Source: Deltaproteobacteria bacterium (GTDB lineage Bacteria > Desulfobacterota > Deferrimicrobia > J040). Taken from it: a stretch of 40,797 nt of DNA. Positions 1 to 40,797 of the stretch are shown here, one piece after another. Numbering within the stretch: the stretch's first letter is position 1; each line of letters begins with the position of its first letter. The notes beneath the pieces were generated by a model, which was not told the DNA's origin, did no database searches, and saw only the letters and a program-made list of their open reading frames with translations. The stretch covers positions 1 through 40,797 of the forward strand of contig RFHC01000076.1 in NCBI GenBank assembly GCA_003696505.1, in the 5' to 3' direction. The position numbers and the translations under genes were made by a program.

Positions 1-2
1 GG

Positions 3-317
3 GTTGCGGGGGCCCTGACGGGGACCCTTCCCGACACGGAAGCCTACCGGAGGAACAGAGAGAGGCTCCTGAAGATATTCTCAAAGTGTGGAATCGAGTT
101 CGTTCCCCCGGAAGGGGCCTTCTACTTCTTCCCGAAGACCCCCTGGGGACTCGGAGACGAAGATTTCGTTCTCGCCGCACGGGAAGAGAAAATTCTCGTC
201 GTCCCGGGAGGAGGCTTCGGAGCGCCCGGCCACTTCAGGGTCGCCTTCTGCGTGGACCCCGTCGTTGTGGAAAGGTCCGAAGAGGCGTGGATGAGGCTTG
301 CCGGGAGGTTCAGCTGA
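3..317 (+). CDS. PLP-dependent class I/II (AspAT-like) aminotransferase, C-terminal fragment; 5' end lies outside the window
   Basis: Frame 3 is open from the window edge to TGA 315-317. It reads ...IEFVPPEGAFYFFPKTPWGLGDEDFVLAAREEKILVVPGGGFGAPGHFRVAFCVDP..., typical of the C-terminal small domain of class I aminotransferases. It is absent from the ORF track because it has no start in the window. The stop overlaps the hisC ATG (cTGATGg). Confidence 0.7.
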   Translation, partial: VAGALTGTLPDTEAYRRNRERLLKIFSKCGIEFVPPEGAFYFFPKTPWGLGDEDFVLAAREEKILVVPGGGFGAPGHFRVAFCVDPVVVERSEEAWMRLAGRFS

Positions 318-1369
318 TGGACCCCCTGAAGGTGGTGAGGGAGAACATCCTCCGAATGGCGGGGTACGTCCCGGGGGAACAGCCCCGGGGCGGGAAAGTG
401 ATAAAACTGAACACGAACGAAAATCCCTACCCGCCGTCGCCGAGGGTCCTGGAAGCGATTCGCTCCTCCCTCGACGAGAGCCTGAGGCTTTACCCCCAGC
501 CGACGGCGGACGACCTGCGGGAAAAGGCCGCAGAAGTGTACGGACTTCCGCCCGAGTGCATCATCGCCGGAAACGGTTCGGACGAACTCCTGACGATGCT
601 CGTTCGGGTTTTCGTCGGTGAGGGAGAGAAGGTGGTCTATCCCACTCCCACTTACACCCTCTACGAAACTCTCGCCGAGATTCAGGGGGGAGGCACGGTG
701 GAAGTCCCCTTCCCCTCAGACTTTTCCCTCCCGGCGGGACTGGCTGAATCGGAGGGGAAGGTTCTCTTCCTCGCCAACCCCAACTCTCCCTCCGGGACAC
801 TCGTCCCGACGGACCAGGTCCGACGTCTGGCGGAATCCTTTCGCGGAATCGTCGTCGTCGACGAGGCGTATGCAGACTTCGCCGGCGAAACCTCAATCCC
901 CCTCGTCCGGGACCTGGAAAACGTCGTCGTCCTCAGAACCTTCTCCAAATCGTTCTCCCTCGCGGGAATTCGCCTCGGACTCGCCTTCGGGAATCCCGGG
1001 GTAATCGAACAGATGATGAAGGTGAAGGATTCCTACAACGTGAACCGGCTCACCCAGGTTGCGGGGATAGCCGCCCTCGAGGACCTCGAATGGATGAAAG
1101 AGAACGTGAGGAAAGTGGTGAGGACGAGAGAGAGGATGACGGAGAAATTGAAGGAGATGGGATTCACCGTTCTCCCGTCGCGGGCCAACTTCGTCTTCGC
1201 CCGCAGGGAGGGGGAATACCTGAAGAACCTCTACGAAGGGCTGAAGGAAAGGGGTATCCTCGTTCGCTTCTTCGACACGCCCTCCCTCAGGGACGCCCTG
1301 AGGATTACGGTGGGGACCGACGAAGAGGTGGACCTCTTCCTCGAAGAACTCGCCTCCCTGCTAAAATAA
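317..1369 (+). CDS. hisC: histidinol-phosphate aminotransferase
   Basis: Starts MDPLKVVRENILRMAGYVPGEQP. Motifs seen: IKLNTNENPYPPSP, GNGSDELL, VVVDEAYADF and RTFSKSFSLAGIRLG (PLP-lysine context). The track ORF start at 86 is an R/P-rich 5' extension in the same frame that overlaps the upstream gene. Confidence 0.9.
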   Translation: MDPLKVVRENILRMAGYVPGEQPRGGKVIKLNTNENPYPPSPRVLEAIRSSLDESLRLYPQPTADDLREKAAEVYGLPPECIIAGNGSDELLTMLVRVFVGEGEKVVYPTPTYTLYETLAEIQGGGTVEVPFPSDFSLPAGLAESEGKVLFLANPNSPSGTLVPTDQVRRLAESFRGIVVVDEAYADFAGETSIPLVRDLENVVVLRTFSKSFSLAGIRLGLAFGNPGVIEQMMKVKDSYNVNRLTQVAGIAALEDLEWMKENVRKVVRTRERMTEKLKEMGFTVLPSRANFVFARREGEYLKNLYEGLKERGILVRFFDTPSLRDALRITVGTDEEVDLFLEELASLLK

Positions 1370-1390
1370 AGAAAAATACCGGTGGCACTC

Positions 1391-1561
1391 ATGGACAGGG
1401 ACGACTGGAAATATTACGACGACGAAGAACTCTGGGACGAGGAAGACCTGGAGAGAGAGGAAGAAGGGGAGAAAAGGGAAGTCCAGTGCCCTCACTGCAC
1501 CCGGTTTGTCGACGCAGATTCCCCCTACTGCACATGGTGCGGAAGACCTCTTGAGCGGTAA
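1391..1561 (+). CDS. small acidic zinc-ribbon protein (56 aa), uncharacterised
   Basis: ATG 1391 to TAA 1559-1561 gives MDRDDWKYYDDEELWDEEDLEREEEGEKREVQCPHCTRFVDADSPYCTWCGRPLER. It has CPHC-x11-CTWCG, a classic zinc-ribbon knuckle pair, behind a D/E-rich N-terminus. It is below the length cut-off of the ORF track. It fills the hisC-DUF1848 gap, but its SD is weak (GGTGG). Confidence 0.5.
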   Translation: MDRDDWKYYDDEELWDEEDLEREEEGEKREVQCPHCTRFVDADSPYCTWCGRPLER

Positions 1562-1570
1562 TTTCCTCCC

Positions 1571-2362
1571 ATGCCGGAAATCGTAAGCGTCAGCCGGAGA
1601 ACGGACGTCCCGGCCTTTTTCTGGGACGAATTCCTGAACATTCTCAGGCGGGGAAAGGCAGTCAGCAGAAACCCCTTTAACGGAAGGGAGAAAGAAGTTT
1701 CTCTCAGGAGGGATGACGTCCTCCTCTTCGTCTTCTGGACGAAGAACCCCTCCCGACTCGTCCGGGATCTGCCCAGACTCCTGGGAAAAGGGTATCGGTG
1801 CGTCGTCCACGTGACGGTCAACGGGTATCCTCCCGTCATCGAGAAGTCGATTCCCCCCGCATCAGACGTCGCCTCCAGCCTCAGGGCCCTCTCCCGCATT
1901 CTGGGGAGAGAAAAGGTTTTCTGGAGGTTTGACCCCCTCCTCCCGGGAGAGTCTCCTGACGAAACCCTTCAGAGATTTCAGGCAATTGCCGACCTCATCG
2001 GGGAATCGGCGGGAAGGATTTACACATCCGCTTACCAGCCTTACCGGAAGACCCTCGGCAGGCTCGAAAAAGCGGGTGTCGACCCCCGCGGCCCCGTCTC
2101 CCTGGAAGCTGCTTTCAAGGTGAGGGAAGAGGCTCGAAGAAGGGGAATCCCCCTCTTCTCCTGCTGCTCCCCCCTCCTTTCGGAGGCGGGAATTGCACAG
2201 GGGGCGTGCATCGACGGGGAGTACCTGTCAAAAATATTCCCCGATGTTAAGATTGATAAAAGGAACAACCCAACCCGGGAGGGATGCCTCTGCACCGACA
2301 GCAGGGACATCGGGTTCTACCGGACCTGCCGGGGCGGGTGCATCTACTGCTACGCATCGTGA
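1571..2362 (+). CDS. DUF1848-family protein (uncharacterised, C-terminal Cys cluster)
   Basis: The N-terminus MPEIVSVSRRTDVPAFFWDEF matches the family hallmark (SxSRRTDIPAFY). The C-terminus reads GCLCTDSRDIGFYRTCRGGCIYCYAS, a Cys-rich, Fe-S-like cluster. Confidence 0.8.
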   Translation: MPEIVSVSRRTDVPAFFWDEFLNILRRGKAVSRNPFNGREKEVSLRRDDVLLFVFWTKNPSRLVRDLPRLLGKGYRCVVHVTVNGYPPVIEKSIPPASDVASSLRALSRILGREKVFWRFDPLLPGESPDETLQRFQAIADLIGESAGRIYTSAYQPYRKTLGRLEKAGVDPRGPVSLEAAFKVREEARRRGIPLFSCCSPLLSEAGIAQGACIDGEYLSKIFPDVKIDKRNNPTREGCLCTDSRDIGFYRTCRGGCIYCYAS

Positions 2363-2374
2363 CGGGAGAATGAG

Positions 2375-4351
2375 ATGAAAAAGTACGAGGTCAGGCCGGA
2401 AACGAGCGTCACGCGGCAAAAAGACATCCTGGCGGAACTGAACGAAAGCCAGAGAGAAGCCGTCACCCACGGGGAAGGGCCTCTCCTCGTCATCGCCGGT
2501 GCAGGGTCGGGAAAGACAAAGACGCTCGTGTGCCGGGTGGCCTACCTCGTTTCTCAGGGAGTCCCGCCGGAATCTATCCTCCTCCTCACCTTCACGAGAA
2601 AGGCAGCCGAGGAGATGCTCAGGCGCGCGGCGGCCCTCTCCGACCCCCGGTGCGAAAGGGTCACAGGGGGGACCTTTCACTCCTTCGCCAACACGGTCCT
2701 GAGGAAGTACGCCGATCTCATCGGATACGACAGATCCTTCACCATCCTCGACAGGTCCGACTCCCACGACCTGGTGGGATTCATCCGGGAAGAGATGGGA
2801 TTCTCCTCACGAACCGTCCGGTTCCCGAAAAAGGAAACGGTAGCGGATATCATCAGCAAATCGGTGAACAAGAACCTCACCATCGAAGACGTCCTCACCA
2901 TCGACTATCCCCACTTCAGTTACCTGGCCGATGACATCGAGAAAATCGCCGTCAGGTACGCCACCCTGAAGCGGGAAAAGAACCTGATGGACTACGACGA
3001 CCTCCTGACGAACCTGAAGCTCCTTCTCGTCGAGCATCCCGATGTGAGGAGGAATCTCTCCGAGAGCTTTCGCTACATCATGATTGACGAGTTTCAGGAC
3101 ACCAACAGGATACAGGCGGAAATCGCTTACCTGGTGGCGGAAACGCACAGGAACATCATGGTGGTGGGCGACGACTCCCAGAGCATCTACTCTTTCCGTG
3201 GGGCGGACTTCCGCAACATCATGGACTTCCCCCGCGTCTACCCGGACGCGAAAATCGTTTTTCTGGAGGAAAACTACCGTTCCACCCAGCCCATCCTGGA
3301 CCTGACGAACACCATCATCAGTCAGGCTGCGGAAAAGTACCCGAAGAAACTCTACACGCGGAAAGGCGGGGGAAACCCGCCCTGGCTCGTGGCAACTCCG
3401 GACGAACACATGCAGTCCGTTTTCGTGGCCGACAGGATTCTGGAAATTCACGAGGACCAGGGAGTTCCCTTCTCCGACATGGCGGTCCTTTTCCGCGCCG
3501 CCTACCTCTCCTTCGACCTGGAACTGGAACTGGCGAAGAGGAACATCCCCTACCGGAAGTTCGGCGGGTTCCGGTTCATGGAAACGGCGCACGTAAAAGA
3601 CGTCCTCTCCGTCCTGAGAATTGTCGTCAACCCTCAGGATGAGATAAGCGCGGGACGCGCATTTCGCCTCCTCGAGGGAATAGGGAAGAGGAAAGCCTCA
3701 TCGCTCACGAAGATTCTCGCGGAGTCAGGGTCGCTGGAGGAAGCCTCACGGGCTCTAACGGAAGTCAAAAGGAGCGACGACTGCAAAAGCTTCGCGGAGC
3801 TCCTCCTCTCCCTCTCGCGGGCGAATCTCCCCGTCAGCGAAATGGTGGGGAGGGTCGTCAACTTCTACCGCCCCATCATGGAGAAGAAGTTCGACGACTA
3901 CCCGAAGAGGCTGAAGGACCTGGAACAGCTGGAGATTCTCGCCGAGAGGTACCGCTCCCTCAACTCCTTCCTCACTGATGTCGTCCTCGAACCGATCGAG
4001 TCGAGCGTTGCAGACATGACGGCAACGGACCGGGAGACAGACTACCTCACCCTCTCCACGATTCACTCAGCCAAGGGGCTCGAGTGGCACACCGTCTTCA
4101 TCATCTGGGTCCTGGACGGGAAACTCCCCACGATGAAGTCGGCGGAAGACTTTGCCCAGCTCGAGGAGGAGCGGCGTCTCCTCTACGTCGCTGCCACGAG
4201 GGCAAAGGAAAACCTCTTCCTCACCTACCCGATGAACATCTACGACCGGGCGACGCAGATGGTCCTCTCCAAGCCGTCCCGGTTCATCGAGGGCATACCC
4301 AGGAACATCCTCCCGCGCTACACGGTCTACGAGTATCAGGATTCATTCTGA
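2375..4351 (+). CDS. SF1 UvrD/PcrA/Rep-family ATP-dependent DNA helicase (658 aa)
   Basis: Helicase motifs: AGAGSGKTKTL (Walker A), IMIDEFQDTN (II), VVGDDSQSIYSFRGA (III), ENYRSTQ (IV), TIHSAKGLEW (V), LYVAATRAKENL (VI). SD GGGAGAA lies upstream of the ATG. Confidence 0.9.
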   Translation: MKKYEVRPETSVTRQKDILAELNESQREAVTHGEGPLLVIAGAGSGKTKTLVCRVAYLVSQGVPPESILLLTFTRKAAEEMLRRAAALSDPRCERVTGGTFHSFANTVLRKYADLIGYDRSFTILDRSDSHDLVGFIREEMGFSSRTVRFPKKETVADIISKSVNKNLTIEDVLTIDYPHFSYLADDIEKIAVRYATLKREKNLMDYDDLLTNLKLLLVEHPDVRRNLSESFRYIMIDEFQDTNRIQAEIAYLVAETHRNIMVVGDDSQSIYSFRGADFRNIMDFPRVYPDAKIVFLEENYRSTQPILDLTNTIISQAAEKYPKKLYTRKGGGNPPWLVATPDEHMQSVFVADRILEIHEDQGVPFSDMAVLFRAAYLSFDLELELAKRNIPYRKFGGFRFMETAHVKDVLSVLRIVVNPQDEISAGRAFRLLEGIGKRKASSLTKILAESGSLEEASRALTEVKRSDDCKSFAELLLSLSRANLPVSEMVGRVVNFYRPIMEKKFDDYPKRLKDLEQLEILAERYRSLNSFLTDVVLEPIESSVADMTATDRETDYLTLSTIHSAKGLEWHTVFIIWVLDGKLPTMKSAEDFAQLEEERRLLYVAATRAKENLFLTYPMNIYDRATQMVLSKPSRFIEGIPRNILPRYTVYEYQDSF

Positions 4352-4361
4352 ATCTATCCGG

Positions 4362-4404
4362 AGAAAAAACGAAAAAAGGCGGGAGAGCGATGAACTCTCC
4401 CGCC
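4362..4404 (-). terminator. rho-independent terminator of the aconitase gene
   Basis: A 10-bp perfect stem ggcgggagag (4378-4387) / ctctcccgcc (4395-4404) with a 7-nt loop. On the minus strand it is followed by TTTTTTCGTTTTTT (plus-strand A-tract 4364-4377). It lies 27 nt past the acn stop. The plus-strand reading has no U-tract. Confidence 0.65.
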
Positions 4405-4430
4405 TCTCAAATCACCTCTCAAAGGACCGT

Positions 4431-6386
4431 TCAGAGAGCGCCCTTCTGCTTCGTGTAAGCCAGCCTTCCGCCGGCAAGGAGAATCTCAATCTGCCTCTGC
4501 GAGAGGGTGTGGGTGAGTTCGAACTCGTACCCTTTCGTCGCGTTCACCGCTTTGACGCGGTCGCCCTTCTGGATGTCCTCCTTCACCGAGGGGAGTTCGA
4601 TTCTGTCCCCCTGGTCGATGCGGTCGTAATCGCTCTCGTTCACAAACAGGAGCGGGATGATTCCGAAGTTGACCAGGTTTGCCGAGTGGATTCTCTCGAA
4701 GGACTTGGCGATGACAGCCCGGACACCCAGATAGCTGGGGCATATGGCGGCGTGCTCTCTCGAACTTCCCTGACCGTAGGACATCCCTCCCACGATGACG
4801 TTGTGGACGCCCTTCTCCTTGTTTTCGAGTGCCCTCTTGTGGAATTCGGGGTCCACCGTCTCGAAAACGAAGGTGGCGTACTTCGGGATGTTGGAGCGGT
4901 ACTTGAGGCGCGAGCCTGCGGGCATGATGTGGTCGGTCGTAATCTTGTCCCCCACTTTGAGGGTGACCTCGCCCCTGATTGCGTCAGGCAGGGGAGCAGG
5001 CTCGGGAGGATTGCCGATGTTGGGCCCTCTCCTGATTTCCACCGTCGCTGGGTCCTCGGCGGGAGGGATAATCATCGAGTCGTCGATGATGAACTTCTCG
5101 GGGACCTGGACGTCGGGGTACTCGATGCCGAGCTCTTCCGCCACGTCCCTCGGGTCAGCAATCTCGCCCTTCAGGGCGCAGGCAGCTGCCGTCTCGGGAC
5201 TGACGAGGTAGACGCCGGCGTCCTTCGTGCCGGACCTCCCGAAGAAGTTCCTGTTGTTCGTCCTGACGCTGACCCCCTTCGAGGGAGGAGCCTGACCCGC
5301 GCCGATGCAGAATCCGCAGGTGGACTCGAGAATCCGCGCACCGGCTTCAACGAGAGTCGCGAGGGAGCTCTCCTTCGTCGCCATGAGGAGGACCTGGCGC
5401 GACCCGGGAGCAACGCCGAAGCTCACCCTCGGGTGAACCTTTCTCCCCTCGAGAATTTTCGCCACCGTCGTCACGTCCTTGTACGAGGAGTTCGTGCACG
5501 ACCCGATGAGGACCTGGTCAACGGGAAGGCCTGCGATGTCCCTCACCTTCACGACGTTGTCGGGGCTGTGGGGCTGCGCCACCATCGGTTCAAGCTCGGA
5601 AAGGTTCAGGTCGATGACCCTGTCGTACTCGGCATCGGGGTCCGCTTCCAGCGGGACCCAGACCTCCTCCCTTCCCTGCGCCCGGAGGAACGCCCGGGTG
5701 ATTTCGTCGGAGGGGAAGATGCTCGTCGTCACGCCCAGTTCAGCGCCCATGTTCGTGATGGTGGCTCTCTCGGGGACGCTCAAGGTCTTCACCCCCTCGC
5801 CGCCGTACTCGACGACCCATCCCACGTTGCCTTTGGTCGTCAGGATTTCCAGGAGTTTGAGAATCACGTCCTTCGCCGAGACGAACGGCCTCAGTTTCCC
5901 CGTCAGGTTCACTTTCAGGACCTTCGGATAGGTGAGGTAAAAAGGACCGCCCGCCATGGCAATGGCCACGTCGAGGCCGCCGGCCCCGATGGCGAGCATC
6001 CCGATTCCGCCGTTCGTGGGAGTGTGAGAATCGGACCCGAGAAGGGTCTTGCCGGGAGCGCCGAACCGCTCGAGGTGAACCTGGTGGCAGATGCCGTTTC
6101 CCGCTTTGGAGTAGTAAATCCCGTACTTCGCGGCCACGGTCTGCAGGTAGAGGTGGTCGTCAGCGTTCTCGAACCCCTCCTGAAGCGTGTTGTGGTCCAC
6201 GTAGGAGACGGAGAGTTCCGTCCTCACCCTCGGAATCCCCATCGATTCGAACTGGAGATAAACCATCGTCCCCGTGGCATCCTGGGTGAGGGTCTGGTCT
6301 ATGCGGATACCCACCTCCTTGCCGGGGACGGGCTCACCGCTGACCAGATGAGCATCGATGATTTTCTGAACAATGTTCTTCCCCAC
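4431..6386 (-). CDS. acn: aconitate hydratase, short (~650 aa) Aquifex-type aconitase family
   Basis: GTG start with AAGGAGG 5 nt upstream. Motifs seen: IRIDQTLTQDATG, GSDSHTPTNGG, IGSCTNSSYKD, STCGFCIG and GQGSSREHAA (Fe-S ligand and active-site motifs of the aconitase family). Confidence 0.9.
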   Translation of the reverse strand: MGKNIVQKIIDAHLVSGEPVPGKEVGIRIDQTLTQDATGTMVYLQFESMGIPRVRTELSVSYVDHNTLQEGFENADDHLYLQTVAAKYGIYYSKAGNGICHQVHLERFGAPGKTLLGSDSHTPTNGGIGMLAIGAGGLDVAIAMAGGPFYLTYPKVLKVNLTGKLRPFVSAKDVILKLLEILTTKGNVGWVVEYGGEGVKTLSVPERATITNMGAELGVTTSIFPSDEITRAFLRAQGREEVWVPLEADPDAEYDRVIDLNLSELEPMVAQPHSPDNVVKVRDIAGLPVDQVLIGSCTNSSYKDVTTVAKILEGRKVHPRVSFGVAPGSRQVLLMATKESSLATLVEAGARILESTCGFCIGAGQAPPSKGVSVRTNNRNFFGRSGTKDAGVYLVSPETAAACALKGEIADPRDVAEELGIEYPDVQVPEKFIIDDSMIIPPAEDPATVEIRRGPNIGNPPEPAPLPDAIRGEVTLKVGDKITTDHIMPAGSRLKYRSNIPKYATFVFETVDPEFHKRALENKEKGVHNVIVGGMSYGQGSSREHAAICPSYLGVRAVIAKSFERIHSANLVNFGIIPLLFVNESDYDRIDQGDRIELPSVKEDIQKGDRVKAVNATKGYEFELTHTLSQRQIEILLAGGRLAYTKQKGAL

Positions 6387-6451
6387 GATGACCTCCTTTT
6401 CCGGGTATTTATCGAGTTACTGCTGAAAGGTGTCCGGGAAAACGTCATTCA

Positions 6452-6480
6452 TATTATTACAGAGAGGGTGTGTTGACAAC
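6452..6480 (-). promoter_or_regulatory. candidate sigma70-type promoter for acn
   Basis: The minus strand reads TTGTCA (6480-6475), a 17-nt spacer, then TAATAT (6457-6452). This lies about 65 nt upstream of the GTG start. Confidence 0.45.
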
Positions 6481-6495
6481 ACTCTTCTCCCCGCC

Positions 6496-6524
6496 TTGAG
6501 ACGACCTCCCCGCTGTGGTATAGA
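6496..6524 (+). promoter_or_regulatory. candidate promoter for the ClC gene
   Basis: TTGAGA (6496-6501), a 17-nt spacer, then TATAGA (6519-6524; TAGAAT overlaps it). If used, the TTG start at 6533 would be nearly leaderless and ATG 6560 becomes the more likely start. Confidence 0.25.
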
Positions 6525-6532
6525 ATGGGAGA

Positions 6533-8359
6533 TTGAGTCAACTTCTCTTCGGCAGGGAAATGAACGATCTCTGGAAAACCCTTTCAGGATTCACGACGAA
6601 GCGGGTGGCGGACCCGGTCAGGAACGTCATCTTCCGGACGCTATCGAGACTGGGCGTCACCGTTCAATCCTTCAACATCCTCCTCGCCGTCGTCGTGGGT
6701 GTCCTTTCGGGCCTCGGCGCAGTCGTCTTCATCAAGCTCATCGACCTTTTTACGTGGATATTCTTCGACAAGGTCCACGGCGACCTCCTGGGGAGGACCC
6801 GGGCGCTCATCTTCATCCTCCCCGCAATCGGAGGACTCCTCATCGCACCTCTCATCAAACTCTTCCCCACCGAGGCGAAGGGTGACGGCGTCCCCGACGC
6901 CATGGAAGCGATAACCCTGAAGGGGGGTATTCTCAAGCCCCGCACCACCCTCATCAGGACCTTCACGGCGGCTGCCACACTCGGGTCAGGCGGCTCGGTG
7001 GGAAGAGAGGCTCCCATCGCCCAGATAGGAGCGGCCCTCGGGTCGAGCGTGGGACAGTTTCTCCGCCTCTCGGGAGAAATGATGAAGACCCTCGTGGGGT
7101 GCGGCGCAGCAGGAGGCATCGCCGCTGTCTTCAACGCCCCCATCGGCGGCGTCTTCTTCGCCCTGGAGGTGATGATAGGGGACTTCTCCCTCCAGACCTT
7201 CGGCCCCATCGTCATCTCCTCCGTCATCGCAACGGTGACGATGAGGGCGTTTCTGGGCGACATCCTCCAGTTTCAGGTCCCCCACTACGAACTGAGGAGC
7301 GCCATCGAGTTCGTCCCCTACGCGGTCCTCGGAGCGATATGCGGGGTTCTCGCCGTCGGATTCATCCGCCTCCTCGACTGGACAGAAGAGTTCTTCAACG
7401 ACCGCCTCCGGGTAAACCCGCTCCTGAAGCCCGCCATCGGCGGTCTCATCGTCGGCCTCATTGCCATACTCTTCCCCCAGATACTCGGGACGGAGATGGA
7501 ATCGGTGAACACCGCCCTCTTCGGACAGGGCGCCTGGTTCTTCCTCCTCTTCCTGGGGCTCCTCAAGATATTCACCACCTCCGTTTCCATCGGGTCAGGA
7601 GGGTCGGGAGGCGTCCTGGGTCCTTCTCTCTTTATCGGGGGAATGCTCGGGGGAGCCATCGGGAAGGTTTTCTCGCTCCTCTTCCCCTCGGTGGTAACAA
7701 CACCCGGCGCATACGGGCTCGTCGGGATGGGAGCCTTCCTCGCGTCGGTGGTCCACGCTCCCATCACGGGAATAATGATCGTATTCGAGATGACCAACGA
7801 CTACAAGGCGATTCTCCCCCTCATGGAGGCCACCATCATTGCCATGGTGGTAGCGAAGAGACTCCTCCCCTACTCCCTCTACACGTACAAACTCCACCTC
7901 AGGGGGATTGACATCGTCTCGGGAAGGGAGATGGGAGTCCTCAAGTCGCTCCGGGTTTCCGACATCATGAAGAAGGAATTCACCACCATTTCCCCTTCGG
8001 CAACCTTCGACGAGATGGTCAACGTCTTCATCAACAACCCGACGAATTACCTCTACATACTGGACGGCGACCACCGGCTCGCCGGGGTCGTCTCCTTTTC
8101 CGACATCAAGTCATTCGTGAAGGATGAAGAACTGGCACACCTGGTGAGGGCGTACGACGTCGCGACCACAGACGTGGTCTCCGTCTGCCCGGACGACGAC
8201 CTCTACACGGCGCTCAACCGTTTCGGATACAAGAACGTTGAGCAGCTCCCGGTCATCGATAACCCCATCACGAGAAGGCTCATCGGGGTCATCTACCGGA
8301 AAGACCTCCTCCAGGCATACCAGAAGGAACTCATCAAGATGGAGTTCCGGGAGGAGTGA
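6533..8359 (+). CDS. ClC-family voltage-gated chloride channel / H+-Cl- antiporter with C-terminal CBS pair
   Basis: ClC signatures seen: GSGGSVGREAPI, NAPIGGVFFALE and GVLGPSLFIGG. The C-terminal ~140 aa (VSDIMKKEF...LPVIDN...IGVIYRKDLL) form two CBS motifs. The track start is TTG 6533. An alternative start is ATG 6560 (MNDLWKT). Confidence 0.9.
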   Translation: MSQLLFGREMNDLWKTLSGFTTKRVADPVRNVIFRTLSRLGVTVQSFNILLAVVVGVLSGLGAVVFIKLIDLFTWIFFDKVHGDLLGRTRALIFILPAIGGLLIAPLIKLFPTEAKGDGVPDAMEAITLKGGILKPRTTLIRTFTAAATLGSGGSVGREAPIAQIGAALGSSVGQFLRLSGEMMKTLVGCGAAGGIAAVFNAPIGGVFFALEVMIGDFSLQTFGPIVISSVIATVTMRAFLGDILQFQVPHYELRSAIEFVPYAVLGAICGVLAVGFIRLLDWTEEFFNDRLRVNPLLKPAIGGLIVGLIAILFPQILGTEMESVNTALFGQGAWFFLLFLGLLKIFTTSVSIGSGGSGGVLGPSLFIGGMLGGAIGKVFSLLFPSVVTTPGAYGLVGMGAFLASVVHAPITGIMIVFEMTNDYKAILPLMEATIIAMVVAKRLLPYSLYTYKLHLRGIDIVSGREMGVLKSLRVSDIMKKEFTTISPSATFDEMVNVFINNPTNYLYILDGDHRLAGVVSFSDIKSFVKDEELAHLVRAYDVATTDVVSVCPDDDLYTALNRFGYKNVEQLPVIDNPITRRLIGVIYRKDLLQAYQKELIKMEFREE

Positions 8360-8365
8360 CCCCCC

Positions 8366-8968
8366 TCAATCCTCCATCGGCCTCGACATCTCGGAGAAGT
8401 ACTCGTGAGTCTTCAATTCCTCCCAGAAGGCAACCATGTCCTTCGTGTAGATGAGCAGGTCGTGCTTCACCCCTATCTGGTCGATGACGTGGTTTTTCAG
8501 TGTGGCCTCGTGGACGAAGCCGAGTTTTTCGAAAACCTTCTGCGCCCCCACCTGAATCTCCATCATCTCCGCAACTATCTTGTCCACGCCCGTCCTGAGA
8601 GCGTGGAAGAAGAGTTCGCGGGCAATGGCTGACCCCAGTCCTCTCCTCTGGAAATCCCGGGCGATTGCAATCCGGATGGTAGCAACGTGCCTCATCCATC
8701 CTCCCAGATTCCGATGGAGGGTCCCGTCGCCGACAACTCTCTGCCCTTCCCAGGCAAGGATGGGAAACACCTTCTCGTAGTTCAACTCCCTCGCCCACTT
8801 TTCAATGACGAGGGGGTCCGTCACGTCGTCCTTCAGGTAGAGCCTGTCCTCCTCGGGCAGGGCGACGAAAAACTCGTACAGCGCCTCTTTATCTTTTCTC
8901 TCGAAAGGCTTGAGGGTAACCTTCGTCCCGTCCTTGAGCGTAACCTCCTTCGGATAATCTTTCAGCAT
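8366..8968 (-). CDS. GNAT-family N-acetyltransferase
   Basis: IAIARDFQRRGLGSAIARELF is the acetyl-CoA-binding Q/RxxGxG/A motif. The ATG is preceded by AAGGAGGG. Confidence 0.8.
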   Translation of the reverse strand: MLKDYPKEVTLKDGTKVTLKPFERKDKEALYEFFVALPEEDRLYLKDDVTDPLVIEKWARELNYEKVFPILAWEGQRVVGDGTLHRNLGGWMRHVATIRIAIARDFQRRGLGSAIARELFFHALRTGVDKIVAEMMEIQVGAQKVFEKLGFVHEATLKNHVIDQIGVKHDLLIYTKDMVAFWEELKTHEYFSEMSRPMED

Positions 8969-9000
8969 GGCGACCCTCCTTTTTAAAATATCGTTTTATT

Positions 9001-9006
9001 ATTATA
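9001..9006 (-). promoter_or_regulatory. possible -10 box (TATAAT) for the GNAT gene
   Basis: The minus strand reads ggaTATAATaataaaacg about 35 nt upstream of the ATG, in an AT-rich island. No convincing -35 was found. Confidence 0.3.
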
Positions 9007-9119
9007 TCCTCTCTTTCCTCCTCCGGGAAGTCAAAACCGGTAAAACTATTCTCCCCGTTCATCCTCCGACGGGCAAGGTTTAATTCCCCTGCCCATTTCC
9101 CGATGGAGAGAAAAGTCTC

Positions 9120-9125
9120 TATAAT
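9120..9125 (+). promoter_or_regulatory. possible -10 box (TATAAT) for murJ
   Basis: The sequence gtctcTATAATagac lies 30 nt upstream of GTG 9155 and is followed by SD GGAAGGAGG. The -35 is weak. Confidence 0.3.
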
Positions 9126-9154
9126 AGACTGACCCTCTGGGAAGGAGGCAGGGC

Positions 9155-10720
9155 GTGACCGACACCCGGAAGAGAATGGGCGTTGCCGCAGCCATCATGA
9201 TGAGCTCCGTCTTTCTGAGCCGCATTCTGGGGTACGCCCGGGATGCAGTCATCGCTTACACCATGGGGGCCACGAAGGCGACGGACGCTTACTTCGCCGC
9301 ATTCACCATTCCCGATTTTCTCAACTACCTGGTGGCAGGCGCCTCGCTCTCCATCACCTTCATTCCCATCTACACGTCATATGTTGAGTCGGGCAGGGTC
9401 GATGAGGGGAACAGGGTCTTTTCGGCAATTTTCTGCACTCTCCTCACCATCCTCGTCGCCTTCATCGTCCTCGCCGAAGTGGGGGCAGAGCACCTCGTCC
9501 CTTTCATCGCCCCCGGATTCTCTCCTGAAGAACTCTCCCTGACGGCTCACCTGACGAGAATCGTCCTTCCGGCCCAGGCCTTCTTCTACGCGGGAGGCCT
9601 CTTCATGGCGGTCCAGTACTCGCGGGGGAAATTTCTCGTCCCCGCCCTGGCACCTCTCATTTACAACACGGGAATCATCGCCGGTGGGCTCCTCCTGGGG
9701 AAAACGGTGGGAATCGAAGGCTTCGCCTGGGGTGTCCTGGGCGGGTCCTTCGTCGGCAACTTCCTCCTTCAAGCAATCGGCGCCTTCTCGGCGGGGCTGC
9801 GAATCACCTTCTCCTTCGACGTGAGGCACGAGGGGTTCAGAGAATTTATCCGCCTCTCGATTCCCATCATGCTCGGATTCTCCCTCGTCTTCGTTGACGA
9901 GTGGATGATGCGCCTCTTCGGTTCTTTCCTCGTGGCTGGCGCCATCACCTGGCTCAACAACGCCCGGAGACTCTGCCAGGTGCCCATCGGAATCCTCGGG
10001 CAGGCCTCTGGCGTGGCTTCCTACCCCTTTCTCGCCAGACACTTTGCCCGCGGGGAAACACACCGCCTCTTCTCTGACCTGAAGTACGCCTTCGACTGGG
10101 TGTTCACCGGCTCCGTCCTGGCAGGGGCGCTCCTTTTCCTCCTCTCGAAGGAAGTCGTCTACCTCGTCTTCAAGAGAGGAGCCTTCACCACGCACGACGC
10201 CTTCAACACGGGAATCGCCCTCTCCATCTTCTCCCTGGGAATCCCCTTCTGGTGCGGCCAGAACATACTCGCCCGGGGTTACTTCGCGGCCAGGGATACC
10301 CTGACGCCCACCATCATCGGGACTGCCATCTTCCTCCTCACCCTCCCCCTCTACTACATCCTCATGCTCCGGCACGGCGTCCGTGGCCTTGCGGGAGCAT
10401 CGACGGTGGGAATATTCCTCCACACCGCCGTCCTCTTCGGATTCCTCTACCGGAAGATGAAAGTTCCCTTCCGCCTGTCTCACCTGAGGACACCTCTCCT
10501 CAGCCTGATGGCGGGAGGTATTTCCGCGACCGCCGGGTTCTTCCTCATCCAGAAAGCATCGAGCCTGGCGAGGTGGGACTCATACGGCGGCGCAGCCCTG
10601 AGAATGGCTGTCGTGGGTGGAGCCGTATCCGCCCTCTACCTGGCACTCTGCAGCCTCCTCGGGGTGGAGCAGGCACGCGACATCGTGGGGAAGTTCATCC
10701 CCACGGTGAGGAGAACGTAA
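9155..10720 (+). CDS. murJ: lipid II flippase MurJ (MviN)
   Basis: N-terminus GVAAAIMMSSVFLSRILGYARDAVIAYTMGATKATDAYFAAFTIPDFL. It is a 521-aa polytopic membrane protein of the MOP superfamily. The start is GTG with a strong SD. Confidence 0.9.
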   Translation: MTDTRKRMGVAAAIMMSSVFLSRILGYARDAVIAYTMGATKATDAYFAAFTIPDFLNYLVAGASLSITFIPIYTSYVESGRVDEGNRVFSAIFCTLLTILVAFIVLAEVGAEHLVPFIAPGFSPEELSLTAHLTRIVLPAQAFFYAGGLFMAVQYSRGKFLVPALAPLIYNTGIIAGGLLLGKTVGIEGFAWGVLGGSFVGNFLLQAIGAFSAGLRITFSFDVRHEGFREFIRLSIPIMLGFSLVFVDEWMMRLFGSFLVAGAITWLNNARRLCQVPIGILGQASGVASYPFLARHFARGETHRLFSDLKYAFDWVFTGSVLAGALLFLLSKEVVYLVFKRGAFTTHDAFNTGIALSIFSLGIPFWCGQNILARGYFAARDTLTPTIIGTAIFLLTLPLYYILMLRHGVRGLAGASTVGIFLHTAVLFGFLYRKMKVPFRLSHLRTPLLSLMAGGISATAGFFLIQKASSLARWDSYGGAALRMAVVGGAVSALYLALCSLLGVEQARDIVGKFIPTVRRT

Positions 10721-10731
10721 GGGAGGCTTCC

Positions 10732-11520
10732 ATGGGACGCATTGATACGGTCAGAGACGGAGCGGTCGTCACCGTCGTCATCTCTAATCCGAGGAAGAAG
10801 AACGCTCTCACGATGGGAATGCTGAAGGAACTGAGAACGGTCTTCCAGCAGTTGAACGAAGAGCGAGACCTGAGATGCGTCGTCCTGCGAGGAGAGGGTG
10901 ACGAGGCCTTCTGCGCCGGATACGACATAAACGCCATTCCGTCGAAGGAGGACGGGGGGGAACAGGTTCTCCTCAGCTCAAATCCCTTCGACGACATGAT
11001 ACGGGCAGTGGAAAGCGTGAGAATCCCCGTCATTGCCATGATACACGGCCCAGCCTTCGGCGGCGGACTCGAACTCGCCTGCGCCTGCGACCTGAGAATT
11101 GCGTCGGAGAGGGCGGTTTTCGGGATGACCCCCGCCAGGCTCGGAATTATCTACCGACCGGCGGGGCTCATGAGGTTCATCAACATCATCGGAGTCCCGT
11201 ACACGAAGGAACTCTTCTACACGGCACGGCCCATCGGCTCAAAGAGGGCGGAAGACATCGGGCTCGTCAACAGGGTCGTCCCCCACGAGGAACTCGAAGC
11301 GGTGGTCTACGAGACGGCGCGCGAAATCAGCGAAAATGCCCCTCTCTCCATTGCCGGGACGAAGCGCATGATATCCCTCTGCCTCCAGTCGTGGCCCCTC
11401 ACGGAGGACCAGGTAAAGGAAGCGGACGAACTCATCCGGACGTGCATGGAATCGGACGACCTCGTGGAAGGGAAGAGAGCATTCCGGGAAAAGCGGAAAC
11501 CCCGGTTTCGGGGCGAGTAG
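10732..11520 (+). CDS. enoyl-CoA hydratase/isomerase (crotonase) family protein
   Basis: ATG 10732 follows GGGAGG. Crotonase features: VVTVVISNPRKKNAL, FCAGYDI and IHGPAFGGGLELACACDLRIA (oxyanion-hole segment). The track ORF start at 10252 is a P/R-rich extension overlapping murJ. Confidence 0.85.
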   Translation: MGRIDTVRDGAVVTVVISNPRKKNALTMGMLKELRTVFQQLNEERDLRCVVLRGEGDEAFCAGYDINAIPSKEDGGEQVLLSSNPFDDMIRAVESVRIPVIAMIHGPAFGGGLELACACDLRIASERAVFGMTPARLGIIYRPAGLMRFINIIGVPYTKELFYTARPIGSKRAEDIGLVNRVVPHEELEAVVYETAREISENAPLSIAGTKRMISLCLQSWPLTEDQVKEADELIRTCMESDDLVEGKRAFREKRKPRFRGE

Positions 11521-11523
11521 TCG

Positions 11524-11979
11524 TCAGAGGCGGAAAAAGACCTTTCCCCCTTCCAGCGCCTCCAGCAGGTCTTCCCGCGGGACGGTGTTCCGCCCCACGT
11601 TGCAGAGGCGCCTCCCGAACATGGAAGGGGTTCCTCCGTTGATGGAAACCCTTGCCAGGTAAACCGGCCTCCTTTTCACCCCCACGAGTTTCTTGAAGAA
11701 GTCGCGAACCTTCAGGAGGAAGAGCCCGAGAGCCACCTTTTTCGCCCGGCCGTCGCAGACGACTCCGACGATTCTCACCGGCACATCTCTCTCCTTACGC
11801 GTCTCCTCCCTCACTCTCGAGAGGGCGTATGCCGTGGAGCGGGCCACGACGACGCTGTACCCCCTCTCCGAAGCAAGTTCCTCGATATCTTCCATCTCCT
11901 GGCGGGAAAGGCAGAAAGGGAGGAGGAGGATGCGAACCTCTCCCGGAAGTTCAGACCCTCCCCTGGACAACCCCGTCAC
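11524..11979 (-). CDS. hypothetical protein, possibly DUF116-like
   Basis: GTG start in a GTGA overlap with the upstream stop, with AAGGAGGGG as SD. Segments ILLLPFCLS, RIVGVVCDGR and CNVGRNTVPREDLLEAL resemble, from memory, the C-terminal half of DUF116 proteins. It lacks the extra Cys pairs and the TM segments. Confidence 0.5.
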   Translation of the reverse strand: MTGLSRGGSELPGEVRILLLPFCLSRQEMEDIEELASERGYSVVVARSTAYALSRVREETRKERDVPVRIVGVVCDGRAKKVALGLFLLKVRDFFKKLVGVKRRPVYLARVSINGGTPSMFGRRLCNVGRNTVPREDLLEALEGGKVFFRL

Positions 11980-12374
11980 TTCCCCTCCTTCGCCGCGCGG
12001 ACCTTTTTCAGCCTGAGTTTTCGCCGGAGAGCGTCCGCGTAATACTGCTTCCTCTCGAGGGGAAGGGACCTCTTTTCCATAATGTTCAGGGAGAGAATCT
12101 TCTCGTTGAGTATCGCCACCGTCTCTTCCAGGACCCTCTCGTCGTCTATCTCCTCCAGCATCGCCTCGAGGGTGGCGATTTCCTTTCTCAGTTCCATCTC
12201 CGGAGGAAGGTACCCCGCGTTCTTCAGGAGTTTGTAGGCAGGTCTCAAGTCCGGGGGGACGAGAGAGAGGTCCTCGATTTCAACAGGTTTCCCCTTCCCG
12301 GGAAGGTTGTCGAACTCCCCCCTCTCCATAGCCTCCCGAATTTTCTCGTCAGCAATCTTCCAGATGATGTCCAC
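11976..12374 (-). CDS. DUF1992 (DnaJ-homologue subfamily C28-like) domain protein
   Basis: IADEKIREAMERGEFDNLPGKGKP is the family hallmark. The preferred start is GTG 12374, with GGAGG 7 nt upstream. The longer track ORF (to 12521) would overlap the upstream DUF1858 gene. Confidence 0.75.
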   Translation of the reverse strand: MDIIWKIADEKIREAMERGEFDNLPGKGKPVEIEDLSLVPPDLRPAYKLLKNAGYLPPEMELRKEIATLEAMLEEIDDERVLEETVAILNEKILSLNIMEKRSLPLERKQYYADALRRKLRLKKVRAAKEGK

Positions 12375-12391
12375 CGGAGGACCTCCGGTTT

Positions 12392-12625
12392 CTACGACCT
12401 CCCCCTGCTCCCCTTTCCGATGACGGAGTTCAACTCTCTGACAACCTGGTCTGGGTCGTACCCCTTGTGGAAGGCCGTGTAGGCTACCGTCTCCTTCTTC
12501 GCACTGGGACAGGAGAGGCACTTCTTCCCGAAAAGCTCCGCGATCTTCTTCCTCGTCTCGGGATAATTTTTCGCCACGTCGAAGAGAATCATGTCCGGTT
12601 TCACCGGTCCGTCCTTCCGTGCCAT
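12392..12625 (-). CDS. DUF1858 / hybrid-cluster-protein-associated redox-disulfide domain protein
   Basis: MILFDVAKNYPETRKKIAELFGKKCLSCPSAKKETV contains a C-x2-C in the typical DUF1858 context. The protein is 77 aa. Confidence 0.75.
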   Translation of the reverse strand: MARKDGPVKPDMILFDVAKNYPETRKKIAELFGKKCLSCPSAKKETVAYTAFHKGYDPDQVVRELNSVIGKGSRGRS

Positions 12626-12691
12626 CCGCTCCTCCGTTTCGTGTTACCTAAATTTTATCATCCAGGGTATCGTCTCCGTTCCCCACCAGTT

Positions 12692-13102
12692 TTACCCCTC
12701 CTGCTCGAAGATGAAGAAAGTCCCGGTCCCGTAACTGAGGAGGCGTCCCTTCTCGTCAACAACCTCGCAGACTCCGAAAGCGGTGTGAACGCCCTTCCTG
12801 CGAATGCGTGCCTGAGCCCAGACGACGGGACAATCCACCGGCTCCAGGTAGTTCACCTTCAACTCCACGGTGGAGAAACGGGAGGAGAGACCCGCAAGGC
12901 TCTTCAGCGCAGCCGCGATAGCGACGTCGATGAGAGAGGCGATGACGCCCCCGTGAAGTATCCCCTGAGAGTTCTTCCACTCCTCCAGCACCGTGCAGGA
13001 AACTCTCGCCGTCCCGTCACCCACCTCCTCGAGAACGAAACCCATCCTCCTTACGAGCTGATGTTCGTTGAAGCGCTCGCGGTAAATCTTCGCGTCAAAC
13101 AT
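12692..13102 (-). CDS. PaaI-family hotdog-fold thioesterase
   Basis: ATG 13102 lies 2 nt after the EF-G stop, with AGGAG inside the EF-G 3' end. Supporting motifs: NSQGILHGGVIASLIDVA and the VELKVNYL core. The track ORF start at 13390 is a spurious extension into EF-G. Confidence 0.85.
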   Translation of the reverse strand: MFDAKIYRERFNEHQLVRRMGFVLEEVGDGTARVSCTVLEEWKNSQGILHGGVIASLIDVAIAAALKSLAGLSSRFSTVELKVNYLEPVDCPVVWAQARIRRKGVHTAFGVCEVVDEKGRLLSYGTGTFFIFEQEG

Positions 13103-13104
13103 GG

Positions 13105-15138
13105 TCAACTCCTGTCGAACCTGAGGAATTTCATCGTGAAACTCCCTCTTCCCTGCGTGAGGGAGCGCAGGTCTGTCGCATATCCGAACATCCTCCTCAG
13201 CGGCACCGTCCCGTTGATGACGGAGATGCCCGGCCTCTTGTCCACGGATGTTACCTTCCCTCCCCGTGAAGAGAAATCGCCCATGACACCTCCGAGGAAA
13301 TCCTCCGGGACGGTAATCTCTATCGACATGATCGGTTCGAGGAGGACGGGAGATGCCGCCCGGTACGCCTCGAGAAAGGCTGAGGCACATGCCACCTTCG
13401 TTATCTGAGGAAGGTGGTTCCCGTGCGGGAATTCGGCAGAAAGGACCTCAACGGAAATGTCCTCCACCGGATACCCGAAGGCGCCGTAACCTGAACCTTC
13501 CTCAACTCCCAGAAGGAGAGCCTCCCTGATGTTCTCGGGAAGCCCCTCCAGCGACTCTGAGAGGAAAACCCTGACTCCCTCGCCCCGCTTTCTCGGAGAA
13601 ACTCTCACTCGAACGCGGCAGGAGTACGGGACATCCTCGATGACCCTTTCGAAATAACCCTCCCCCTCGCCTTCGGCCTCCACGGTCTCCCGCATTATCA
13701 CCTCCGGTCTCCCCACGCGGGCGTTCACGTTGTAAAAGCGGCGCATCTTGTCCACCGATATCTCGAGCTGGAGTTCGCCCACTCCGGAGAGCACGAGCTG
13801 ACCCGTTTCCTCGTCCTCTGTCAGGTGGAGAGTCGGGTCCTCTTCGGTTATCTTCGCCGCCACTTCCTTCAGCCTGTCCAGGTCGCTCACCCGTTCCGGC
13901 TCGAGGGTTATGGATATGACCGGTTTCCGGATTTCAATCGGCTCGAATTCGATGGGGTGGTCGGGATTGCTCAGGGAATCTCCCGTCCCCACGTTCCTGA
14001 AACCCCGAACCGCCACGATGTCCCCCGCCTGCGCGAGGTCCACTCTCTCCTTCTTGCCGGCGTGCATCCGGAAAAGACGTGCCACCTTCTCCTTCTCCCC
14101 CGTTCTCACGTTGAGCACCGTCTCCCCGGGCCTGAGCTCGCCGGAGTAAATCCTCATGAGAACCGTCTTCCTCCCCTCCTCCATGAGAATCTTGAAGGCG
14201 AGGGCTGAGAATGGCTCGTTCACGTCCGGAGCCCTCTCAATCCACTCCCCCGTCCGGGGGTCCCTCCCCCGGGCAGGAGGAGCATCGAGGGGGGACGGGA
14301 GGAAAGCGACAACGGCGTCGAGGAGGGGCTGGACGCCTTTGTTCTTCAAGGCAGAGCCGGCGAAGAGAGGGTGTATCTCCCCCTTCAACGTTCCCCTCCT
14401 GAGTGCGGAGACGAGGAGCTCCTCCGGCACCTCCTTTCCCTCCAGGTAGAGTTCCGCCACGTCGTCGTCGAAATCTGCTGCAGCCTCCAGGAGCTTCTCG
14501 CGAAACTGGTGGGCCTCGTCCACGAATTCGGAGGGAATCTCACCCTCAACGACCGTCTTCCCCAGGTCCTCCTCTGAGAAGGTGAGGGCCTTCATTCTGA
14601 CGAGGTCGACGACCCCGCGGAAGGAATCCTCGGCTCCCATGGGGATAGTCACGGGCACAGGACGGGCGGAGAGCTTCTCCTCCATCTCCCTCGCAACCTT
14701 CCAGAAATCCGCGCCCGGCCTGTCCATCTTGTTCGCAAACGCGAGGAGGGGAATACCGAATTTGACTGCCTGATTCCACACAACCTCGGACTGCGGCTCC
14801 ACTCCCCCAACGGAACAGAAAACTGCCACTGCCCCGTCGAGGACGCGAAGGGACCGTTCCACCTCTATGGTGAAGTCCACGTGTCCGGGGGTGTCGATGA
14901 GGTGAATCTCTCCCTCCTTCCACTGAAACTGGGTTACGGCCGCGGTAATCGTTATTCCCCTCTCCTTCTCCTGGGGGAGATAGTCCATCTGCGCCTCCCC
15001 GTCGTGGACCTCGCCGATGCGGTAACTGATGCCGGCGTAGTAGAGAAAACGTTCCGTCAGCGTCGTCTTCCCCGCGTCTATGTGTGCAATTATCCCGATG
15101 TTCCGGATGCGGGACACTCTCTTCCGAAAATCTCCCAC
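13105..15138 (-). CDS. fusA: translation elongation factor G paralogue (EF-G2-like, 677 aa), not in an str-operon context
   Basis: GTPase motifs: [14 protein letters not shown] (G1), [28 protein letters not shown] (G3), ANKMDR (G4). Full five-domain length. GTG start with GGAGGG upstream. Confidence 0.9.
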
Positions 15139-15148
15139 GAGGCCCTCC

Positions 15149-17527
15149 TCAGAAGTTCTTCCTCGTCAGGTTGAAGGCAGATGAGCCTTCTATCCCCTTG
15201 CCCTTCAGGATATTATCGACGACCCTTCTCCCTTCTTCAACGGGCAGGCCTGACAGGTCGATGAGGAAGTCCGAAACTCCCGCCTTCATCACCTCCTCAA
15301 TAAAGTCGACGGCGCAGAAGTATTCAGAGGAGAATATTTCCGTTCCCTCCTTCCCGAACCTGACGACGAACTCCTCGTCGAAGCGGGAACGGACGACTTT
15401 CTCCCCCTCGCCGGGAAAGACGATGAGAGGACTCTTCAGGAGCGGAACGCGGGTAAAGACCGTGAATATGCCGAGCCCCCTCAGATACTTCCCCATTTTC
15501 CTCAGGTTTTCCAGCGTCAGCTCGAGGGGCAGGATGAACCTCTTCACCCCCATATCTTCGAGAGCTATGGCTGATGAGGTGTTGAAGACGTAAAGGTAAT
15601 GGTCGCTTATGACTTCTTCCAGGCGAATTCGTGCCTCCCGGAAAACGCGGAACCAGCCCAGGTCGGGAACGACGAATTTTCGGAAACCCATCCGTGAGAG
15701 AGTCTCCAGCCCCCGACGGTAAAACGAGATTCCCTGGTCCGTCTGCGCCAGGGGAAGGCGGATGAAGACGCGCTCCCTCGGGAGAGGGGCGAGCTTATCG
15801 GGATTTCTCACGTGGGATTTCCGGAGCGAGAGGATGATTCTCTCTCCCCTGTCGAGAAACTCACGGGCGGAATCCACGGAATCGACGGCGATGCTGAAAG
15901 TGAGGGGCCTCCTCTCCCTCCGCGACCCCTTCAGCCTGAGATGCCTGATAATCTTGACCCGGAGCGATTTCCCCTCCAGGTAGACATCTCTGTCGAAGGC
16001 CCGGGATGCATCGTCGAAAGCTCTGAGCACCTCCTCCAATGAAACCTCCGGCTCGCCCTCAATTCTCACCCGCACCTCAGAAAGGGGGATATCGCCCCGA
16101 TACGCCTGAGCGAGGAGCCCCTCAACCTCAGGGGGAGACAGCTCGAGAGGCCTGCCGGCGCCGGAAACGCGAAAACGGTATATTTGCCCGTATTTCCTGA
16201 ACCTCCCCTCCACGACGATGGCGCTTCCCCGAATCGTCACCTCGAAGGTGTGGCCTGCTGATGGAAGGGACGCGAAAGTTCTGACCGCCCGCGCGGTTTC
16301 CTCTCTCCTCTCCCTCGACGAACCCACCCGGAAAATCATATCTCCCGGTTTTACGGGCAAAGGGACTTTGACCCAGGGGGCTCCATCCCTGACCGAGACG
16401 ACGGAGGCGGTGAAACCAACTCCCTTCCCCGTTTCCCCGTCCTGGACCCTCAACCTCTCGCCCCGGGAAACCTGTGGGTCCCCCTCAATTCTCACGTAGG
16501 GAGGGGAAACCTCCTGCACCCTTCCGAGAAATTCGCCCACGGCCGCTTCCTCCTCAGAGGAAACGACGCTCCTCTCTCTCTCTCCTCCCAGGACCCCTTT
16601 CGTGCTCGGCCTGCCGATGACACGGCCGAGAATCGCCTTCCCCTCTTCCACGCCTCTCTCCGGCTCGCCTGCCCGTATCCTGTCAAGAGCCCTCCTGTAC
16701 GCCCGCACGACGTTTCTCACGTACTCGACACTCCTCAATCTCCCCTCTATTTTCAGAGCCGCGACTCCGAGGCGAACCAGGTCGGGAAGCACGTCAATGA
16801 GACAGAGGTCACGGGCGGAGAAAAACGGAGCCTCCACCCCCCCTGCGTCGTAGACACGCCTGCAGGGCTGAACGCACTCCCCCCTGTTCCCGCTCTTTCC
16901 TCCCAGGTAACTCGAAAAGAGACACCTCCCCGACAGGGAGAAGCAGAGCGCGCCGTGGACGAATACCTCCACGCCGATGGGACTCCTCCGGACGAGGCTC
17001 TTCAACTCCTCCATCTCCAGGTGCCTTTCCACGACAAGCCGGGCAACACCCATCTCGTGGAGCACAGAAGCCACACGGGAGTTGCAGTTCCCCATGAGGG
17101 TGGAAGCGTGTATCTCGGCTTTCGGGAAATAGCGCCGGACGATGCGAATCGCCCCCAGGTCGGAGAGAATGAGCGCGTCGGGGTCGAAAAGCAGGGCGCC
17201 GTGGACCATGTCGATGAAGCGGGGGAGTTCTCCCTCGAGAATTTGAGAGTTCAGAGTGAGGTAAACCTTCACTCCCCGGCTGTGGGCGAACGGCACCAGT
17301 TTTCCCAGGTCGGGGAGAGAAAAGTTTTCCCCCCTCTTTCTCGCGTTGAACTCGCCCAGACCGAGGTAAACCGCATCCGCCCCCTCCTCGACAGCGGCGA
17401 AGAAGGTCTCCAGGTTGCCCGCAGGGGCGAGCAATTCCGGGAAGGGAATTTCCCCCTTTCCCTTTTCCCGGCGGGAGCGGGGTTTATCCTTCTTCCTCCT
17501 CTTTTTGCCCCTCTTCTCCATGGTCAC
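15149..17527 (-). CDS. U32-family protein (peptidase U32 / Fe-S hydroxylase family), long two-module form
   Basis: U32 features: [26 protein letters not shown] and the Cys motif [12 protein letters not shown]...[10 protein letters not shown]. The N-terminal tail is very basic ([21 protein letters not shown]). The C-terminal ~230 aa look like a second, Cys-less U32/TIM-like module. The start is GTG 17527 (overlaps the upstream stop) or ATG 17521. Confidence 0.85.
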
Positions 17528-18372
17528 ACCCGGAAAACCCCCCGCCGGGAAAACCCGAGGTTGTTTGCCCGGATGTCGAGGGTCACGGTCGCCATGTCCT
17601 CGAGGGGAAAAGACGCCTCGTCCGGCGGGGATTCAACTGTGATGAACTTGACGTAAGAGTTGCAGGAAAGGCAGCAGCGGACGAAACCGCCCCGCCCGTG
17701 AAACGTGAGGAAATCTCCTTCTTCCCCCGCACCGCAGAGGAGGCACCGTCGGGGCGGATGGACCCAGAAGTTCTCACAGAGAGAGCAGACCAGGTTCAGC
17801 TCGGTCCTGTTCCCCCTGGCCGTTGCAGGGAAAAAGCCGACGAGCGGGAGAAACCCGCAGACGGGGCAGAAAGCTTCCTCCCACGGCACGCCCTCCAGAT
17901 GGTCCCTCAGTTCCCTCACGAGCCCCCTCATCTGAGGGTTAAGGGCCCTCGCGAGAACGAAGAAAAGGCTCTCTGTCCGCACCTCGTCGAGGGAAAGGTC
18001 TCTCTCAAAGTATCTCTCGTCGCGAGCGAGAAACCGCATGGCAGCCTCGGGAAAAGGAATCCTCCCCGAAAGTGCAGAATCGAGGAGGTCCGACATTATA
18101 CCAGACCAGCGGGAGAGGACGGTGAGCACGTAAACGCTCAACTCCCTGAGTGCCTCCGCGTCGATGGAAACTTCTTCCGCCCTCAGGAGCGGAAACCCCC
18201 GTTTAACCCTTTCTCCGACGAGGACCTCCACCGGTCCTGGAGGGTCCCACCGGGCTCCTCCCCCCTTTCCGGACATCCTGGTGATGTCCGAATACGCGCG
18301 GAAGAGGTCGGAAAGCCAGGGAAAGACCCGGGAAAGGTAGGCCACTCTCCTCTCAACCCGCGAAACGCCCAC
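17524..18372 (-). CDS. FdhE-like protein (four CxxC, rubredoxin-type)
   Basis: CPVCG, CSLCE, CLLCG and CLSCN occur with FdhE-like spacing and a ...YVKFITVE... tail. The preferred start is GTG 18372, with GGAGGGAG 6 nt upstream. The longer track ORF (to 18522) would overlap the divergent Grx-like gene. Confidence 0.7.
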   Translation of the reverse strand: MGVSRVERRVAYLSRVFPWLSDLFRAYSDITRMSGKGGGARWDPPGPVEVLVGERVKRGFPLLRAEEVSIDAEALRELSVYVLTVLSRWSGIMSDLLDSALSGRIPFPEAAMRFLARDERYFERDLSLDEVRTESLFFVLARALNPQMRGLVRELRDHLEGVPWEEAFCPVCGFLPLVGFFPATARGNRTELNLVCSLCENFWVHPPRRCLLCGAGEEGDFLTFHGRGGFVRCCLSCNSYVKFITVESPPDEASFPLEDMATVTLDIRANNLGFSRRGVFRV

Positions 18373-18452
18373 TCCGTGCTCCCTCCACTGTTTTCTTTTT
18401 AGTTTACCCCTTTCCCGGGGATGCTGCCGTCGCCTCCCCCCGGTCCTTAGAG

Positions 18453-18458
18453 TATAAT
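18453..18458 (+). promoter_or_regulatory. possible -10 box (TATAAT) for the Grx-like selenoprotein gene
   Basis: The sequence agagTATAATtgaacg lies 30 nt upstream of ATG 18488 and is followed by SD GGGAGGAG (18472-18479). No clear -35 was found. Confidence 0.3.
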
Positions 18459-18487
18459 TGAACGTAAAAAAAGGGAGGAGTCGGGAT

Positions 18488-18700
18488 ATGTCGAAAAAAG
18501 TCATCATCTTCGGCAAGAACACGTGACCCTACACGATGCGCGCCCGTGAGGACTTCGCGCGGAAAGGGTACGAAGTGGAATACCACGACGTGACCGCAGA
18601 CCCGTCCCGGAAAGACGAGATGATCAAACTCTCGGGAGGCCGGCAGGTCCCCGTCATCGTGGAAGAGGGGAAGGTAACTGTCGGTTACGGGGGTACCTGA
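18488..18700 (+). CDS. glutaredoxin/NrdH-like thioredoxin-fold mini-protein with in-frame UGA (probable selenocysteine) at the active site
   Basis: The frame reads MSKKVIIFGKNT-[TGA 18524-18526]-PYTMRAREDFARKGYEVEYHDVTADPSRKDEMIKLSGGRQVPVIVEEGKVTVGYGGT-stop (18698-18700). One frame runs through the TGA. The TGA replaces the first Cys of the CPYC-type motif. The cis-Pro context (QVPVI) and the GY tail fit the Grx fold. There is a strong SD. The ORF is invisible in the track because the TGA splits it. Confidence 0.7.
18537..18561 (+). promoter_or_regulatory. candidate bacterial SECIS hairpin downstream of the UGA
   Basis: Lower stem UGCGCG (18537-18542) / CGCGCG (18556-18561), including one U-G pair. 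Upper 2-bp CC/GG stem closing a GUGA (GNRA-type) loop at 18546-18549. The 3' side carries an ACUU bulge. The apical loop lies 22 nt after the U of the UGA. Confidence 0.4.
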
Positions 18701-18714
18701 GGGGTCTGACTTAC

Positions 18715-18733
18715 CTCCCGCCGTGCGCGGGAG
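18715..18733 (+). terminator. GC-rich hairpin after the Grx-like gene (weak terminator or attenuator)
   Basis: ctcccgc (18715-18721) / gcgggag (18727-18733) form a 7-bp stem with a 5-nt loop. It is followed by AAACGGTTTCTC, a poor U-tract. Confidence 0.3.
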
Positions 18734-18766
18734 AAACGGTTTCTCACGAAAAGGAGGTCAAAAGAT

Positions 18767-19393
18767 ATGAAAAAAGGCAAAGGAAGTCTGTATCTGTGCA
18801 TTCTCCTCGCCCTTCTGCTTTCCCTGCCGACGGCAGCGGGAGCTCTCACGAACTCATTTGAGACGGCATCAACGAGCGCTGAGGGGAGCGTGTGGGGGAA
18901 TCTGGGTCTCTCCAGCAGGGACGACTACTTCTCCCTCTTCGTGTCCGGACACTACGGATACACCGAAGCAGTCGAGCTTTCCGCACGGGGCGGTCTCCTC
19001 ACCGTAGACCGTCCGAAGGACGACAAGACCGGTGTCCTCCTCGGAGTGGGTGGAAAAATGAGAGCCGCAATCTTCGGCGACCCCTCATACCCCGAAGTTG
19101 CGCTCTTCGCCAGTTACGACTTCGGATTCGCCGACGGGAAAGCCCTCCACTCCCTCGAAGGAGGGGTCCTGGCATCGAAGAACTTCATGAAGGAAGACGG
19201 GTCCCTCGGAATAACCCCTTATGGAGGTCCCTCCATCGAGGTCCTCGGCGGGTCCCTGAGCGACGACACCGATATCAACATCCACCTCACGGCCGGGGCC
19301 CGGATAACCTTCCAGTCGCAGTTTTCCCTCTCCCTTGAAGCGAAAGTGGGAGGAACCTCATCTTACGGTATATCCCTGAATTATCAGTTCTGA
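18767..19393 (+). CDS. small outer-membrane beta-barrel protein (OmpW/OmpX-size)
   Basis: Signal peptide MKKGKGSLYLCILLALLLSLPTAAGA. The body shows an alternating hydrophobic beta-strand pattern. The C-terminus ...YGISLNYQF ends in Phe. SD AAAGGAGG. Confidence 0.7.
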   Translation: MKKGKGSLYLCILLALLLSLPTAAGALTNSFETASTSAEGSVWGNLGLSSRDDYFSLFVSGHYGYTEAVELSARGGLLTVDRPKDDKTGVLLGVGGKMRAAIFGDPSYPEVALFASYDFGFADGKALHSLEGGVLASKNFMKEDGSLGITPYGGPSIEVLGGSLSDDTDINIHLTAGARITFQSQFSLSLEAKVGGTSSYGISLNYQF

Positions 19394-19415
19394 CAACACG
19401 AACCGGAGGTGTCCC

Positions 19416-19898
19416 ATGTCCCCTTACTCGCAGGAAGTTCTCAAGTACCTGAATCTCGGCATTGAATCGGAACTCCAGGCCTACGTCTTCTACAAGAAGG
19501 TCATGGAGAAAATCAACGACGAGGAGACGCTCGAAGCGGTGAGAAAGCTCGCCGAGGACGAGAAGCACCACTTCCTCCAGCTGGAAGATGAGTACGACAA
19601 GAGCGTTCGCTCTGAGATGTGGGCCCCGTACAGAGACATCATGAGGAAAGAGGGGCTTCCCGACATCGACGAGCACATCTCCGAGACGCACAAGGAACTC
19701 CTGGCGCGGGTCGATAAATTGAAGACGAAGCGGGAAATCTTCGAGGTGGCTCTCGAGCTCGAAAAAGAGGCTTACGAACTTTTCGCCGGGTTTTACGAGA
19801 AGACTGACGATGAAGAAGCGAAAAAGCTCTTTCAGTTCCTCATGAACTTCGAGAAAGGCCACGTCCTGACGGTGGAGAACATGCTGAAGAACCTTTAA
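19416..19898 (+). CDS. rubrerythrin/erythrin-like ferritin-fold di-iron protein (no rubredoxin domain)
   Basis: Two E...ExxH half-sites are present: GIESELQAY...AEDEKHHF and ELEKEAYE...NFEKGHV. The protein is 160 aa. Confidence 0.75.
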   Translation: MSPYSQEVLKYLNLGIESELQAYVFYKKVMEKINDEETLEAVRKLAEDEKHHFLQLEDEYDKSVRSEMWAPYRDIMRKEGLPDIDEHISETHKELLARVDKLKTKREIFEVALELEKEAYELFAGFYEKTDDEEAKKLFQFLMNFEKGHVLTVENMLKNL

Positions 19899-19925
19899 TC
19901 CAGAGAAGAAAAGACAGAAGAGAAG

Positions 19926-19954
19926 AGCCGGGCCATTCAGGCCCGGCTTTTTTT
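19926..19954 (+). terminator. rho-independent terminator between convergent ferritin-like genes
   Basis: agccgggcc (19926-19934) / ggcccggct (19940-19948) form a 9-bp stem with a 5-nt loop, followed by TTTTTTT. It lies 28 nt after stop 19898. It may also act weakly on the minus strand. Confidence 0.8.
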
Positions 19955-20000
19955 ACGCGAGTCCTCAGCTACCCCAGGAAAAAACAGAGGGAACCTTTTC

Positions 20001-20687
20001 TCACCCCTCAACCCACGGCTCGTCAGAGTCGAAGTCAATTTCCTTGGGTGGGCGGTACTTCTTGTTCAACTCGATAACCTCGCTGGAGAGTTTGTACTCC
20101 TCGTAAATGGACGTGAGTTCCTTCATGTGGTCCATTTCGTCGAGCCTTATCGTCCCGATAGCCCACTGAATCTCGGGACTTGAGAACGTGTTGAGGCCCT
20201 TCTCGCACAGCTCGATGGCCTTCTTCTCCCCCTCCAGGTGCCTCTCTATCATCTCCTTCACCGAGATTTTCTCTTCCTTCCGGGCTGATGCAGGCACGGG
20301 CCTGGGCGTGCCCCCCAGTTTTCGGATGAGCTGAGTGAGCATCCGCGCGTGCTCCACCTCCATCGCCCCGAATTTTCTCAACCTCTCGGCGAGTTTCCGG
20401 TCCTCCATGCTGTCGGCGTGAAGGTTGTAGTCGAAAATCCCCTGGTATTCGACGCGGAGCATGGTGTTGAGAAACTTCACGACGTCGTAATTCTCGATTC
20501 CCTCCCCGGCATACCGGGAAACCTCTTCGGCGTCCTTTTCCGCTCGCTCCTTGAGGTCCCGGAGAAATCCCTCCAGGTCGGGCATTTTCGCCTTTTCCGC
20601 CTCGAGAATCTTCAGCACCTCCTCTGCTCTGCCGGAAACCGTCCGGAGAAGTTCTCTGATTTCACCCAGGATGACTCCCTTTTTCAT
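20001..20687 (-). CDS. ferritin-like (bacterioferritin/Dps superfamily) di-iron protein with N-terminal coiled-coil extension
   Basis: Two half-sites are present: LRVEYQG...AMEVEHARML and LEGEKKAIE...RLDEMDHMKEL (E...ExxH twice). The protein is 228 aa. Confidence 0.65.
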   Translation of the reverse strand: MKKGVILGEIRELLRTVSGRAEEVLKILEAEKAKMPDLEGFLRDLKERAEKDAEEVSRYAGEGIENYDVVKFLNTMLRVEYQGIFDYNLHADSMEDRKLAERLRKFGAMEVEHARMLTQLIRKLGGTPRPVPASARKEEKISVKEMIERHLEGEKKAIELCEKGLNTFSSPEIQWAIGTIRLDEMDHMKELTSIYEEYKLSSEVIELNKKYRPPKEIDFDSDEPWVEG

Positions 20688-20754
20688 AATCCCTCCTTCT
20701 CATCTATTTTCCCTATTTATGATTCACCGAAACGAAACGGGTTTCCAGAACTTT

Positions 20755-21942
20755 TCACTCCCTATCGTTCCCCTTCTTTCTGACGTGATTCCGGTACTGC
20801 TCCCCGAACTTCCTGACGGCGACGACGCTCCTCTTCCCCCGGAACATCCGGAGAACTTCGAATCCCACGAAGAGGAAGTAGACCACCACCATCTCCTCCC
20901 TCGTGTGGGGGAGAACGAACTGGACGAACCAGAGGAGGAAGAGGAGGACGGCTTCAAACCACTCCATCTTCATGTTGAGAAGGAAGACGGAGGCGAGAAA
21001 GCTCTGGGCAATGGTGAGGAGAATCTCCACCCGCTGGTGGTGGTCGAACACGACCGTGGAGACCTCGCCCCGGCTCACGGAGTAGACGACGACCATCATC
21101 GCAGGGAGAACCGTCCACTGGTTGATAACAGACGAAACGAGGTTGATCATCGCCATGGAAGCTTTCTTCCCCGTCCGCGCCCAGTAGAATGCAGAGAGTT
21201 TCTCCGGGAACTCCGAGAGGAACGGCGCGACCCACTGGACGAAAACGAACTCGGAAACTCCGAGCGTGACGGCGAGACCCATCATGGAGTGGAGGAAAGG
21301 AGAGGCCACGAGGAGGAGAACGACGCCACCCGCGAGGAACATCGCCGCTACGGTAATCACCTGGTTTCTCTTGCTCAGCGTGAGAATCTTCGCCGGCACC
21401 CAGGGGAGGTCCTCCGCACCTTCCTCCTCGACAGGCGGTATGCGGTAGAGGATGTAGAGGTAGTAGACGTAGAAACCGAAGAGGAGGAGCGCGTCGAAGA
21501 GGGTGAGGGTCCCCTTCGCGAAGATGATGAGGAAATAAAGCGACGGGAGGAAAACCCCTATCACCTCGACGGAGTGCTCGCTCATCAGAACGATTGGCCC
21601 GAAACGCTTCCCGTTCAGGTTCTTCCCGCCGAGCAGGGCTTTGGTGAAAAAAATCATGGGCCACCCGAGACCGATGAGGAGACGGATGGACCCGGTGAGA
21701 TTCGCCACCATGAGGTGGACCTTCTGCTCCCAGGCGATGACTGCCTCCACCATGAACTCGGGGAGGGTCTGCAGCCAGGCGAGAAGAGCAAGGGCAAGGC
21801 CCTGAGAAACGAGAAACTGAGCCGCCTCTGCCGCCCACGCGATGAGGAGCGCGGTAGCCACGACGGTCGGGAAGGTCCACGTCGCGGCGAGAGCCTTTTT
21901 CTTCGCCGCCGCCTTGCCGAGGGAGGCGACCTTCGGATGCAC
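20755..21942 (-). CDS. CaCA-superfamily cation/Ca2+ exchanger-like membrane protein
   Basis: Polytopic 395-aa protein with two alpha-repeat-like motifs, QTLPEFMVEA and PFLSEFPEKL, in the two halves. Confidence 0.7.
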   Translation of the reverse strand: MHPKVASLGKAAAKKKALAATWTFPTVVATALLIAWAAEAAQFLVSQGLALALLAWLQTLPEFMVEAVIAWEQKVHLMVANLTGSIRLLIGLGWPMIFFTKALLGGKNLNGKRFGPIVLMSEHSVEVIGVFLPSLYFLIIFAKGTLTLFDALLLFGFYVYYLYILYRIPPVEEEGAEDLPWVPAKILTLSKRNQVITVAAMFLAGGVVLLLVASPFLHSMMGLAVTLGVSEFVFVQWVAPFLSEFPEKLSAFYWARTGKKASMAMINLVSSVINQWTVLPAMMVVVYSVSRGEVSTVVFDHHQRVEILLTIAQSFLASVFLLNMKMEWFEAVLLFLLWFVQFVLPHTREEMVVVYFLFVGFEVLRMFRGKRSVVAVRKFGEQYRNHVRKKGNDRE

Positions 21943-21955
21943 GAGGAGGCCCTCC

Positions 21956-22456
21956 TCACTCCCTCTCTTCGAGGAGGAGAATCACCTCTTTGATGACCTC
22001 TGAGGCCCGTATGAGGGAATCCACGGAAATCCTCTCGTCGACGCCGTGTATCCTCCCCAGTTCGCTCCTCTCGATGACGCAGGGGAGAATCCCGTAGACG
22101 GGAATGCCGAGCCCCCTGTAATAACGGGAGTCGGTGAAACCCGTCGAGAGGTAGGGAAGGACGACGCTCCCGGGGTAGACCCTCTCCAGGGCAGACCGGA
22201 CGAGGGAGAAGTAATCCGTCACGGGAGACCCGGAAGGTGAGGCCGCGTAAATCACCTCAACTTCGATACCGTCAGGAGAGAGAAACTCTTCTATCTCCCG
22301 CGCCACCTTCTCCGGGTCCTTTCCCGGCAGGATTCTCACGTCCACCGTCGCCTCCGCTTTTGCCGGAATCACGTTTGGCTTGAAACCCGCATCGAGCATC
22401 GTGAGGGCGACGGTGTTCCTCGTTATCGCCTCCATCTCCGGAATGGTCCTCGCCAC
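21956..22456 (-). CDS. M20-family metallopeptidase, C-terminal part (frameshifted; see 22423..23223)
   Basis: TRNTVALTMLDAGFKPNVIPAKAEATVDVRILPG is the dimerisation-domain end. STGFTDSRYY and GRIHGVDERISV are C-terminal metal and active-site segments. The track start is only an internal GTG. Confidence 0.7.
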   Translation of the reverse strand: MARTIPEMEAITRNTVALTMLDAGFKPNVIPAKAEATVDVRILPGKDPEKVAREIEEFLSPDGIEVEVIYAASPSGSPVTDYFSLVRSALERVYPGSVVLPYLSTGFTDSRYYRGLGIPVYGILPCVIERSELGRIHGVDERISVDSLIRASEVIKEVILLLEERE

Positions 22457-23223
22457 CTCTCCTCGAGCGAATCTCCCGTAAGCCCCCTCTTTCTCAACTC
22501 CTCGAGCATGAGCCTCACCGGCTCAGTGATTTCCGGCTGCACTTCCCTCGTGAGGAGCCGGTTGAGCGCCCTGATGAGCCGGGCAGGGGGGTCGGAAGGC
22601 GTGGGGCGGGACCCGTGCCCCGCTCTCCCCCGCGCGGTGAGGCGGAGCCAGACGGGACCTTTCTCCCACACGTTGAGGAGGAAGAAGTCTCCCTCCCCGA
22701 AGAGGCCCTTCACTCCGATGCCTCCCTCGTTGAGCCCGAAACAGTTTCCGAAGATGTTCCCGAAGGAGGAGACGAAATATCCGGCCCCCTCGTCTCCTCC
22801 CACCTCCTCGTCGGGGTTGGCCACGAAGAAGACCTTCTTCCTCAGCTTTCCCTTTTCCGAAATTGCCTTGAGCGCCCCGAAGAGGTGTGCCATGCCGAGG
22901 CCCTTCGTATCGAGGGTCCCCCTCCCCAGCACGAATCCGTCCCTCACTTCTCCGGAGAAGGGGGGAAAGGACCATTCCTCCTCCCTGGCGGGCACGACGT
23001 CCATGTGGTGAATGAGGACGACTCCCGGCTCTTCCTCCCCTCCCAGGTTGACCCAGAGGGATTCCTTCTCCGGCGAAACGCCCCCCTTCTCCGGGGAGAA
23101 ACCGTGGTCCCGGAGGAGAGCTTCGAGGAAATCCACGGCTTTCGAGCAGTCGCCGGGAGGATTCACCGTCTCTATCCTGATGTACTCGCAGAGAGACTCC
23201 ACAAGTTTTTCGTCCAGTGACAT
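22423..23223 (-). CDS. M20-family metallopeptidase, N-terminal part (frameshifted)
   Basis: Metal-ligand motifs: VVLIHHMDVVP (His), GRGTLDTKG (Asp), NPDEEVGG (Glu-Glu). EKGPVWLRLTARGRAGHGSRP marks the start of the dimerisation domain. The frame ends in the nonsense tail WRGPFRRWRR. It overlaps the second ORF by 34 nt. Confidence 0.7.
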   Translation of the reverse strand: MSLDEKLVESLCEYIRIETVNPPGDCSKAVDFLEALLRDHGFSPEKGGVSPEKESLWVNLGGEEEPGVVLIHHMDVVPAREEEWSFPPFSGEVRDGFVLGRGTLDTKGLGMAHLFGALKAISEKGKLRKKVFFVANPDEEVGGDEGAGYFVSSFGNIFGNCFGLNEGGIGVKGLFGEGDFFLLNVWEKGPVWLRLTARGRAGHGSRPTPSDPPARLIRALNRLLTREVQPEITEPVRLMLEELRKRGLTGDSLEERWRGPFRRWRR

Positions 23224-23270
23224 TACCTACCTCCTCTCTTATCCTTATCCGTGCCCGGGTGGGTATGATA

Positions 23271-23867
23271 TCAAAATCTCGCCGTGCCCTTCCTCAATTC
23301 CACGAGGACGAGCTTGATAATCGCCTTCAGCGTCTCGAAGACGCCTATCCCCTTCGTGGCAACCGCTTCAAATTCGGGCACGTTTCGATAGTTCAGGAGG
23401 GAGTGAAGTTCCGAGACAGAAGCGATTTCCTTCAGGTCTCTCTTGTTGTACTGGAGGACGAGGGGAATCCTGTCCAGGTCGTATCCCTGCTCCTTCAGAT
23501 TCACGCGGAGGTTTTCGAAACTCTCCACGTTGGCGTCCATCCGGGAAATCTGTGAGTCCGCAACGAAGACGACACCGTCAACCCCCTTCAGAATCAGCTT
23601 CCGGCTGGCGTCGTAGAAGACCTGCCCCGGCACGGTGTAGAGGTGAAAGCGCGTCTTGAAGCCCCTCACATCCCCCAGGGAGAGGGGAAGGAAGTCGAAG
23701 AAGAGGGTCCGCTCCGTTTCGGTGGCGAGGGATATGAGCTTTCCCCGCGCCTCGGGCTTCATCCGGGAATAGATGTACTGGAGGTTGGTGGTCTTCCCGC
23801 AGAGGCCCGGCCCGTAGTAGACGATTTTGCAGTTGATTTCCCGCGCTGAGTAGTTGATGAACGACAT
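23271..23867 (-). CDS. mglA: Ras-like small GTPase MglA
   Basis: Near-identical hallmarks to Myxococcus MglA: [82 protein letters not shown] and QYNKRD. Confidence 0.95.
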
Positions 23868-23884
23868 CTCGCCCCGGCATCCCC

Positions 23885-24391
23885 CTACTTGAAGAGCTTG
23901 TCGATATCCTCGTCCGTAATCTCCTCGAAGAGGTCTCCGCTTTCCGCTTCCTTCATCTTCTCCTCCACGGTCCGTATGAGGTCGCTTATCTCTCCGCTAA
24001 CCCGGGAAACCTTCAGCCTGACGAGTCCCACCGGAGTGGTCACGTCGAAGATAACGACGAGAATCACCCGGTCCGCGATGAGGGAGATGTGCATGTTGTC
24101 GTGTTCGCCCTGGTGAAAGAGGATGGAGAACTCTTTCTCCCCGATGAGCCGGGCGAGACCTCCGCTGGCCGCGATGTTCCCCGCCGCAAGGGACCCGAGC
24201 GCCGTCGTGTCGTACTCCCCCTCGTCGCCGGCAGAGCAGAGGAGCTGCCCGTTTTTGTCGACGAGGAAGACAACCTTCGCCCTGGCCTCGACGAGGATGC
24301 GGCGCAGGAGGGACTGCATCCGGCGGTATTCCTCTTCCCTGATAATCAGGTGGGTCCCTTCCACTCGATCCCTCCCGTCGGGTTCACCCAT
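23885..24391 (-). CDS. mglB: Roadblock/LC7-domain protein MglB (MglA GAP)
   Basis: It lies immediately upstream of mglA, as in the mglBA operon. Roadblock pattern: [13 protein letters not shown]...[21 protein letters not shown].... Acidic C-terminal tail. Confidence 0.85.
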
Positions 24392-24427
24392 TATAACTTA
24401 TCGAATGTGCACGGGAAAAATTAACAC

Positions 24428-25312
24428 TTAAAATTCCACCACGTCTCCGCATCCGACGTACTCGTCCGTCTTCGAACCGAACCTCCCTGAACCGGAGAGG
24501 ACGGGGAGCCCGGCCTCCCTCATTTTCCGCACGGTTACCGTCCCCGTGCAGTGGTTGCAGGCGTACAGGCCGACGCCGTATCCCTTCATTTTTTCAATGA
24601 GAGCGTCGTGCTCCTCCGTCCACTCATCGAAGGGGCAGATGTGGAGCCCCCCGTAAACGCCGTGCAGAGGTTTGCCGGGGAAGAGACTGCGCGCCCTGTC
24701 GAGGAGGTCGAGAATGCCGGGATGGCAGCATCCCGTCACCGTAACCACGCCTTTCCCGGCAAGGTCAACGTAGAACACCTGCTCGTTCTGAACGCGAAGG
24801 AATATCTTTTTCGGGAAGGTGTACGAGAAGATGCCGGGGAAGATTTCGACCGCCTCCCCCGGAGGCATTTCCCGGACCTCACCCCGGTGACCGCTTGCCC
24901 GTATCCTCTCCCTTCCCTTTTCCGTAAATCCGGCGGGAATGAGGAGGAGGAAATCAGGGTTTATCGATGTCAGCGCCGGAAGTCCGAAGAAGTGGTCCAC
25001 GTGCTCGTGCGTAATCGCCACGGCGTCTATCTTCCCCTCGGCGAGAAGGACGTCCACCCCCTCCCGCTTCAGGACTTCCTCGACGTAATTCACGTCCCAT
25101 CCCACGTCGACGAGGACCTTCCTCTCGTTTCCGTCGCCGTCGACGGCGTCGATGAGATTGAGGACTCCGGCCGCATTCCCCGGAGTCCACTTCACCTCGT
25201 ACTGGTCCGTCTCGAGACCGCCCGACTCCCTTATGTCCAGGCGCATCCGCGCGTCATCCTTCCACGCCACTTCGGAGAGGCACTTAACGCGGAGGGACTT
25301 TGCTTCACCCAT
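24428..25312 (-). CDS. metallo-beta-lactamase-fold protein (COG1237-like)
   Basis: HxHxDH motif in AITHEHVDHFFGL. Later TGCCHPG and CNHCTG segments are typical of this MBL subgroup. Confidence 0.8.
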   Translation of the reverse strand: MGEAKSLRVKCLSEVAWKDDARMRLDIRESGGLETDQYEVKWTPGNAAGVLNLIDAVDGDGNERKVLVDVGWDVNYVEEVLKREGVDVLLAEGKIDAVAITHEHVDHFFGLPALTSINPDFLLLIPAGFTEKGRERIRASGHRGEVREMPPGEAVEIFPGIFSYTFPKKIFLRVQNEQVFYVDLAGKGVVTVTGCCHPGILDLLDRARSLFPGKPLHGVYGGLHICPFDEWTEEHDALIEKMKGYGVGLYACNHCTGTVTVRKMREAGLPVLSGSGRFGSKTDEYVGCGDVVEF

Positions 25313-25322
25313 GGGCCACCTC

Positions 25323-26747
25323 CTAAACGTTGAAAACGACGAGCCTGATTTCCGTCATCTCCTCCATGGCGTACTTCAGGCCCTCTCTGCCCATTCCGCT
25401 GTTCTTCACGCCGCCGTAAGGCATCTGGTCAACGCGGAAGGTGGGAATGTCGTTAATCATCACTCCTCCCACCTCGAGTTTCCTGAAGGCATACATCGCC
25501 TTGTTCACGTCCTTCGTGAAGACGCCGGCCTGAAGCCCGTAGATGCTGTCGTTCAGTTTTTCCACGCCTTCCTCGAAGGTTTTGTATTTGTCGATGACGA
25601 CGATGGGCGCGAAGGCCTCCAGACAGCAGACCTTCATGTCGGGAGTCACGTTTGTAATCACCGTCGGATAGAGGACGTTCCCCTTCCTCTTCCCTCCGGT
25701 GAGCACCTTCGCTCCCTCAGCCACAGCTTCCTTGATCCACTCCTCCACTCTCCTCGCCTCGGCCTCGTTTATCATCGGGTTGACGTCCGTGTCAGGGTCG
25801 AGGGGGTTCCCCATTTTCAATTTCTTTGTCCTCTTCACGAACTCCTTCACGAACCTGTCGTAGATTTTCTCGTTCACGTAGATTCTCTGGAGGGAGATGC
25901 AGACCTGCCCCGAGTAGGCAAAGGCGCCCACGATGCAGCGGGGAATGGCGAATTCCAGGTCCGCGTCGTCCTCGACGACGATTCCCGAGTTGGAACCGAG
26001 CTCGAGGGTTACCTTTTTCTTGCCGCATTTCTCCTTTATCGCCCACCCCACAGTGGGAGAACCCGTAAAGGTAATCATCGCCACCCTCTCGTCCGTCACG
26101 ATGGCATCCCCCACGACGGACCCGGACCCGGCCACCAGGTTTATCGCCCTCGGCGGGAGGCCCGCTTTGAGGAGTGTCTCCACCAGGAGAATCGACGTGA
26201 AGGGTGTGGCACTCGCCGGTTTCAGGACGACCGGATTCCCCGCGCCGATTGCCGGCGCAACTTTATGAGCCACGAGATTCAGCGGAAAGTTGAAGGGAGT
26301 GATGGCGCCGATGACCCCGACGGGAAACCTCTCGTAAAAAGCGACCCTCGTCTCGGCACCTTTCGCCGCGCTCATCGGGACTGTTTCCCCGTGAAGCGTG
26401 AGGGCCTCGGCCGCCGCAAACTTGAACGTCTGTATCGCCCTCTCCACCTCTCCGATTGCGTACTTCCACGCTTTTCCCGACTCGAGGGCAATGGTGCGGG
26501 CGAAGAGCTCCTTCTTCGCCTCGATGAGCCTGCTCGTTTCCGTGAGAATCCGGGCCCTCTCGTGAAGCGGCAGGGAGGCCATCGTCTCCCTCGACTCGTA
26601 TGCCGCCTGGATTGCCTTCGAAACCATCTCCGGCGTCGCCAGAGGCACCGTCCCCACGAGGGACCCGTCGTAAGGATTAATCACATCAAAGGTTTTTCGG
26701 GAACTGACCCACTTCCCGTCGATGTAAAGACGACCCCTTTTCGCCAT
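25323..26747 (-). CDS. NAD(P)+-dependent aldehyde dehydrogenase
   Basis: ALDH motifs: PFNFPLNL, VLKPAS, ELGSNSG (catalytic Glu) and FAYSGQVCISLQRIYV (catalytic Cys). The preferred start is ATG 26747 (MAKRGRLYIDGKWV), with GGGAGGAGG upstream. The track start at 26777 overlaps a TATAAT box. Confidence 0.9.
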   Translation of the reverse strand: MAKRGRLYIDGKWVSSRKTFDVINPYDGSLVGTVPLATPEMVSKAIQAAYESRETMASLPLHERARILTETSRLIEAKKELFARTIALESGKAWKYAIGEVERAIQTFKFAAAEALTLHGETVPMSAAKGAETRVAFYERFPVGVIGAITPFNFPLNLVAHKVAPAIGAGNPVVLKPASATPFTSILLVETLLKAGLPPRAINLVAGSGSVVGDAIVTDERVAMITFTGSPTVGWAIKEKCGKKKVTLELGSNSGIVVEDDADLEFAIPRCIVGAFAYSGQVCISLQRIYVNEKIYDRFVKEFVKRTKKLKMGNPLDPDTDVNPMINEAEARRVEEWIKEAVAEGAKVLTGGKRKGNVLYPTVITNVTPDMKVCCLEAFAPIVVIDKYKTFEEGVEKLNDSIYGLQAGVFTKDVNKAMYAFRKLEVGGVMINDIPTFRVDQMPYGGVKNSGMGREGLKYAMEEMTEIRLVVFNV

Positions 26748-26775
26748 GACACTCCTCCTCCCTGTCGTTTTCCTC

Positions 26776-26784
26776 ATTATAACA
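26776..26784 (-). promoter_or_regulatory. candidate extended -10 promoter (TGTTATAAT) for the aldehyde dehydrogenase gene
   Basis: The minus strand reads cctctTGTTATAATgaggaaaacgacaGGGAGGAGGagtgtcATG, giving a ~22-nt leader to ATG 26747. Confidence 0.4.
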
Positions 26785-26804
26785 AGAGGAAAAAAATTCC
26801 TCTT
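26784..26804 (-). terminator. hairpin after the permease gene (possible partial terminator)
   Basis: aagaggaa (26784-26791) / ttcctctt (26797-26804) form an 8-bp stem with a 5-nt loop, 13 nt past stop 26817. No U-tract follows on the minus strand. It abuts the candidate -10 box. Confidence 0.35.
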
Positions 26805-26816
26805 CCGGCCCCCTGC

Positions 26817-28154
26817 TCACCTCAGAAAGAGGAAAGTGACGAGGACGAAAGTCGGCTCGAGGATGAGGAGGGAGTAGAGCATGTACCCGAAGAAGGACGG
26901 CATTTTGACGCCGTTTTCCTCGGCAATCGACTTGACCATAAAATTGGGCGCGTTGCCGATGTAGGTGTTCGCCCCCATGAAGACGGCACCAGCAGATATC
27001 GCCATGAGAATTTTCGCCGGCACGCCCACCACCTCGGGCGTGGCCCCGAGCCCCTGTGCCAGGGAGAGGAAGGTGAGGTATGTGGGAGCGTTGTCGAGGA
27101 AACTGGAAAGGGACCCCGTTGCCCAGAAAAACTGCCACGGTTCCGTCACTCCCAGTTCTCCCCCTCGAGCTTTCAGGATGAGAAGAGCAGGTATCATGGC
27201 AGCGAAAATCCCCGCGAAGAGCTTTGCCACCTCCTCGATGGGGAAGTAGGTAAACTCGTTCTCCTCACGGAGAGACTTGGGCGTCACCTTGATGGAGATG
27301 AGCGAGGCGATGACCATGATGATTTCCCGGTACGGGGGCTTGATGAAGACTGCCCCGAGCACGGCGGCGAGGAGGAGGAAGTTGTAGGACCCCTCTATCT
27401 TCAGGGGAATCTTCTCCCCTTCCAGTTCGTATCCATACTTTGCCAGGTCTTTCCTGTACTTTATCGTGTCGATGACGACGAAAACTGCGACGACGACGCC
27501 CACCTCGAATGCCCATAGGTGAATGAGGTGCTTCAGGGTCCAGAAAAAGGGGACACCCTTGAGGAATCCGAGGAAGAGGGGTGGGTCGCCGATGGGCGTG
27601 AGGGAACCGCCGATGTTCGACACGATGAAGATGAAAAAGATGACCACGTGGGCAAAGGACTTCCTCCACCGGTTCATTCGAATGACGGGACGGATAAGGA
27701 GCATGCTCGCTCCCGTCGTCCCGAGGAGGTTGGCGATGACGGACCCGATGAGGATGAAAATGGAGTTTGTCAGAGGTGACCCCTTCAGCGTTCCCCTGAT
27801 GAGGATTCCCCCCGAGATGATGAAGAGCGCGCCCAGGAGGATGATGAAGGAGACGTATTCCCCCGCCGTGTGAAGGACGGCGTGGTAGTCCTTGAAGAGG
27901 AAGTAAATCGCCACAGGCGCCCCGAAGGCTGCCGCCACCTTTCCGTAATGTCTTTCCCAGAAGTGGGGATTGACGAGGGGAAATATGGCGATGGAAAGGA
28001 GAAGACCCGCAAAGGGGAGGACCCAGAGGAGAGAGAGTTCCTTTCCTATCTCGTGGACTTCTCCCTCAGAGCAGAGACCGGCAACGGGCATGAGGAGAAC
28101 GAGTCCGACGACGCAGAGAGAGGGGATTGTCCTTAACGGGGAAAACCTCTTCAT
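26817..28154 (-). CDS. NhaD/ArsB/CitMHS-superfamily ion transporter (putative Na+/H+ antiporter-like permease)
   Basis: 445-aa polytopic protein. Segments such as IGGSLTPIGDPPLFLGFLKGVPF and NAPTYLTFL are typical of this permease superfamily. Confidence 0.7.
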   Translation of the reverse strand: MKRFSPLRTIPSLCVVGLVLLMPVAGLCSEGEVHEIGKELSLLWVLPFAGLLLSIAIFPLVNPHFWERHYGKVAAAFGAPVAIYFLFKDYHAVLHTAGEYVSFIILLGALFIISGGILIRGTLKGSPLTNSIFILIGSVIANLLGTTGASMLLIRPVIRMNRWRKSFAHVVIFFIFIVSNIGGSLTPIGDPPLFLGFLKGVPFFWTLKHLIHLWAFEVGVVVAVFVVIDTIKYRKDLAKYGYELEGEKIPLKIEGSYNFLLLAAVLGAVFIKPPYREIIMVIASLISIKVTPKSLREENEFTYFPIEEVAKLFAGIFAAMIPALLILKARGGELGVTEPWQFFWATGSLSSFLDNAPTYLTFLSLAQGLGATPEVVGVPAKILMAISAGAVFMGANTYIGNAPNFMVKSIAEENGVKMPSFFGYMLYSLLILEPTFVLVTFLFLR

Positions 28155-28165
28155 TGAGGAACCTC

Positions 28166-28996
28166 CTACTCGTAGATGAAGAGAGAGCAGACAGTGTCTT
28201 TCACGAGGGACTCCGTGAGCGAGCCGAAGAGGTACTCCCTGAACCGGCTCTCCCCCCTCTTCCCGAGGATGAGGAGACCCACCTCTTCCGTCTCGACGAA
28301 GCGCCTGACCGCTGATATCTTCTCTCCCTTGAGGGGAACCTCCGTCACCGAAGTGTAGCCGTGGAGCCTGAAGTACTCCCTGTAGGGTGTGAAGCGCTTT
28401 GTTCTCTCCCCCTCTGAGGAGACGTGGGCGAAGAGTATTCGCGACTTCCTGTAAAGCCCCAGGTGAAGGAACGCAAAGAGGGAGTGGTGGAACTCCCTGC
28501 CGAAGTCGCTCGCCACTCCCACGGCGTCGGGAGGGAACCCGTTGGGAACGAAGAAGAGAACCGGCTGGTGTATCTCCAGGATGAGGTCGACGAAGAACGA
28601 GGGCGATTCCTTCTCCTTCTGAAAGGAGAAGATGGAGGACGAGTTGATGACCACGAGGTCGTGACCGAAGGTGCGGGATGCGATCTCCTCGATGGGGCTA
28701 CCCTCGGCGATGGAATGCTCGTATTCCACCTTCTTCTCGTCCAGTTTCTCCCCGAAGGCGCGGACGAACTCCCTCACCCTCTTTTTCTCCGACGATGAGA
28801 CCTTCTCCCGCGCCTCCTCGGCCATGGAGATGGCACCGATGGGCGCTCCGGAGAGGCTCGACTCCACACCCGGAATATCGACGATTCCGAGTCCGTGGAC
28901 GATTATTCTCCGGTCCGGAGAAAGGGTGTTCACGAAAGCAGAGAGCCTGTCGGCGTCTTCGAATCCCCCCAGGGGAACGAGAACCTTTTCCAGCAT
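28166..28996 (-). CDS. tandem universal stress protein (UspA-like) domains
   Basis: There are two USP-like halves. The second ends LLILGKRGESRFREYLFGSLTESLV (ATP-binding G-x2-G-x9-GS-like motif). ATG 28996 follows AAGGAGGAG. The track GTG at 29023 would overlap DoxX. Confidence 0.75.
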   Translation of the reverse strand: MLEKVLVPLGGFEDADRLSAFVNTLSPDRRIIVHGLGIVDIPGVESSLSGAPIGAISMAEEAREKVSSSEKKRVREFVRAFGEKLDEKKVEYEHSIAEGSPIEEIASRTFGHDLVVINSSSIFSFQKEKESPSFFVDLILEIHQPVLFFVPNGFPPDAVGVASDFGREFHHSLFAFLHLGLYRKSRILFAHVSSEGERTKRFTPYREYFRLHGYTSVTEVPLKGEKISAVRRFVETEEVGLLILGKRGESRFREYLFGSLTESLVKDTVCSLFIYE

Positions 28997-29006
28997 CTTC
29001 TCCTCC

Positions 29007-29408
29007 TTATCCTCTCTTCCCACTCCTCAGGAAATCGACGCTGAACCTGCCGGGACCTTCCGCGAGAAGGAGGAAGAGCCCTCCGAGTATGGCCAGGTTC
29101 TTCATCAGCATGATCATCTGAAGCCTGTTGCCCGGGTCCCAGTGGAAGATGAACGTGACGGGAACGAGGAAAAAGATGAGAGCCAGGGAAGCGAGCCGGG
29201 TAAACCAGCCTGCCAGGAGCATGGCCCCTGCGCCGATTTCAACGATAATCGCCAGCGCGAGCCAGAGTCCGACGGCGTGCATGTGATGGGAGGACATGTA
29301 CGCCATCGTGCCCTTAACGTCAAGGAGCTTGCTCACGCCGGAAACGAGGAAGATGTGCCCCACGAGAACTCGTCCGACCAGCATTCCCGCACCTTTGAAA
29401 TTCTCCAT
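29007..29408 (-). CDS. DoxX-family membrane protein
   Basis: The sequence MENFKGAGMLVGRVLVGHIFLVSGVSKL... has four TM segments and the typical DoxX N-terminus. The track start GTG 29441 has no SD. Confidence 0.75.
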   Translation of the reverse strand: MENFKGAGMLVGRVLVGHIFLVSGVSKLLDVKGTMAYMSSHHMHAVGLWLALAIIVEIGAGAMLLAGWFTRLASLALIFFLVPVTFIFHWDPGNRLQMIMLMKNLAILGGLFLLLAEGPGRFSVDFLRSGKRG

Positions 29409-29483
29409 CTTCCCGATGACCTCCCCCTGATTTTCTGGCACAAAGGGTTATTTATCAGAAAAAAGAGAAAACCGCCACCTCCT

Positions 29484-29512
29484 TTTACAGGAAATGAGGA
29501 AAATTGTATCAT
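29484..29512 (+). promoter_or_regulatory. candidate sigma70 promoter for the ABC importer operon
   Basis: TTTACA (29484-29489), a 17-nt spacer, then TATCAT (29507-29512), in the DoxX/SBP divergent gap. Confidence 0.4.
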
Positions 29513-29522
29513 CTATAGCGAA

Positions 29523-30710
29523 ATGGAACGAAGGAGAACGGTGAAAAGAGGAAAGGCCACACTCGCTCTCATCCTCCTGGCCTCCCTTTTCCTCCTGCCC
29601 TCACTCTCGGCGGCAGGGTCGAAGAGGACAGCCCCCCTCAAAGTGGGAGTCCTCTGCCCTCTCTCCGGCCCATTCGCACCGGGAGGGAAGTCCTTTCTGA
29701 GAAGCGTTACCCTTGCTGCTGAGGAAATCAACGAGAAGGGGGGCGTCCTGGGAAGACCCATCCTGCTGGTAACGGGAGACTCCGAGGGAAAGGTGGGGCG
29801 CGCGCGTAACGAGGCGCTCCGCCTCGTGGACAGCGAGGGGGTAAAATTCCTCATCGGCGCTTACCTCTCGGAAGAGACGCTGGGCGTCGTGGAAGTAGCG
29901 GCGGAGAGAAAAGTCCTCCTCCTCGTGCCCATCTCCGCCACCGAGAGAATCACCGGTCTGGTCCGGGAAAACCCTGACCGATACAGCACCGTTTTCCGGA
30001 CAGGCTTCTCCATCTCGCGGTGGGCAGAGATGATTGCCCGTTTTATTAGTGCACAGGGGTCCAGAAAGCCTGCTTTTCTCGGAACGGCAATCCGGTGGAA
30101 CCGTGAACTGGCGGAAAAACTCGAGGAGGTCCTTTCCCGGCAGGGTATTAAACTCATCATCGAAGACTTCTATTCCCCGAGGCGGCCCGTCATCAAACCG
30201 ATACTCCTCCGGCTCGCCCTGAAAAAACCCGACCTCATCATCCTGGGAGACCCGGGGAAGAATTCCATCCAGGCGGTCCGGGAGATGGAGGAACTGGGAT
30301 TGAAAACCCCCATCCTCTCCGTGGGGGGGACGCTCGCAGACGAGAGGGTCGCGAAAGACCTCTCGCCGAAGGTTCCCCTCTACGCCCTTGCCGCCGCTTA
30401 CCGGGGAGCGTCTCCAGAGGCCGATAGATACTTCGACGCCTTCCGGAAAAAGTACGGATATTTCCCCTCCGGATACAGCGACACTCTCCCGGGAGACGCC
30501 CTGAGGATTCTCGCCGGCGCTCTCCAAAAGGCTCGCGAGTGGTCCCCGAAATCTGTGGCTTCACTTCTCGAAAAGGGAACCTTTCCCGGTGTTTCGGGCG
30601 CCTACTCCTTCGACGAATCCCATCAGGCGGAGTGGGGGACCCCCTCCCTGTCGGGAGTGGTCGTCAGGTGGGAGGGGTCACGCTTCGTCCCCCTGAAACC
30701 GGAAAAATGA
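29523..30710 (+). CDS. ABC transporter substrate-binding protein, LivJ/LivK-like (type I periplasmic binding fold)
   Basis: Signal peptide KRGKATLALILLASLFLLPSLSAAG, followed by LKVGVLCPLSGPFAPGGKS...INEKGGVLGRPI. The start is ATG 29523 or, more likely, in-frame GTG 29541, which is preceded by AAGGAG. The track ORF start at 28671 is a spurious extension. Confidence 0.85.
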   Translation: MERRRTVKRGKATLALILLASLFLLPSLSAAGSKRTAPLKVGVLCPLSGPFAPGGKSFLRSVTLAAEEINEKGGVLGRPILLVTGDSEGKVGRARNEALRLVDSEGVKFLIGAYLSEETLGVVEVAAERKVLLLVPISATERITGLVRENPDRYSTVFRTGFSISRWAEMIARFISAQGSRKPAFLGTAIRWNRELAEKLEEVLSRQGIKLIIEDFYSPRRPVIKPILLRLALKKPDLIILGDPGKNSIQAVREMEELGLKTPILSVGGTLADERVAKDLSPKVPLYALAAAYRGASPEADRYFDAFRKKYGYFPSGYSDTLPGDALRILAGALQKAREWSPKSVASLLEKGTFPGVSGAYSFDESHQAEWGTPSLSGVVVRWEGSRFVPLKPEK

Positions 30711-31567
30711 ACATCCTCGCCCAGAGCCTGGCAGGCGGATTTTTCCTGGGAATCTCCTACGCCGTGCTCTCGGCAGGGCTCGCCCTCACCGTCAACGTCG
30801 TGGAGATAATCAACCTCTCCCACGGCGCCTTCTACCTCATGGGAGCCTACCTCGCCTACTCCGCCTCGAGTTTCCCCGGACTCAGCCTCCTCTTCCTGGC
30901 CGCATCCGCCGCTGGCCCCGCCCTCCTCGGCCTCTTCATCGCCCGGACTCTCGTCAATCCGCTCAGGAAGGACCACTTCTCCATCGCAGTGGGGACACTG
31001 GGGCTTGCAATCCTCTTCGAGCAGGCGGCAGACCTCCTCTGGGGGGACAGGGCGCTCTCCGTCCATCCCGGCGCTCCTCTCGGAGAAATCCTCGGGGTGA
31101 AAATCTATCCCTGGCATGCCGGCGAAATCCTCCTCTCCGGAGCGGTCTTCATCCTCTTCTTCCTCCTTCCGAGGACGAAACTGGGCCTGGCCATGCGTGT
31201 CCTCGCGGAAGACGAGGAAATGGCAGAAAGCGTGGGGATAAACACGAACGCGGTGAGAGCAACGGCGTTCTCGCTCTCATGCGCCCTCGCGTCGGTTGCG
31301 GGCTTCGTCTCCGCCCCGGGCCTCGTCCTGACACCGACAGCAGGACGGATGCCCCTCATCTTTGCCCTGGTCATCGTCATTCTCGCGGGGACGAGGAGAC
31401 TCCTTCCCGTCGCCGCCCTCTCTCTCGGACTCGGCATGGTCACCTTCGGCCTCGCCCTCGCCACGAGCGCCTACGTGGAATACATCCTCCTCCTCACCGC
31501 CGTGCTCGTCGTCGTTTCCGTCAGGAGAGGGGGCCTCTTCACCCTGAAGATAGAGAGGGACTACTGA
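30707..31567 (+). CDS. livH: branched-chain amino-acid-type ABC permease (LivH-like)
   Basis: ATGA overlap with the SBP stop. The sequence MNILAQSLAGGFFLGISYAVLSAGLALTVNVVEIINLSHGAFYLMGAY is the typical LivH N-terminus. Confidence 0.85.
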   Translation: MNILAQSLAGGFFLGISYAVLSAGLALTVNVVEIINLSHGAFYLMGAYLAYSASSFPGLSLLFLAASAAGPALLGLFIARTLVNPLRKDHFSIAVGTLGLAILFEQAADLLWGDRALSVHPGAPLGEILGVKIYPWHAGEILLSGAVFILFFLLPRTKLGLAMRVLAEDEEMAESVGINTNAVRATAFSLSCALASVAGFVSAPGLVLTPTAGRMPLIFALVIVILAGTRRLLPVAALSLGLGMVTFGLALATSAYVEYILLLTAVLVVVSVRRGGLFTLKIERDY

Positions 31568-32508
31568 TGCGGGGAAAAAGCCTGATCCCCTTCATCCTCG
31601 GCCTGGCACTCCTCCTCCCCCTCCTCGGCCCGGGCCCTTATCACCTTTCTCTCCTCAACTCCGCCCTCGTCATCACCCTCCTCACTCTCTCCTGGGACCT
31701 CCTGGGAGGGGTGGCGGGACAGGTGAGTCTGGGACAGGCTCTCTTCCTGGGGCTGGGAGCATACGGTTTCTCGCTCCTCTCCACTTACCTCCCCCCGGCG
31801 GGTGCGGCTCTGGCAACAGCGGTGGTCGGGACAGCTTTCGCTGCCTTTTTCGGGCTTTTCGCTTCTCGCCTGGAGGGGATATTCTTCGCCCTGTTCACCC
31901 TGTGCAGCGCTGAGGTCTTCCACGAGGCGACGATGAATATTCCCTTCATCCTGAAGGGAGTTGAGGTGGGAGGGGAAGGAGGTGTCCCCTGCCTGGGGGG
32001 TGCGGGAATCCTCTCCCTCAGGGGGCTCGTCGTGGAGTACTACTCCCTCCTCCTCTTCACAGCCTCTGTCGGGTGGTTCCTCCTGCGGACTCTCCGCCAC
32101 CCCGTTGGACTGAAACTGCGGGGGATAGCGGAGAACGAACTGCTCGCCCGGGCAACGGGCCTCCCCGTGGAGAGACTCAAGTTTGGGGCGTTCGTTGCCT
32201 CGGGAGTCCTCGGAGTGGTGGCCGGGATATTTTCCGCCCTGCATTCCGGGAGGGCCACGCCGTCCGATTTCTCCCTTGAACTTTCTTTCCAGGCAGCGAC
32301 TCTCTCCGCCCTCGGGGGAAGGGGCACGGTTACAGGGCCTGCCCTCACAGCCGTAGCAGTGTCCTACCTCTTTGGGGCTCTGGACGTCCCTCCCCAGGTG
32401 AGGCTCTCACTCTATGCCATTCTCCTCCCCGCCATCCTTCTCGACCTTCCGAGAAAGGCCCTCGGCCTCCTCAGGGGGAGCAGGACGCCGCTCTCCTCCC
32501 GTCAGTGA
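31567..32508 (+). CDS. livM: branched-chain amino-acid-type ABC permease (LivM-like)
   Basis: TGATG overlap with livH. LSWDLLGGVAGQVSLGQALFLGLGAYG is the LivM hallmark. Confidence 0.85.
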   Translation: MRGKSLIPFILGLALLLPLLGPGPYHLSLLNSALVITLLTLSWDLLGGVAGQVSLGQALFLGLGAYGFSLLSTYLPPAGAALATAVVGTAFAAFFGLFASRLEGIFFALFTLCSAEVFHEATMNIPFILKGVEVGGEGGVPCLGGAGILSLRGLVVEYYSLLLFTASVGWFLLRTLRHPVGLKLRGIAENELLARATGLPVERLKFGAFVASGVLGVVAGIFSALHSGRATPSDFSLELSFQAATLSALGGRGTVTGPALTAVAVSYLFGALDVPPQVRLSLYAILLPAILLDLPRKALGLLRGSRTPLSSRQ

Positions 32509-32663
32509 GCCAGGTCTCCCATCGTAAAGTATTCCCTCAGCGCCCTCTCCACGACGAGAGACTCGGGAATCCGGTGCTCCCTCGAGAAATCGCGCAACCG
32601 GCGGGCCAGGTCGCGGGGAAGTTCTATCTGGAGAACCTCCTTCTCCTCCCTGTCAGCCTTCAT
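32502..32663 (-). CDS. ribbon-helix-helix (CopG-like) small protein, 53 aa
   Basis: The sequence is MKADREEKEVLQIELPRDLARRLRDFSREHRIPESLVVERALREYFTMGDLAH. It shows a beta-strand (LQIELP) plus two helices, the RHH pattern. GGGAGGAG lies 9 nt upstream. The ATG overlaps the livF-like 3' end by 11 nt. The stop overlaps the convergent livM stop by 7 nt. It is below the track cut-off. Confidence 0.5.
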   Translation of the reverse strand: MKADREEKEVLQIELPRDLARRLRDFSREHRIPESLVVERALREYFTMGDLAH

Positions 32664-33402
32664 TTCCGCAACTCCTCCCTGAACCGTAATACTGGCGGAA
32701 CCGCCTCTTCAATTTCTCCACCTCGCCCGGCCCTCCCCTGCCGGACATGACGACTTCCCCGTTGAGGAAGACCAGGTACTCGTCCGCCTCGGGGAGAATT
32801 TCGTCAAGGTCGTGCTCCGCAACGACGAGGGTCAATCCCTCCCCCTTCAACTCCCTGAGGAGGGAGACGATTTTCTCCCTCATCGAGAGGGAGAGGCCGA
32901 GGAAGGGTTCGTCGAAGAGCATCACCCGGGGAGACGAGAGAAGCGCCCTCCCGACGACGAGCATCTGCCTCTGCCCTCCGCTCAAGACTCCCGCCAGGTC
33001 CTTCCTGTGCCGGGCAAGGTCGGGGAAAAGGTCGTACACCCTCTCCAGGTCCCTGAGCGCCTCCTTCCTCTTTCTCAGATAGGCGCCGACGAGGAGGTTC
33101 TCCTCCACCGTCATGGAGAGCCCCACCCGGGCGCGGTCAGGAATGTACTGAATTCCCATCCTCACTCTCTCGTGCGGCGGAAGGCGGGTCACGTTTTCTC
33201 CCAGGTAAAATATTTTCCCCGAGGTGACGGGCACCAGCCCGGCAATGGCTTTCAGGAGGGTCGTTTTCCCGGACCCGTTCGCTCCGAGCACCGCCGTAAG
33301 AGTCCCGGCTTTGAAATCGCAGGATGCCTCCTTCAACGCACAGACGGAGTCGAACCTGACGAGAAGTTTCCTCACCTTCAGAATCGGTTCGACCTTCTTC
33401 AA
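32653..33402 (-). CDS. livF: ABC transporter ATP-binding protein (LivF-like)
   Basis: ABC motifs: GANGSGKTT (Walker A), LSGGQRQMLVVGRAL (signature), VMLFDEP (Walker B), AEHD (H-loop). 4-nt overlap with the upstream ATPase gene. Confidence 0.85.
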   Translation of the reverse strand: MKKVEPILKVRKLLVRFDSVCALKEASCDFKAGTLTAVLGANGSGKTTLLKAIAGLVPVTSGKIFYLGENVTRLPPHERVRMGIQYIPDRARVGLSMTVEENLLVGAYLRKRKEALRDLERVYDLFPDLARHRKDLAGVLSGGQRQMLVVGRALLSSPRVMLFDEPFLGLSLSMREKIVSLLRELKGEGLTLVVAEHDLDEILPEADEYLVFLNGEVVMSGRGGPGEVEKLKRRFRQYYGSGRSCGNEG

Positions 33403-34106
33403 CGGAGAGCCTCCCTTACCCCTTCGGGGGAGCCTTCGTAAACGACGAGACCGTCTTCGATGACGAGGCAGCGCTGGCAGAGCTCTTCGACGACGAGGAG
33501 GTTGTGTGAGACGAGGACGAAGGATATCCCCTCTGCGTTGAGGGAGAGCATCAGTTCCTCCACCTCACGCTGGTCCGCCACAGAGAGAGCGGAAAAAATC
33601 TCGTCCAGGAGGATGACCCTCGGCCGGAGTGCCACAGCCCGGGCAATCTCCAGACGTCTCAGGCATCCCTGGGAAAGTTTCCCCGCCTCCAGGTTTCCCT
33701 GACGGAAAAGCCCCGTCCTCTCGAGAACGGCCTCTACGATTTCGTCCACGCTCTTTGCGTCTCCTCCCGACGCGAGCGCCGCAAGCCGGACCGTTTCCCT
33801 GACGGTGAAGGAGCGGAATGTCTGGGGGACCTGAAAGGTCCTCACGATTCCCGCCCTGACGAACTCCTCCATCGGGAGCCCGGTCATCCTCTTCCCTGTG
33901 AAGAAAACGTCACCCCTGTCCGGCTTCAGGAGACCCGATACGATGTTGAGGAGGGTTGTCTTCCCCGAACCGTTCGGTCCGGTGAGCCCGAGTATTTCCC
34001 CTTCGGCAAGGGTGAAGGAAACGCCTCTGAGCGCGCGGAAGGAATTGAATCTCTTCTCAACCTGGACGGCTTCGAGGATGGGACCTCTTTCGCTCCTCCC
34101 GGACAA
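33399..34106 (-). CDS. livG: ABC transporter ATP-binding protein (LivG-like)
   Basis: GPNGSGKTT (Walker A), LSQGCLRRLEIARAV (LivG-type signature) and ILLDEIFSAL (slightly atypical Walker B/D-loop). It starts 12 nt after the U32 stop. Confidence 0.8.
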   Translation of the reverse strand: MSGRSERGPILEAVQVEKRFNSFRALRGVSFTLAEGEILGLTGPNGSGKTTLLNIVSGLLKPDRGDVFFTGKRMTGLPMEEFVRAGIVRTFQVPQTFRSFTVRETVRLAALASGGDAKSVDEIVEAVLERTGLFRQGNLEAGKLSQGCLRRLEIARAVALRPRVILLDEIFSALSVADQREVEELMLSLNAEGISFVLVSHNLLVVEELCQRCLVIEDGLVVYEGSPEGVREALR

Positions 34107-34118
34107 GGAACCCCCGGT

Positions 34119-35066
34119 TCAGAGAGTGGCTTCCCTGATGAGGGAGCGGGTCTTCTCTGTCCTCTCGGCGTCCCTCCTCGATTGAATCCTCTCCAGCTCT
34201 TCCCTGTACGGACGGATGTCGACGCCTTTCCCCCTTTCGATGCACTCGTCGATGAGGCGCCTGTAGAGGGACACCATCTCCCCCACGAGTCCGGGAGAGT
34301 ACTCCCTTCCCTGTATCTTCAGGGTCGTCACGCCCGCCTCAATGAGGGCCGGAATGTCGTCGAAGATGAAATAGGCGGTGTTGGGAAGGACCACGCTCTT
34401 CTCCCACTCTCCCCCATCCTGCCTCACCTCCCACTCGGTGAGACAGATGCGGTAGCAGAGACCGCCCCGGTTGGGGGACCCGCGGAAGTGTTTTTTCCCC
34501 GTCTCGTCGGGGGAGTGCTCAAACTTCGTGTACGAAGACATGGTGCAGCGGCCGAGGAAGGTGTAGCAGGTGGTGGCGTGGACGAGGACCTCGACGCCGA
34601 CGCCCACCTTTTCCCGTATTTCGCGGATGTCGTCGAGGGGCATCCTGCACTCCGTCACCACCTGAGAAGCCCCTGCATCCTTGTAAAGGAGCGCGTCGTA
34701 AAGGTTGACGATGGTGCACCCGACGCTGGCGTGGACCTTGATTTCGGGGAATTCCTCCTTCACGATTCGCATGAGCCCCGGGTCGGTGAGAATCACGTCG
34801 TCGATGGGGAAGGAAGCAAACTTCTCCATCTTCCGGCGGAAAAGGTCCACCTCGTCCGAAGCGGGGAGGGTGTTTATCGCCACCCTGATTTTCTTCCCCC
34901 TCTCGTGGAGGAAGTCGGCACTCCTCTTAATAGTCTCGTCGTCCATTTCGTATTCCCTGCGCCGGCGGGACCATCCGAGTGCCCCCACGTAGACGGCATC
35001 CGCGCCGCCCTCCGCACAGGCCTGGACCATTTCGAACGTCCCTCCGGACGCGAGAAGCTCAACCAT
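34119..35066 (-). CDS. U32-family protein, UbiU-like
   Basis: U32 features: ELLASGGTFEMVQACAEGGADAVYVG and the Cys pattern TTCYTFLGRC-x29-CYRIC (C-x6-C...C-x3-C). ATG 35066 has GGGAGGTG 8 nt upstream. The track ATG at 35090 has no SD. Confidence 0.8.
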   Translation of the reverse strand: MVELLASGGTFEMVQACAEGGADAVYVGALGWSRRRREYEMDDETIKRSADFLHERGKKIRVAINTLPASDEVDLFRRKMEKFASFPIDDVILTDPGLMRIVKEEFPEIKVHASVGCTIVNLYDALLYKDAGASQVVTECRMPLDDIREIREKVGVGVEVLVHATTCYTFLGRCTMSSYTKFEHSPDETGKKHFRGSPNRGGLCYRICLTEWEVRQDGGEWEKSVVLPNTAYFIFDDIPALIEAGVTTLKIQGREYSPGLVGEMVSLYRRLIDECIERGKGVDIRPYREELERIQSRRDAERTEKTRSLIREATL

Positions 35067-35118
35067 CGAGATGCACCTCCCTGTTTTCATTCCGGAATTT
35101 CAATTTTACCACAGGAAA

Positions 35119-36039
35119 TTATACGCCTCCTGCTGCGGCGCGGTCAAAATACTTCCTCCCCGTGGTCCCGAAGAAATACCCGTTGCAGAGTCCGTAACGG
35201 GCAAGGGACCTTAACTCTTCAAGACGGCTTTCCGACGGCACCCACCGTCCCGCCAGGAGAGCCTCGAGAGAATCCCTGTATATCTTCCCCACCCGATTCC
35301 TGTATTCGGGGGTCTCGTATCCCCCCTCTATTCTGAAAAAGGAAAAACCGCCCTCCACAACCCTGTCCAGGTGCTCGTAAAGGCAAAAGTCGAGACCCGA
35401 CGAGACCCCCTTCCCCACGTGGCGAATTACCCATTCCCCCCTCGTCAGCCAGGCGGGCTCGAGGCAGGCCTCGGGGCAGACCTCCTCCCCCTTCTCTTCG
35501 GTGAAGAAGCAGTCGGGGACGACCCCGAGAGGTATCTTTCCGTGGAGGACGACCGTCACGTCGACTCCTCCGTTCTCCCTGATATCCACGCACTCCTTGT
35601 AACTCACCTCGGGGTTGGGCCTGACCCGCACCACCCCCCAGGTGCTGAGGTAGCGCGCAGAAACGTCGGTGTACACGTTTGCGAAGGGGCCCGTGTGGGC
35701 GGGAATGGAGATGCCCCTCTCCTTCATGAGGGTGAGCACCCCCAGGTTGTTCACCTCGACGCCGTCCACTTTCGCCCGGACAGCAAGGTCGAGAGCCTTT
35801 TCGACGACGGGGATCTCCTTCATCCGGGGGGCAGCAGGGGTGGTCAGGTAAATTTTCTTCCCCTCGCCCCTGAGAATCTCCACCGCCGCAAAGAGGTCCG
35901 ATTCTTCCGTCATGAGGTTCCCCCTGTAGAGGTGGCAGAGGGGATTCCCCAGGTAAAAGGCGTCGTAGAGCGACCTGTCCGTCTGCTGGAGGTCCTCCAG
36001 GGAAAAGAGGTCGGTTGAAAGCTCAAATTCTCTCGACAT
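35119..36039 (-). CDS. U32-family protein, UbiV-like
   Basis: It has four Cys at about positions 36, 178, 189 and 193 (NPLCH...PDCFF...VCPEAC) and a TIM-barrel-like U32 core (KIYLTTP...GVEVNNLG). ATG 36039 is preceded by GGAGGT. The track start is a TTG one codon earlier. Confidence 0.7.
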   Translation of the reverse strand: MSREFELSTDLFSLEDLQQTDRSLYDAFYLGNPLCHLYRGNLMTEESDLFAAVEILRGEGKKIYLTTPAAPRMKEIPVVEKALDLAVRAKVDGVEVNNLGVLTLMKERGISIPAHTGPFANVYTDVSARYLSTWGVVRVRPNPEVSYKECVDIRENGGVDVTVVLHGKIPLGVVPDCFFTEEKGEEVCPEACLEPAWLTRGEWVIRHVGKGVSSGLDFCLYEHLDRVVEGGFSFFRIEGGYETPEYRNRVGKIYRDSLEALLAGRWVPSESRLEELRSLARYGLCNGYFFGTTGRKYFDRAAAGGV

Positions 36040-36079
36040 CAAGGACTACCTCCGGAATTCTCCCGTCAGGAGGGTGGAT

Positions 36080-36085
36080 ATTATA
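36080..36085 (-). promoter_or_regulatory. possible -10 box (TATAAT) ahead of the U32 pair
   Basis: The minus strand reads ttttttgtaTATAATatccaccc, about 40 nt upstream of ATG 36039, in the only AT-rich gap of this gene block. Confidence 0.3.
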
Positions 36086-36110
36086 TACAAAAAATTCCCT
36101 CCCGGGAAAA

Positions 36111-38249
36111 TCACGCCTCCTGCGTTACGACCCGAAACTCCACTTCCAGCTGTTTTTTCTCCTCCGGGAGCGGGAGGAGGAAGTCCACCTCCGAGCCCTG
36201 GTAAACCTTTTCGAGTCCCGATTCAGAGAGGGAGACGGTGTGAACTGGCTTCACCACAGCATCGACGGGAAGGGAAGGTTCGATGACGAAGGTGAATCCC
36301 TGCCACCCGTCCCTCACTCCCAGGCCCTCGATTCCAGAGAGAATTTTCTCTTCTTCGAGGAAAAAACCCTCCGCGTCCACCGGGTAGGCGACGAAAACCC
36401 TCTTCTCGTCACGGGGAGAGAGGAAGTTGAGGTGCCACCGGTTGACGTAGACCAGGGGTTTCTCTCCCGGGCCCAACCGGAGGACTCTCACTCGAAAGCG
36501 GGCTTCCTCCCTCTTCCCCTCCATAATGACCACCTTCTCAATCTCCAGCGTCTCGCCTCCCACGGTCACGGAGTAACTCATCCGGACGGCTCCCTTCTCG
36601 CCGCTCATCATGCAGGACGGGACGGGACATCTCCCCTCGTTGACGAAGAGGGGCTCTCTCCCTCTCCCCGTCAAATCGGCGGCCACGGTCCCCTCCTCGA
36701 AAAAGAGGTCACGGAAAGACCTGAGGACGAAACGGTCGAAGACGACGGCCGAGGGGTCCACTCCCTCCTTCACCTGAAGGGTGTCGTGGATGCTCACCGC
36801 CTCCCGCTCCGGATTCCCCCCTCCCGCTGAGAAGAGGCGGGAGTGGTACCCTTCTCTCCGCCTCGTGAGGACGTTCAGAGCGTTGAACCCCCGCTCCAGG
36901 AGAGAAAACTCGCTCACCGTCCCCCCGTCCGACGGGTGGAGGAGGAGGACAACCTTGCCCGACCGGATGATGACCTCTTCCTCACCGTCCCTGTTCAGGT
37001 CCCCTCTGAGTATTTCTATCCACTTCTCCTTCCCCTTCTTCAGAATGCGGGACGCCGTCTTCTCCGCCCGCAGGAGATTCCGGTAAAAGGCATCTCGCAG
37101 GTGAGGAAGGTAAAGACCGCCGAAAACGCCGTGCCAGAAGGGGTCGTTGGCCTGCGCCCTGTAGAGGGAATCCACCATGAGGTCCCTCTCTGCCTCCCCG
37201 GCTGAGGGAAGCGCCCGGTTCACCATTTCAGAGACGATGAGCATCCTCTTGTGCATCTGGTTCGATTCCTCGTACTTGCGAAAGAAGGCGCGGAAGTTCC
37301 CACCCGAGACCAAGTCCTTCATCTCCCCGAGCCTCCCCTCCCTCCTCTCTCTGAGAATCGTGCCGAACACCTCTGCCTTCTTCGGAGGAAGAGTCCACTC
37401 GCCCATTTCCGGATATGAGGCGGAAGGAAGGTAAATTCTCCCCCGCGGGGGAAACCTGTCGACGTAGCTGGCGAAGGTAGAGGTCCTCAGCCACTCCTTC
37501 TCCTCCACGATTTTGTCGAAGAACCTTTTCAGCCATCCCCCCTCGTAGACGTGAGAATACGTTCCGGGCCAAATCCCGAACTTCTCACCGTCGTCTGCGA
37601 AGACCGCTGCAGGGGCTTTCCTGCCGGGACGGCGGAGGGTCCTGAGATAATCGATCGTCTCCCCGGGGTCGCGGAAGGGTATCGTGTAGCGGAGGAGTTC
37701 GAGTCCGGGGAAAACCTTGACGACGTGCCCGTTGTATTCGGTGATGAAGTACCCGTCCAGTTCGTCTCCCGACGCTCCGGCGAGAAGAAAGTGGTAGTCG
37801 TCGAGGGGGAGATACTCGACACCCGCTTTCCGGAGGGTCAGGGGGAGAGAAGGCTCCCACACCCTTTCGGCGAGCCATATTCCCCTCGGTTTCCTCCCGA
37901 AGAGAGAGCGAATCTTTTCGGCCATTTTCTCCAGCTGCCCCACCCGGTCTCTCTCCGGGATAACGGGAAGGACGGGCTCGTACACTCCACCCCCGAGAAT
38001 CTCCACCTGTCCCCTTTCAACGAGGCGGTAGAGGAGAGCGGAGAACTCCTCTTTCTTCTTCAGGAGCCAGGTGAGGAGGTGCCCCGAGTAGTGGAGCGTC
38101 ACCTTGATTTCCGGGTATCCCGCCAGGACTCTGAGAAAAGGGATGTACGCCTTCTCCGCAGCCTCCTCCATGACTTCCTCGAAGTTGCCCACGGGCTGGT
38201 GGTTGTGAAAACAGAGGAGAAGATAGACCTTCCCGTCACCCTCGCCCAT
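36111..38249 (-). CDS. glycoside hydrolase family 57 enzyme (alpha-amylase / 4-alpha-glucanotransferase type, 712 aa)
   Basis: GH57 conserved regions: LCFHNHQPVGNF, GQVEILGG, WLAERVWEP (nucleophile Glu region) and FADDGEKFG (acid/base Asp region). A long C-terminal beta-rich extension follows. Confidence 0.85.
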   Translation of the reverse strand: MGEGDGKVYLLLCFHNHQPVGNFEEVMEEAAEKAYIPFLRVLAGYPEIKVTLHYSGHLLTWLLKKKEEFSALLYRLVERGQVEILGGGVYEPVLPVIPERDRVGQLEKMAEKIRSLFGRKPRGIWLAERVWEPSLPLTLRKAGVEYLPLDDYHFLLAGASGDELDGYFITEYNGHVVKVFPGLELLRYTIPFRDPGETIDYLRTLRRPGRKAPAAVFADDGEKFGIWPGTYSHVYEGGWLKRFFDKIVEEKEWLRTSTFASYVDRFPPRGRIYLPSASYPEMGEWTLPPKKAEVFGTILRERREGRLGEMKDLVSGGNFRAFFRKYEESNQMHKRMLIVSEMVNRALPSAGEAERDLMVDSLYRAQANDPFWHGVFGGLYLPHLRDAFYRNLLRAEKTASRILKKGKEKWIEILRGDLNRDGEEEVIIRSGKVVLLLHPSDGGTVSEFSLLERGFNALNVLTRRREGYHSRLFSAGGGNPEREAVSIHDTLQVKEGVDPSAVVFDRFVLRSFRDLFFEEGTVAADLTGRGREPLFVNEGRCPVPSCMMSGEKGAVRMSYSVTVGGETLEIEKVVIMEGKREEARFRVRVLRLGPGEKPLVYVNRWHLNFLSPRDEKRVFVAYPVDAEGFFLEEEKILSGIEGLGVRDGWQGFTFVIEPSLPVDAVVKPVHTVSLSESGLEKVYQGSEVDFLLPLPEEKKQLEVEFRVVTQEA

Positions 38250-38252
38250 GCC

Positions 38253-38666
38253 TCACTCCTCCTTTCCCCCTTCCTGGGCGTACTCGACGAGGACCCCGAA
38301 GGCTGAGCGGGGGTGGACGAAGGCCACCTTCGTCCCCTCCACCCCCTGCCGGGGCTCTTCGTCAATCATCCTTCCCCCCTTCTCCTTCGTCCTGCGAATC
38401 GCCTCCTCGATGTCTCCCACGGCGAAGCAGATGTGGTGAATCCCCTCTCCCCTCTTCTCGATGAAACGGCCGATGGGGCCGTCCGGCGAGGTAGAGGCCA
38501 GAAGCTCTATCTTCGTCTCTCCCACCCGGAATATGGCCGTCTTCACCTTCTGGTCCGGCACCTCTTCGTATCCGGCAAACTGGAGTCCCAGGACGTCCCG
38601 GTAGAAGGATACGGCCTTCTCCAGGTCGGCCACGGCGATTCCGATGTGCTGGATTTTCTCAATCAT
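38253..38666 (-). CDS. mce: methylmalonyl-CoA epimerase (VOC/glyoxalase fold)
   Basis: Motifs seen: IQHIGIAVADLEKAVSFYRDVLG, GEGIHHICFAV and VAFVHP. 137 aa, with GGAGGG as SD. Confidence 0.85.
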   Translation of the reverse strand: MIEKIQHIGIAVADLEKAVSFYRDVLGLQFAGYEEVPDQKVKTAIFRVGETKIELLASTSPDGPIGRFIEKRGEGIHHICFAVGDIEEAIRRTKEKGGRMIDEEPRQGVEGTKVAFVHPRSAFGVLVEYAQEGGKEE

Positions 38667-40080
38667 GGTGCTTTCCCTCCTTATCTCTCAATAATCTCAG
38701 GGTTTCCCATTGAATTCCACCGAAATCTCCGTTGGACATGAAGAGGACAAGGTCTCCCTCCCTCAGGTACTCCGCCAGGAAGGGAGGAATCTCCTCTCTC
38801 GCGGAAAAGGAGAACGCCTCCTTTCCCCCCATCTTAATCGCTCCGGCAACCCGGGAAGGGTCGAACCTCTCCTCCTCGGGAATCCTCTCTGCCCTGTAGG
38901 GAGGAGCGACGACGGCCGCATCCGCTTCGCCGAGAGCCCGGACGAACTCTTTCTCGAAAATCCTCCGCCTGGAGGTGTTCGAGCGAGGCTCGAAAACGGC
39001 CACGAGACGGCGAGGAGAGTAAAATTCCCTCACCGCACGTATCGTTTCCGCCACGGCCGTCGGATGGTGGGCAAAATCGTCGACCACGATGACCCCTCCG
39101 GCCTCTCCGAGGAGCATCTGCCTCCTCGCCACTCCCCGGAATCGGGAGAGCGACGGGAGAGTCTCTTCCAGAGGGACGCCCGCCGTTTCGAGGACGAGGC
39201 AGGCGGAGAAGGCGTTTATCAGGTTGTGAACGCCCGGGACCCGGAGCGACACCTCCCACTCCCTCCCCCCGTAGAGGAAGCTCCCTTTCACGAATCCCCT
39301 TCCCGTCTCACAGCCGACGAGGACGGCGTCGGAATCGCCCCGGCGGGAGATGGTCACGACCCGGCAGGGAGCCCCGCTGACGACTTCCCTGACGAGGGGG
39401 AAATCGACGCAGGCGACGACCGTCCCCTCCTGAGGCATGTGCCGAACCAGCTCCCGGAAAGCCGACTCCACCTCCCCCACGTCCCTGTAGATGTCGGCGT
39501 GGTCAAACTCGACGCTCGTGATGAGGAGGTGATGGGGGCGGTAGTGAAAGAATTTCGGTCGTTTGTCGAAGTAGGCGCTGTCGTACTCGTCCCCCTCGAC
39601 AACGAAAAACTCCCCCGACCCGAGGCGGGAAGGGCCTCCCAGGTCCTCAGCTATTCCCCCGACGAAGTGGGAGGGGTCGCGCCCCGACTCCCGGAGAGCG
39701 AAGGCCGCCATGGATGCCGTCGTCGTCTTCCCGTGGGTGCCGGCCACGACGACCCTCCTTTTCCCCTTCAGGAAGCAGGAGTAGAGGGCAGAGGGGAGGG
39801 ACTCCGCTGACACTCCCATCTCACGGAGCCGGACGGCTTCCGGATTATCGCGGGTCACGGCGTTTCCGACGACGTAAAGGTCCCAGCCCCGGGGCACGGA
39901 TTCCCCGTCGTAGGGAGTGCTCACCCTGATTCCCAGGTCCCTCAGGTAATCAGAAACGGGAGGGTAGAGCGCCCCGTCAGACCCTGCCACCTCCCATCCC
40001 GCCTGGACGAAAAGACCTGCCAGCGCGGACATTCCCACGCCCCCCACCGCCACCATGTAGACCCGCTTTCTCTCAGCCAC
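38659..40080 (-). CDS. mpl: UDP-N-acetylmuramate:L-alanyl-gamma-D-glutamyl-meso-DAP ligase (Mpl; MurC-related)
   Basis: Motifs seen: VAVGGVGMSALAG, VVGNAVTRDNPE (Mpl-type) and AGTHGKTTT (P-loop). GTG start with GGGAGGTG upstream. It overlaps both neighbouring genes by 8 nt. Confidence 0.8.
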   Translation of the reverse strand: MAERKRVYMVAVGGVGMSALAGLFVQAGWEVAGSDGALYPPVSDYLRDLGIRVSTPYDGESVPRGWDLYVVGNAVTRDNPEAVRLREMGVSAESLPSALYSCFLKGKRRVVVAGTHGKTTTASMAAFALRESGRDPSHFVGGIAEDLGGPSRLGSGEFFVVEGDEYDSAYFDKRPKFFHYRPHHLLITSVEFDHADIYRDVGEVESAFRELVRHMPQEGTVVACVDFPLVREVVSGAPCRVVTISRRGDSDAVLVGCETGRGFVKGSFLYGGREWEVSLRVPGVHNLINAFSACLVLETAGVPLEETLPSLSRFRGVARRQMLLGEAGGVIVVDDFAHHPTAVAETIRAVREFYSPRRLVAVFEPRSNTSRRRIFEKEFVRALGEADAAVVAPPYRAERIPEEERFDPSRVAGAIKMGGKEAFSFSAREEIPPFLAEYLREGDLVLFMSNGDFGGIQWETLRLLRDKEGKHHD

Positions 40081-40797
40081 CTGCCACCTCCCACGCAGCC
40101 GTGTGAACCCTCCGCCTGACCTGATTGAACTCTTCCCTGTCCCCTCCGCACGCGACGTGGTCCGTCAGAAAGACGACCCCCCTTCCCCTCCCGAAATCTA
40201 TCCAGATGGATGTCCCCGTCCATCCCAGGTGGCCCGCCGTGAGAGGAGAGCACCCCCGTCCCGCCAGCGAATTCTCCCCCTCGGGCCGGTCAAAGCCGAG
40301 AAACCTCTTCCTCCCCCGACGGTCCTTCACCTCCTGGAGGAGGTAGGTAACGAGGCCCTCCCTGTTTTCCTCCACCTCCTCCCGCCACTTCCTCAAAAGG
40401 TACGTGCCCAGCGCGGTCAGGTCAGAGGCGGTGGAAAAGATTCCCGCGTGCCCCGCCACGCCCCCGAGGGCGTAGCAGTTCAGGTCGTCGGGCTCTCCCA
40501 CCTTCTCCCTCCTCCTGACATGACAGAAACCGGTGCCCACGATTCTCGCCGAGTCGCAGTGGGGGACCTCATCGAGGGGGGTGAATCCCGTATCCATGAG
40601 GCGGAGCGGTTCCGTAATTTTCTTCCTCAACAGCTCCTTCAGGCTCTTTCCCGTTCCTCTCTCAAGGAGGAAACCGAGGAGAATGTAACCCGCGTCGCTG
40701 TAGCGTATCTCCTCCCCTGGAGGCGACTCGAGAGGAAGGGTGAGGAGCCTCTCGAGAATGGTTTCCCTCCTCTTCTCCGCCGGGGAGACGGTGAACC
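40073..40797 (-). CDS. beta-lactamase-related serine hydrolase (class C/PBP4*-like family), C-terminal part; 5' end lies outside the window
   Basis: The frame stays open to the window edge. It reads ...YSDAGYILLGFLLERGTGKSL... (the YxN-region analogue) and HLGWTGTSIWID (KTG-box analogue). The track M at 40630 is an internal TTG. Confidence 0.8.
   Translation of the reverse strand, partial: FTVSPAEKRRETILERLLTLPLESPPGEEIRYSDAGYILLGFLLERGTGKSLKELLRKKITEPLRLMDTGFTPLDEVPHCDSARIVGTGFCHVRRREKVGEPDDLNCYALGGVAGHAGIFSTASDLTALGTYLLRKWREEVEENREGLVTYLLQEVKDRRGRKRFLGFDRPEGENSLAGRGCSPLTAGHLGWTGTSIWIDFGRGRGVVFLTDHVACGGDREEFNQVRRRVHTAAWEVAGG

What the first reader, a model, noticed from the sequence alone, without database searches (positions are those of the whole stretch)
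12692..18372. Translationally coupled operon: FdhE-like Cys4x2 protein, two-module U32 protein with a basic tail, EF-G paralogue, PaaI thioesterase
Four genes are packed with overlaps or minimal gaps. The FdhE-like stop and the U32 start share GTGTGA at 17524-17529. The EF-G start is 10 nt after the U32 stop with GGAGGG between them. The PaaI ATG is 2 nt after the EF-G stop.

U32 proteins are now known as Fe-S, O2-independent hydroxylases. Known examples are UbiU/UbiV for ubiquinone, RlhA for 23S rRNA ho5C2501 and TrhP for tRNA. FdhE is a rubredoxin-like iron protein known only as a formate dehydrogenase maturation factor.

Here an FdhE-like protein retaining all four CxxC pairs is coupled to a U32 enzyme. 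That enzyme has a ~25-residue K/R tail that looks like a nucleic-acid-binding appendage. It sits directly next to a second-copy EF-G. This suggests a ribosome- or RNA-directed hydroxylation module with a dedicated metal or electron partner. I am not aware of that combination having been described.
Basis: partly seen in the sequence, partly recalled or inferred. Interest (0 to 1): 0.7.

Follow-up and report, generated by a model that had tools for sequence, protein, structure and literature searches.

The report
RlhA-like hydroxylase paired with EF-G paralogue
A long iron-sulfur "U32" enzyme resembling the ribosomal-RNA hydroxylase RlhA is always encoded directly upstream of a special elongation-factor-G copy that lacks the parts needed to move tRNA.

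Summary
The four tightly packed minus-strand genes are real, and every junction detail checks out.

**Conserved core.** The FdhE-like/U32 pair is not conserved. The conserved unit is U32 -> EF-G -> hotdog thioesterase -> small DUF1858 CxxC protein. In 12 independent related loci plus the window (13 in all), a member of this U32 subfamily always has the EF-G orthologue immediately downstream. None of 57 loci carrying other long U32 proteins has one.

**The U32 protein.** It aligns end to end with two-module RlhA-type proteins. It keeps the CX6CX15CX3C cluster motif in module 1 only. Its N-terminal basic disordered tail is a trait of the subfamily.

**The EF-G.** It is closest to canonical EF-G and has intact GTPase motifs. 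Both domain IV tip loops are replaced in all 120 relatives examined, so it is very probably not the translocase.

**The FdhE-like protein.** It has a true FdhE fold and all four CxxC pairs. It occurs only in the window and its nearest relative. Distant FdhE relatives sit next to formate dehydrogenase genes, and the window has none.

**Best reading.** This is a ribosome-directed, O2-independent hydroxylation module with a dedicated EF-G paralogue, plus a recently recruited FdhE-type iron protein. The function is inferred, not shown.

The parts
17524..18372 (-). FdhE-like protein, 282 aa, with four CxxC pairs at 17857-17868, 17776-17787, 17734-17745 and 17662-17673. It is the lineage-specific first gene of the operon.
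   Evidence: Pfam FdhE_C scores 25.9-26.3 bits and FdhE_central 19.7-20 bits; both are just under the gathering score of 27. The AlphaFold model has pLDDT 91.6 and matches only P. aeruginosa FdhE 2FIY, full length, with TM 0.64-0.66 and E 5e-10. All 8 Cys are invariant in the alignment with 25 relatives. The only close relative is in L001/L002.
15149..17527 (-). Long two-module U32 protein, 792 aa. Parts: basic disordered N-terminal tail (residues 1-27, 17447-17527); module 1 with CX6CX15CX3C (C195, C202, C218, C222; 16862-16945); beta-barrel plus middle domain; Cys-less module 2.
   Evidence: PF01136 scores 241.8 bits in 2-3 stretches. The four Cys are invariant in 39 family members. hhalign against the two-module RlhA-type family gives probability 100, E 6e-146 and 757 aligned columns. 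The model has pLDDT 83.9, with residues 1-25 and 309-330 disordered. The tail is at least 20 aa in 62 of 74 members.
13105..15138 (-). EF-G paralogue, 677 aa. GTPase motifs are intact: AHIDAGKTT 15061-15087, RGITI 14947-14961, DTPGH 14881-14895, NKMD 14722-14733. Domain IV tip loops are replaced: loop I 13615-13653 reads [13 protein letters not shown]; loop II 13405-13440 reads [12 protein letters not shown].
   Evidence: TIGR00484 scores 743.8 against a cutoff of 659.4, while Pfam EFG_IV scores only 22.6 against 24. The best PDB match is T. thermophilus EF-G at 686 bits; EF-G2 (1wdt) scores 261. The loops are replaced in 10 aligned orthologues (an eleventh was mis-extracted) and in all 120 best database relatives. 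The gene follows U32 in 13 of 13 loci.
12692..13102 (-). Hotdog-fold thioesterase, 136 aa, of the 4HBT/PaaI-like superfamily.
   Evidence: PF03061 scores 59.1 bits and TIGR00369 scores 65.5 against a cutoff of 36.6. PaaI TIGR02286 reaches only 40.7 against 118.9. The gene follows EF-G in 11 of 13 loci.
12392..12625 (-). Small DUF1858 / 'hybrid-cluster-protein-associated redox disulfide' protein, 77 aa, with a CLSC motif at residue 36.
   Evidence: TIGR03980 gives E 2e-8 at 34.1 bits, below its 44.95 cutoff. PF08984 is assigned to the L001 orthologue. The gene is present after the thioesterase in 11 of 13 loci, with conserved C[LI]xC and ETxxYT[AS][FW]H[KR]G[LY]DP motifs.
11976..12380 (-). DJC28_CD-domain protein (YhdN-like). 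The exact start is uncertain. It is co-directional downstream.
   Evidence: PF09350 scores 92.8 bits. It is present in the window, L001 and L003 only.
11524..11979 (-). Conserved protein of unknown family, 151 aa. It is the last co-directional gene and overlaps the stop of the previous gene by 4 nt.
   Evidence: No Pfam or NCBIfam hit. Orthologues at 52-74% identity lie in the neighbourhood of 10 of 12 related loci.
18488..18700 (+). Glutaredoxin-like small protein with an in-frame TGA at 18524-18526 where the first Cys of a CxxC would sit. It is a probable selenoprotein, divergently transcribed from the FdhE-like gene.
   Evidence: The reading frame is shown. The TGA is conserved at the same position (FGK[ND][TS]-TGA-PYT) in 9 independent related loci, counting L121, always upstream of the U32 operon.
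19416..19898 (+). Rubrerythrin/ferritin-like di-iron protein, 160 aa, a conserved upstream neighbour.
   Evidence: PF02915 scores 39 bits. Orthologues at 54-78% identity lie upstream of the U32 operon in 9 of 12 related loci.

Best explanation
The region is an operon with a lineage-wide core: long U32 -> EF-G paralogue -> hotdog thioesterase -> DUF1858 CxxC protein.

**U32 protein.** It is a divergent sister of the two-module RlhA family. Module 1 is a TIM-like barrel binding one [4Fe-4S] cluster through CX6CX15CX3C. Module 2 is a Cys-less second barrel. A basic disordered N-terminal tail precedes both. By analogy with RlhA, TrhP and UbiU/V, I infer an O2-independent, prephenate-dependent C-hydroxylation. 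I infer that the substrate is a base in ribosomal RNA or ribosome-bound RNA.

**EF-G paralogue.** It keeps a complete, catalytically competent GTPase and the canonical EF-G body, so it should dock at the ribosomal factor-binding site. It has lost both decoding-centre loops of domain IV, so it should not translocate. I infer that it acts on the same ribosomal particle as the hydroxylase. It might hold or test a subunit or 70S conformation, much as the EF-2 paralogue Efl1 works in 60S maturation. Alternatively it might split or recycle the particle. Translational coupling would keep the two proteins at a fixed ratio.

**FdhE-type protein.** In the window's sublineage only, a rubredoxin-like 2 x Cys4 FdhE-type iron protein has been inserted at the head of the operon and coupled by a GTGA overlap. 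It most likely serves as an iron or electron partner, or as a maturation chaperone, for the U32 Fe-S enzyme.

**Shown versus inferred.** Shown here: gene order, conservation, specificity, motif content and folds. Inferred: substrate, chemistry, ribosome binding and the FdhE role.
For: **Junctions and gene order.**
- The junctions are confirmed.
- U32 is followed by EF-G in 13 of 13 loci of the subfamily. U32 identity across them is 42-63% and EF-G identity 54-82%.
- The U32-to-EF-G gap is 1-12 nt in 11 of 13 loci. One further locus has an apparent overlap and one has a 164-nt gap.
- None of 57 other long-U32 loci with enough downstream DNA has an EF-G gene.
- EF-G-linked U32 proteins form one clade in a neighbour-joining tree, bootstrap 75.
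- EF-G relatives just outside the subfamily (P0388, P0389) are not next to a U32 gene.

**Relation to RlhA.**
- Homology to the DUF3656-bearing two-module proteins is end to end.
- Kimura 2017 reports that about half of RlhA1 homologues carry a second U32 motif.
- The four Cys are invariant.
- The basic tail is enriched in this subfamily: 62 of 74 members, against 5 of 34 in the RlhA-type family. It is disordered in the model.

**EF-G.**
- The G motifs are intact, and the closest solved structure is canonical T. thermophilus EF-G.
- Loops I and II are replaced in every relative examined.

**Other U32 genes.** A separate short UbiU-like/UbiV-like pair lies in the same window, which argues that the long protein has a different job.

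**FdhE-like protein.**
- It has a true FdhE fold with all 8 Cys.
- No formate dehydrogenase is present in the 40.8-kb window.
- The electron acceptor of U32 hydroxylases is stated to be still unidentified (PMC10990095).
Against: - No experiment or RNA-modification data exist for this lineage.
- Pfam DUF3656, the signature of RlhA, is not detected in any of 39 members, even at E <= 1.
- The C-terminal Cys cluster that is essential in E. coli RlhA is absent.
- BLAST does not separate RlhA from the other E. coli paralogues: RlhA 161 bits, TrhP 152 bits, UbiU 143 bits. The tree does not resolve deep placement either.
- All 13 loci come from one broad lineage in which unrelated flanking genes (MurJ, the unknown 151-aa protein, the rubrerythrin-like protein) are also syntenic. 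Part of the conservation is therefore inherited gene order, not selection on the pair.
- I could not show that a canonical fusA exists in the same genomes.
- The role of the conserved thioesterase is unexplained.
- The FdhE-like gene occurs in only 2 of 13 loci. In L001 it is separated from the called U32 start by about 60 nt rather than overlapping it.
Confidence: 0.45

Rival explanations
1. Co-regulated but mechanistically independent translation genes. The U32 protein is simply this lineage's RlhA equivalent and acts on 50S precursors by itself. The EF-G paralogue is a recycling-only or stress-specialised EF-G of the spdEFG2 / mitochondrial EF-G2 type. The two are kept in one transcript only so that they are expressed together, for example under anoxia or iron limitation.
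For: Margus 2011 notes delta-proteobacterial EF-Gs that cannot be assigned cleanly to EFG I or spdEFG2. Related stand-alone EF-G paralogues with degenerate tip loops exist without a U32 neighbour. E. coli RlhA needs no EF-G partner, and the Pelobacter two-module RlhA-type gene has none. The flanking synteny is also conserved, so inheritance explains part of the linkage.
Against: The pairing is invariant in 13 of 13 loci. The gap stays at 1-12 nt across U32 divergence down to 42% identity, while the genes on either side of the pair vary: FdhE-like versus LemA/M48 upstream, and the thioesterase is lost in 2 loci. The EF-G orthologue group and the U32 clade are co-extensive as far as sampled.
Confidence: 0.25
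2. The long U32 protein is a small-molecule hydroxylase, acting on a quinone or another aromatic compound. It would work with the hotdog thioesterase and the DUF1858 redox protein, and the EF-G gene would be a passenger.
For: The UbiU NCBIfam model gives 177.9 bits. The thioesterase gives weak hits to MenI and DHNA-CoA hydrolase models. UbiU/V chemistry yields aromatic by-products. Two-module U32 proteins resemble a fused UbiU/UbiV-like heterodimer.
Against: The UbiU and UbiV scores are far below their cutoffs: 177.9 against 440, and 49.7 against 275. The window already has a separate short UbiU-like/UbiV-like pair. EF-G sits between U32 and the thioesterase and is coupled to both, which is hard to reconcile with a passenger gene. 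A basic disordered tail is atypical for a lipid- or quinone-modifying enzyme. No UbiT/SCP2-like lipid-binding partner and no quinone-pathway genes were seen.
Confidence: 0.12
3. The U32 enzyme modifies the EF-G paralogue itself. It would hydroxylate a residue in the remodelled domain IV tip, a bacterial counterpart of the Fe-S-dependent diphthamide modification of EF-2.
For: There is strict one-to-one translational coupling. The tip loops are replaced by a new family-conserved sequence with an invariant aromatic residue...[VA]EF[PL][HS][GS].... U32 enzymes attack aromatic or heteroaromatic rings.
Against: No U32 enzyme is known to act on a protein. The basic tail and the RlhA-like architecture point to nucleic acid. 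This rival is pure inference.
Confidence: 0.06
4. This rival concerns the FdhE-like gene only. It is an ordinary formate dehydrogenase maturation factor whose formate dehydrogenase lies elsewhere in the genome, and its place in front of the U32 gene is a recent, functionally meaningless insertion.
For: About 20 of 27 distant relatives lie immediately downstream of fdoG/fdoH-type genes. 24 of the 26 sequences in alignment A3, which includes the window protein, hit Pfam FdhE_C. The gene is present in only 2 of 13 loci. The lineage uses selenocysteine, which is typical of organisms with formate dehydrogenases.
Against: It forms a very divergent two-member branch: 22-34% identity to every other relative among 1.84 billion representatives. 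In the window it overlaps the U32 start in GTGA. It keeps the same position in the 63%-identical relative. No formate dehydrogenase is present in 40.8 kb of the window or in the 14.4 kb of L001 that was fetched.
Confidence: 0.35

Closest known systems
RlhA (YdcP), the 23S rRNA 5-hydroxycytidine C2501 synthase, and its two-module homologues RlhA1 + DUF3656 + RlhA2 (Kimura et al. 2017, PMC5727448)
   Same: The N-terminal U32 domain carries the CX6CX15CX3C motif. A second, C-terminal U32 module is present, as in about half of RlhA1 homologues. Profile-profile homology to DUF3656-bearing Geobacter/Pelobacter-type proteins is end to end. Identity to the E. coli RlhA N-terminal domain is 37%.
   Different: Pfam DUF3656 is not detectable. 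There is no C-terminal Cys cluster like E. coli C572/C580/C611/C614. The subfamily has its own long basic N-terminal tail. It is always coupled to an EF-G paralogue, which RlhA genes are not. It forms a separate clade.
UbiU/UbiV and TrhP, the prephenate-dependent, O2-independent U32 hydroxylases
   Same: The U32 fold and 4-Cys [4Fe-4S] motif are shared. The two-barrel arrangement recalls the UbiU-UbiV heterodimer. The chemistry is presumably the same and needs an electron acceptor that is still unidentified.
   Different: Scores are far below the NCBIfam cutoffs: TrhP 201 against 534, UbiU 178 against 440, UbiV 50 against 275. The protein is a single 792-aa fused chain whose second module has no Cys. 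A separate short U32 pair already exists in the window.
EF-G paralogues: EFG II / T. thermophilus EF-G2, spdEFG2 / mitochondrial EF-G2, Bacteroides EF-G2, and tetracycline ribosomal protection proteins
   Same: It is a second-type EF-G outside the str operon whose domain IV is altered. The altered domain IV suggests a ribosomal role other than translocation.
   Different: It is much closer to canonical EF-G (686 bits) than to EF-G2 1wdt (261 bits) or TetM/TetQ. It fails the EF-G2 and ribosomal-protection NCBIfam cutoffs but passes the TIGR00484 EF-G cutoff. It keeps the RGITI and DTPGH motifs, unlike EFG II. Obligatory linkage to a U32 gene is not reported for any of these; none was found in the literature search.
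FdhE, the formate dehydrogenase formation protein (PDB 2FIY)
   Same: The fold matches over the full length, with TM 0.65. All four CxxC pairs are kept and the length is similar.
   Different: Scores fall below the TIGR01562/NF002925 cutoffs (about 40 bits against 188 and 426) and just below the Pfam cutoffs. The gene is not next to a formate dehydrogenase but overlaps a U32 gene. It belongs to a two-member divergent branch.
Efl1/Ria1, the eukaryotic EF-2 paralogue acting in 60S subunit maturation. This is a functional analogy drawn from my own knowledge and was not tested here.
   Same: It is a translocase paralogue that uses the factor-binding site for subunit quality control rather than for translocation.
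   Different: There is no orthology, and nothing here shows that the bacterial protein acts in assembly.

Membership tests
Peptidase U32 superfamily (PF01136) | Pfam PF01136 match above the gathering score | tested here: met
   241.8 bits against 22.4, in 2-3 stretches (modules 1 and 2)
Fe-S U32 hydroxylases (Pelosi 2019) | Conserved CX6CX15CX3/4C four-cysteine motif | tested here: met
   C195, C202, C218 and C222 are invariant in 39 members. Module 2 has no conserved Cys.
RlhA | Co-occurrence of U32 with DUF3656 (PF12392), unique to the RlhA subfamily (Kimura 2017) | tested here: not met
   0 of 39 members hit PF12392, even at E <= 1. The equivalent region does align to DUF3656-bearing proteins by hhalign.
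RlhA | Full-length homology to recognised two-module RlhA-type proteins, with a second U32 motif at the C-terminus | tested here: met
   hhalign probability 100, E 6e-146, 757 columns, 30% identity. The architecture is described in PMC5727448.
RlhA | Essential C-terminal cysteines (E. coli C580, C611) | tested here: not met
   Absent from the window family, and also from the Geobacter-type two-module proteins
RlhA | Forms ho5C2501 in 23S rRNA and binds 50S precursors | not testable with these tools
   Needs RNA mass spectrometry and sedimentation analysis
TrhP / UbiU / UbiV | NCBIfam equivalog score above the curated cutoff | tested here: not met
   TrhP 201.3 against 534; UbiU 177.9 against 440; UbiV 49.7 against 275
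Canonical EF-G (FusA) | TIGR00484 equivalog cutoff and intact G1-G4 motifs | tested here: met
   743.8 against 659.4. [19 protein letters not shown] and NKMD are all present.
Canonical EF-G (FusA) | Domain IV tip loops: loop I GGxGQ[FY]GH; loop II with His583 in the H-[DE]-V-D-S motif | tested here: not met
   Replaced by [13 protein letters not shown] and [12 protein letters not shown]. Both motifs are absent in all 120 relatives. Pfam EFG_IV scores 22.6, below 24.
Canonical EF-G (FusA) | Location in the str operon (rpsL-rpsG-fusA-tuf) | tested here: not met
   No ribosomal protein or tuf gene is in the window or in any of the related loci
EF-G2 / ribosomal protection proteins | NCBIfam cutoffs NF009377, NF058620 and NF012153 | tested here: not met
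   335.7 against 890; 339.3 against 1000; 378 against 775
FdhE | Curated sequence-model cutoffs | tested here: not met
   TIGR01562 40.3 against 187.65; NF002925 40.5 against 426; Pfam FdhE_C 25.9-26.3 and FdhE_central 19.7-20, both against 27
FdhE | FdhE fold with two rubredoxin-like Cys4 sites (four CxxC pairs) | tested here: met
   All 8 Cys are invariant. The model at pLDDT 91.6 matches 2FIY over 292-298 columns with TM 0.64-0.66, and nothing else matches.
FdhE | Genomic association with formate dehydrogenase genes (fdoGHI / fdnGHI) | tested here: not met
   No FdoG/H/I or FdhD homologue is in the window by tblastn. About 20 of 27 distant relatives have fdoG-fdoH immediately upstream. The rest of the genome was not available.
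PaaI thioesterase | TIGR02286 equivalog cutoff | tested here: not met
   40.7 against 118.9. The generic hotdog model TIGR00369 is met, 65.5 against 36.6.

The most novel reading that the evidence does not exclude
The long U32 enzyme and its EF-G paralogue form a ribosome-bound, GTPase-gated hydroxylation machine. The EF-G paralogue would deliver or position the Fe-S hydroxylase on a defined ribosomal state, or would itself be hydroxylated at its remodelled domain IV tip. The small redox proteins around it (the FdhE-type rubredoxin-like protein here, the DUF1858 CxxC protein, and the glutaredoxin-like selenoprotein elsewhere) would supply the long-sought electron acceptor of prephenate-dependent U32 hydroxylation.
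Probability: 0.2. Interest if true: 0.8.

Novelty: new variant of a known kind. Interest (0 to 1): 0.55.

Why it matters
U32 enzymes are the only known O2-independent, prephenate-dependent hydroxylases. No in vitro assay exists for them, and their electron acceptor is unknown (PMC10990095).

A subfamily that is hard-wired to a dedicated EF-G paralogue and surrounded by small iron and thiol redox proteins offers concrete, testable partners. These bear on the substrate, since they point to the ribosome, and on the electron path.

The finding also defines a previously unnoticed EF-G orthologue group of at least 116 cluster representatives. These proteins are annotated simply as 'elongation factor G', yet they lack the translocation loops. 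Genome annotation and the count of EF-G functional classes would both need correcting.

Finally, it shows an FdhE-fold protein outside a formate dehydrogenase context. This hints that FdhE-type proteins are general iron or redox partners rather than formate-dehydrogenase-specific chaperones.

Tried and rejected
- The word-indexed homologue search with the FdhE-like protein found only the protein itself. The exhaustive HMMER search was needed instead.
- A look-up of the window's own U32 protein returned 'not on record'.
The two-sequence alignment found only distant, formate-dehydrogenase-linked relatives and no new close ones.
- The PDB sequence search with the U32 protein gave nothing. Foldseek with the U32 model returned only generic TIM barrels such as OMP decarboxylase and aldolases, so it gave no insight into the middle domain or the substrate.
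- The first Biopython bootstrap run timed out. The numpy neighbour-joining tree shows the EF-G-linked clade. It places E. coli RlhA, TrhP and UbiU together on long branches, so it cannot decide orthology with RlhA.
- BLASTP against the four E. coli U32 paralogues does not discriminate between them.
- The whole window has no Rfam match and no tRNA. The promoter and terminator scans are at background level.
- The hairpin after the TGA of the glutaredoxin-like gene is no more stable than shuffled sequence, z = -0.25. The selenoprotein call therefore rests on the conserved TGA alone.
- I recalled that ferredoxin YfhL is needed for TrhP (Lauhon 2019) but could not verify it in the held library, so I did not use it.
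- I considered a mobile-element or defence-island origin and rejected it. Composition is uniform and synteny with housekeeping genes such as MurJ is conserved.

Full report
**1. The observation**

ORF listing and the junction sequences confirm four co-directional minus-strand genes:
- FdhE-like, 17524-18372. The start is GTG preceded by GGAGGGAG. The longer ORF reaching 18522 runs into the divergent promoter region.
- U32, 15149-17527.
- EF-G, 13105-15138.
- Hotdog thioesterase, 12692-13102.

- The FdhE-like stop TGA (17526-17524) overlaps a GTG at 17527-17525. An alternative ATG lies at 17521.
- EF-G starts 10 nt after the U32 stop, with GGAGGG in between.
- The thioesterase ATG lies 2 nt after the EF-G stop.

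Pfam and NCBIfam agree with the domain labels, with four corrections:
- The K/R stretch is N-terminal (residues 1-27).
- 'PaaI' is over-specific: TIGR02286 scores 40.7 against 118.9, while generic TIGR00369 scores 65.5 against 36.6.
- The EF-G passes the canonical TIGR00484 cutoff (743.8 against 659.4), yet its domain IV match is sub-threshold (22.6 against 24).
- The co-directional run continues with a 77-aa DUF1858 CxxC protein (12392-12625), a DJC28_CD protein and a conserved 151-aa unknown protein down to 11524.

The rest of the window holds no formate dehydrogenase, no ribosomal protein genes, no tRNA and no Rfam match.

**2. What is conserved**

*U32 relatives.* The U32 protein has a family of 770-870-aa relatives at 41-63% identity. 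They come from uncultured 'Deltaproteobacteria', Deferrimicrobiaceae, Syntrophorhabdaceae and Thermodesulfobacteriota MAGs. Next come roughly 790-aa Geobacter/Pelobacter-type proteins at 31-33% identity that carry PF01136 plus PF12392.

*Forward test.* I used contig look-ups, a scan of one genome per GTDB species with the family alignment, and tblastn of the window's proteins against all fetched loci.
- All 12 independent loci holding a member of the window's U32 subfamily have an EF-G orthologue (54-82% identity) directly downstream.
- The U32-stop-to-EF-G-start gap is 1-12 nt in 11 of 13 loci, counting the window. One further locus shows an apparent overlap and one a 164-nt gap.
- Of 75 loci with other long U32 proteins, 57 have enough downstream DNA to hold such a gene, and none does. 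The only GTPase hit there is CysN in Pelobacter.

*Reverse test.* The 120 best EF-G relatives form the same orthologue group. A divergent member, P0376 at 54%, is again preceded by a 787-aa U32 protein. The next, differently diverged EF-G paralogues (P0388, P0389) stand alone.

*Tree.* In a neighbour-joining tree of the N-terminal module, the EF-G-linked proteins form one clade with bootstrap 75.

*Other conserved genes.*
- A hotdog thioesterase follows EF-G in 11 of 13 loci.
- A DUF1858 CxxC protein follows it in 11 of 13 loci.
- Upstream on the other strand lie a rubrerythrin-like protein and a glutaredoxin-like gene with a conserved in-frame TGA.

*FdhE-like gene.* It is present only in the window and in L001/L002, at 45% identity. 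Everywhere else LemA and an M48 peptidase, or nothing, occupy that side.

*Caveat.* MurJ and other unrelated genes are also syntenic, so all loci belong to one broad lineage. Part of the conservation is inherited gene order.

**3. The U32 protein**

- Thirty-nine aligned members share invariant C195, C202, C218 and C222, which form CX6CX15CX3C. This is the motif Pelosi et al. tie to [4Fe-4S] binding. The C-terminal module has no conserved Cys.
- Profile-profile comparison with 20 two-module, DUF3656-bearing proteins is end to end: probability 100, E 6e-146, 757 columns, 30% identity. This matches the RlhA1 + DUF3656 + RlhA2 architecture described by Kimura et al..
- Pfam DUF3656 is undetectable in all 39 members.
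- The C-terminal Cys cluster of E. coli RlhA is absent.
- BLASTP does not separate RlhA (161 bits) from TrhP (152 bits) or UbiU (143 bits). The TrhP, UbiU and UbiV NCBIfam cutoffs are missed by wide margins.
- I therefore file the protein as a sister subfamily of two-module RlhA-type proteins, not as RlhA.
- The AlphaFold model (pLDDT 83.9, pTM 0.83) shows a disordered basic tail (1-25), barrel 1, a disordered linker (309-330), a beta-barrel, an alpha/beta middle domain and barrel 2. Foldseek finds only generic TIM barrels.
- Tails of at least 20 aa, with a median net charge of +7, occur in 62 of 74 members. They occur in only 5 of 34 RlhA-type proteins.
- The window also encodes a separate short UbiU-like/UbiV-like pair at 34119-36042. 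The long enzyme is therefore unlikely to be the organism's generic U32 hydroxylase.

**4. The EF-G**

- The closest solved structures are T. thermophilus EF-G (686 bits), far above EF-G2 (261 bits), TetQ/TetM and mitochondrial EF-G1/G2.
- The G1-G4 motifs, including DTPGH, are intact.
- Loop I of domain IV (E. coli KQSGGRGQYGH) is replaced by [13 protein letters not shown]. Loop II (GSYHDVDSS, with His583) is replaced by [12 protein letters not shown].
- The same replacement is seen in the 10 aligned orthologues from the loci; an eleventh, L010, was extracted in the wrong frame. None of the 120 best relatives has either canonical motif.
- From established knowledge, these loops contact the codon-anticodon helix and are needed for fast translocation. 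I therefore infer that this protein is not the translocase and that a canonical fusA exists elsewhere.
- Margus et al. already noted delta-proteobacterial EF-Gs that are ambiguous between EFG I and spdEFG2. A recycling-type role remains a live alternative.

**5. The FdhE-like protein**

- An exhaustive HMMER search of 1.84 billion representatives gives 1,680 relatives. Only one is close: P0122 at 46%, the L001 gene. The rest are 22-34% identical, full-length FdhE-family proteins. In alignment A3 (the window protein, P0122 and 24 of those relatives), 24 of the 26 sequences hit Pfam FdhE_C.
- All eight Cys are invariant.
- The model (pLDDT 91.6) matches only FdhE 2FIY, over its full length, with TM 0.64-0.66.
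- In 27 metagenomic loci with distant relatives, about 20 have fdoG-fdoH-type genes immediately upstream. The window has none within 40.8 kb.
- So this is a genuine FdhE-fold protein on a long two-member branch that has moved from a formate dehydrogenase context to the head of the U32 operon. Whether it still serves a formate dehydrogenase elsewhere cannot be excluded.

**6. Mechanism**

*Shown.* There is a conserved, translationally coupled U32-EF-G pair with two conserved accessory genes. The U32 protein has an Fe-S motif. The EF-G has an intact GTPase with lost tip loops. The first gene has an FdhE fold.

*Inferred.*
- The U32 enzyme performs prephenate-dependent hydroxylation. The proposed chemistry is a two-electron oxidation of the substrate plus prephenate decarboxylation, with the acceptor still unidentified (PMC10990095).
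- Its substrate is a ribosomal RNA target.
- The EF-G paralogue binds the factor site of the same particle for a non-translocation purpose, such as assembly checking, positioning or splitting.
- The FdhE-type rubredoxin-like protein, and more generally the DUF1858 CxxC protein and the nearby glutaredoxin-like selenoprotein, are candidates for the redox or iron partner.

I give the composite explanation 0.45. The rivals are:
- independent but co-regulated translation genes, 0.25;
- a small-molecule hydroxylase working with the thioesterase, 0.12;
- EF-G itself as the substrate, 0.06.

Separately, for the FdhE part only, I give 0.35 to the reading that the gene is an ordinary FdhE whose position is accidental.

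**7. Novelty and verdict**

I found no paper linking U32 proteins with EF-G. The system is a new variant of a known kind: an RlhA-like U32 hydroxylase with an obligatory EF-G paralogue. Its interpretation is partly supported. The ribosome-directed hydroxylation idea gains support from conservation and architecture. The FdhE partnership, which was presented as the key novelty, is restricted to the window's sublineage. Interest is 0.55.

Noticed in passing
window 18488-18700 (+), TGA at 18524-18526: A glutaredoxin-like 70-aa gene has an in-frame TGA in place of the first Cys of the CxxC (FGKNT-U-PYT). The TGA is conserved at the same position in 9 independent related loci, counting L121, always upstream of the U32 operon, so it is probably a selenoprotein. 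The hairpin after the TGA is no more stable than shuffled sequence.
   Followed up: partly
window 34119-35090 (-) and 35119-36042 (-): A second, short U32 gene pair (323 aa UbiU/TrhP-like, 307 aa UbiV-like) sits beside ABC-transporter genes. All scores are below the NCBIfam cutoffs and the substrate is unknown.
   Followed up: partly
window 21956-22456 (-) and 22423-23223 (-): A peptidase M20 gene is split into two overlapping ORFs in different frames. The syntenic gene in L001 and L003/L004 is a single product (466 aa in L003). This is either a frameshift or pseudogene, or an assembly error.
   Followed up: no
window 19416-19898 (+) and 20001-20687 (-): Two ferritin/rubrerythrin-like proteins give weak hits to encapsulin-cargo ferritin models (EncB_fam, about 35 bits against 90). 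The 160-aa one is a conserved upstream neighbour of the U32 operon in 9 of 12 related loci.
   Followed up: partly
window 23271-23867 (-) and 23885-24391 (-): A small Arf/Ras-like GTPase lies next to a Roadblock/LC7 protein, an MglA/MglB-like pair.
   Followed up: no
window 11524-11979 (-): A 151-aa protein has no Pfam or NCBIfam match, yet orthologues at 52-74% identity are kept in the same neighbourhood in 10 of 12 related loci.
   Followed up: no
L122 5001-7031 and L123 5001-7031: Other EF-G paralogues of 676 aa, 51-54% identical to the window's, also lack the canonical domain IV tip motifs (for example GGSYQEGASTELAY). They stand alone with no U32 neighbour. Degenerate-tip EF-Gs annotated as plain 'elongation factor G' may therefore be widespread.
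   Followed up: partly
L003-L007, L121, upstream of U32: In most related loci a LemA plus M48-peptidase pair is divergently transcribed from the U32 gene. In the window and L001 this pair is missing and the FdhE-like gene occupies the position.
   Followed up: no

What the first reader, a model, noticed from the sequence alone, without database searches (positions are those of the whole stretch)
18488..18700. Unannotated glutaredoxin-like selenoprotein candidate: in-frame UGA at the CxxC nucleophile position (T-U-P-Y-T)
The six-frame track shows no credible ORF in the 18373-18766 gap. Reading from ATG 18488 (SD GGGAGGAG) gives 12 codons, then TGA 18524-18526, then 57 more codons in the same frame up to TGA 18698-18700. 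The two halves together rebuild a ~70-aa Grx/NrdH/YruB-type thioredoxin fold. The layout is beta1 (KVIIFGK), the redox motif, alpha1, a cis-Pro segment (RQVPVIV) and a GY tail. The TGA sits exactly where the first Cys of CPYC normally is, which is the classic signature of a Sec/Cys pair. The resolving position is Thr (UxxT), so this would be a mono-selenol variant rather than a CxxU/UxxC one. An FdhE-like gene is divergently adjacent, and di-iron oxidative-stress proteins follow downstream.
Basis: partly seen in the sequence, partly recalled or inferred. Interest (0 to 1): 0.8.

Follow-up and report, generated by a model that had tools for sequence, protein, structure and literature searches.

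The report
Known two-selenocysteine glutaredoxin-like gene (UXX-star)
The gap holds a real but already catalogued small selenoprotein gene (NCBIfam "UXX-star selenoprotein family 1").

Summary
In detail: ATG 18488, in-frame TGA 18524-26, and a glutaredoxin-like sequence on both sides. The gene is not new. It matches the curated NCBIfam model NF041114 "UXX-star selenoprotein family 1" end to end (111.8 bits, cutoff 72).

It is followed by Gly-Val and the real stop at 18707-09, so the product is 73 aa with U13 and U71.

In 30 distinct relatives from many phyla, the second site is always TGA plus two codons plus a stop. A 5-9 bp hairpin follows, starting 9-14 nt after that TGA. It shows strong compensatory covariation and looks like a SECIS lying beyond the stop codon. 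The first site is TGA in 25 relatives and Cys in 5.

TGA is the normal stop in this window (22 of 31 genes), so an altered genetic code is excluded. A second assembly at 99.8% identity carries both TGAs. One relative sits next to selB and tRNA-Sec.

The source genome's own Sec machinery could not be checked. Function is unknown. I infer a U13-U71 redox pair or a metal-binding pair.

The parts
18473..18480 (+). Shine-Dalgarno sequence GGGAGGAG, with 9 nt between the GGAGG core and the ATG
   Evidence: Read directly from the sequence. The simple scan finds no sigma-70-type promoter in 18250-18850; a lone TATAAT lies at 18453-18458.
18488..18709 (+). Full coding sequence of a 73-aa UXX-star family 1 selenoprotein: MSKKVIIFGKNTUPYTMRAREDFARKGYEVEYHDVTADPSRKDEMIKLSGGRQVPVIVEEGKVTVGYGGTUGV
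   Evidence: NF041114 scores 111.8 bits (cutoff 72) over model positions 1-70 of 70, and 98.4 bits with X at both Sec positions. Pfam Glutaredoxin E=1.5e-13. Gene identical in the independent assembly L070.
18524..18526 (+). UGA 1 = Sec13, at the nucleophile position of the CxxC motif (U-P-Y-T)
   Evidence: Aligns with Cys11 of E. coli Grx3 CPYC. TGA in 25 distinct relatives, TGC/TGT in 5. Among cluster representatives there are 18 CxxT forms, 11 TGA-read-as-W forms and 63 N-truncated calls.
18537..18561 (+). Candidate SECIS 1 inside the coding region. Window fold: outer stem 18537-18542/18556-18561, inner CC/GG 18544-45/18550-51, apical loop GUGA 18546-18549. The family-conserved compact hairpin corresponds to 18540-18544/18550-18554.
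   Evidence: Folds (z = -1.84). Passes the four published bSECIS criteria in my implementation. Family covariation for the compact hairpin is 0.339 vs 0.174 in shuffles (0/500). The loop-closing pair is paired in 25/25 and switches CG<->UA at two synonymous third-codon positions. Against: the energy is not lower than synonymous recodings, and the window's outer stem is not conserved in register.
18698..18700 (+). UGA 2 = Sec71, third residue from the C-terminus (the 'U' of UXX-star).
   Evidence: TGA in all 30 distinct relatives, always followed by exactly two codons ([G/E/A/M/R][V/I]) and a stop. No homologue with Cys here among the top 150 of 325 profile hits. The NF041114 model extends over these residues.
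18707..18709 (+). True stop codon (TGA)
   Evidence: Position conserved in all relatives as TGA, TAA or TAG.
18715..18733 (+). SECIS 2, lying wholly beyond the stop codon: stem CUCCCGC (18715-18721) / GCGGGAG (18727-18733), loop CGUGC (18722-18726). It starts 14 nt after UGA 2, and the loop begins 21 nt after it.
   Evidence: A covariance model built on relatives hits window 18695-18740 at 30.7 bits, E=1.6e-5. On the raw alignment 75% of cells pair vs 57% in shuffles, with covariation 0.495 vs 0.187 (0/500) and all 5 pairs showing compensatory changes. On the fitted alignment the figures are 85% and 0.585. A perfect hairpin of at least 5 bp is present in 27/30 sequences vs 36% of shuffles, with 26 distinct stems and G[U/G] in every loop. 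27/30 meet the bSECIS criteria vs 25% of shuffles. No T-run and no terminator call.

Best explanation
Window 18488-18709 (+) encodes a 73-residue glutaredoxin-fold protein of NCBIfam family NF041114, 'UXX-star selenoprotein family 1'. It has two UGA-encoded selenocysteines.

Shown here: U13 replaces the first Cys of the CxxC motif (U-P-Y-T). U71 lies three residues from the C-terminus (U-G-V-stop) on a tail that follows the conserved GG motif. Each UGA is followed by a hairpin at the distance expected for a bacterial SECIS. The second hairpin sits entirely in the 3' untranslated region, 5 nt past the real stop.

Inferred, identity of the process: SelB with Sec-tRNA(Sec) binds these hairpins and recodes both UGAs. 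Termination at either UGA would give a truncated by-product.

Inferred, mechanism (about 0.4 on its own): the protein is a minimal beta-alpha-beta-alpha-beta-beta thioredoxin-fold core that lacks the usual C-terminal helix. The resolving Cys of CxxC is lost (Thr16). Its role is taken by the flexible tail Sec, so U13 and U71 cycle between two selenols and an intramolecular diselenide, or a selenenylsulfide in relatives with Cys13. This would resemble the mobile Gly-Cys-Sec-Gly tail of animal thioredoxin reductase. Because the tail Sec is invariant while position 13 may be Cys, the tail Sec is probably the substrate-facing residue. The physiological substrate and reductant are unknown.
For: Family membership: NF041114 111.8 bits vs cutoff 72, end to end; families 2 and 3 score only about 50 bits.

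Fold: Pfam PF00462; PDB Grx3 E=1.2e-6. An AF2 model of the 58%-identical relative P0004 has pLDDT 78.9, strands and helices in Grx order, and a tail with pLDDT below 50. All top Foldseek hits are glutaredoxins, TM 0.65-0.68.

Two Sec sites: Cys/Sec alternation at site 1 and invariant TGA-xx-stop at site 2 across about 47 loci, 30 of them distinct, from Nitrospirota, Desulfobacterota, Acidobacteriota, Gemmatimonadota, Brocadiales and others.

SECIS 2: covariation and positional tests. The same geometry is described for SaoC: a Sec codion-stop, 10 nt, then a 7-bp stem with a GGU loop (bioRxiv 10.1101/2022.07.06.499078).

SECIS 1.

Standard genetic code: 22 of 31 Pfam-supported genes in the window end in TGA.

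Not an error: an independent assembly is identical.

Link to Sec decoding: in relative L052/L053, selB and tRNA-Sec(UCA) lie directly beside the gene.

Literature: the family is listed with motif UxxT and 2 Sec in PMC13188914.
Against: No selA, selB, selD or tRNA-Sec in the 40.8-kb window, and the rest of the genome is not available, so Sec decoding in this organism is assumed, not shown.

The SECIS 1 energy is no better than synonymous recodings (mean z -0.38). The window keeps only 3 of the 5 family-conserved pairs and relies on a lineage-specific outer stem.

The diselenide mechanism is inference only. The tail is modelled at low confidence and no coordinates were available to measure a U13-U71 distance. 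No neighbourhood is conserved across the family, so no partner or substrate is indicated. The review cited suggests metal binding instead.
Confidence: 0.85

Rival explanations
1. Same gene and same two selenocysteines, but the two selenolates act as a bidentate ligand for a soft metal or metalloid (Hg, As, Cu, Fe, or a selenium/sulfur species). The protein would then be a chaperone or carrier, not a redox-cycling oxidoreductase.
For: [quoted passage not shown] The invariant tail Sec has no Cys counterpart, which is unusual for simple thiol-disulfide enzymes. In this window the gene sits beside rubrerythrin- and ferritin-like genes, and the organism occurs in an iron-rich hot spring.
Against: No metal-resistance or transport genes recur next to the gene in relatives. 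The recurring neighbours are housekeeping genes: RmlA/RmlD, a LOG-family protein, a NusG-like protein and PTS EI. The glutaredoxin redox features are retained: the nucleophile position, cis-Pro55 and the GG motif.
Confidence: 0.3
2. One reading: a single-Sec, 70-residue 'mono-selenol' glutaredoxin that ends at TGA 18698-18700. The downstream hairpin would be only an mRNA-stabilising or terminator element.
For: UGA 18698 could terminate in some fraction of translation events. Gene callers end the ORF there.
Against: Exactly two codons ([G/E/A/M/R][V/I]) and a stop follow this TGA in all 30 distinct relatives across phyla, with T11 and T13 of the alignment invariant. The curated HMM covers these residues, and the score rises from 102.8 to 111.8 bits when they are added. 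The hairpin has no T-run and is not called as a terminator. It meets the SECIS spacing and loop rules relative to this TGA.
Confidence: 0.07
3. A decayed glutaredoxin pseudogene carrying a nonsense mutation, or only the 54-aa ORF from ATG 18536 is expressed.
For: Public gene calls give only the 54-aa fragment.
Against: The same TGA column, with an intact in-frame beta-1 strand, start codon and SD upstream, recurs in 25 distinct sequences from many phyla and alternates with Cys. Synonymous-site covariation after the TGA points to a selected RNA structure. There is no SD before 18536.
Confidence: 0.03
4. The organism reads TGA as an ordinary sense codon (Trp or Gly; genetic code 4 or 25), as suggested by database entries that have W at both positions.
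For: P0002-P0004 and 11 further cluster representatives are recorded with W at both sites.
Against: 22 of 31 Pfam-supported genes in this window terminate at TGA at their expected lengths. The gene's own third TGA ends the conserved sequence. The W entries are what results from calling short contigs under code 4.
Confidence: 0.01

Closest known systems
UXX-star selenoprotein family 1 (NCBIfam NF041114; 'Distant Grx-like protein 1' in the PMC13188914 table; attributed there to Zhang & Gladyshev 2008, with related families attributed to Haft & Tolstoy 2025)
   Same: The HMM match is end to end and above cutoff. The fold, the UxxT motif, the two Sec residues and the C-terminal U-x-x-stop all agree. 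This gene is a member.
   Different: Nothing defining differs. This copy comes from an uncultured hot-spring organism and has so far been called only as a 54-aa fragment. Its first SECIS uses a lineage-specific outer stem.
Sec-containing glutaredoxin of Clostridium oremlandii / Geobacter type (PF00462, UxxC; Kim et al. 2011, as cited in PMC13188914)
   Same: Glutaredoxin fold with Sec at the nucleophile position. The structural neighbours of the model include C. oremlandii cGrx1 and cGrx2.
   Different: Those proteins have one Sec, keep the resolving Cys (UxxC) and keep the C-terminal helix. Here the resolving position is Thr, the helix is absent, and a second Sec sits on a C-terminal tail.
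Animal thioredoxin reductase C-terminal Gly-Cys-Sec-Gly-stop tail (own knowledge)
   Same: A Sec a few residues from the C-terminus on a flexible tail, paired with another redox residue. The recoding signal necessarily lies beyond the stop codon.
   Different: That is a large flavoenzyme with a eukaryotic SECIS. The partner there is the adjacent Cys, not a distant active-site residue. It is an analogy of mechanism, not homology.
SaoC Cys-Sec-COOH selenoprotein (NF040734; Haft & Gwadz, bioRxiv 10.1101/2022.07.06.499078)
   Same: A bacterial Sec codon at the extreme C-terminus with a short perfect stem and a G-containing loop placed after the stop codon at about 10 nt. This is the same SECIS geometry as SECIS 2 here.
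   Different: An unrelated protein family with a single Sec and a conserved operon context (Sao). The UXX-star gene has no conserved neighbourhood.
Monothiol glutaredoxins with a second Cys just after the GG motif (e.g. yeast Grx5 Cys60/Cys117; own knowledge, could not be verified in the held papers)
   Same: The active site lacks the second CxxC cysteine, and a partner residue sits just after the GG motif following beta-4.
   Different: Those have a CGFS motif and Fe-S cluster functions, contain Cys and not Sec, and are longer with a C-terminal helix.

Membership tests
[quoted passage not shown] | Score at or above the curated HMM cutoff (72 bits), full-length match | tested here: met
   111.8 bits over model 1-70/70 with C at both Sec positions; 98.4 bits with X at both; 102.8 bits without the tail.
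[quoted passage not shown] | Glutaredoxin/thioredoxin fold | tested here: met
   Pfam PF00462 at 51.2 bits; PDB Grx3 E=1.2e-6. AF2 model of relative P0004 and Foldseek hits are all glutaredoxins.
[quoted passage not shown] | [U/C]-x-x-T motif at the CxxC position | tested here: met
   U-P-Y-T at residues 13-16. The column is TGA or Cys in all relatives.
[quoted passage not shown] | C-terminal Sec followed by two residues and the stop ('UXX-star') | tested here: met
   TGA 18698, GGG GTC, TGA 18707. The same layout occurs in 30/30 distinct relatives.
[quoted passage not shown] | SECIS-like hairpin after the C-terminal UGA | tested here: met
   18715-18733. CM hit at 30.7 bits; covariation 0/500 shuffles; bSECIS criteria met.
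[quoted passage not shown] | SECIS-like hairpin after the first UGA | tested here: inconclusive
   The window passes the bSECIS criteria, and the family shows covariation for a compact hairpin. The energy is not better than synonymous recodings, the window keeps only 3 of 5 conserved pairs, and its outer stem is not conserved.
Any bacterial selenoprotein | selA, selB, selD and tRNA-Sec present in the same genome | not testable with these tools
   None in the window. The source contig is not retrievable beyond the 1.5-kb L070. A relative (L052/L053) has selB and tRNA-Sec adjacent.
Any bacterial selenoprotein | Selenium actually incorporated at the UGA positions | not testable with these tools
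   Needs 75Se labelling or mass spectrometry.
Classical dithiol glutaredoxin (Grx3-type, TIGR02181 / CPYC) | CxxC with a resolving Cys; HMM cutoff | tested here: not met
   Thr at the resolving position. TIGR02181 scores 39.5 bits vs cutoff 90.
   26.5 and 39.8 bits respectively.
FdhE (neighbouring gene 17524-18288, cited as context) | HMM cutoff of TIGR01562 (187.65) and the Pfam FdhE domains (27) | tested here: not met
   41.4 bits for TIGR01562; Pfam FdhE_C 26.7 and FdhE_central 19.7. It is only a distant FdhE-like Cys-rich protein and is not found next to relatives' genes.

The most novel reading that the evidence does not exclude
The invariant C-terminal Sec, which has no Cys counterpart in any homologue found, is the true catalytic residue. 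It forms an intramolecular diselenide with Sec13. This would make the family a natural diselenide-based redox carrier on a stripped-down glutaredoxin scaffold, whose second recoding signal works from the 3' UTR of a bacterial mRNA.
Probability: 0.3. Interest if true: 0.55.

Novelty: new member of a known kind. Interest (0 to 1): 0.28.

Why it matters
As a discovery this is modest. The family already has a curated NCBI model and appears in the 2025-2026 selenoproteome literature, so a current annotation pipeline would name this gene.

Three things are useful here.
- It corrects the gene model to 73 aa with two Sec. Public calls give a 54-aa fragment or a TGA-as-Trp translation.
- It gives quantitative comparative evidence that a bacterial SECIS can lie wholly beyond the stop codon at a fixed distance.
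- It shows that in this family the tail Sec is invariant while the classical active-site position tolerates Cys. That points experiments at the tail.

The family's function is still unknown, so a biochemical study would be new work.

Tried and rejected
1. Source genome's Sec machinery. Exact-protein look-ups found only a 1.5-kb Logan contig, so this could not be examined.
2. Primary papers. Haft & Tolstoy 2025 and Kim et al. 2011 are not held. Zhang & Gladyshev 2008 does not use the name 'distant Grx' in its main text.
3. Structure of the window protein. A relative with W at both Sec positions was modelled instead. No coordinates were available, so the U13-U71 distance could not be measured.
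4. SECIS 1 by folding energy against synonymous recoding. Not significant.
5. The window's two-tier SECIS 1 as a family-wide structure. No support.
6. Conserved gene neighbourhood. None across the family.
7. Other TGA-interrupted genes in uncovered parts of the window. None credible.
8. Weak second CM hit at window 26195. Chance level, inside a long ORF.
9. Rfam. No match in the window or around the gene.
10. Terminator reading of hairpin 2. No T-run and no terminator call.
11. Literature check of the Grx5 Cys60-Cys117 precedent. Not found in the held papers.

Full report
**Observation.** The SD GGGAGGAG lies at 18473-18480 and the ATG at 18488. Twelve codons follow (MSKKVIIFGKNT), then TGA 18524-18526, then 57 in-frame codons to TGA 18698-18700. 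With the TGA read as Cys, the joined sequence matches Pfam Glutaredoxin at E=1.5e-13 (51.2 bits). The downstream 54-aa ORF alone gives 31.2 bits, so the 12 codons upstream of the TGA carry real homology. In the alignment to E. coli Grx3 (PDB 3GRX/1FOV, E about 1e-6) the TGA falls on Cys11 of CPYC.

**It is a known family.** NCBIfam holds a curated equivalog model, NF041114 'UXX-star selenoprotein family 1'. The 70-aa reading scores 102.8 bits against a cutoff of 72. The sister models score far lower: families 2 and 3 at about 50 bits, NrdH at 26.5 and YruB at 39.8, all below their cutoffs. [quoted passage not shown]

**The second selenocysteine.** Translating 18 genome loci and 51 metagenome loci that encode relatives showed a consistent pattern. 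In every family member, the codon after GG[T/S/A] is TGA, followed by exactly two codons ([G/E/A/M/R][V/I]) and then a stop. The window reads GGT ACC TGA(18698) GGG GTC TGA(18707). 'UXX-star' therefore means Sec-X-X-stop. The real CDS is 18488-18709 and the product is 73 aa with U13 and U71. Adding the U-G-V tail raises the NF041114 score to 111.8 bits and makes the match end to end (model 1-70/70). With X at both positions it still scores 98.4.

**Cys/Sec pattern.** Site 1 is TGA in 25 distinct sequences and TGC/TGT in 5 (L001, L002, L005, L024, L044). I ran an exhaustive profile search of 1.84 billion cluster representatives. The profile did not include the tail, so it is unbiased about it. 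The search found 325 relatives. Among the top 150:
- 63 are N-truncated just after site 1;
- 18 are full-length CxxT forms ending at '...GGT';
- 11 have W at both sites, from contigs called under a TGA=Trp code;
- none has Cys at site 2.

The tail Sec therefore looks invariant, while the classical nucleophile position tolerates Cys.

**Artefact and genetic-code rivals.** TGA ends 22 of 31 Pfam-supported genes in the window at their expected lengths, so TGA is a normal stop here. A Logan assembly of run SRR7905022 (L070) is 99.8% identical to window 17975-19536, with 3 mismatches elsewhere. Its gene is identical, including all three TGAs. That run is sediment from the source pool of Jinata Onsen, an iron-rich hot spring in Japan at about 60 C.

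**SECIS 2.** Every distinct relative has a short GC-rich hairpin just past the real stop.
- On a raw MAFFT alignment of 30 sequences, a 5-bp helix is paired in 75.3% of cells against 56.7% in shuffles. Covariation is 0.495 against 0.187 (0 of 500 shuffles reach either value), the slid controls give 0.10-0.21, and all five pairs show double changes.
- After realignment with a covariance model the figures are 85% and 0.585. This alignment leans towards the structure.
- The model hits window 18695-18740 at 30.7 bits (E=1.6e-5).
- A perfect hairpin of at least 5 bp starts 9-14 nt after the UGA in 27/30 sequences against 36% of dinucleotide shuffles. There are 26 different stems, and every loop has G followed by U or G.
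- The published bSECIS criteria are a 3-9 nt loop, a 4-16 bp stem, a G in the first two loop positions, 16-37 nt of spacing, and MFE <= -7.5 (PMC13188914 section 5). In my implementation 27/30 sequences meet them against 25% of shuffles.
- The window element passes: stem 18715-18721/18727-18733, loop CGUGC, 21 nt spacing, -15.4 kcal/mol.
- There is no T-run and no terminator call.
- The same geometry was described for the C-terminal Sec of SaoC.

**SECIS 1.** The window folds into an outer stem 18537-42/18556-61, an inner CC/GG pair and a GUGA loop. It passes the bSECIS criteria. Of the Sec-type sequences, 13/25 pass against 15% of shuffles. On the ungapped, codon-fixed alignment A4, a compact hairpin (window 18540-44/18550-54) is paired in 81.6% of cells against 72.5% in shuffles. 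Covariation is 0.339 against 0.174 (0/500). The loop-closing pair is paired in 25/25 sequences and switches C-G<->U-A at two synonymous third-codon positions. Against this, the folding energy is no better than synonymous recodings (mean z -0.38), the window keeps only 3 of the 5 conserved pairs, and its outer stem is not conserved in register. I rate SECIS 1 as moderately supported.

**Sec machinery.** The window has no tRNA and no selA, selB or selD. The EF-G-like ORF 13105-15138 is a bona fide EF-G (TIGR00484, 743.8 bits). The rest of the genome could not be reached. In one relative (L052/L053, activated sludge) the UXX-star gene is immediately followed by a convergent selB (SelB winged-helix and beta-barrel domains) and by tRNA-Sec(UCA).

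**Fold.** AlphaFold2 on relative P0004 (58% identical, W at both Sec positions) gives pLDDT 78.9. The elements are beta1 5-9, alpha1 14-26, beta2 27-31, alpha2 36-46, beta3 54-57 and beta4 60-63, followed by a tail with pLDDT below 50. The top Foldseek PDB hits are all glutaredoxins with TM 0.65-0.68. The protein is a minimal Grx core without the C-terminal helix. In the Grx3 alignment the tail begins where that helix would start, just after the GG motif.

**Context.** The neighbours are a U32-family protein, a distant FdhE-like Cys-rich protein (below all cutoffs), a 208-aa predicted secreted protein, and two rubrerythrin/ferritin-like proteins. None recurs next to the gene in relatives. Their recurring neighbours are unrelated housekeeping genes, so context gives no functional lead.

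**Mechanism (inferred).** SelB-dependent recoding of both UGAs gives a protein in which Thr replaces the resolving Cys and a second Sec sits on a flexible tail beside the active site. The most economical reading is a U13-U71 diselenide/diselenol couple, or S-Se in the Cys13 variants, with the invariant tail Sec facing the substrate. This is analogous to the mobile Sec tail of thioredoxin reductase (own knowledge). The main alternative, favoured in the review, is that the two selenolates bind a metal or metalloid. Neither could be tested here.

**Verdict.** It belongs to an already curated family, it has two Sec residues and not one, and its genomic context is uninformative. It is a new member of a known kind, of modest interest.

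Noticed in passing
L052/L053 6001-8326 (activated-sludge contigs): In this relative the UXX-star gene (6001-6214, +) is directly followed by a convergent selB (about 6250-8181, -) and by tRNA-Sec, anticodon UCA (8235-8326, -). A selenoprotein gene is embedded in the Sec-decoding locus.
   Followed up: partly
Proteins P0002-P0004 and about 11 further cluster representatives: Public protein databases hold family members with Trp at both Sec positions (e.g. GKDTWPYT...GGTWGV), evidently from contigs called under a TGA=Trp code. Most other members are stored as 42-55-aa fragments. The family is systematically mis-modelled in metagenome protein sets.
   Followed up: partly
window 21956-23223 (-): A peptidase M20 gene is split into two overlapping ORFs in different frames (22423-23223 and 21956-22456). 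This is either a frameshift (pseudogene) or an assembly error.
   Followed up: no
window 19416-19898 (+) and 20001-20687 (-): Two rubrerythrin/ferritin-like genes give weak, sub-threshold matches to encapsulin ferritin-like cargo families (EncB_fam at about 35 bits vs cutoff 90). No encapsulin shell gene was seen in the window.
   Followed up: no
window 15149-17527, 34119-35090 and 35119-36042 (all -): There are three peptidase-U32-family genes. One is an unusually long 792-aa form. The other two form an adjacent pair resembling UbiU/UbiV or TrhP-type U32 proteins (sub-threshold NCBIfam matches for the long one).
   Followed up: no
window 23271-24391 (-): An adjacent Roadblock/LC7 protein and small Ras/Arf-like GTPase, resembling an MglA/MglB-type pair.
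   Followed up: no
window 18707-18769: Reading through the gene's true stop (TGA 18707) stays in frame with the downstream 208-aa secreted-protein gene (ATG 18767). This is probably coincidental.
   Followed up: no
L070 / SRR7905022: A 99.8%-identical copy of window 17975-19536 occurs in the Jinata Onsen metagenome (Japan; iron-rich hot-spring source pool at about 60 C). This indicates the likely habitat of the window's organism.
   Followed up: partly
Representatives P0071, P0098, P0100 and P0122; P0056/P0057: Some relatives keep a full CxxC motif yet still end at '...GGG/GGT', where a tail TGA would follow. P0056 and P0057 read 'GGTWCFW', that is U-C-F-stop. Variants combining a dithiol motif with the tail Sec may exist, possibly UXX-star families 2 and 3.
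   Followed up: no

What the first reader, a model, noticed from the sequence alone, without database searches (positions are those of the whole stretch)
32502..36042. UbiV/UbiU-like U32 pair co-transcribed with the two ABC ATPases and an RHH protein, without UbiT or quinone genes
Two adjacent U32 genes show the paired architecture of the anaerobic ubiquinone hydroxylase UbiU-UbiV. The first has Cys at about 36, 178, 189 and 193. From memory, that closely mirrors E. coli UbiV C39/C180/C193/C197. The second has C-x6-C...C-x3-C, like UbiU.

No SCP2-type UbiT gene and no ubi or men gene lies nearby. The gene order is V then U. The pair is followed after 12 nt by livG-like and livF-like ATPases and then by an overlapping RHH gene. 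A U32 heterodimer embedded in a transporter-energising operon hints at a substrate other than ubiquinone. It could instead mean hydroxylation is co-regulated with uptake of an aromatic or amino-acid precursor. Prephenate is the reported O-donor for U32 hydroxylases.
Basis: partly seen in the sequence, partly recalled or inferred. Interest (0 to 1): 0.65.

Follow-up and report, generated by a model that had tools for sequence, protein, structure and literature searches.

The report
Uncharacterised U32 iron-sulfur pair with dedicated importer
Two adjacent U32 iron-sulfur enzyme genes are real but are not the ubiquinone enzymes UbiU/UbiV; they belong to an unstudied family that different bacterial phyla keep next to its own ABC importer, or next to CoA-activating enzymes, which suggests oxygen-free processing of an imported organic acid.

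Summary
On the minus strand lie U32-A (35119-36039), U32-B (34119-35066/35090), livG-like, livF-like and a 53-aa RHH gene, with gaps of 12 nt or less after U32-B. U32-A's four Cys align with the UbiV cluster ligands. U32-B has the TrhP-type CX6C...CX3C motif plus the essential Glu.

Neither protein is a UbiU/UbiV orthologue. Scores are 59 and 125 bits against cut-offs of 275 and 440. They are 20-32% identical to every E. coli U32 protein.

The ATPases belong to a convergent livK-H-M operon on the plus strand. In 41 related loci the pair faces a complete livKHMGF-RHH operon. Only this window and one MAG have livG-livF-RHH inverted into the U32 transcription unit.

A reverse search from LivK recovered the U32 genes in 15 of 17 informative loci. 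In Acidobacteriota and Methylomirabilota, U32-A/B travel with a third U32 gene, an acyl-CoA ligase, two family-III CoA-transferases and IclR. Desulfovirgula-type loci combine importer, ligase and U32 trio.

Best reading: a two-subunit, O2-independent U32 oxidase or hydroxylase acting on an imported carboxylate. The substrate is unknown. A separate RlhA-like U32 gene beside fusA probably covers the RNA role.

The parts
36080..36108 (-). Putative start of the U32 transcription unit. A terminator-like hairpin lies just after the GH57 stop codon. A TATAAT box preceded by TG follows, then a GGAGG ribosome-binding site ahead of U32-A.
   Evidence: Terminator-like site 36108-36095. Sequence read. The TG...TATAAT box is also present upstream of U32-A in the relative L001. 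This is a consensus match only and has not been tested.
35119..36039 (-). U32-A, the UbiV-type U32 Fe-S subunit (306 aa). The ORF list starts it one codon earlier, at TTG 36042.
   Evidence: PF01136 at E 2.4e-24. UbiV model 58.6 bits against a cut-off of 275. The four Cys align with the UbiV ligands and are at least 98% conserved; C220 and C286 are also invariant. The AF2 model has pLDDT 91 and its best solved fold is U32 Mk0906, 5D88. The position matching the TrhP essential Glu is Thr here but Glu in 77 of 82 relatives.
35118..35147 (-). Sigma-70-like promoter consensus TTGACC-18-TATAAT lying across the U32-A stop codon, upstream of U32-B.
   Evidence: An 11 of 12 match. Both hexamers recur in L001 although the spacer differs. 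They overlap conserved codons (FDR and V-stop), so the conservation may reflect coding constraint.
34119..35090 (-). U32-B, the TrhP/RlhA-type U32 Fe-S subunit and probable catalytic subunit. The likelier start is ATG 35066 (315 aa), which is preceded by AGGAAGG.
   Evidence: PF01136 at E 8.7e-44. TrhP model 142 bits and UbiU model 125 bits, against cut-offs of 534 and 440. CX6C...CX3C aligns with the TrhP cysteines. E167 aligns with the essential TrhP E162 and is invariant in 70 of 70 sequences (PMC6599085).
33399..34106 (-). LivG-like ABC ATPase.
   Evidence: ABC_tran at E 1.2e-29. Best NCBIfam matches are UrtD, LptB and LivG. It is orthologous to the fourth gene of the livKHMGF operons in relatives.
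32653..33402 (-). LivF-like ABC ATPase.
   Evidence: ABC_tran at E 8.2e-28. Best NCBIfam matches are UrtE and LivF.
32502..32663 (-). 53-aa ribbon-helix-helix protein, proposed to be the local transcription regulator of the module.
   Evidence: Weak RHH_3 match, E 0.002. It is conserved in 31 distinct homologues with the consensus TV.LP..L...L..FCR...V....VVERAL.EYFREGD.SH at the C-terminus. It stays beside the U32 pair in loci that have lost the transporter genes (L009, L170).
29523..30710 (+). LivK-like periplasmic substrate-binding protein (395 aa, with a signal peptide). It belongs to a subfamily dedicated to this module.
   Evidence: Orthologues are 44-61% identical across Deferrimicrobia-type MAGs and Desulfovirgula. 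In a reverse scan, 15 of 17 informative loci carried U32-A/B. Matches to solved structures are weak and include amino-acid-binding and aromatic-keto-acid-binding proteins, so the ligand is not resolved.
30707..31567 (+). LivH-like permease.
   Evidence: The ORF. Its orthologues carry BPD_transp_2. Gene-order matches.
31567..32508 (+). LivM-like permease. Its 3' end overlaps the 3' end of the convergent RHH gene by 7 nt.
   Evidence: The ORFs. Its orthologues carry BPD_transp_2. Gene-order matches.

Best explanation
**What is there.** The region encodes a two-subunit cytoplasmic U32 iron-sulfur enzyme.
- U32-A is UbiV-like in its cluster-binding cysteines. In this lineage it has lost the family's conserved Glu, so it probably serves in electron transfer or as a scaffold.
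- U32-B keeps the TrhP/RlhA-type CX6C...CX3C motif and the essential Glu, so it is probably the catalytic subunit.

**Family.** The pair belongs to a distinct, uncharacterised U32 clade. It is neither UbiU/UbiV nor an RNA hydroxylase.

**Proposed function (inferred).** The enzyme forms one functional module with a dedicated Liv-type (HAAT) ABC importer and a small RHH regulator.
- The importer takes up an organic acid, probably an aromatic or heteroaromatic carboxylate.
- By analogy with the known U32 enzymes, U32-A/B carries out an O2-independent, probably prephenate-dependent, oxidation or hydroxylation of that compound or of its CoA thioester.

**The local arrangement (shown).** The U32 genes read straight into livG-livF-RHH because that three-gene block was inverted in this lineage. 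The ancestral arrangement is U32-A, U32-B facing a complete livK-H-M-G-F-RHH operon.

**Shown:** gene content, motifs, family separation, conserved two-way linkage, the inversion.
**Inferred:** complex formation, the chemistry, the substrate class, the role of the RHH protein.
For: 1. **Distinct family.**
   - NCBIfam scores are far below the equivalog cut-offs.
   - Identity to E. coli UbiU, UbiV, TrhP and RlhA is 20-32% with no preference.
   - In an NJ tree the U32-A clade has 100% support and is only weakly sister to UbiV (67%). U32-B groups with a third paralogue, U32-C (100%), next to UbiU/TrhP/RlhA-N.
   - Only 45 of 1.84 billion cluster representatives match U32-A at E 1e-30 or better.
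2. **Fe-S and catalytic residues are conserved**.
3. **The two proteins probably work together.**
   - The genes are adjacent in every locus whose contig reaches the neighbouring gene.
   - Natural fusion proteins exist with a U32-B-like N-terminal half and a U32-A-like C-terminal half: P0164 (632 aa) and P0191 (597 aa).
4. **Link to the importer.**
   - 41 pair-type loci face a livKHMGF operon, 38 of them with a detected RHH gene.
   - In the reverse scan from LivK, 15 of 17 informative metagenome loci carry the U32 genes. A sixteenth carries the CoA-enzyme set instead.
5. **Link to carboxylate activation.**
   - In 30 informative trio-type loci (Acidobacteriota, Methylomirabilota and others), 20 have an AMP-forming acyl-CoA ligase and 19 have paired family-III CoA-transferases. 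IclR, Amidohydro_2 and ABM genes also recur.
   - Desulfovirgula thermocuniculi DSM 16036 and two related metagenome loci carry livKHMGF - CoA ligase - U32-C - U32-A - U32-B on one strand, with CoA-transferase genes alongside.
6. **The inversion** occurs only in the window and in L001.
7. **A separate canonical U32 gene.** A 792-aa, two-domain U32 gene is 37% identical to the RlhA N-terminal domain. It lies 15149-17527 and overlaps the start of fusA (EF-G). It can account for an RNA role.
8. **Chemistry.** The known U32 enzymes are linked to O2-independent, prephenate-dependent hydroxylation (PMC10990095, PMC6599085, PMC6747719).
Against: - No U32 enzyme has been shown to act on a free small molecule or a CoA ester. 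Even for UbiUV and TrhP, direct catalysis has not been demonstrated in vitro (PMC10990095).
- The window and the Deferrimicrobia-type loci have no CoA ligase or CoA-transferase within about 10 kb.
- The importer is dispensable. Close relatives (L170-L172, L009) have lost livKHMGF but keep U32-A, U32-B and RHH. One locus (L155) keeps the importer without the U32 pair.
- Part of the linkage within Deferrimicrobia-type genomes could be inherited synteny. DoxX, Usp, CitMHS and MglAB are also conserved nearby.
- The binding protein's nearest solved relatives include ordinary amino-acid binders.
Confidence: 0.55

Rival explanations
1. The pair is an RNA-modifying hydroxylase like the B. subtilis TrhP1/TrhP2 (YrrO/YrrN) tandem pair that makes tRNA ho5U34. 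Its position next to the transporter is inherited synteny without functional meaning.
For: - The only demonstrated U32 roles besides ubiquinone are RNA hydroxylations. One of them uses two tandem U32 genes that are both required (PMC6599085).
- U32-B keeps the Glu and the Cys residues that are essential in TrhP and RlhA.
- The importer can be lost while the pair is kept.
Against: - The linkage holds in both directions and recurs in unrelated phyla with different gene orders.
- In other phyla the same genes sit with CoA ligases, CoA-transferases and IclR regulators, which is a small-molecule context.
- U32-B lacks the C-terminal PF16325 domain of TrhP/YrrO.
- No tRNA methyltransferase gene lies nearby.
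- The window already has an RlhA-like U32 gene coupled to fusA.
Confidence: 0.12
2. The pair carries out a biosynthetic hydroxylation of an endogenous lipid or cofactor, such as a menaquinone-type or other aromatic cofactor. The importer supplies a precursor or the O-donor (prephenate or a related aromatic keto acid) rather than a growth substrate.
For: - The subunit make-up resembles UbiU-UbiV.
- The U32 pair persists without the importer in some strains.
- Weak structural relatives of LivK include binding proteins crystallised with aromatic keto acids. The ligand assignment for those entries (4DQD, 3SG0) is from my own recollection; the matches themselves are.
Against: - No prenyltransferase, methyltransferase, SCP2 or other quinone or cofactor gene appears in the window, in the Pfam-annotated relatives, or among the recurrent flanking gene clusters.
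- IclR regulators, CoA ligases and CoA-transferases are more typical of catabolic clusters.
Confidence: 0.13
3. The genes are plain UbiV/UbiU orthologues that make ubiquinone anaerobically, with UbiT and the ubi genes located elsewhere in the genome.
For: - Paired U32 genes.
- The U32-A cysteines match the UbiV ligands.
- U32-A is weakly sister to UbiV in a small tree.
Against: - Scores are 58.6 against 275 (UbiV model) and 125 against 440 (UbiU model).
- U32-B lacks UbiU's fourth ligand position.
- The gene order is reversed relative to ubiU-ubiV.
- No UbiT was seen in the window or the Pfam-annotated relatives.
- The family occurs in Deferrimicrobiota, Acidobacteriota, Methylomirabilota and Bacillota. 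UbiUVT and ubiquinone are features of Alpha-, Beta- and Gammaproteobacteria (PMC6747719).
Confidence: 0.03
4. They are true peptidases (the historical 'collagenase' annotation of U32) whose amino-acid products are taken up by the Liv transporter.
For: Database names such as 'putative protease' or 'collagenase-related protease', and the Liv family's classical amino-acid substrates.
Against: - Both proteins lack signal peptides, whereas LivK has one (sequences).
- The invariant Fe-S cysteine sets and the Glu match the hydroxylase-type U32 proteins.
- The CoA-enzyme context in other phyla does not fit proteolysis.
Confidence: 0.03

Closest known systems
UbiU-UbiV of E. coli (O2-independent, prephenate-dependent ubiquinone hydroxylase; PMC6747719, PMC10990095)
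   Same: - Two adjacent U32 genes of about 300-330 aa.
- One subunit has its first Cys far upstream, followed by C-x10/12-C-x3-C. U32-A aligns with all four UbiV ligands.
- The other subunit has a CX6C start.
- Probable heterodimer, with one [4Fe-4S] cluster expected per subunit.
   Different: - Only 20-29% identity, far below the equivalog cut-offs.
- U32-B's fourth Cys follows the TrhP pattern, not the UbiU pattern.
- The gene order is V-like then U-like.
- No UbiT or ubi genes nearby.
- The hosts are outside the ubiquinone-making Proteobacteria.
- Linked to an ABC importer, or to CoA enzymes, instead.
TrhP1/TrhP2 (YrrO/YrrN) of B. subtilis and TrhP/RlhA of E. coli (RNA C5-hydroxylation; PMC6599085)
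   Same: - Tandem U32 paralogues that are both needed.
- U32-B shares the essential Glu and the CX6C...CX3C cysteines of TrhP and RlhA.
   Different: - No PF16325 C-terminal domain.
- No RNA methyltransferase neighbour.
- A separate RlhA-like gene exists in the same window.
- The genomic context is transport and acyl-CoA metabolism.
Uncharacterised U32 subfamilies of Kimura et al. 2017, as summarised in PMC6747719. One is PepU32#6, whose reference sequence D5MIQ1 I take to be from a Methylomirabilis genome; that organism assignment is from my own recollection.
   Same: Methylomirabilota carry the U32-C/U32-A/U32-B trio described here. At least one of the three genes therefore probably falls in an already catalogued but unstudied subfamily.
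   Different: I could not retrieve D5MIQ1 to see which paralogue it is. No function, partner or gene context has been reported for that group in the papers searched.
Liv/HAAT-type ABC importers embedded in anaerobic aromatic-acid catabolic clusters, for example benzoate, 4-hydroxybenzoate or coumarate uptake systems of Rhodopseudomonas and Aromatoleum (from general knowledge, not tested here)
   Same: - A five-component LivKHMGF importer next to the enzymes that act on the imported acid.
- CoA ligase and IclR-type regulation in the trio-type loci.
   Different: - The enzymes here are U32 proteins, not benzoyl-CoA pathway enzymes.
- The binding protein has no close characterised relative.

Membership tests
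UbiU/UbiV (anaerobic ubiquinone hydroxylase) | Sequence reaches the NCBIfam equivalog cut-offs (UbiV NF047965, 275 bits; UbiU NF047963, 440 bits) | tested here: not met
   U32-A scores 58.6 bits and U32-B 125.4 bits. Blastp gives 25% and 26% identity, no better than to RlhA or TrhP.
UbiU/UbiV (anaerobic ubiquinone hydroxylase) | UbiV-type ligand set CXnCX12CX3C (C39, C180, C193, C197) | tested here: met
   U32-A C36/C178/C189/C193 occupy the same alignment columns and are at least 98% conserved in 82 sequences. The spacing is C-x10-C-x3-C.
UbiU/UbiV (anaerobic ubiquinone hydroxylase) | UbiU-type ligand set CX6CX16CX38C (C169, C176, C193, C232) | tested here: not met
   U32-B aligns with the first three positions. 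Its fourth Cys is at the TrhP C197 position, and nothing aligns with UbiU C232.
UbiU/UbiV (anaerobic ubiquinone hydroxylase) | Co-occurrence with the SCP2 protein UbiT and with ubi genes, in a ubiquinone-producing proteobacterium | tested here: not met
   - No SCP2 or ubi gene in the window or in the annotated relatives.
- Hosts are Deferrimicrobiota, Acidobacteriota, Methylomirabilota and Bacillota.
- A whole-genome inventory was not possible.
UbiU/UbiV (anaerobic ubiquinone hydroxylase) | The two proteins form a heterodimer | not testable with these tools
   Indirect support only: the genes are always adjacent, and natural U32-B/U32-A fusion proteins exist (P0164, P0191).
TrhP1/TrhP2 and TrhP (tRNA U34 hydroxylation) | The larger subunit carries the C-terminal U32 domain PF16325, and the sequence reaches the TrhP equivalog cut-off (534 bits) | tested here: not met
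   Only PF01136 was found in both proteins. The TrhP model gives 141.8 and 54.1 bits.
TrhP1/TrhP2 and TrhP (tRNA U34 hydroxylation) | Essential Glu and CX6C cysteines of the U32 motif (TrhP E162, C170, C177) | tested here: met
   U32-B has E167, C175 and C182, invariant in 70 sequences. In U32-A of this window the Glu position is Thr.
U32 Fe-S 'oxidase' superfamily (PF01136) | U32 domain with a conserved four-Cys set | tested here: met
   The AF2 model of U32-A has 5D88 (U32 Mk0906) as its best solved-fold match.
U32 Fe-S 'oxidase' superfamily (PF01136) | O2-independent, prephenate-dependent hydroxylation activity | not testable with these tools
   Needs genetics, isotope labelling or an enzyme assay.
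HAAT (Liv-type) ABC importer | One Peripla_BP_6-type binding protein, two BPD_transp_2 permeases and two ATPases encoded together | tested here: met
   All five genes are present at 29523-34106, split over two strands.

The most novel reading that the evidence does not exclude
U32-A/B, with U32-C in other phyla, is the first U32 enzyme devoted to catabolism. It would be an O2-independent, prephenate-type hydroxylase that attacks an imported aromatic or heteroaromatic acid, or its CoA thioester. It would be widespread in anoxic peat, wetland and groundwater bacteria (Acidobacteriota, Methylomirabilota, Deferrimicrobiota) and in thermophilic sulfate reducers. This would be a new route for activating aromatic compounds without oxygen, molybdenum hydroxylases or radical enzymes.
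Probability: 0.3. Interest if true: 0.85.

Novelty: new variant of a known kind. Interest (0 to 1): 0.6.

Why it matters
Only three functions are known for the large U32 family: ubiquinone, tRNA and rRNA hydroxylation. According to the papers read, most of its subfamilies are unassigned.

This clade has an unusually informative gene context. It has a dedicated importer, an RHH or IclR regulator, a CoA ligase and CoA-transferases. It also occurs in a cultured organism, Desulfovirgula thermocuniculi DSM 16036. The question "what else do prephenate-dependent hydroxylases act on?" therefore becomes directly testable.

If the substrate is a plant-derived aromatic acid, the system bears on carbon turnover in anoxic peat and sediments, where these bacteria live.

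Tried and rejected
- **Solved structures.** Sequence and profile searches of the PDB with U32-A and U32-B found nothing useful. The fold search found only the uncharacterised Mk0906. No structural clue to the substrate emerged.
- **Literature.** Searches combining U32 with CoA ligase, CoA-transferase, IclR or anaerobic degradation found no paper describing such clusters.
- **Inversion mechanism.** I looked for inverted repeats at the borders of the inverted livG-livF-RHH block. None lies at the junctions, so the mechanism of inversion is unknown.
- **MglB/MglA.** The two genes just upstream of U32-A in Deferrimicrobia-type loci were first considered as extra subunits. From their sequences they read as MglB/MglA (a Roadblock-like protein and a Ras-like GTPase), that is, housekeeping synteny (Pfam labels).
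- **LivK ligand.** I tried to infer the ligand from its solved relatives. The matches are weak and mixed.
- **CoA enzymes.** NCBIfam places the CoA ligase near, but below, the benzoate-CoA ligase family cut-off (327 against 375 bits). The CoA-transferases are far from any equivalog. This is not decisive.
- **Window search.** A search of the window for the CoA ligase, CoA-transferase and small-protein genes of the trio-type loci found none.
- **Enoyl-CoA hydratase.** The gene at 10729-11520 was checked as a possible MenB. It is not one.
- **Methylomirabilota neighbours.** The genes downstream of the trio in Methylomirabilota loci gave no pathway hint on reading their sequences (a TPR-like repeat protein and unrecognised proteins; not scanned against Pfam).
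- **Taxonomy.** The aldehyde dehydrogenase gave only 'Deltaproteobacteria bacterium' MAGs as the nearest named relatives.
- **Tree.** A first tree calculation timed out and was redone with a faster distance method.

Full report
**1. What is in the sequence**

Between 32502 and 36042 the minus strand carries five tightly packed genes.

- U32-A: 35119..36042. The ATG at 36039, behind a GGAGG, is the likelier start and gives the 306-aa protein found in the database.
- U32-B: 34119..35090. The homologues are 315 aa. The ATG at 35066 behind AGGAAGG fits them.
- A LivG-like ATPase: 33399..34106.
- A LivF-like ATPase: 32653..33402.
- A 53-aa ORF: 32502..32663.

Both U32 proteins match Pfam PF01136 strongly, at E 2.4e-24 and 8.7e-44. 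Both ATPases match ABC_tran. The small ORF matches RHH_3 only weakly, but it is clearly conserved.

There are 12 nt between U32-B and livG. livG/livF overlap by 4 nt and livF/RHH by 11 nt.

It carries livK (29523..30710), livH (30707..31567) and livM (31567..32508), which converge on the RHH gene and overlap it by 7 nt. The two ATPases are therefore the missing parts of a complete five-component Liv-type importer lying next door.

**2. The cysteine observation**

In an alignment of 82 family members with the E. coli proteins, U32-A C36, C178, C189 and C193 fall in the same columns as UbiV C39, C180, C193 and C197. They are at least 98% conserved. C220 and C286 are also invariant. The UbiV residues are the experimentally defined [4Fe-4S] ligands (PMC6747719).

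U32-B C175, C182, C212 and C216 align with TrhP C170, C177, C193 and C197. Nothing aligns with UbiU's fourth ligand, C232. U32-B is therefore TrhP/RlhA-like in its motif, not UbiU-like.

U32-B E167 aligns with TrhP E162 and is invariant in 70 sequences. That Glu is essential in TrhP and RlhA (PMC6599085).

The matching position in U32-A is Glu in 77 of 82 relatives. It is Thr in this window and its nearest relative. This suggests that U32-A here is not the catalytic subunit.

**3. Not UbiU/UbiV orthologues**

- NCBIfam scores are 58.6 bits (UbiV model, cut-off 275) for U32-A and 125.4 bits (UbiU model, cut-off 440) for U32-B. The TrhP model scores U32-B slightly higher, at 141.8 bits.
- Against E. 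coli UbiU, UbiV, TrhP and RlhA (sequences taken from NC_000913), all comparisons give 20-32% identity with no clear preference.
- In a bootstrapped NJ tree, U32-A forms its own clade (100%) and is only weakly sister to UbiV (67%). U32-B groups with a third paralogue, U32-C (100%), beside UbiU, TrhP and the RlhA N-domain.
- That tree has few reference sequences and lacks YrrN/YrrO and the other Kimura subfamilies. It shows separation, not final placement.
- A full HMMER pass over 1.84 billion cluster representatives found only 45 at E 1e-30 or better. Beyond these the hits are long two-domain U32 proteins.
- No solved structure matches by sequence. A confident AF2 model of U32-A (pLDDT 91) matches best the uncharacterised U32 protein Mk0906, 5D88.

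**4. The gene neighbourhood elsewhere**

A scan of one genome per GTDB species with a U32-A profile found 200 relatives. Eighty loci were fetched. Two context types appear.

*Type 1, the pair.*
- It occurs in Deferrimicrobia-type and 'Deltaproteobacteria' MAGs and in the unnamed lineage of this window.
- U32-A and U32-B are followed by a convergent livK-H-M-G-F-RHH operon.
- Counting genome and metagenome loci together, 41 loci have this convergent arrangement, 38 of them with a detectable RHH gene.

*Type 2, the trio.*
- It occurs in Acidobacteriota, Methylomirabilota/NC10, Rokubacteria and others.
- The order is U32-C, U32-A, U32-B, with no Liv genes in 32 loci.
- Of 30 informative trio loci, 20 have an AMP-forming acyl-CoA ligase and 19 have paired family-III CoA-transferases within 10 kb.
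- Other recurrent neighbours are IclR regulators, an Amidohydro_2 protein, an ABM protein and small Cys-rich proteins without a Pfam match.

*The bridging loci.*
- The cultured thermophile Desulfovirgula thermocuniculi DSM 16036 (Bacillota) and two related metagenome contigs join the two types.
- They carry livK-H-M-G-F, a CoA ligase, U32-C, U32-A and U32-B on one strand, with CoA-transferase genes beside them.

**5. The reverse test**

The LivK orthologues are unusually similar across phyla (44-61% identical, 81 invariant columns). A profile of them was scanned against the metagenome collection.

Of the 17 loci with at least 5.5 kb downstream of livK, 15 carry U32-B and U32-A.
- One of the remaining two (L134) carries the CoA ligase, the small proteins and a CoA-transferase before the contig ends.
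- The other (L155) has the RHH gene followed directly by mglA/mglB. That is the U32 pair deleted from an otherwise standard locus.

This binding-protein subfamily is thus almost always found with these U32 genes.

The dependence is not symmetrical. L009 and the close relatives L170-L172 keep U32-A, U32-B and the RHH gene but have lost livKHMGF cleanly. L170-L172 are fully syntenic with the window. The RHH gene is therefore the most faithful partner of the U32 pair. This is why I propose it as the module's regulator, in the place held by IclR in trio-type loci.

**6. Why the ATPases are co-transcribed here**

Oriented on the U32 genes, the common order is A> B> <RHH <F <G <M <H <K. The window and L001 (GCA_964429585.1, 62-86% identical proteins) have A> B> G> F> RHH> <M <H <K.

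That is exactly an inversion of the G-F-RHH block. No inverted repeats mark its borders.

That the cell tolerates driving the importer's ATPases from the U32 transcription unit fits the idea that the two are needed together. It does not prove it.

*Possible signals.*
- A terminator-like hairpin follows the upstream GH57 gene. A TATAAT box with an upstream TG lies ahead of U32-A. The box is also present in L001.
- A TTGACC-18-TATAAT match lies across the U32-A stop codon and is also conserved in L001. Coding constraint could explain that conservation.

**7. Do the two proteins work together?**

U32-A and U32-B genes are adjacent in every locus whose contig reaches the neighbouring gene. The exhaustive search also turned up two natural fusion proteins, P0164 (632 aa) and P0191 (597 aa). 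Their N-terminal halves are most like U32-B and their C-terminal halves most like U32-A. This is classic indirect evidence for a complex. A multimer model could not be run with the tools available.

**8. Mechanism proposed**

*Shown.*
- A conserved pair of U32 proteins with intact Fe-S ligand sets.
- A catalytic-type Glu in U32-B.
- Conserved, two-way linkage to a specific importer and RHH gene.
- Linkage of the same proteins to carboxylate-activating enzymes in other phyla.

*Inferred.*
- The importer brings in an organic acid.
- U32-A/B performs an O2-independent oxidation or hydroxylation on that acid or on its CoA thioester. By analogy with UbiUV, TrhP and RlhA, prephenate would be the O-donor (PMC10990095).
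- U32-A passes electrons through its cluster.
- The RHH protein controls expression.

The IclR regulators, the ligase (nearest the benzoate-CoA ligase family at 327 bits, cut-off 375), the Amidohydro_2 and ABM neighbours, and the peat, wetland and groundwater origin of many host MAGs make an aromatic or heteroaromatic acid the most likely class. This is a guess at the class, not an identification.

I put the overall model at about 0.55. The sub-claims "distinct from UbiUV" and "inversion of a conserved module" are much firmer.

**9. Rival explanations**

- **RNA-modifying pair, as in TrhP1/TrhP2.** This is the main rival, at about 0.12. It is weakened by the context data. It is also weakened by a separate 792-aa, two-domain U32 gene in the same window (15149-17527). 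That gene is 37% identical to the RlhA N-domain, has the classic CX6CX15CX3C motif, and overlaps the start of a genuine fusA (EF-G above the TIGR00484 cut-off).
- **Biosynthetic hydroxylation, with the importer supplying a precursor or O-donor.** This remains possible, at about 0.13.
- **Plain UbiUV.** Unlikely, at about 0.03.
- **True peptidases.** Unlikely, at about 0.03.

**10. Novelty**

I found no paper describing U32 genes in such clusters. The reviews and primary papers read state that most U32 subfamilies are uncharacterised.

One catalogued but unstudied subfamily, PepU32#6, has a reference sequence (D5MIQ1) that I take from recollection to come from a Methylomirabilis genome. Part of this system has therefore probably been seen as a sequence cluster before.

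I rate it a new variant of a known kind: U32 Fe-S enzymes, here tied to uptake and acyl-CoA metabolism. Interest is moderate to high because the context makes a new substrate class testable and a cultured host exists.

**Limits**

- No whole-genome inventory was possible, so the ubi/men question is answered only by taxonomy and local context.
Its nearest named relatives are 'Deltaproteobacteria bacterium' MAGs.
- Counts of loci include related genomes, so they are not independent events. The independent events are the pair-type lineage, the trio-type phyla, the Desulfovirgula-type operon, L134, and the two kinds of deletion.

Noticed in passing
window 15149-17527 (-), with 13105-15138 (-) and 17524-18522 (-): A third U32 gene of 792 aa with two U32 stretches, an RlhA-like architecture.
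- It is 37% identical to the RlhA N-terminal domain.
- It carries the classic CX6CX15CX3C motif.
- Its end overlaps the start of a genuine fusA (EF-G, 744 bits against a cut-off of 659).
- An FdhE-like Cys-rich protein gene precedes it.
- An approximately 800-aa U32 gene also sits at the corresponding position in the syntenic relatives L170-L172 (annotation only, not compared by sequence).
It is probably the RNA-type U32 of this organism.
   Followed up: partly
window 21956-23223 (-): An M20 peptidase is split into two overlapping ORFs, 266 aa (22423..23223) and 166 aa (21956..22456). The syntenic gene in L170-L172 is one intact ORF of 466 aa. This is a frameshift: either a pseudogene or an assembly error.
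   Followed up: partly
window 32502-32508: The stop-proximal ends of the convergent RHH (-) and livM (+) genes overlap by 7 nt. This leaves no room for a terminator between the two converging transcription units.
   Followed up: no
window 32502-32663 and homologues in about 50 loci: The small RHH protein ends in a nearly invariant tail, EYF(R/H)(E/M)GD(M/I/V)(S/A)H, at the very C-terminus. It also has a conserved FCR motif. This may be a ligand-binding or metal-binding tail.
   Followed up: partly
P0164 (632 aa) and P0191 (597 aa), from the exhaustive protein search: Natural single-chain fusions of a U32-B-like half and a U32-A-like half. The order is B then A, the opposite of the gene order in the loci.
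   Followed up: partly
L170-L172 and L009; L155: Presence/absence variation of the module.
- Some close relatives have lost livKHMGF cleanly but keep U32-A, U32-B and RHH.
- One Deferrimicrobia-type contig keeps livKHMGF-RHH but lacks the U32 pair, with mglA/mglB directly adjacent.
- Contigs from the same metagenome series (L090-L093) do carry livK next to DoxX-Usp-CitMHS; L090 and L092 extend into livH and livM.
   Followed up: partly
trio-type loci, e.g. L029 5032-6318 and 12042-12305; L075 17469-18107: Small conserved proteins without any Pfam match accompany the CoA-transferase, ligase and U32 trio genes in Methylomirabilota and Acidobacteriota. They include a Cys-rich protein of about 135 aa, a protein of about 125-210 aa with the motif VEFYYSS...FPCD, and an 87-aa zinc-ribbon-like protein. 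The first is also present in the Desulfovirgula-type contigs L138 and L154.
   Followed up: no
L014, L016, L034 (Acidobacteriaceae), e.g. L034 5971-8595 (-): In these loci the U32 trio lies next to a divergently transcribed protein of about 870-1050 aa. From reading its sequence it has what look like several PAS-like repeats, a sigma-54 activator core (the GAFTGA motif is present) and a probable C-terminal HTH. It would be a sensor-regulator in place of IclR or RHH. It was not scanned against Pfam.
   Followed up: no
window 23271-24391 (-): An MglB (Roadblock/LC7-like)/MglA (Ras-like GTPase) pair. In Deferrimicrobia-type genomes the same pair sits directly upstream of U32-A. Here it is 11 kb away, which shows how the neighbourhood has been reshuffled.
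   Followed up: partly
window 36111-40630 (-): U32-A is preceded on the same strand by a run of genes with almost no spacing: a beta-lactamase-family gene (cut at its start), an Mpl-type Mur ligase, a glyoxalase and a GH57 glycoside hydrolase/branching-enzyme-like gene. The same order is found in L001, L006 and L170.
   Followed up: no
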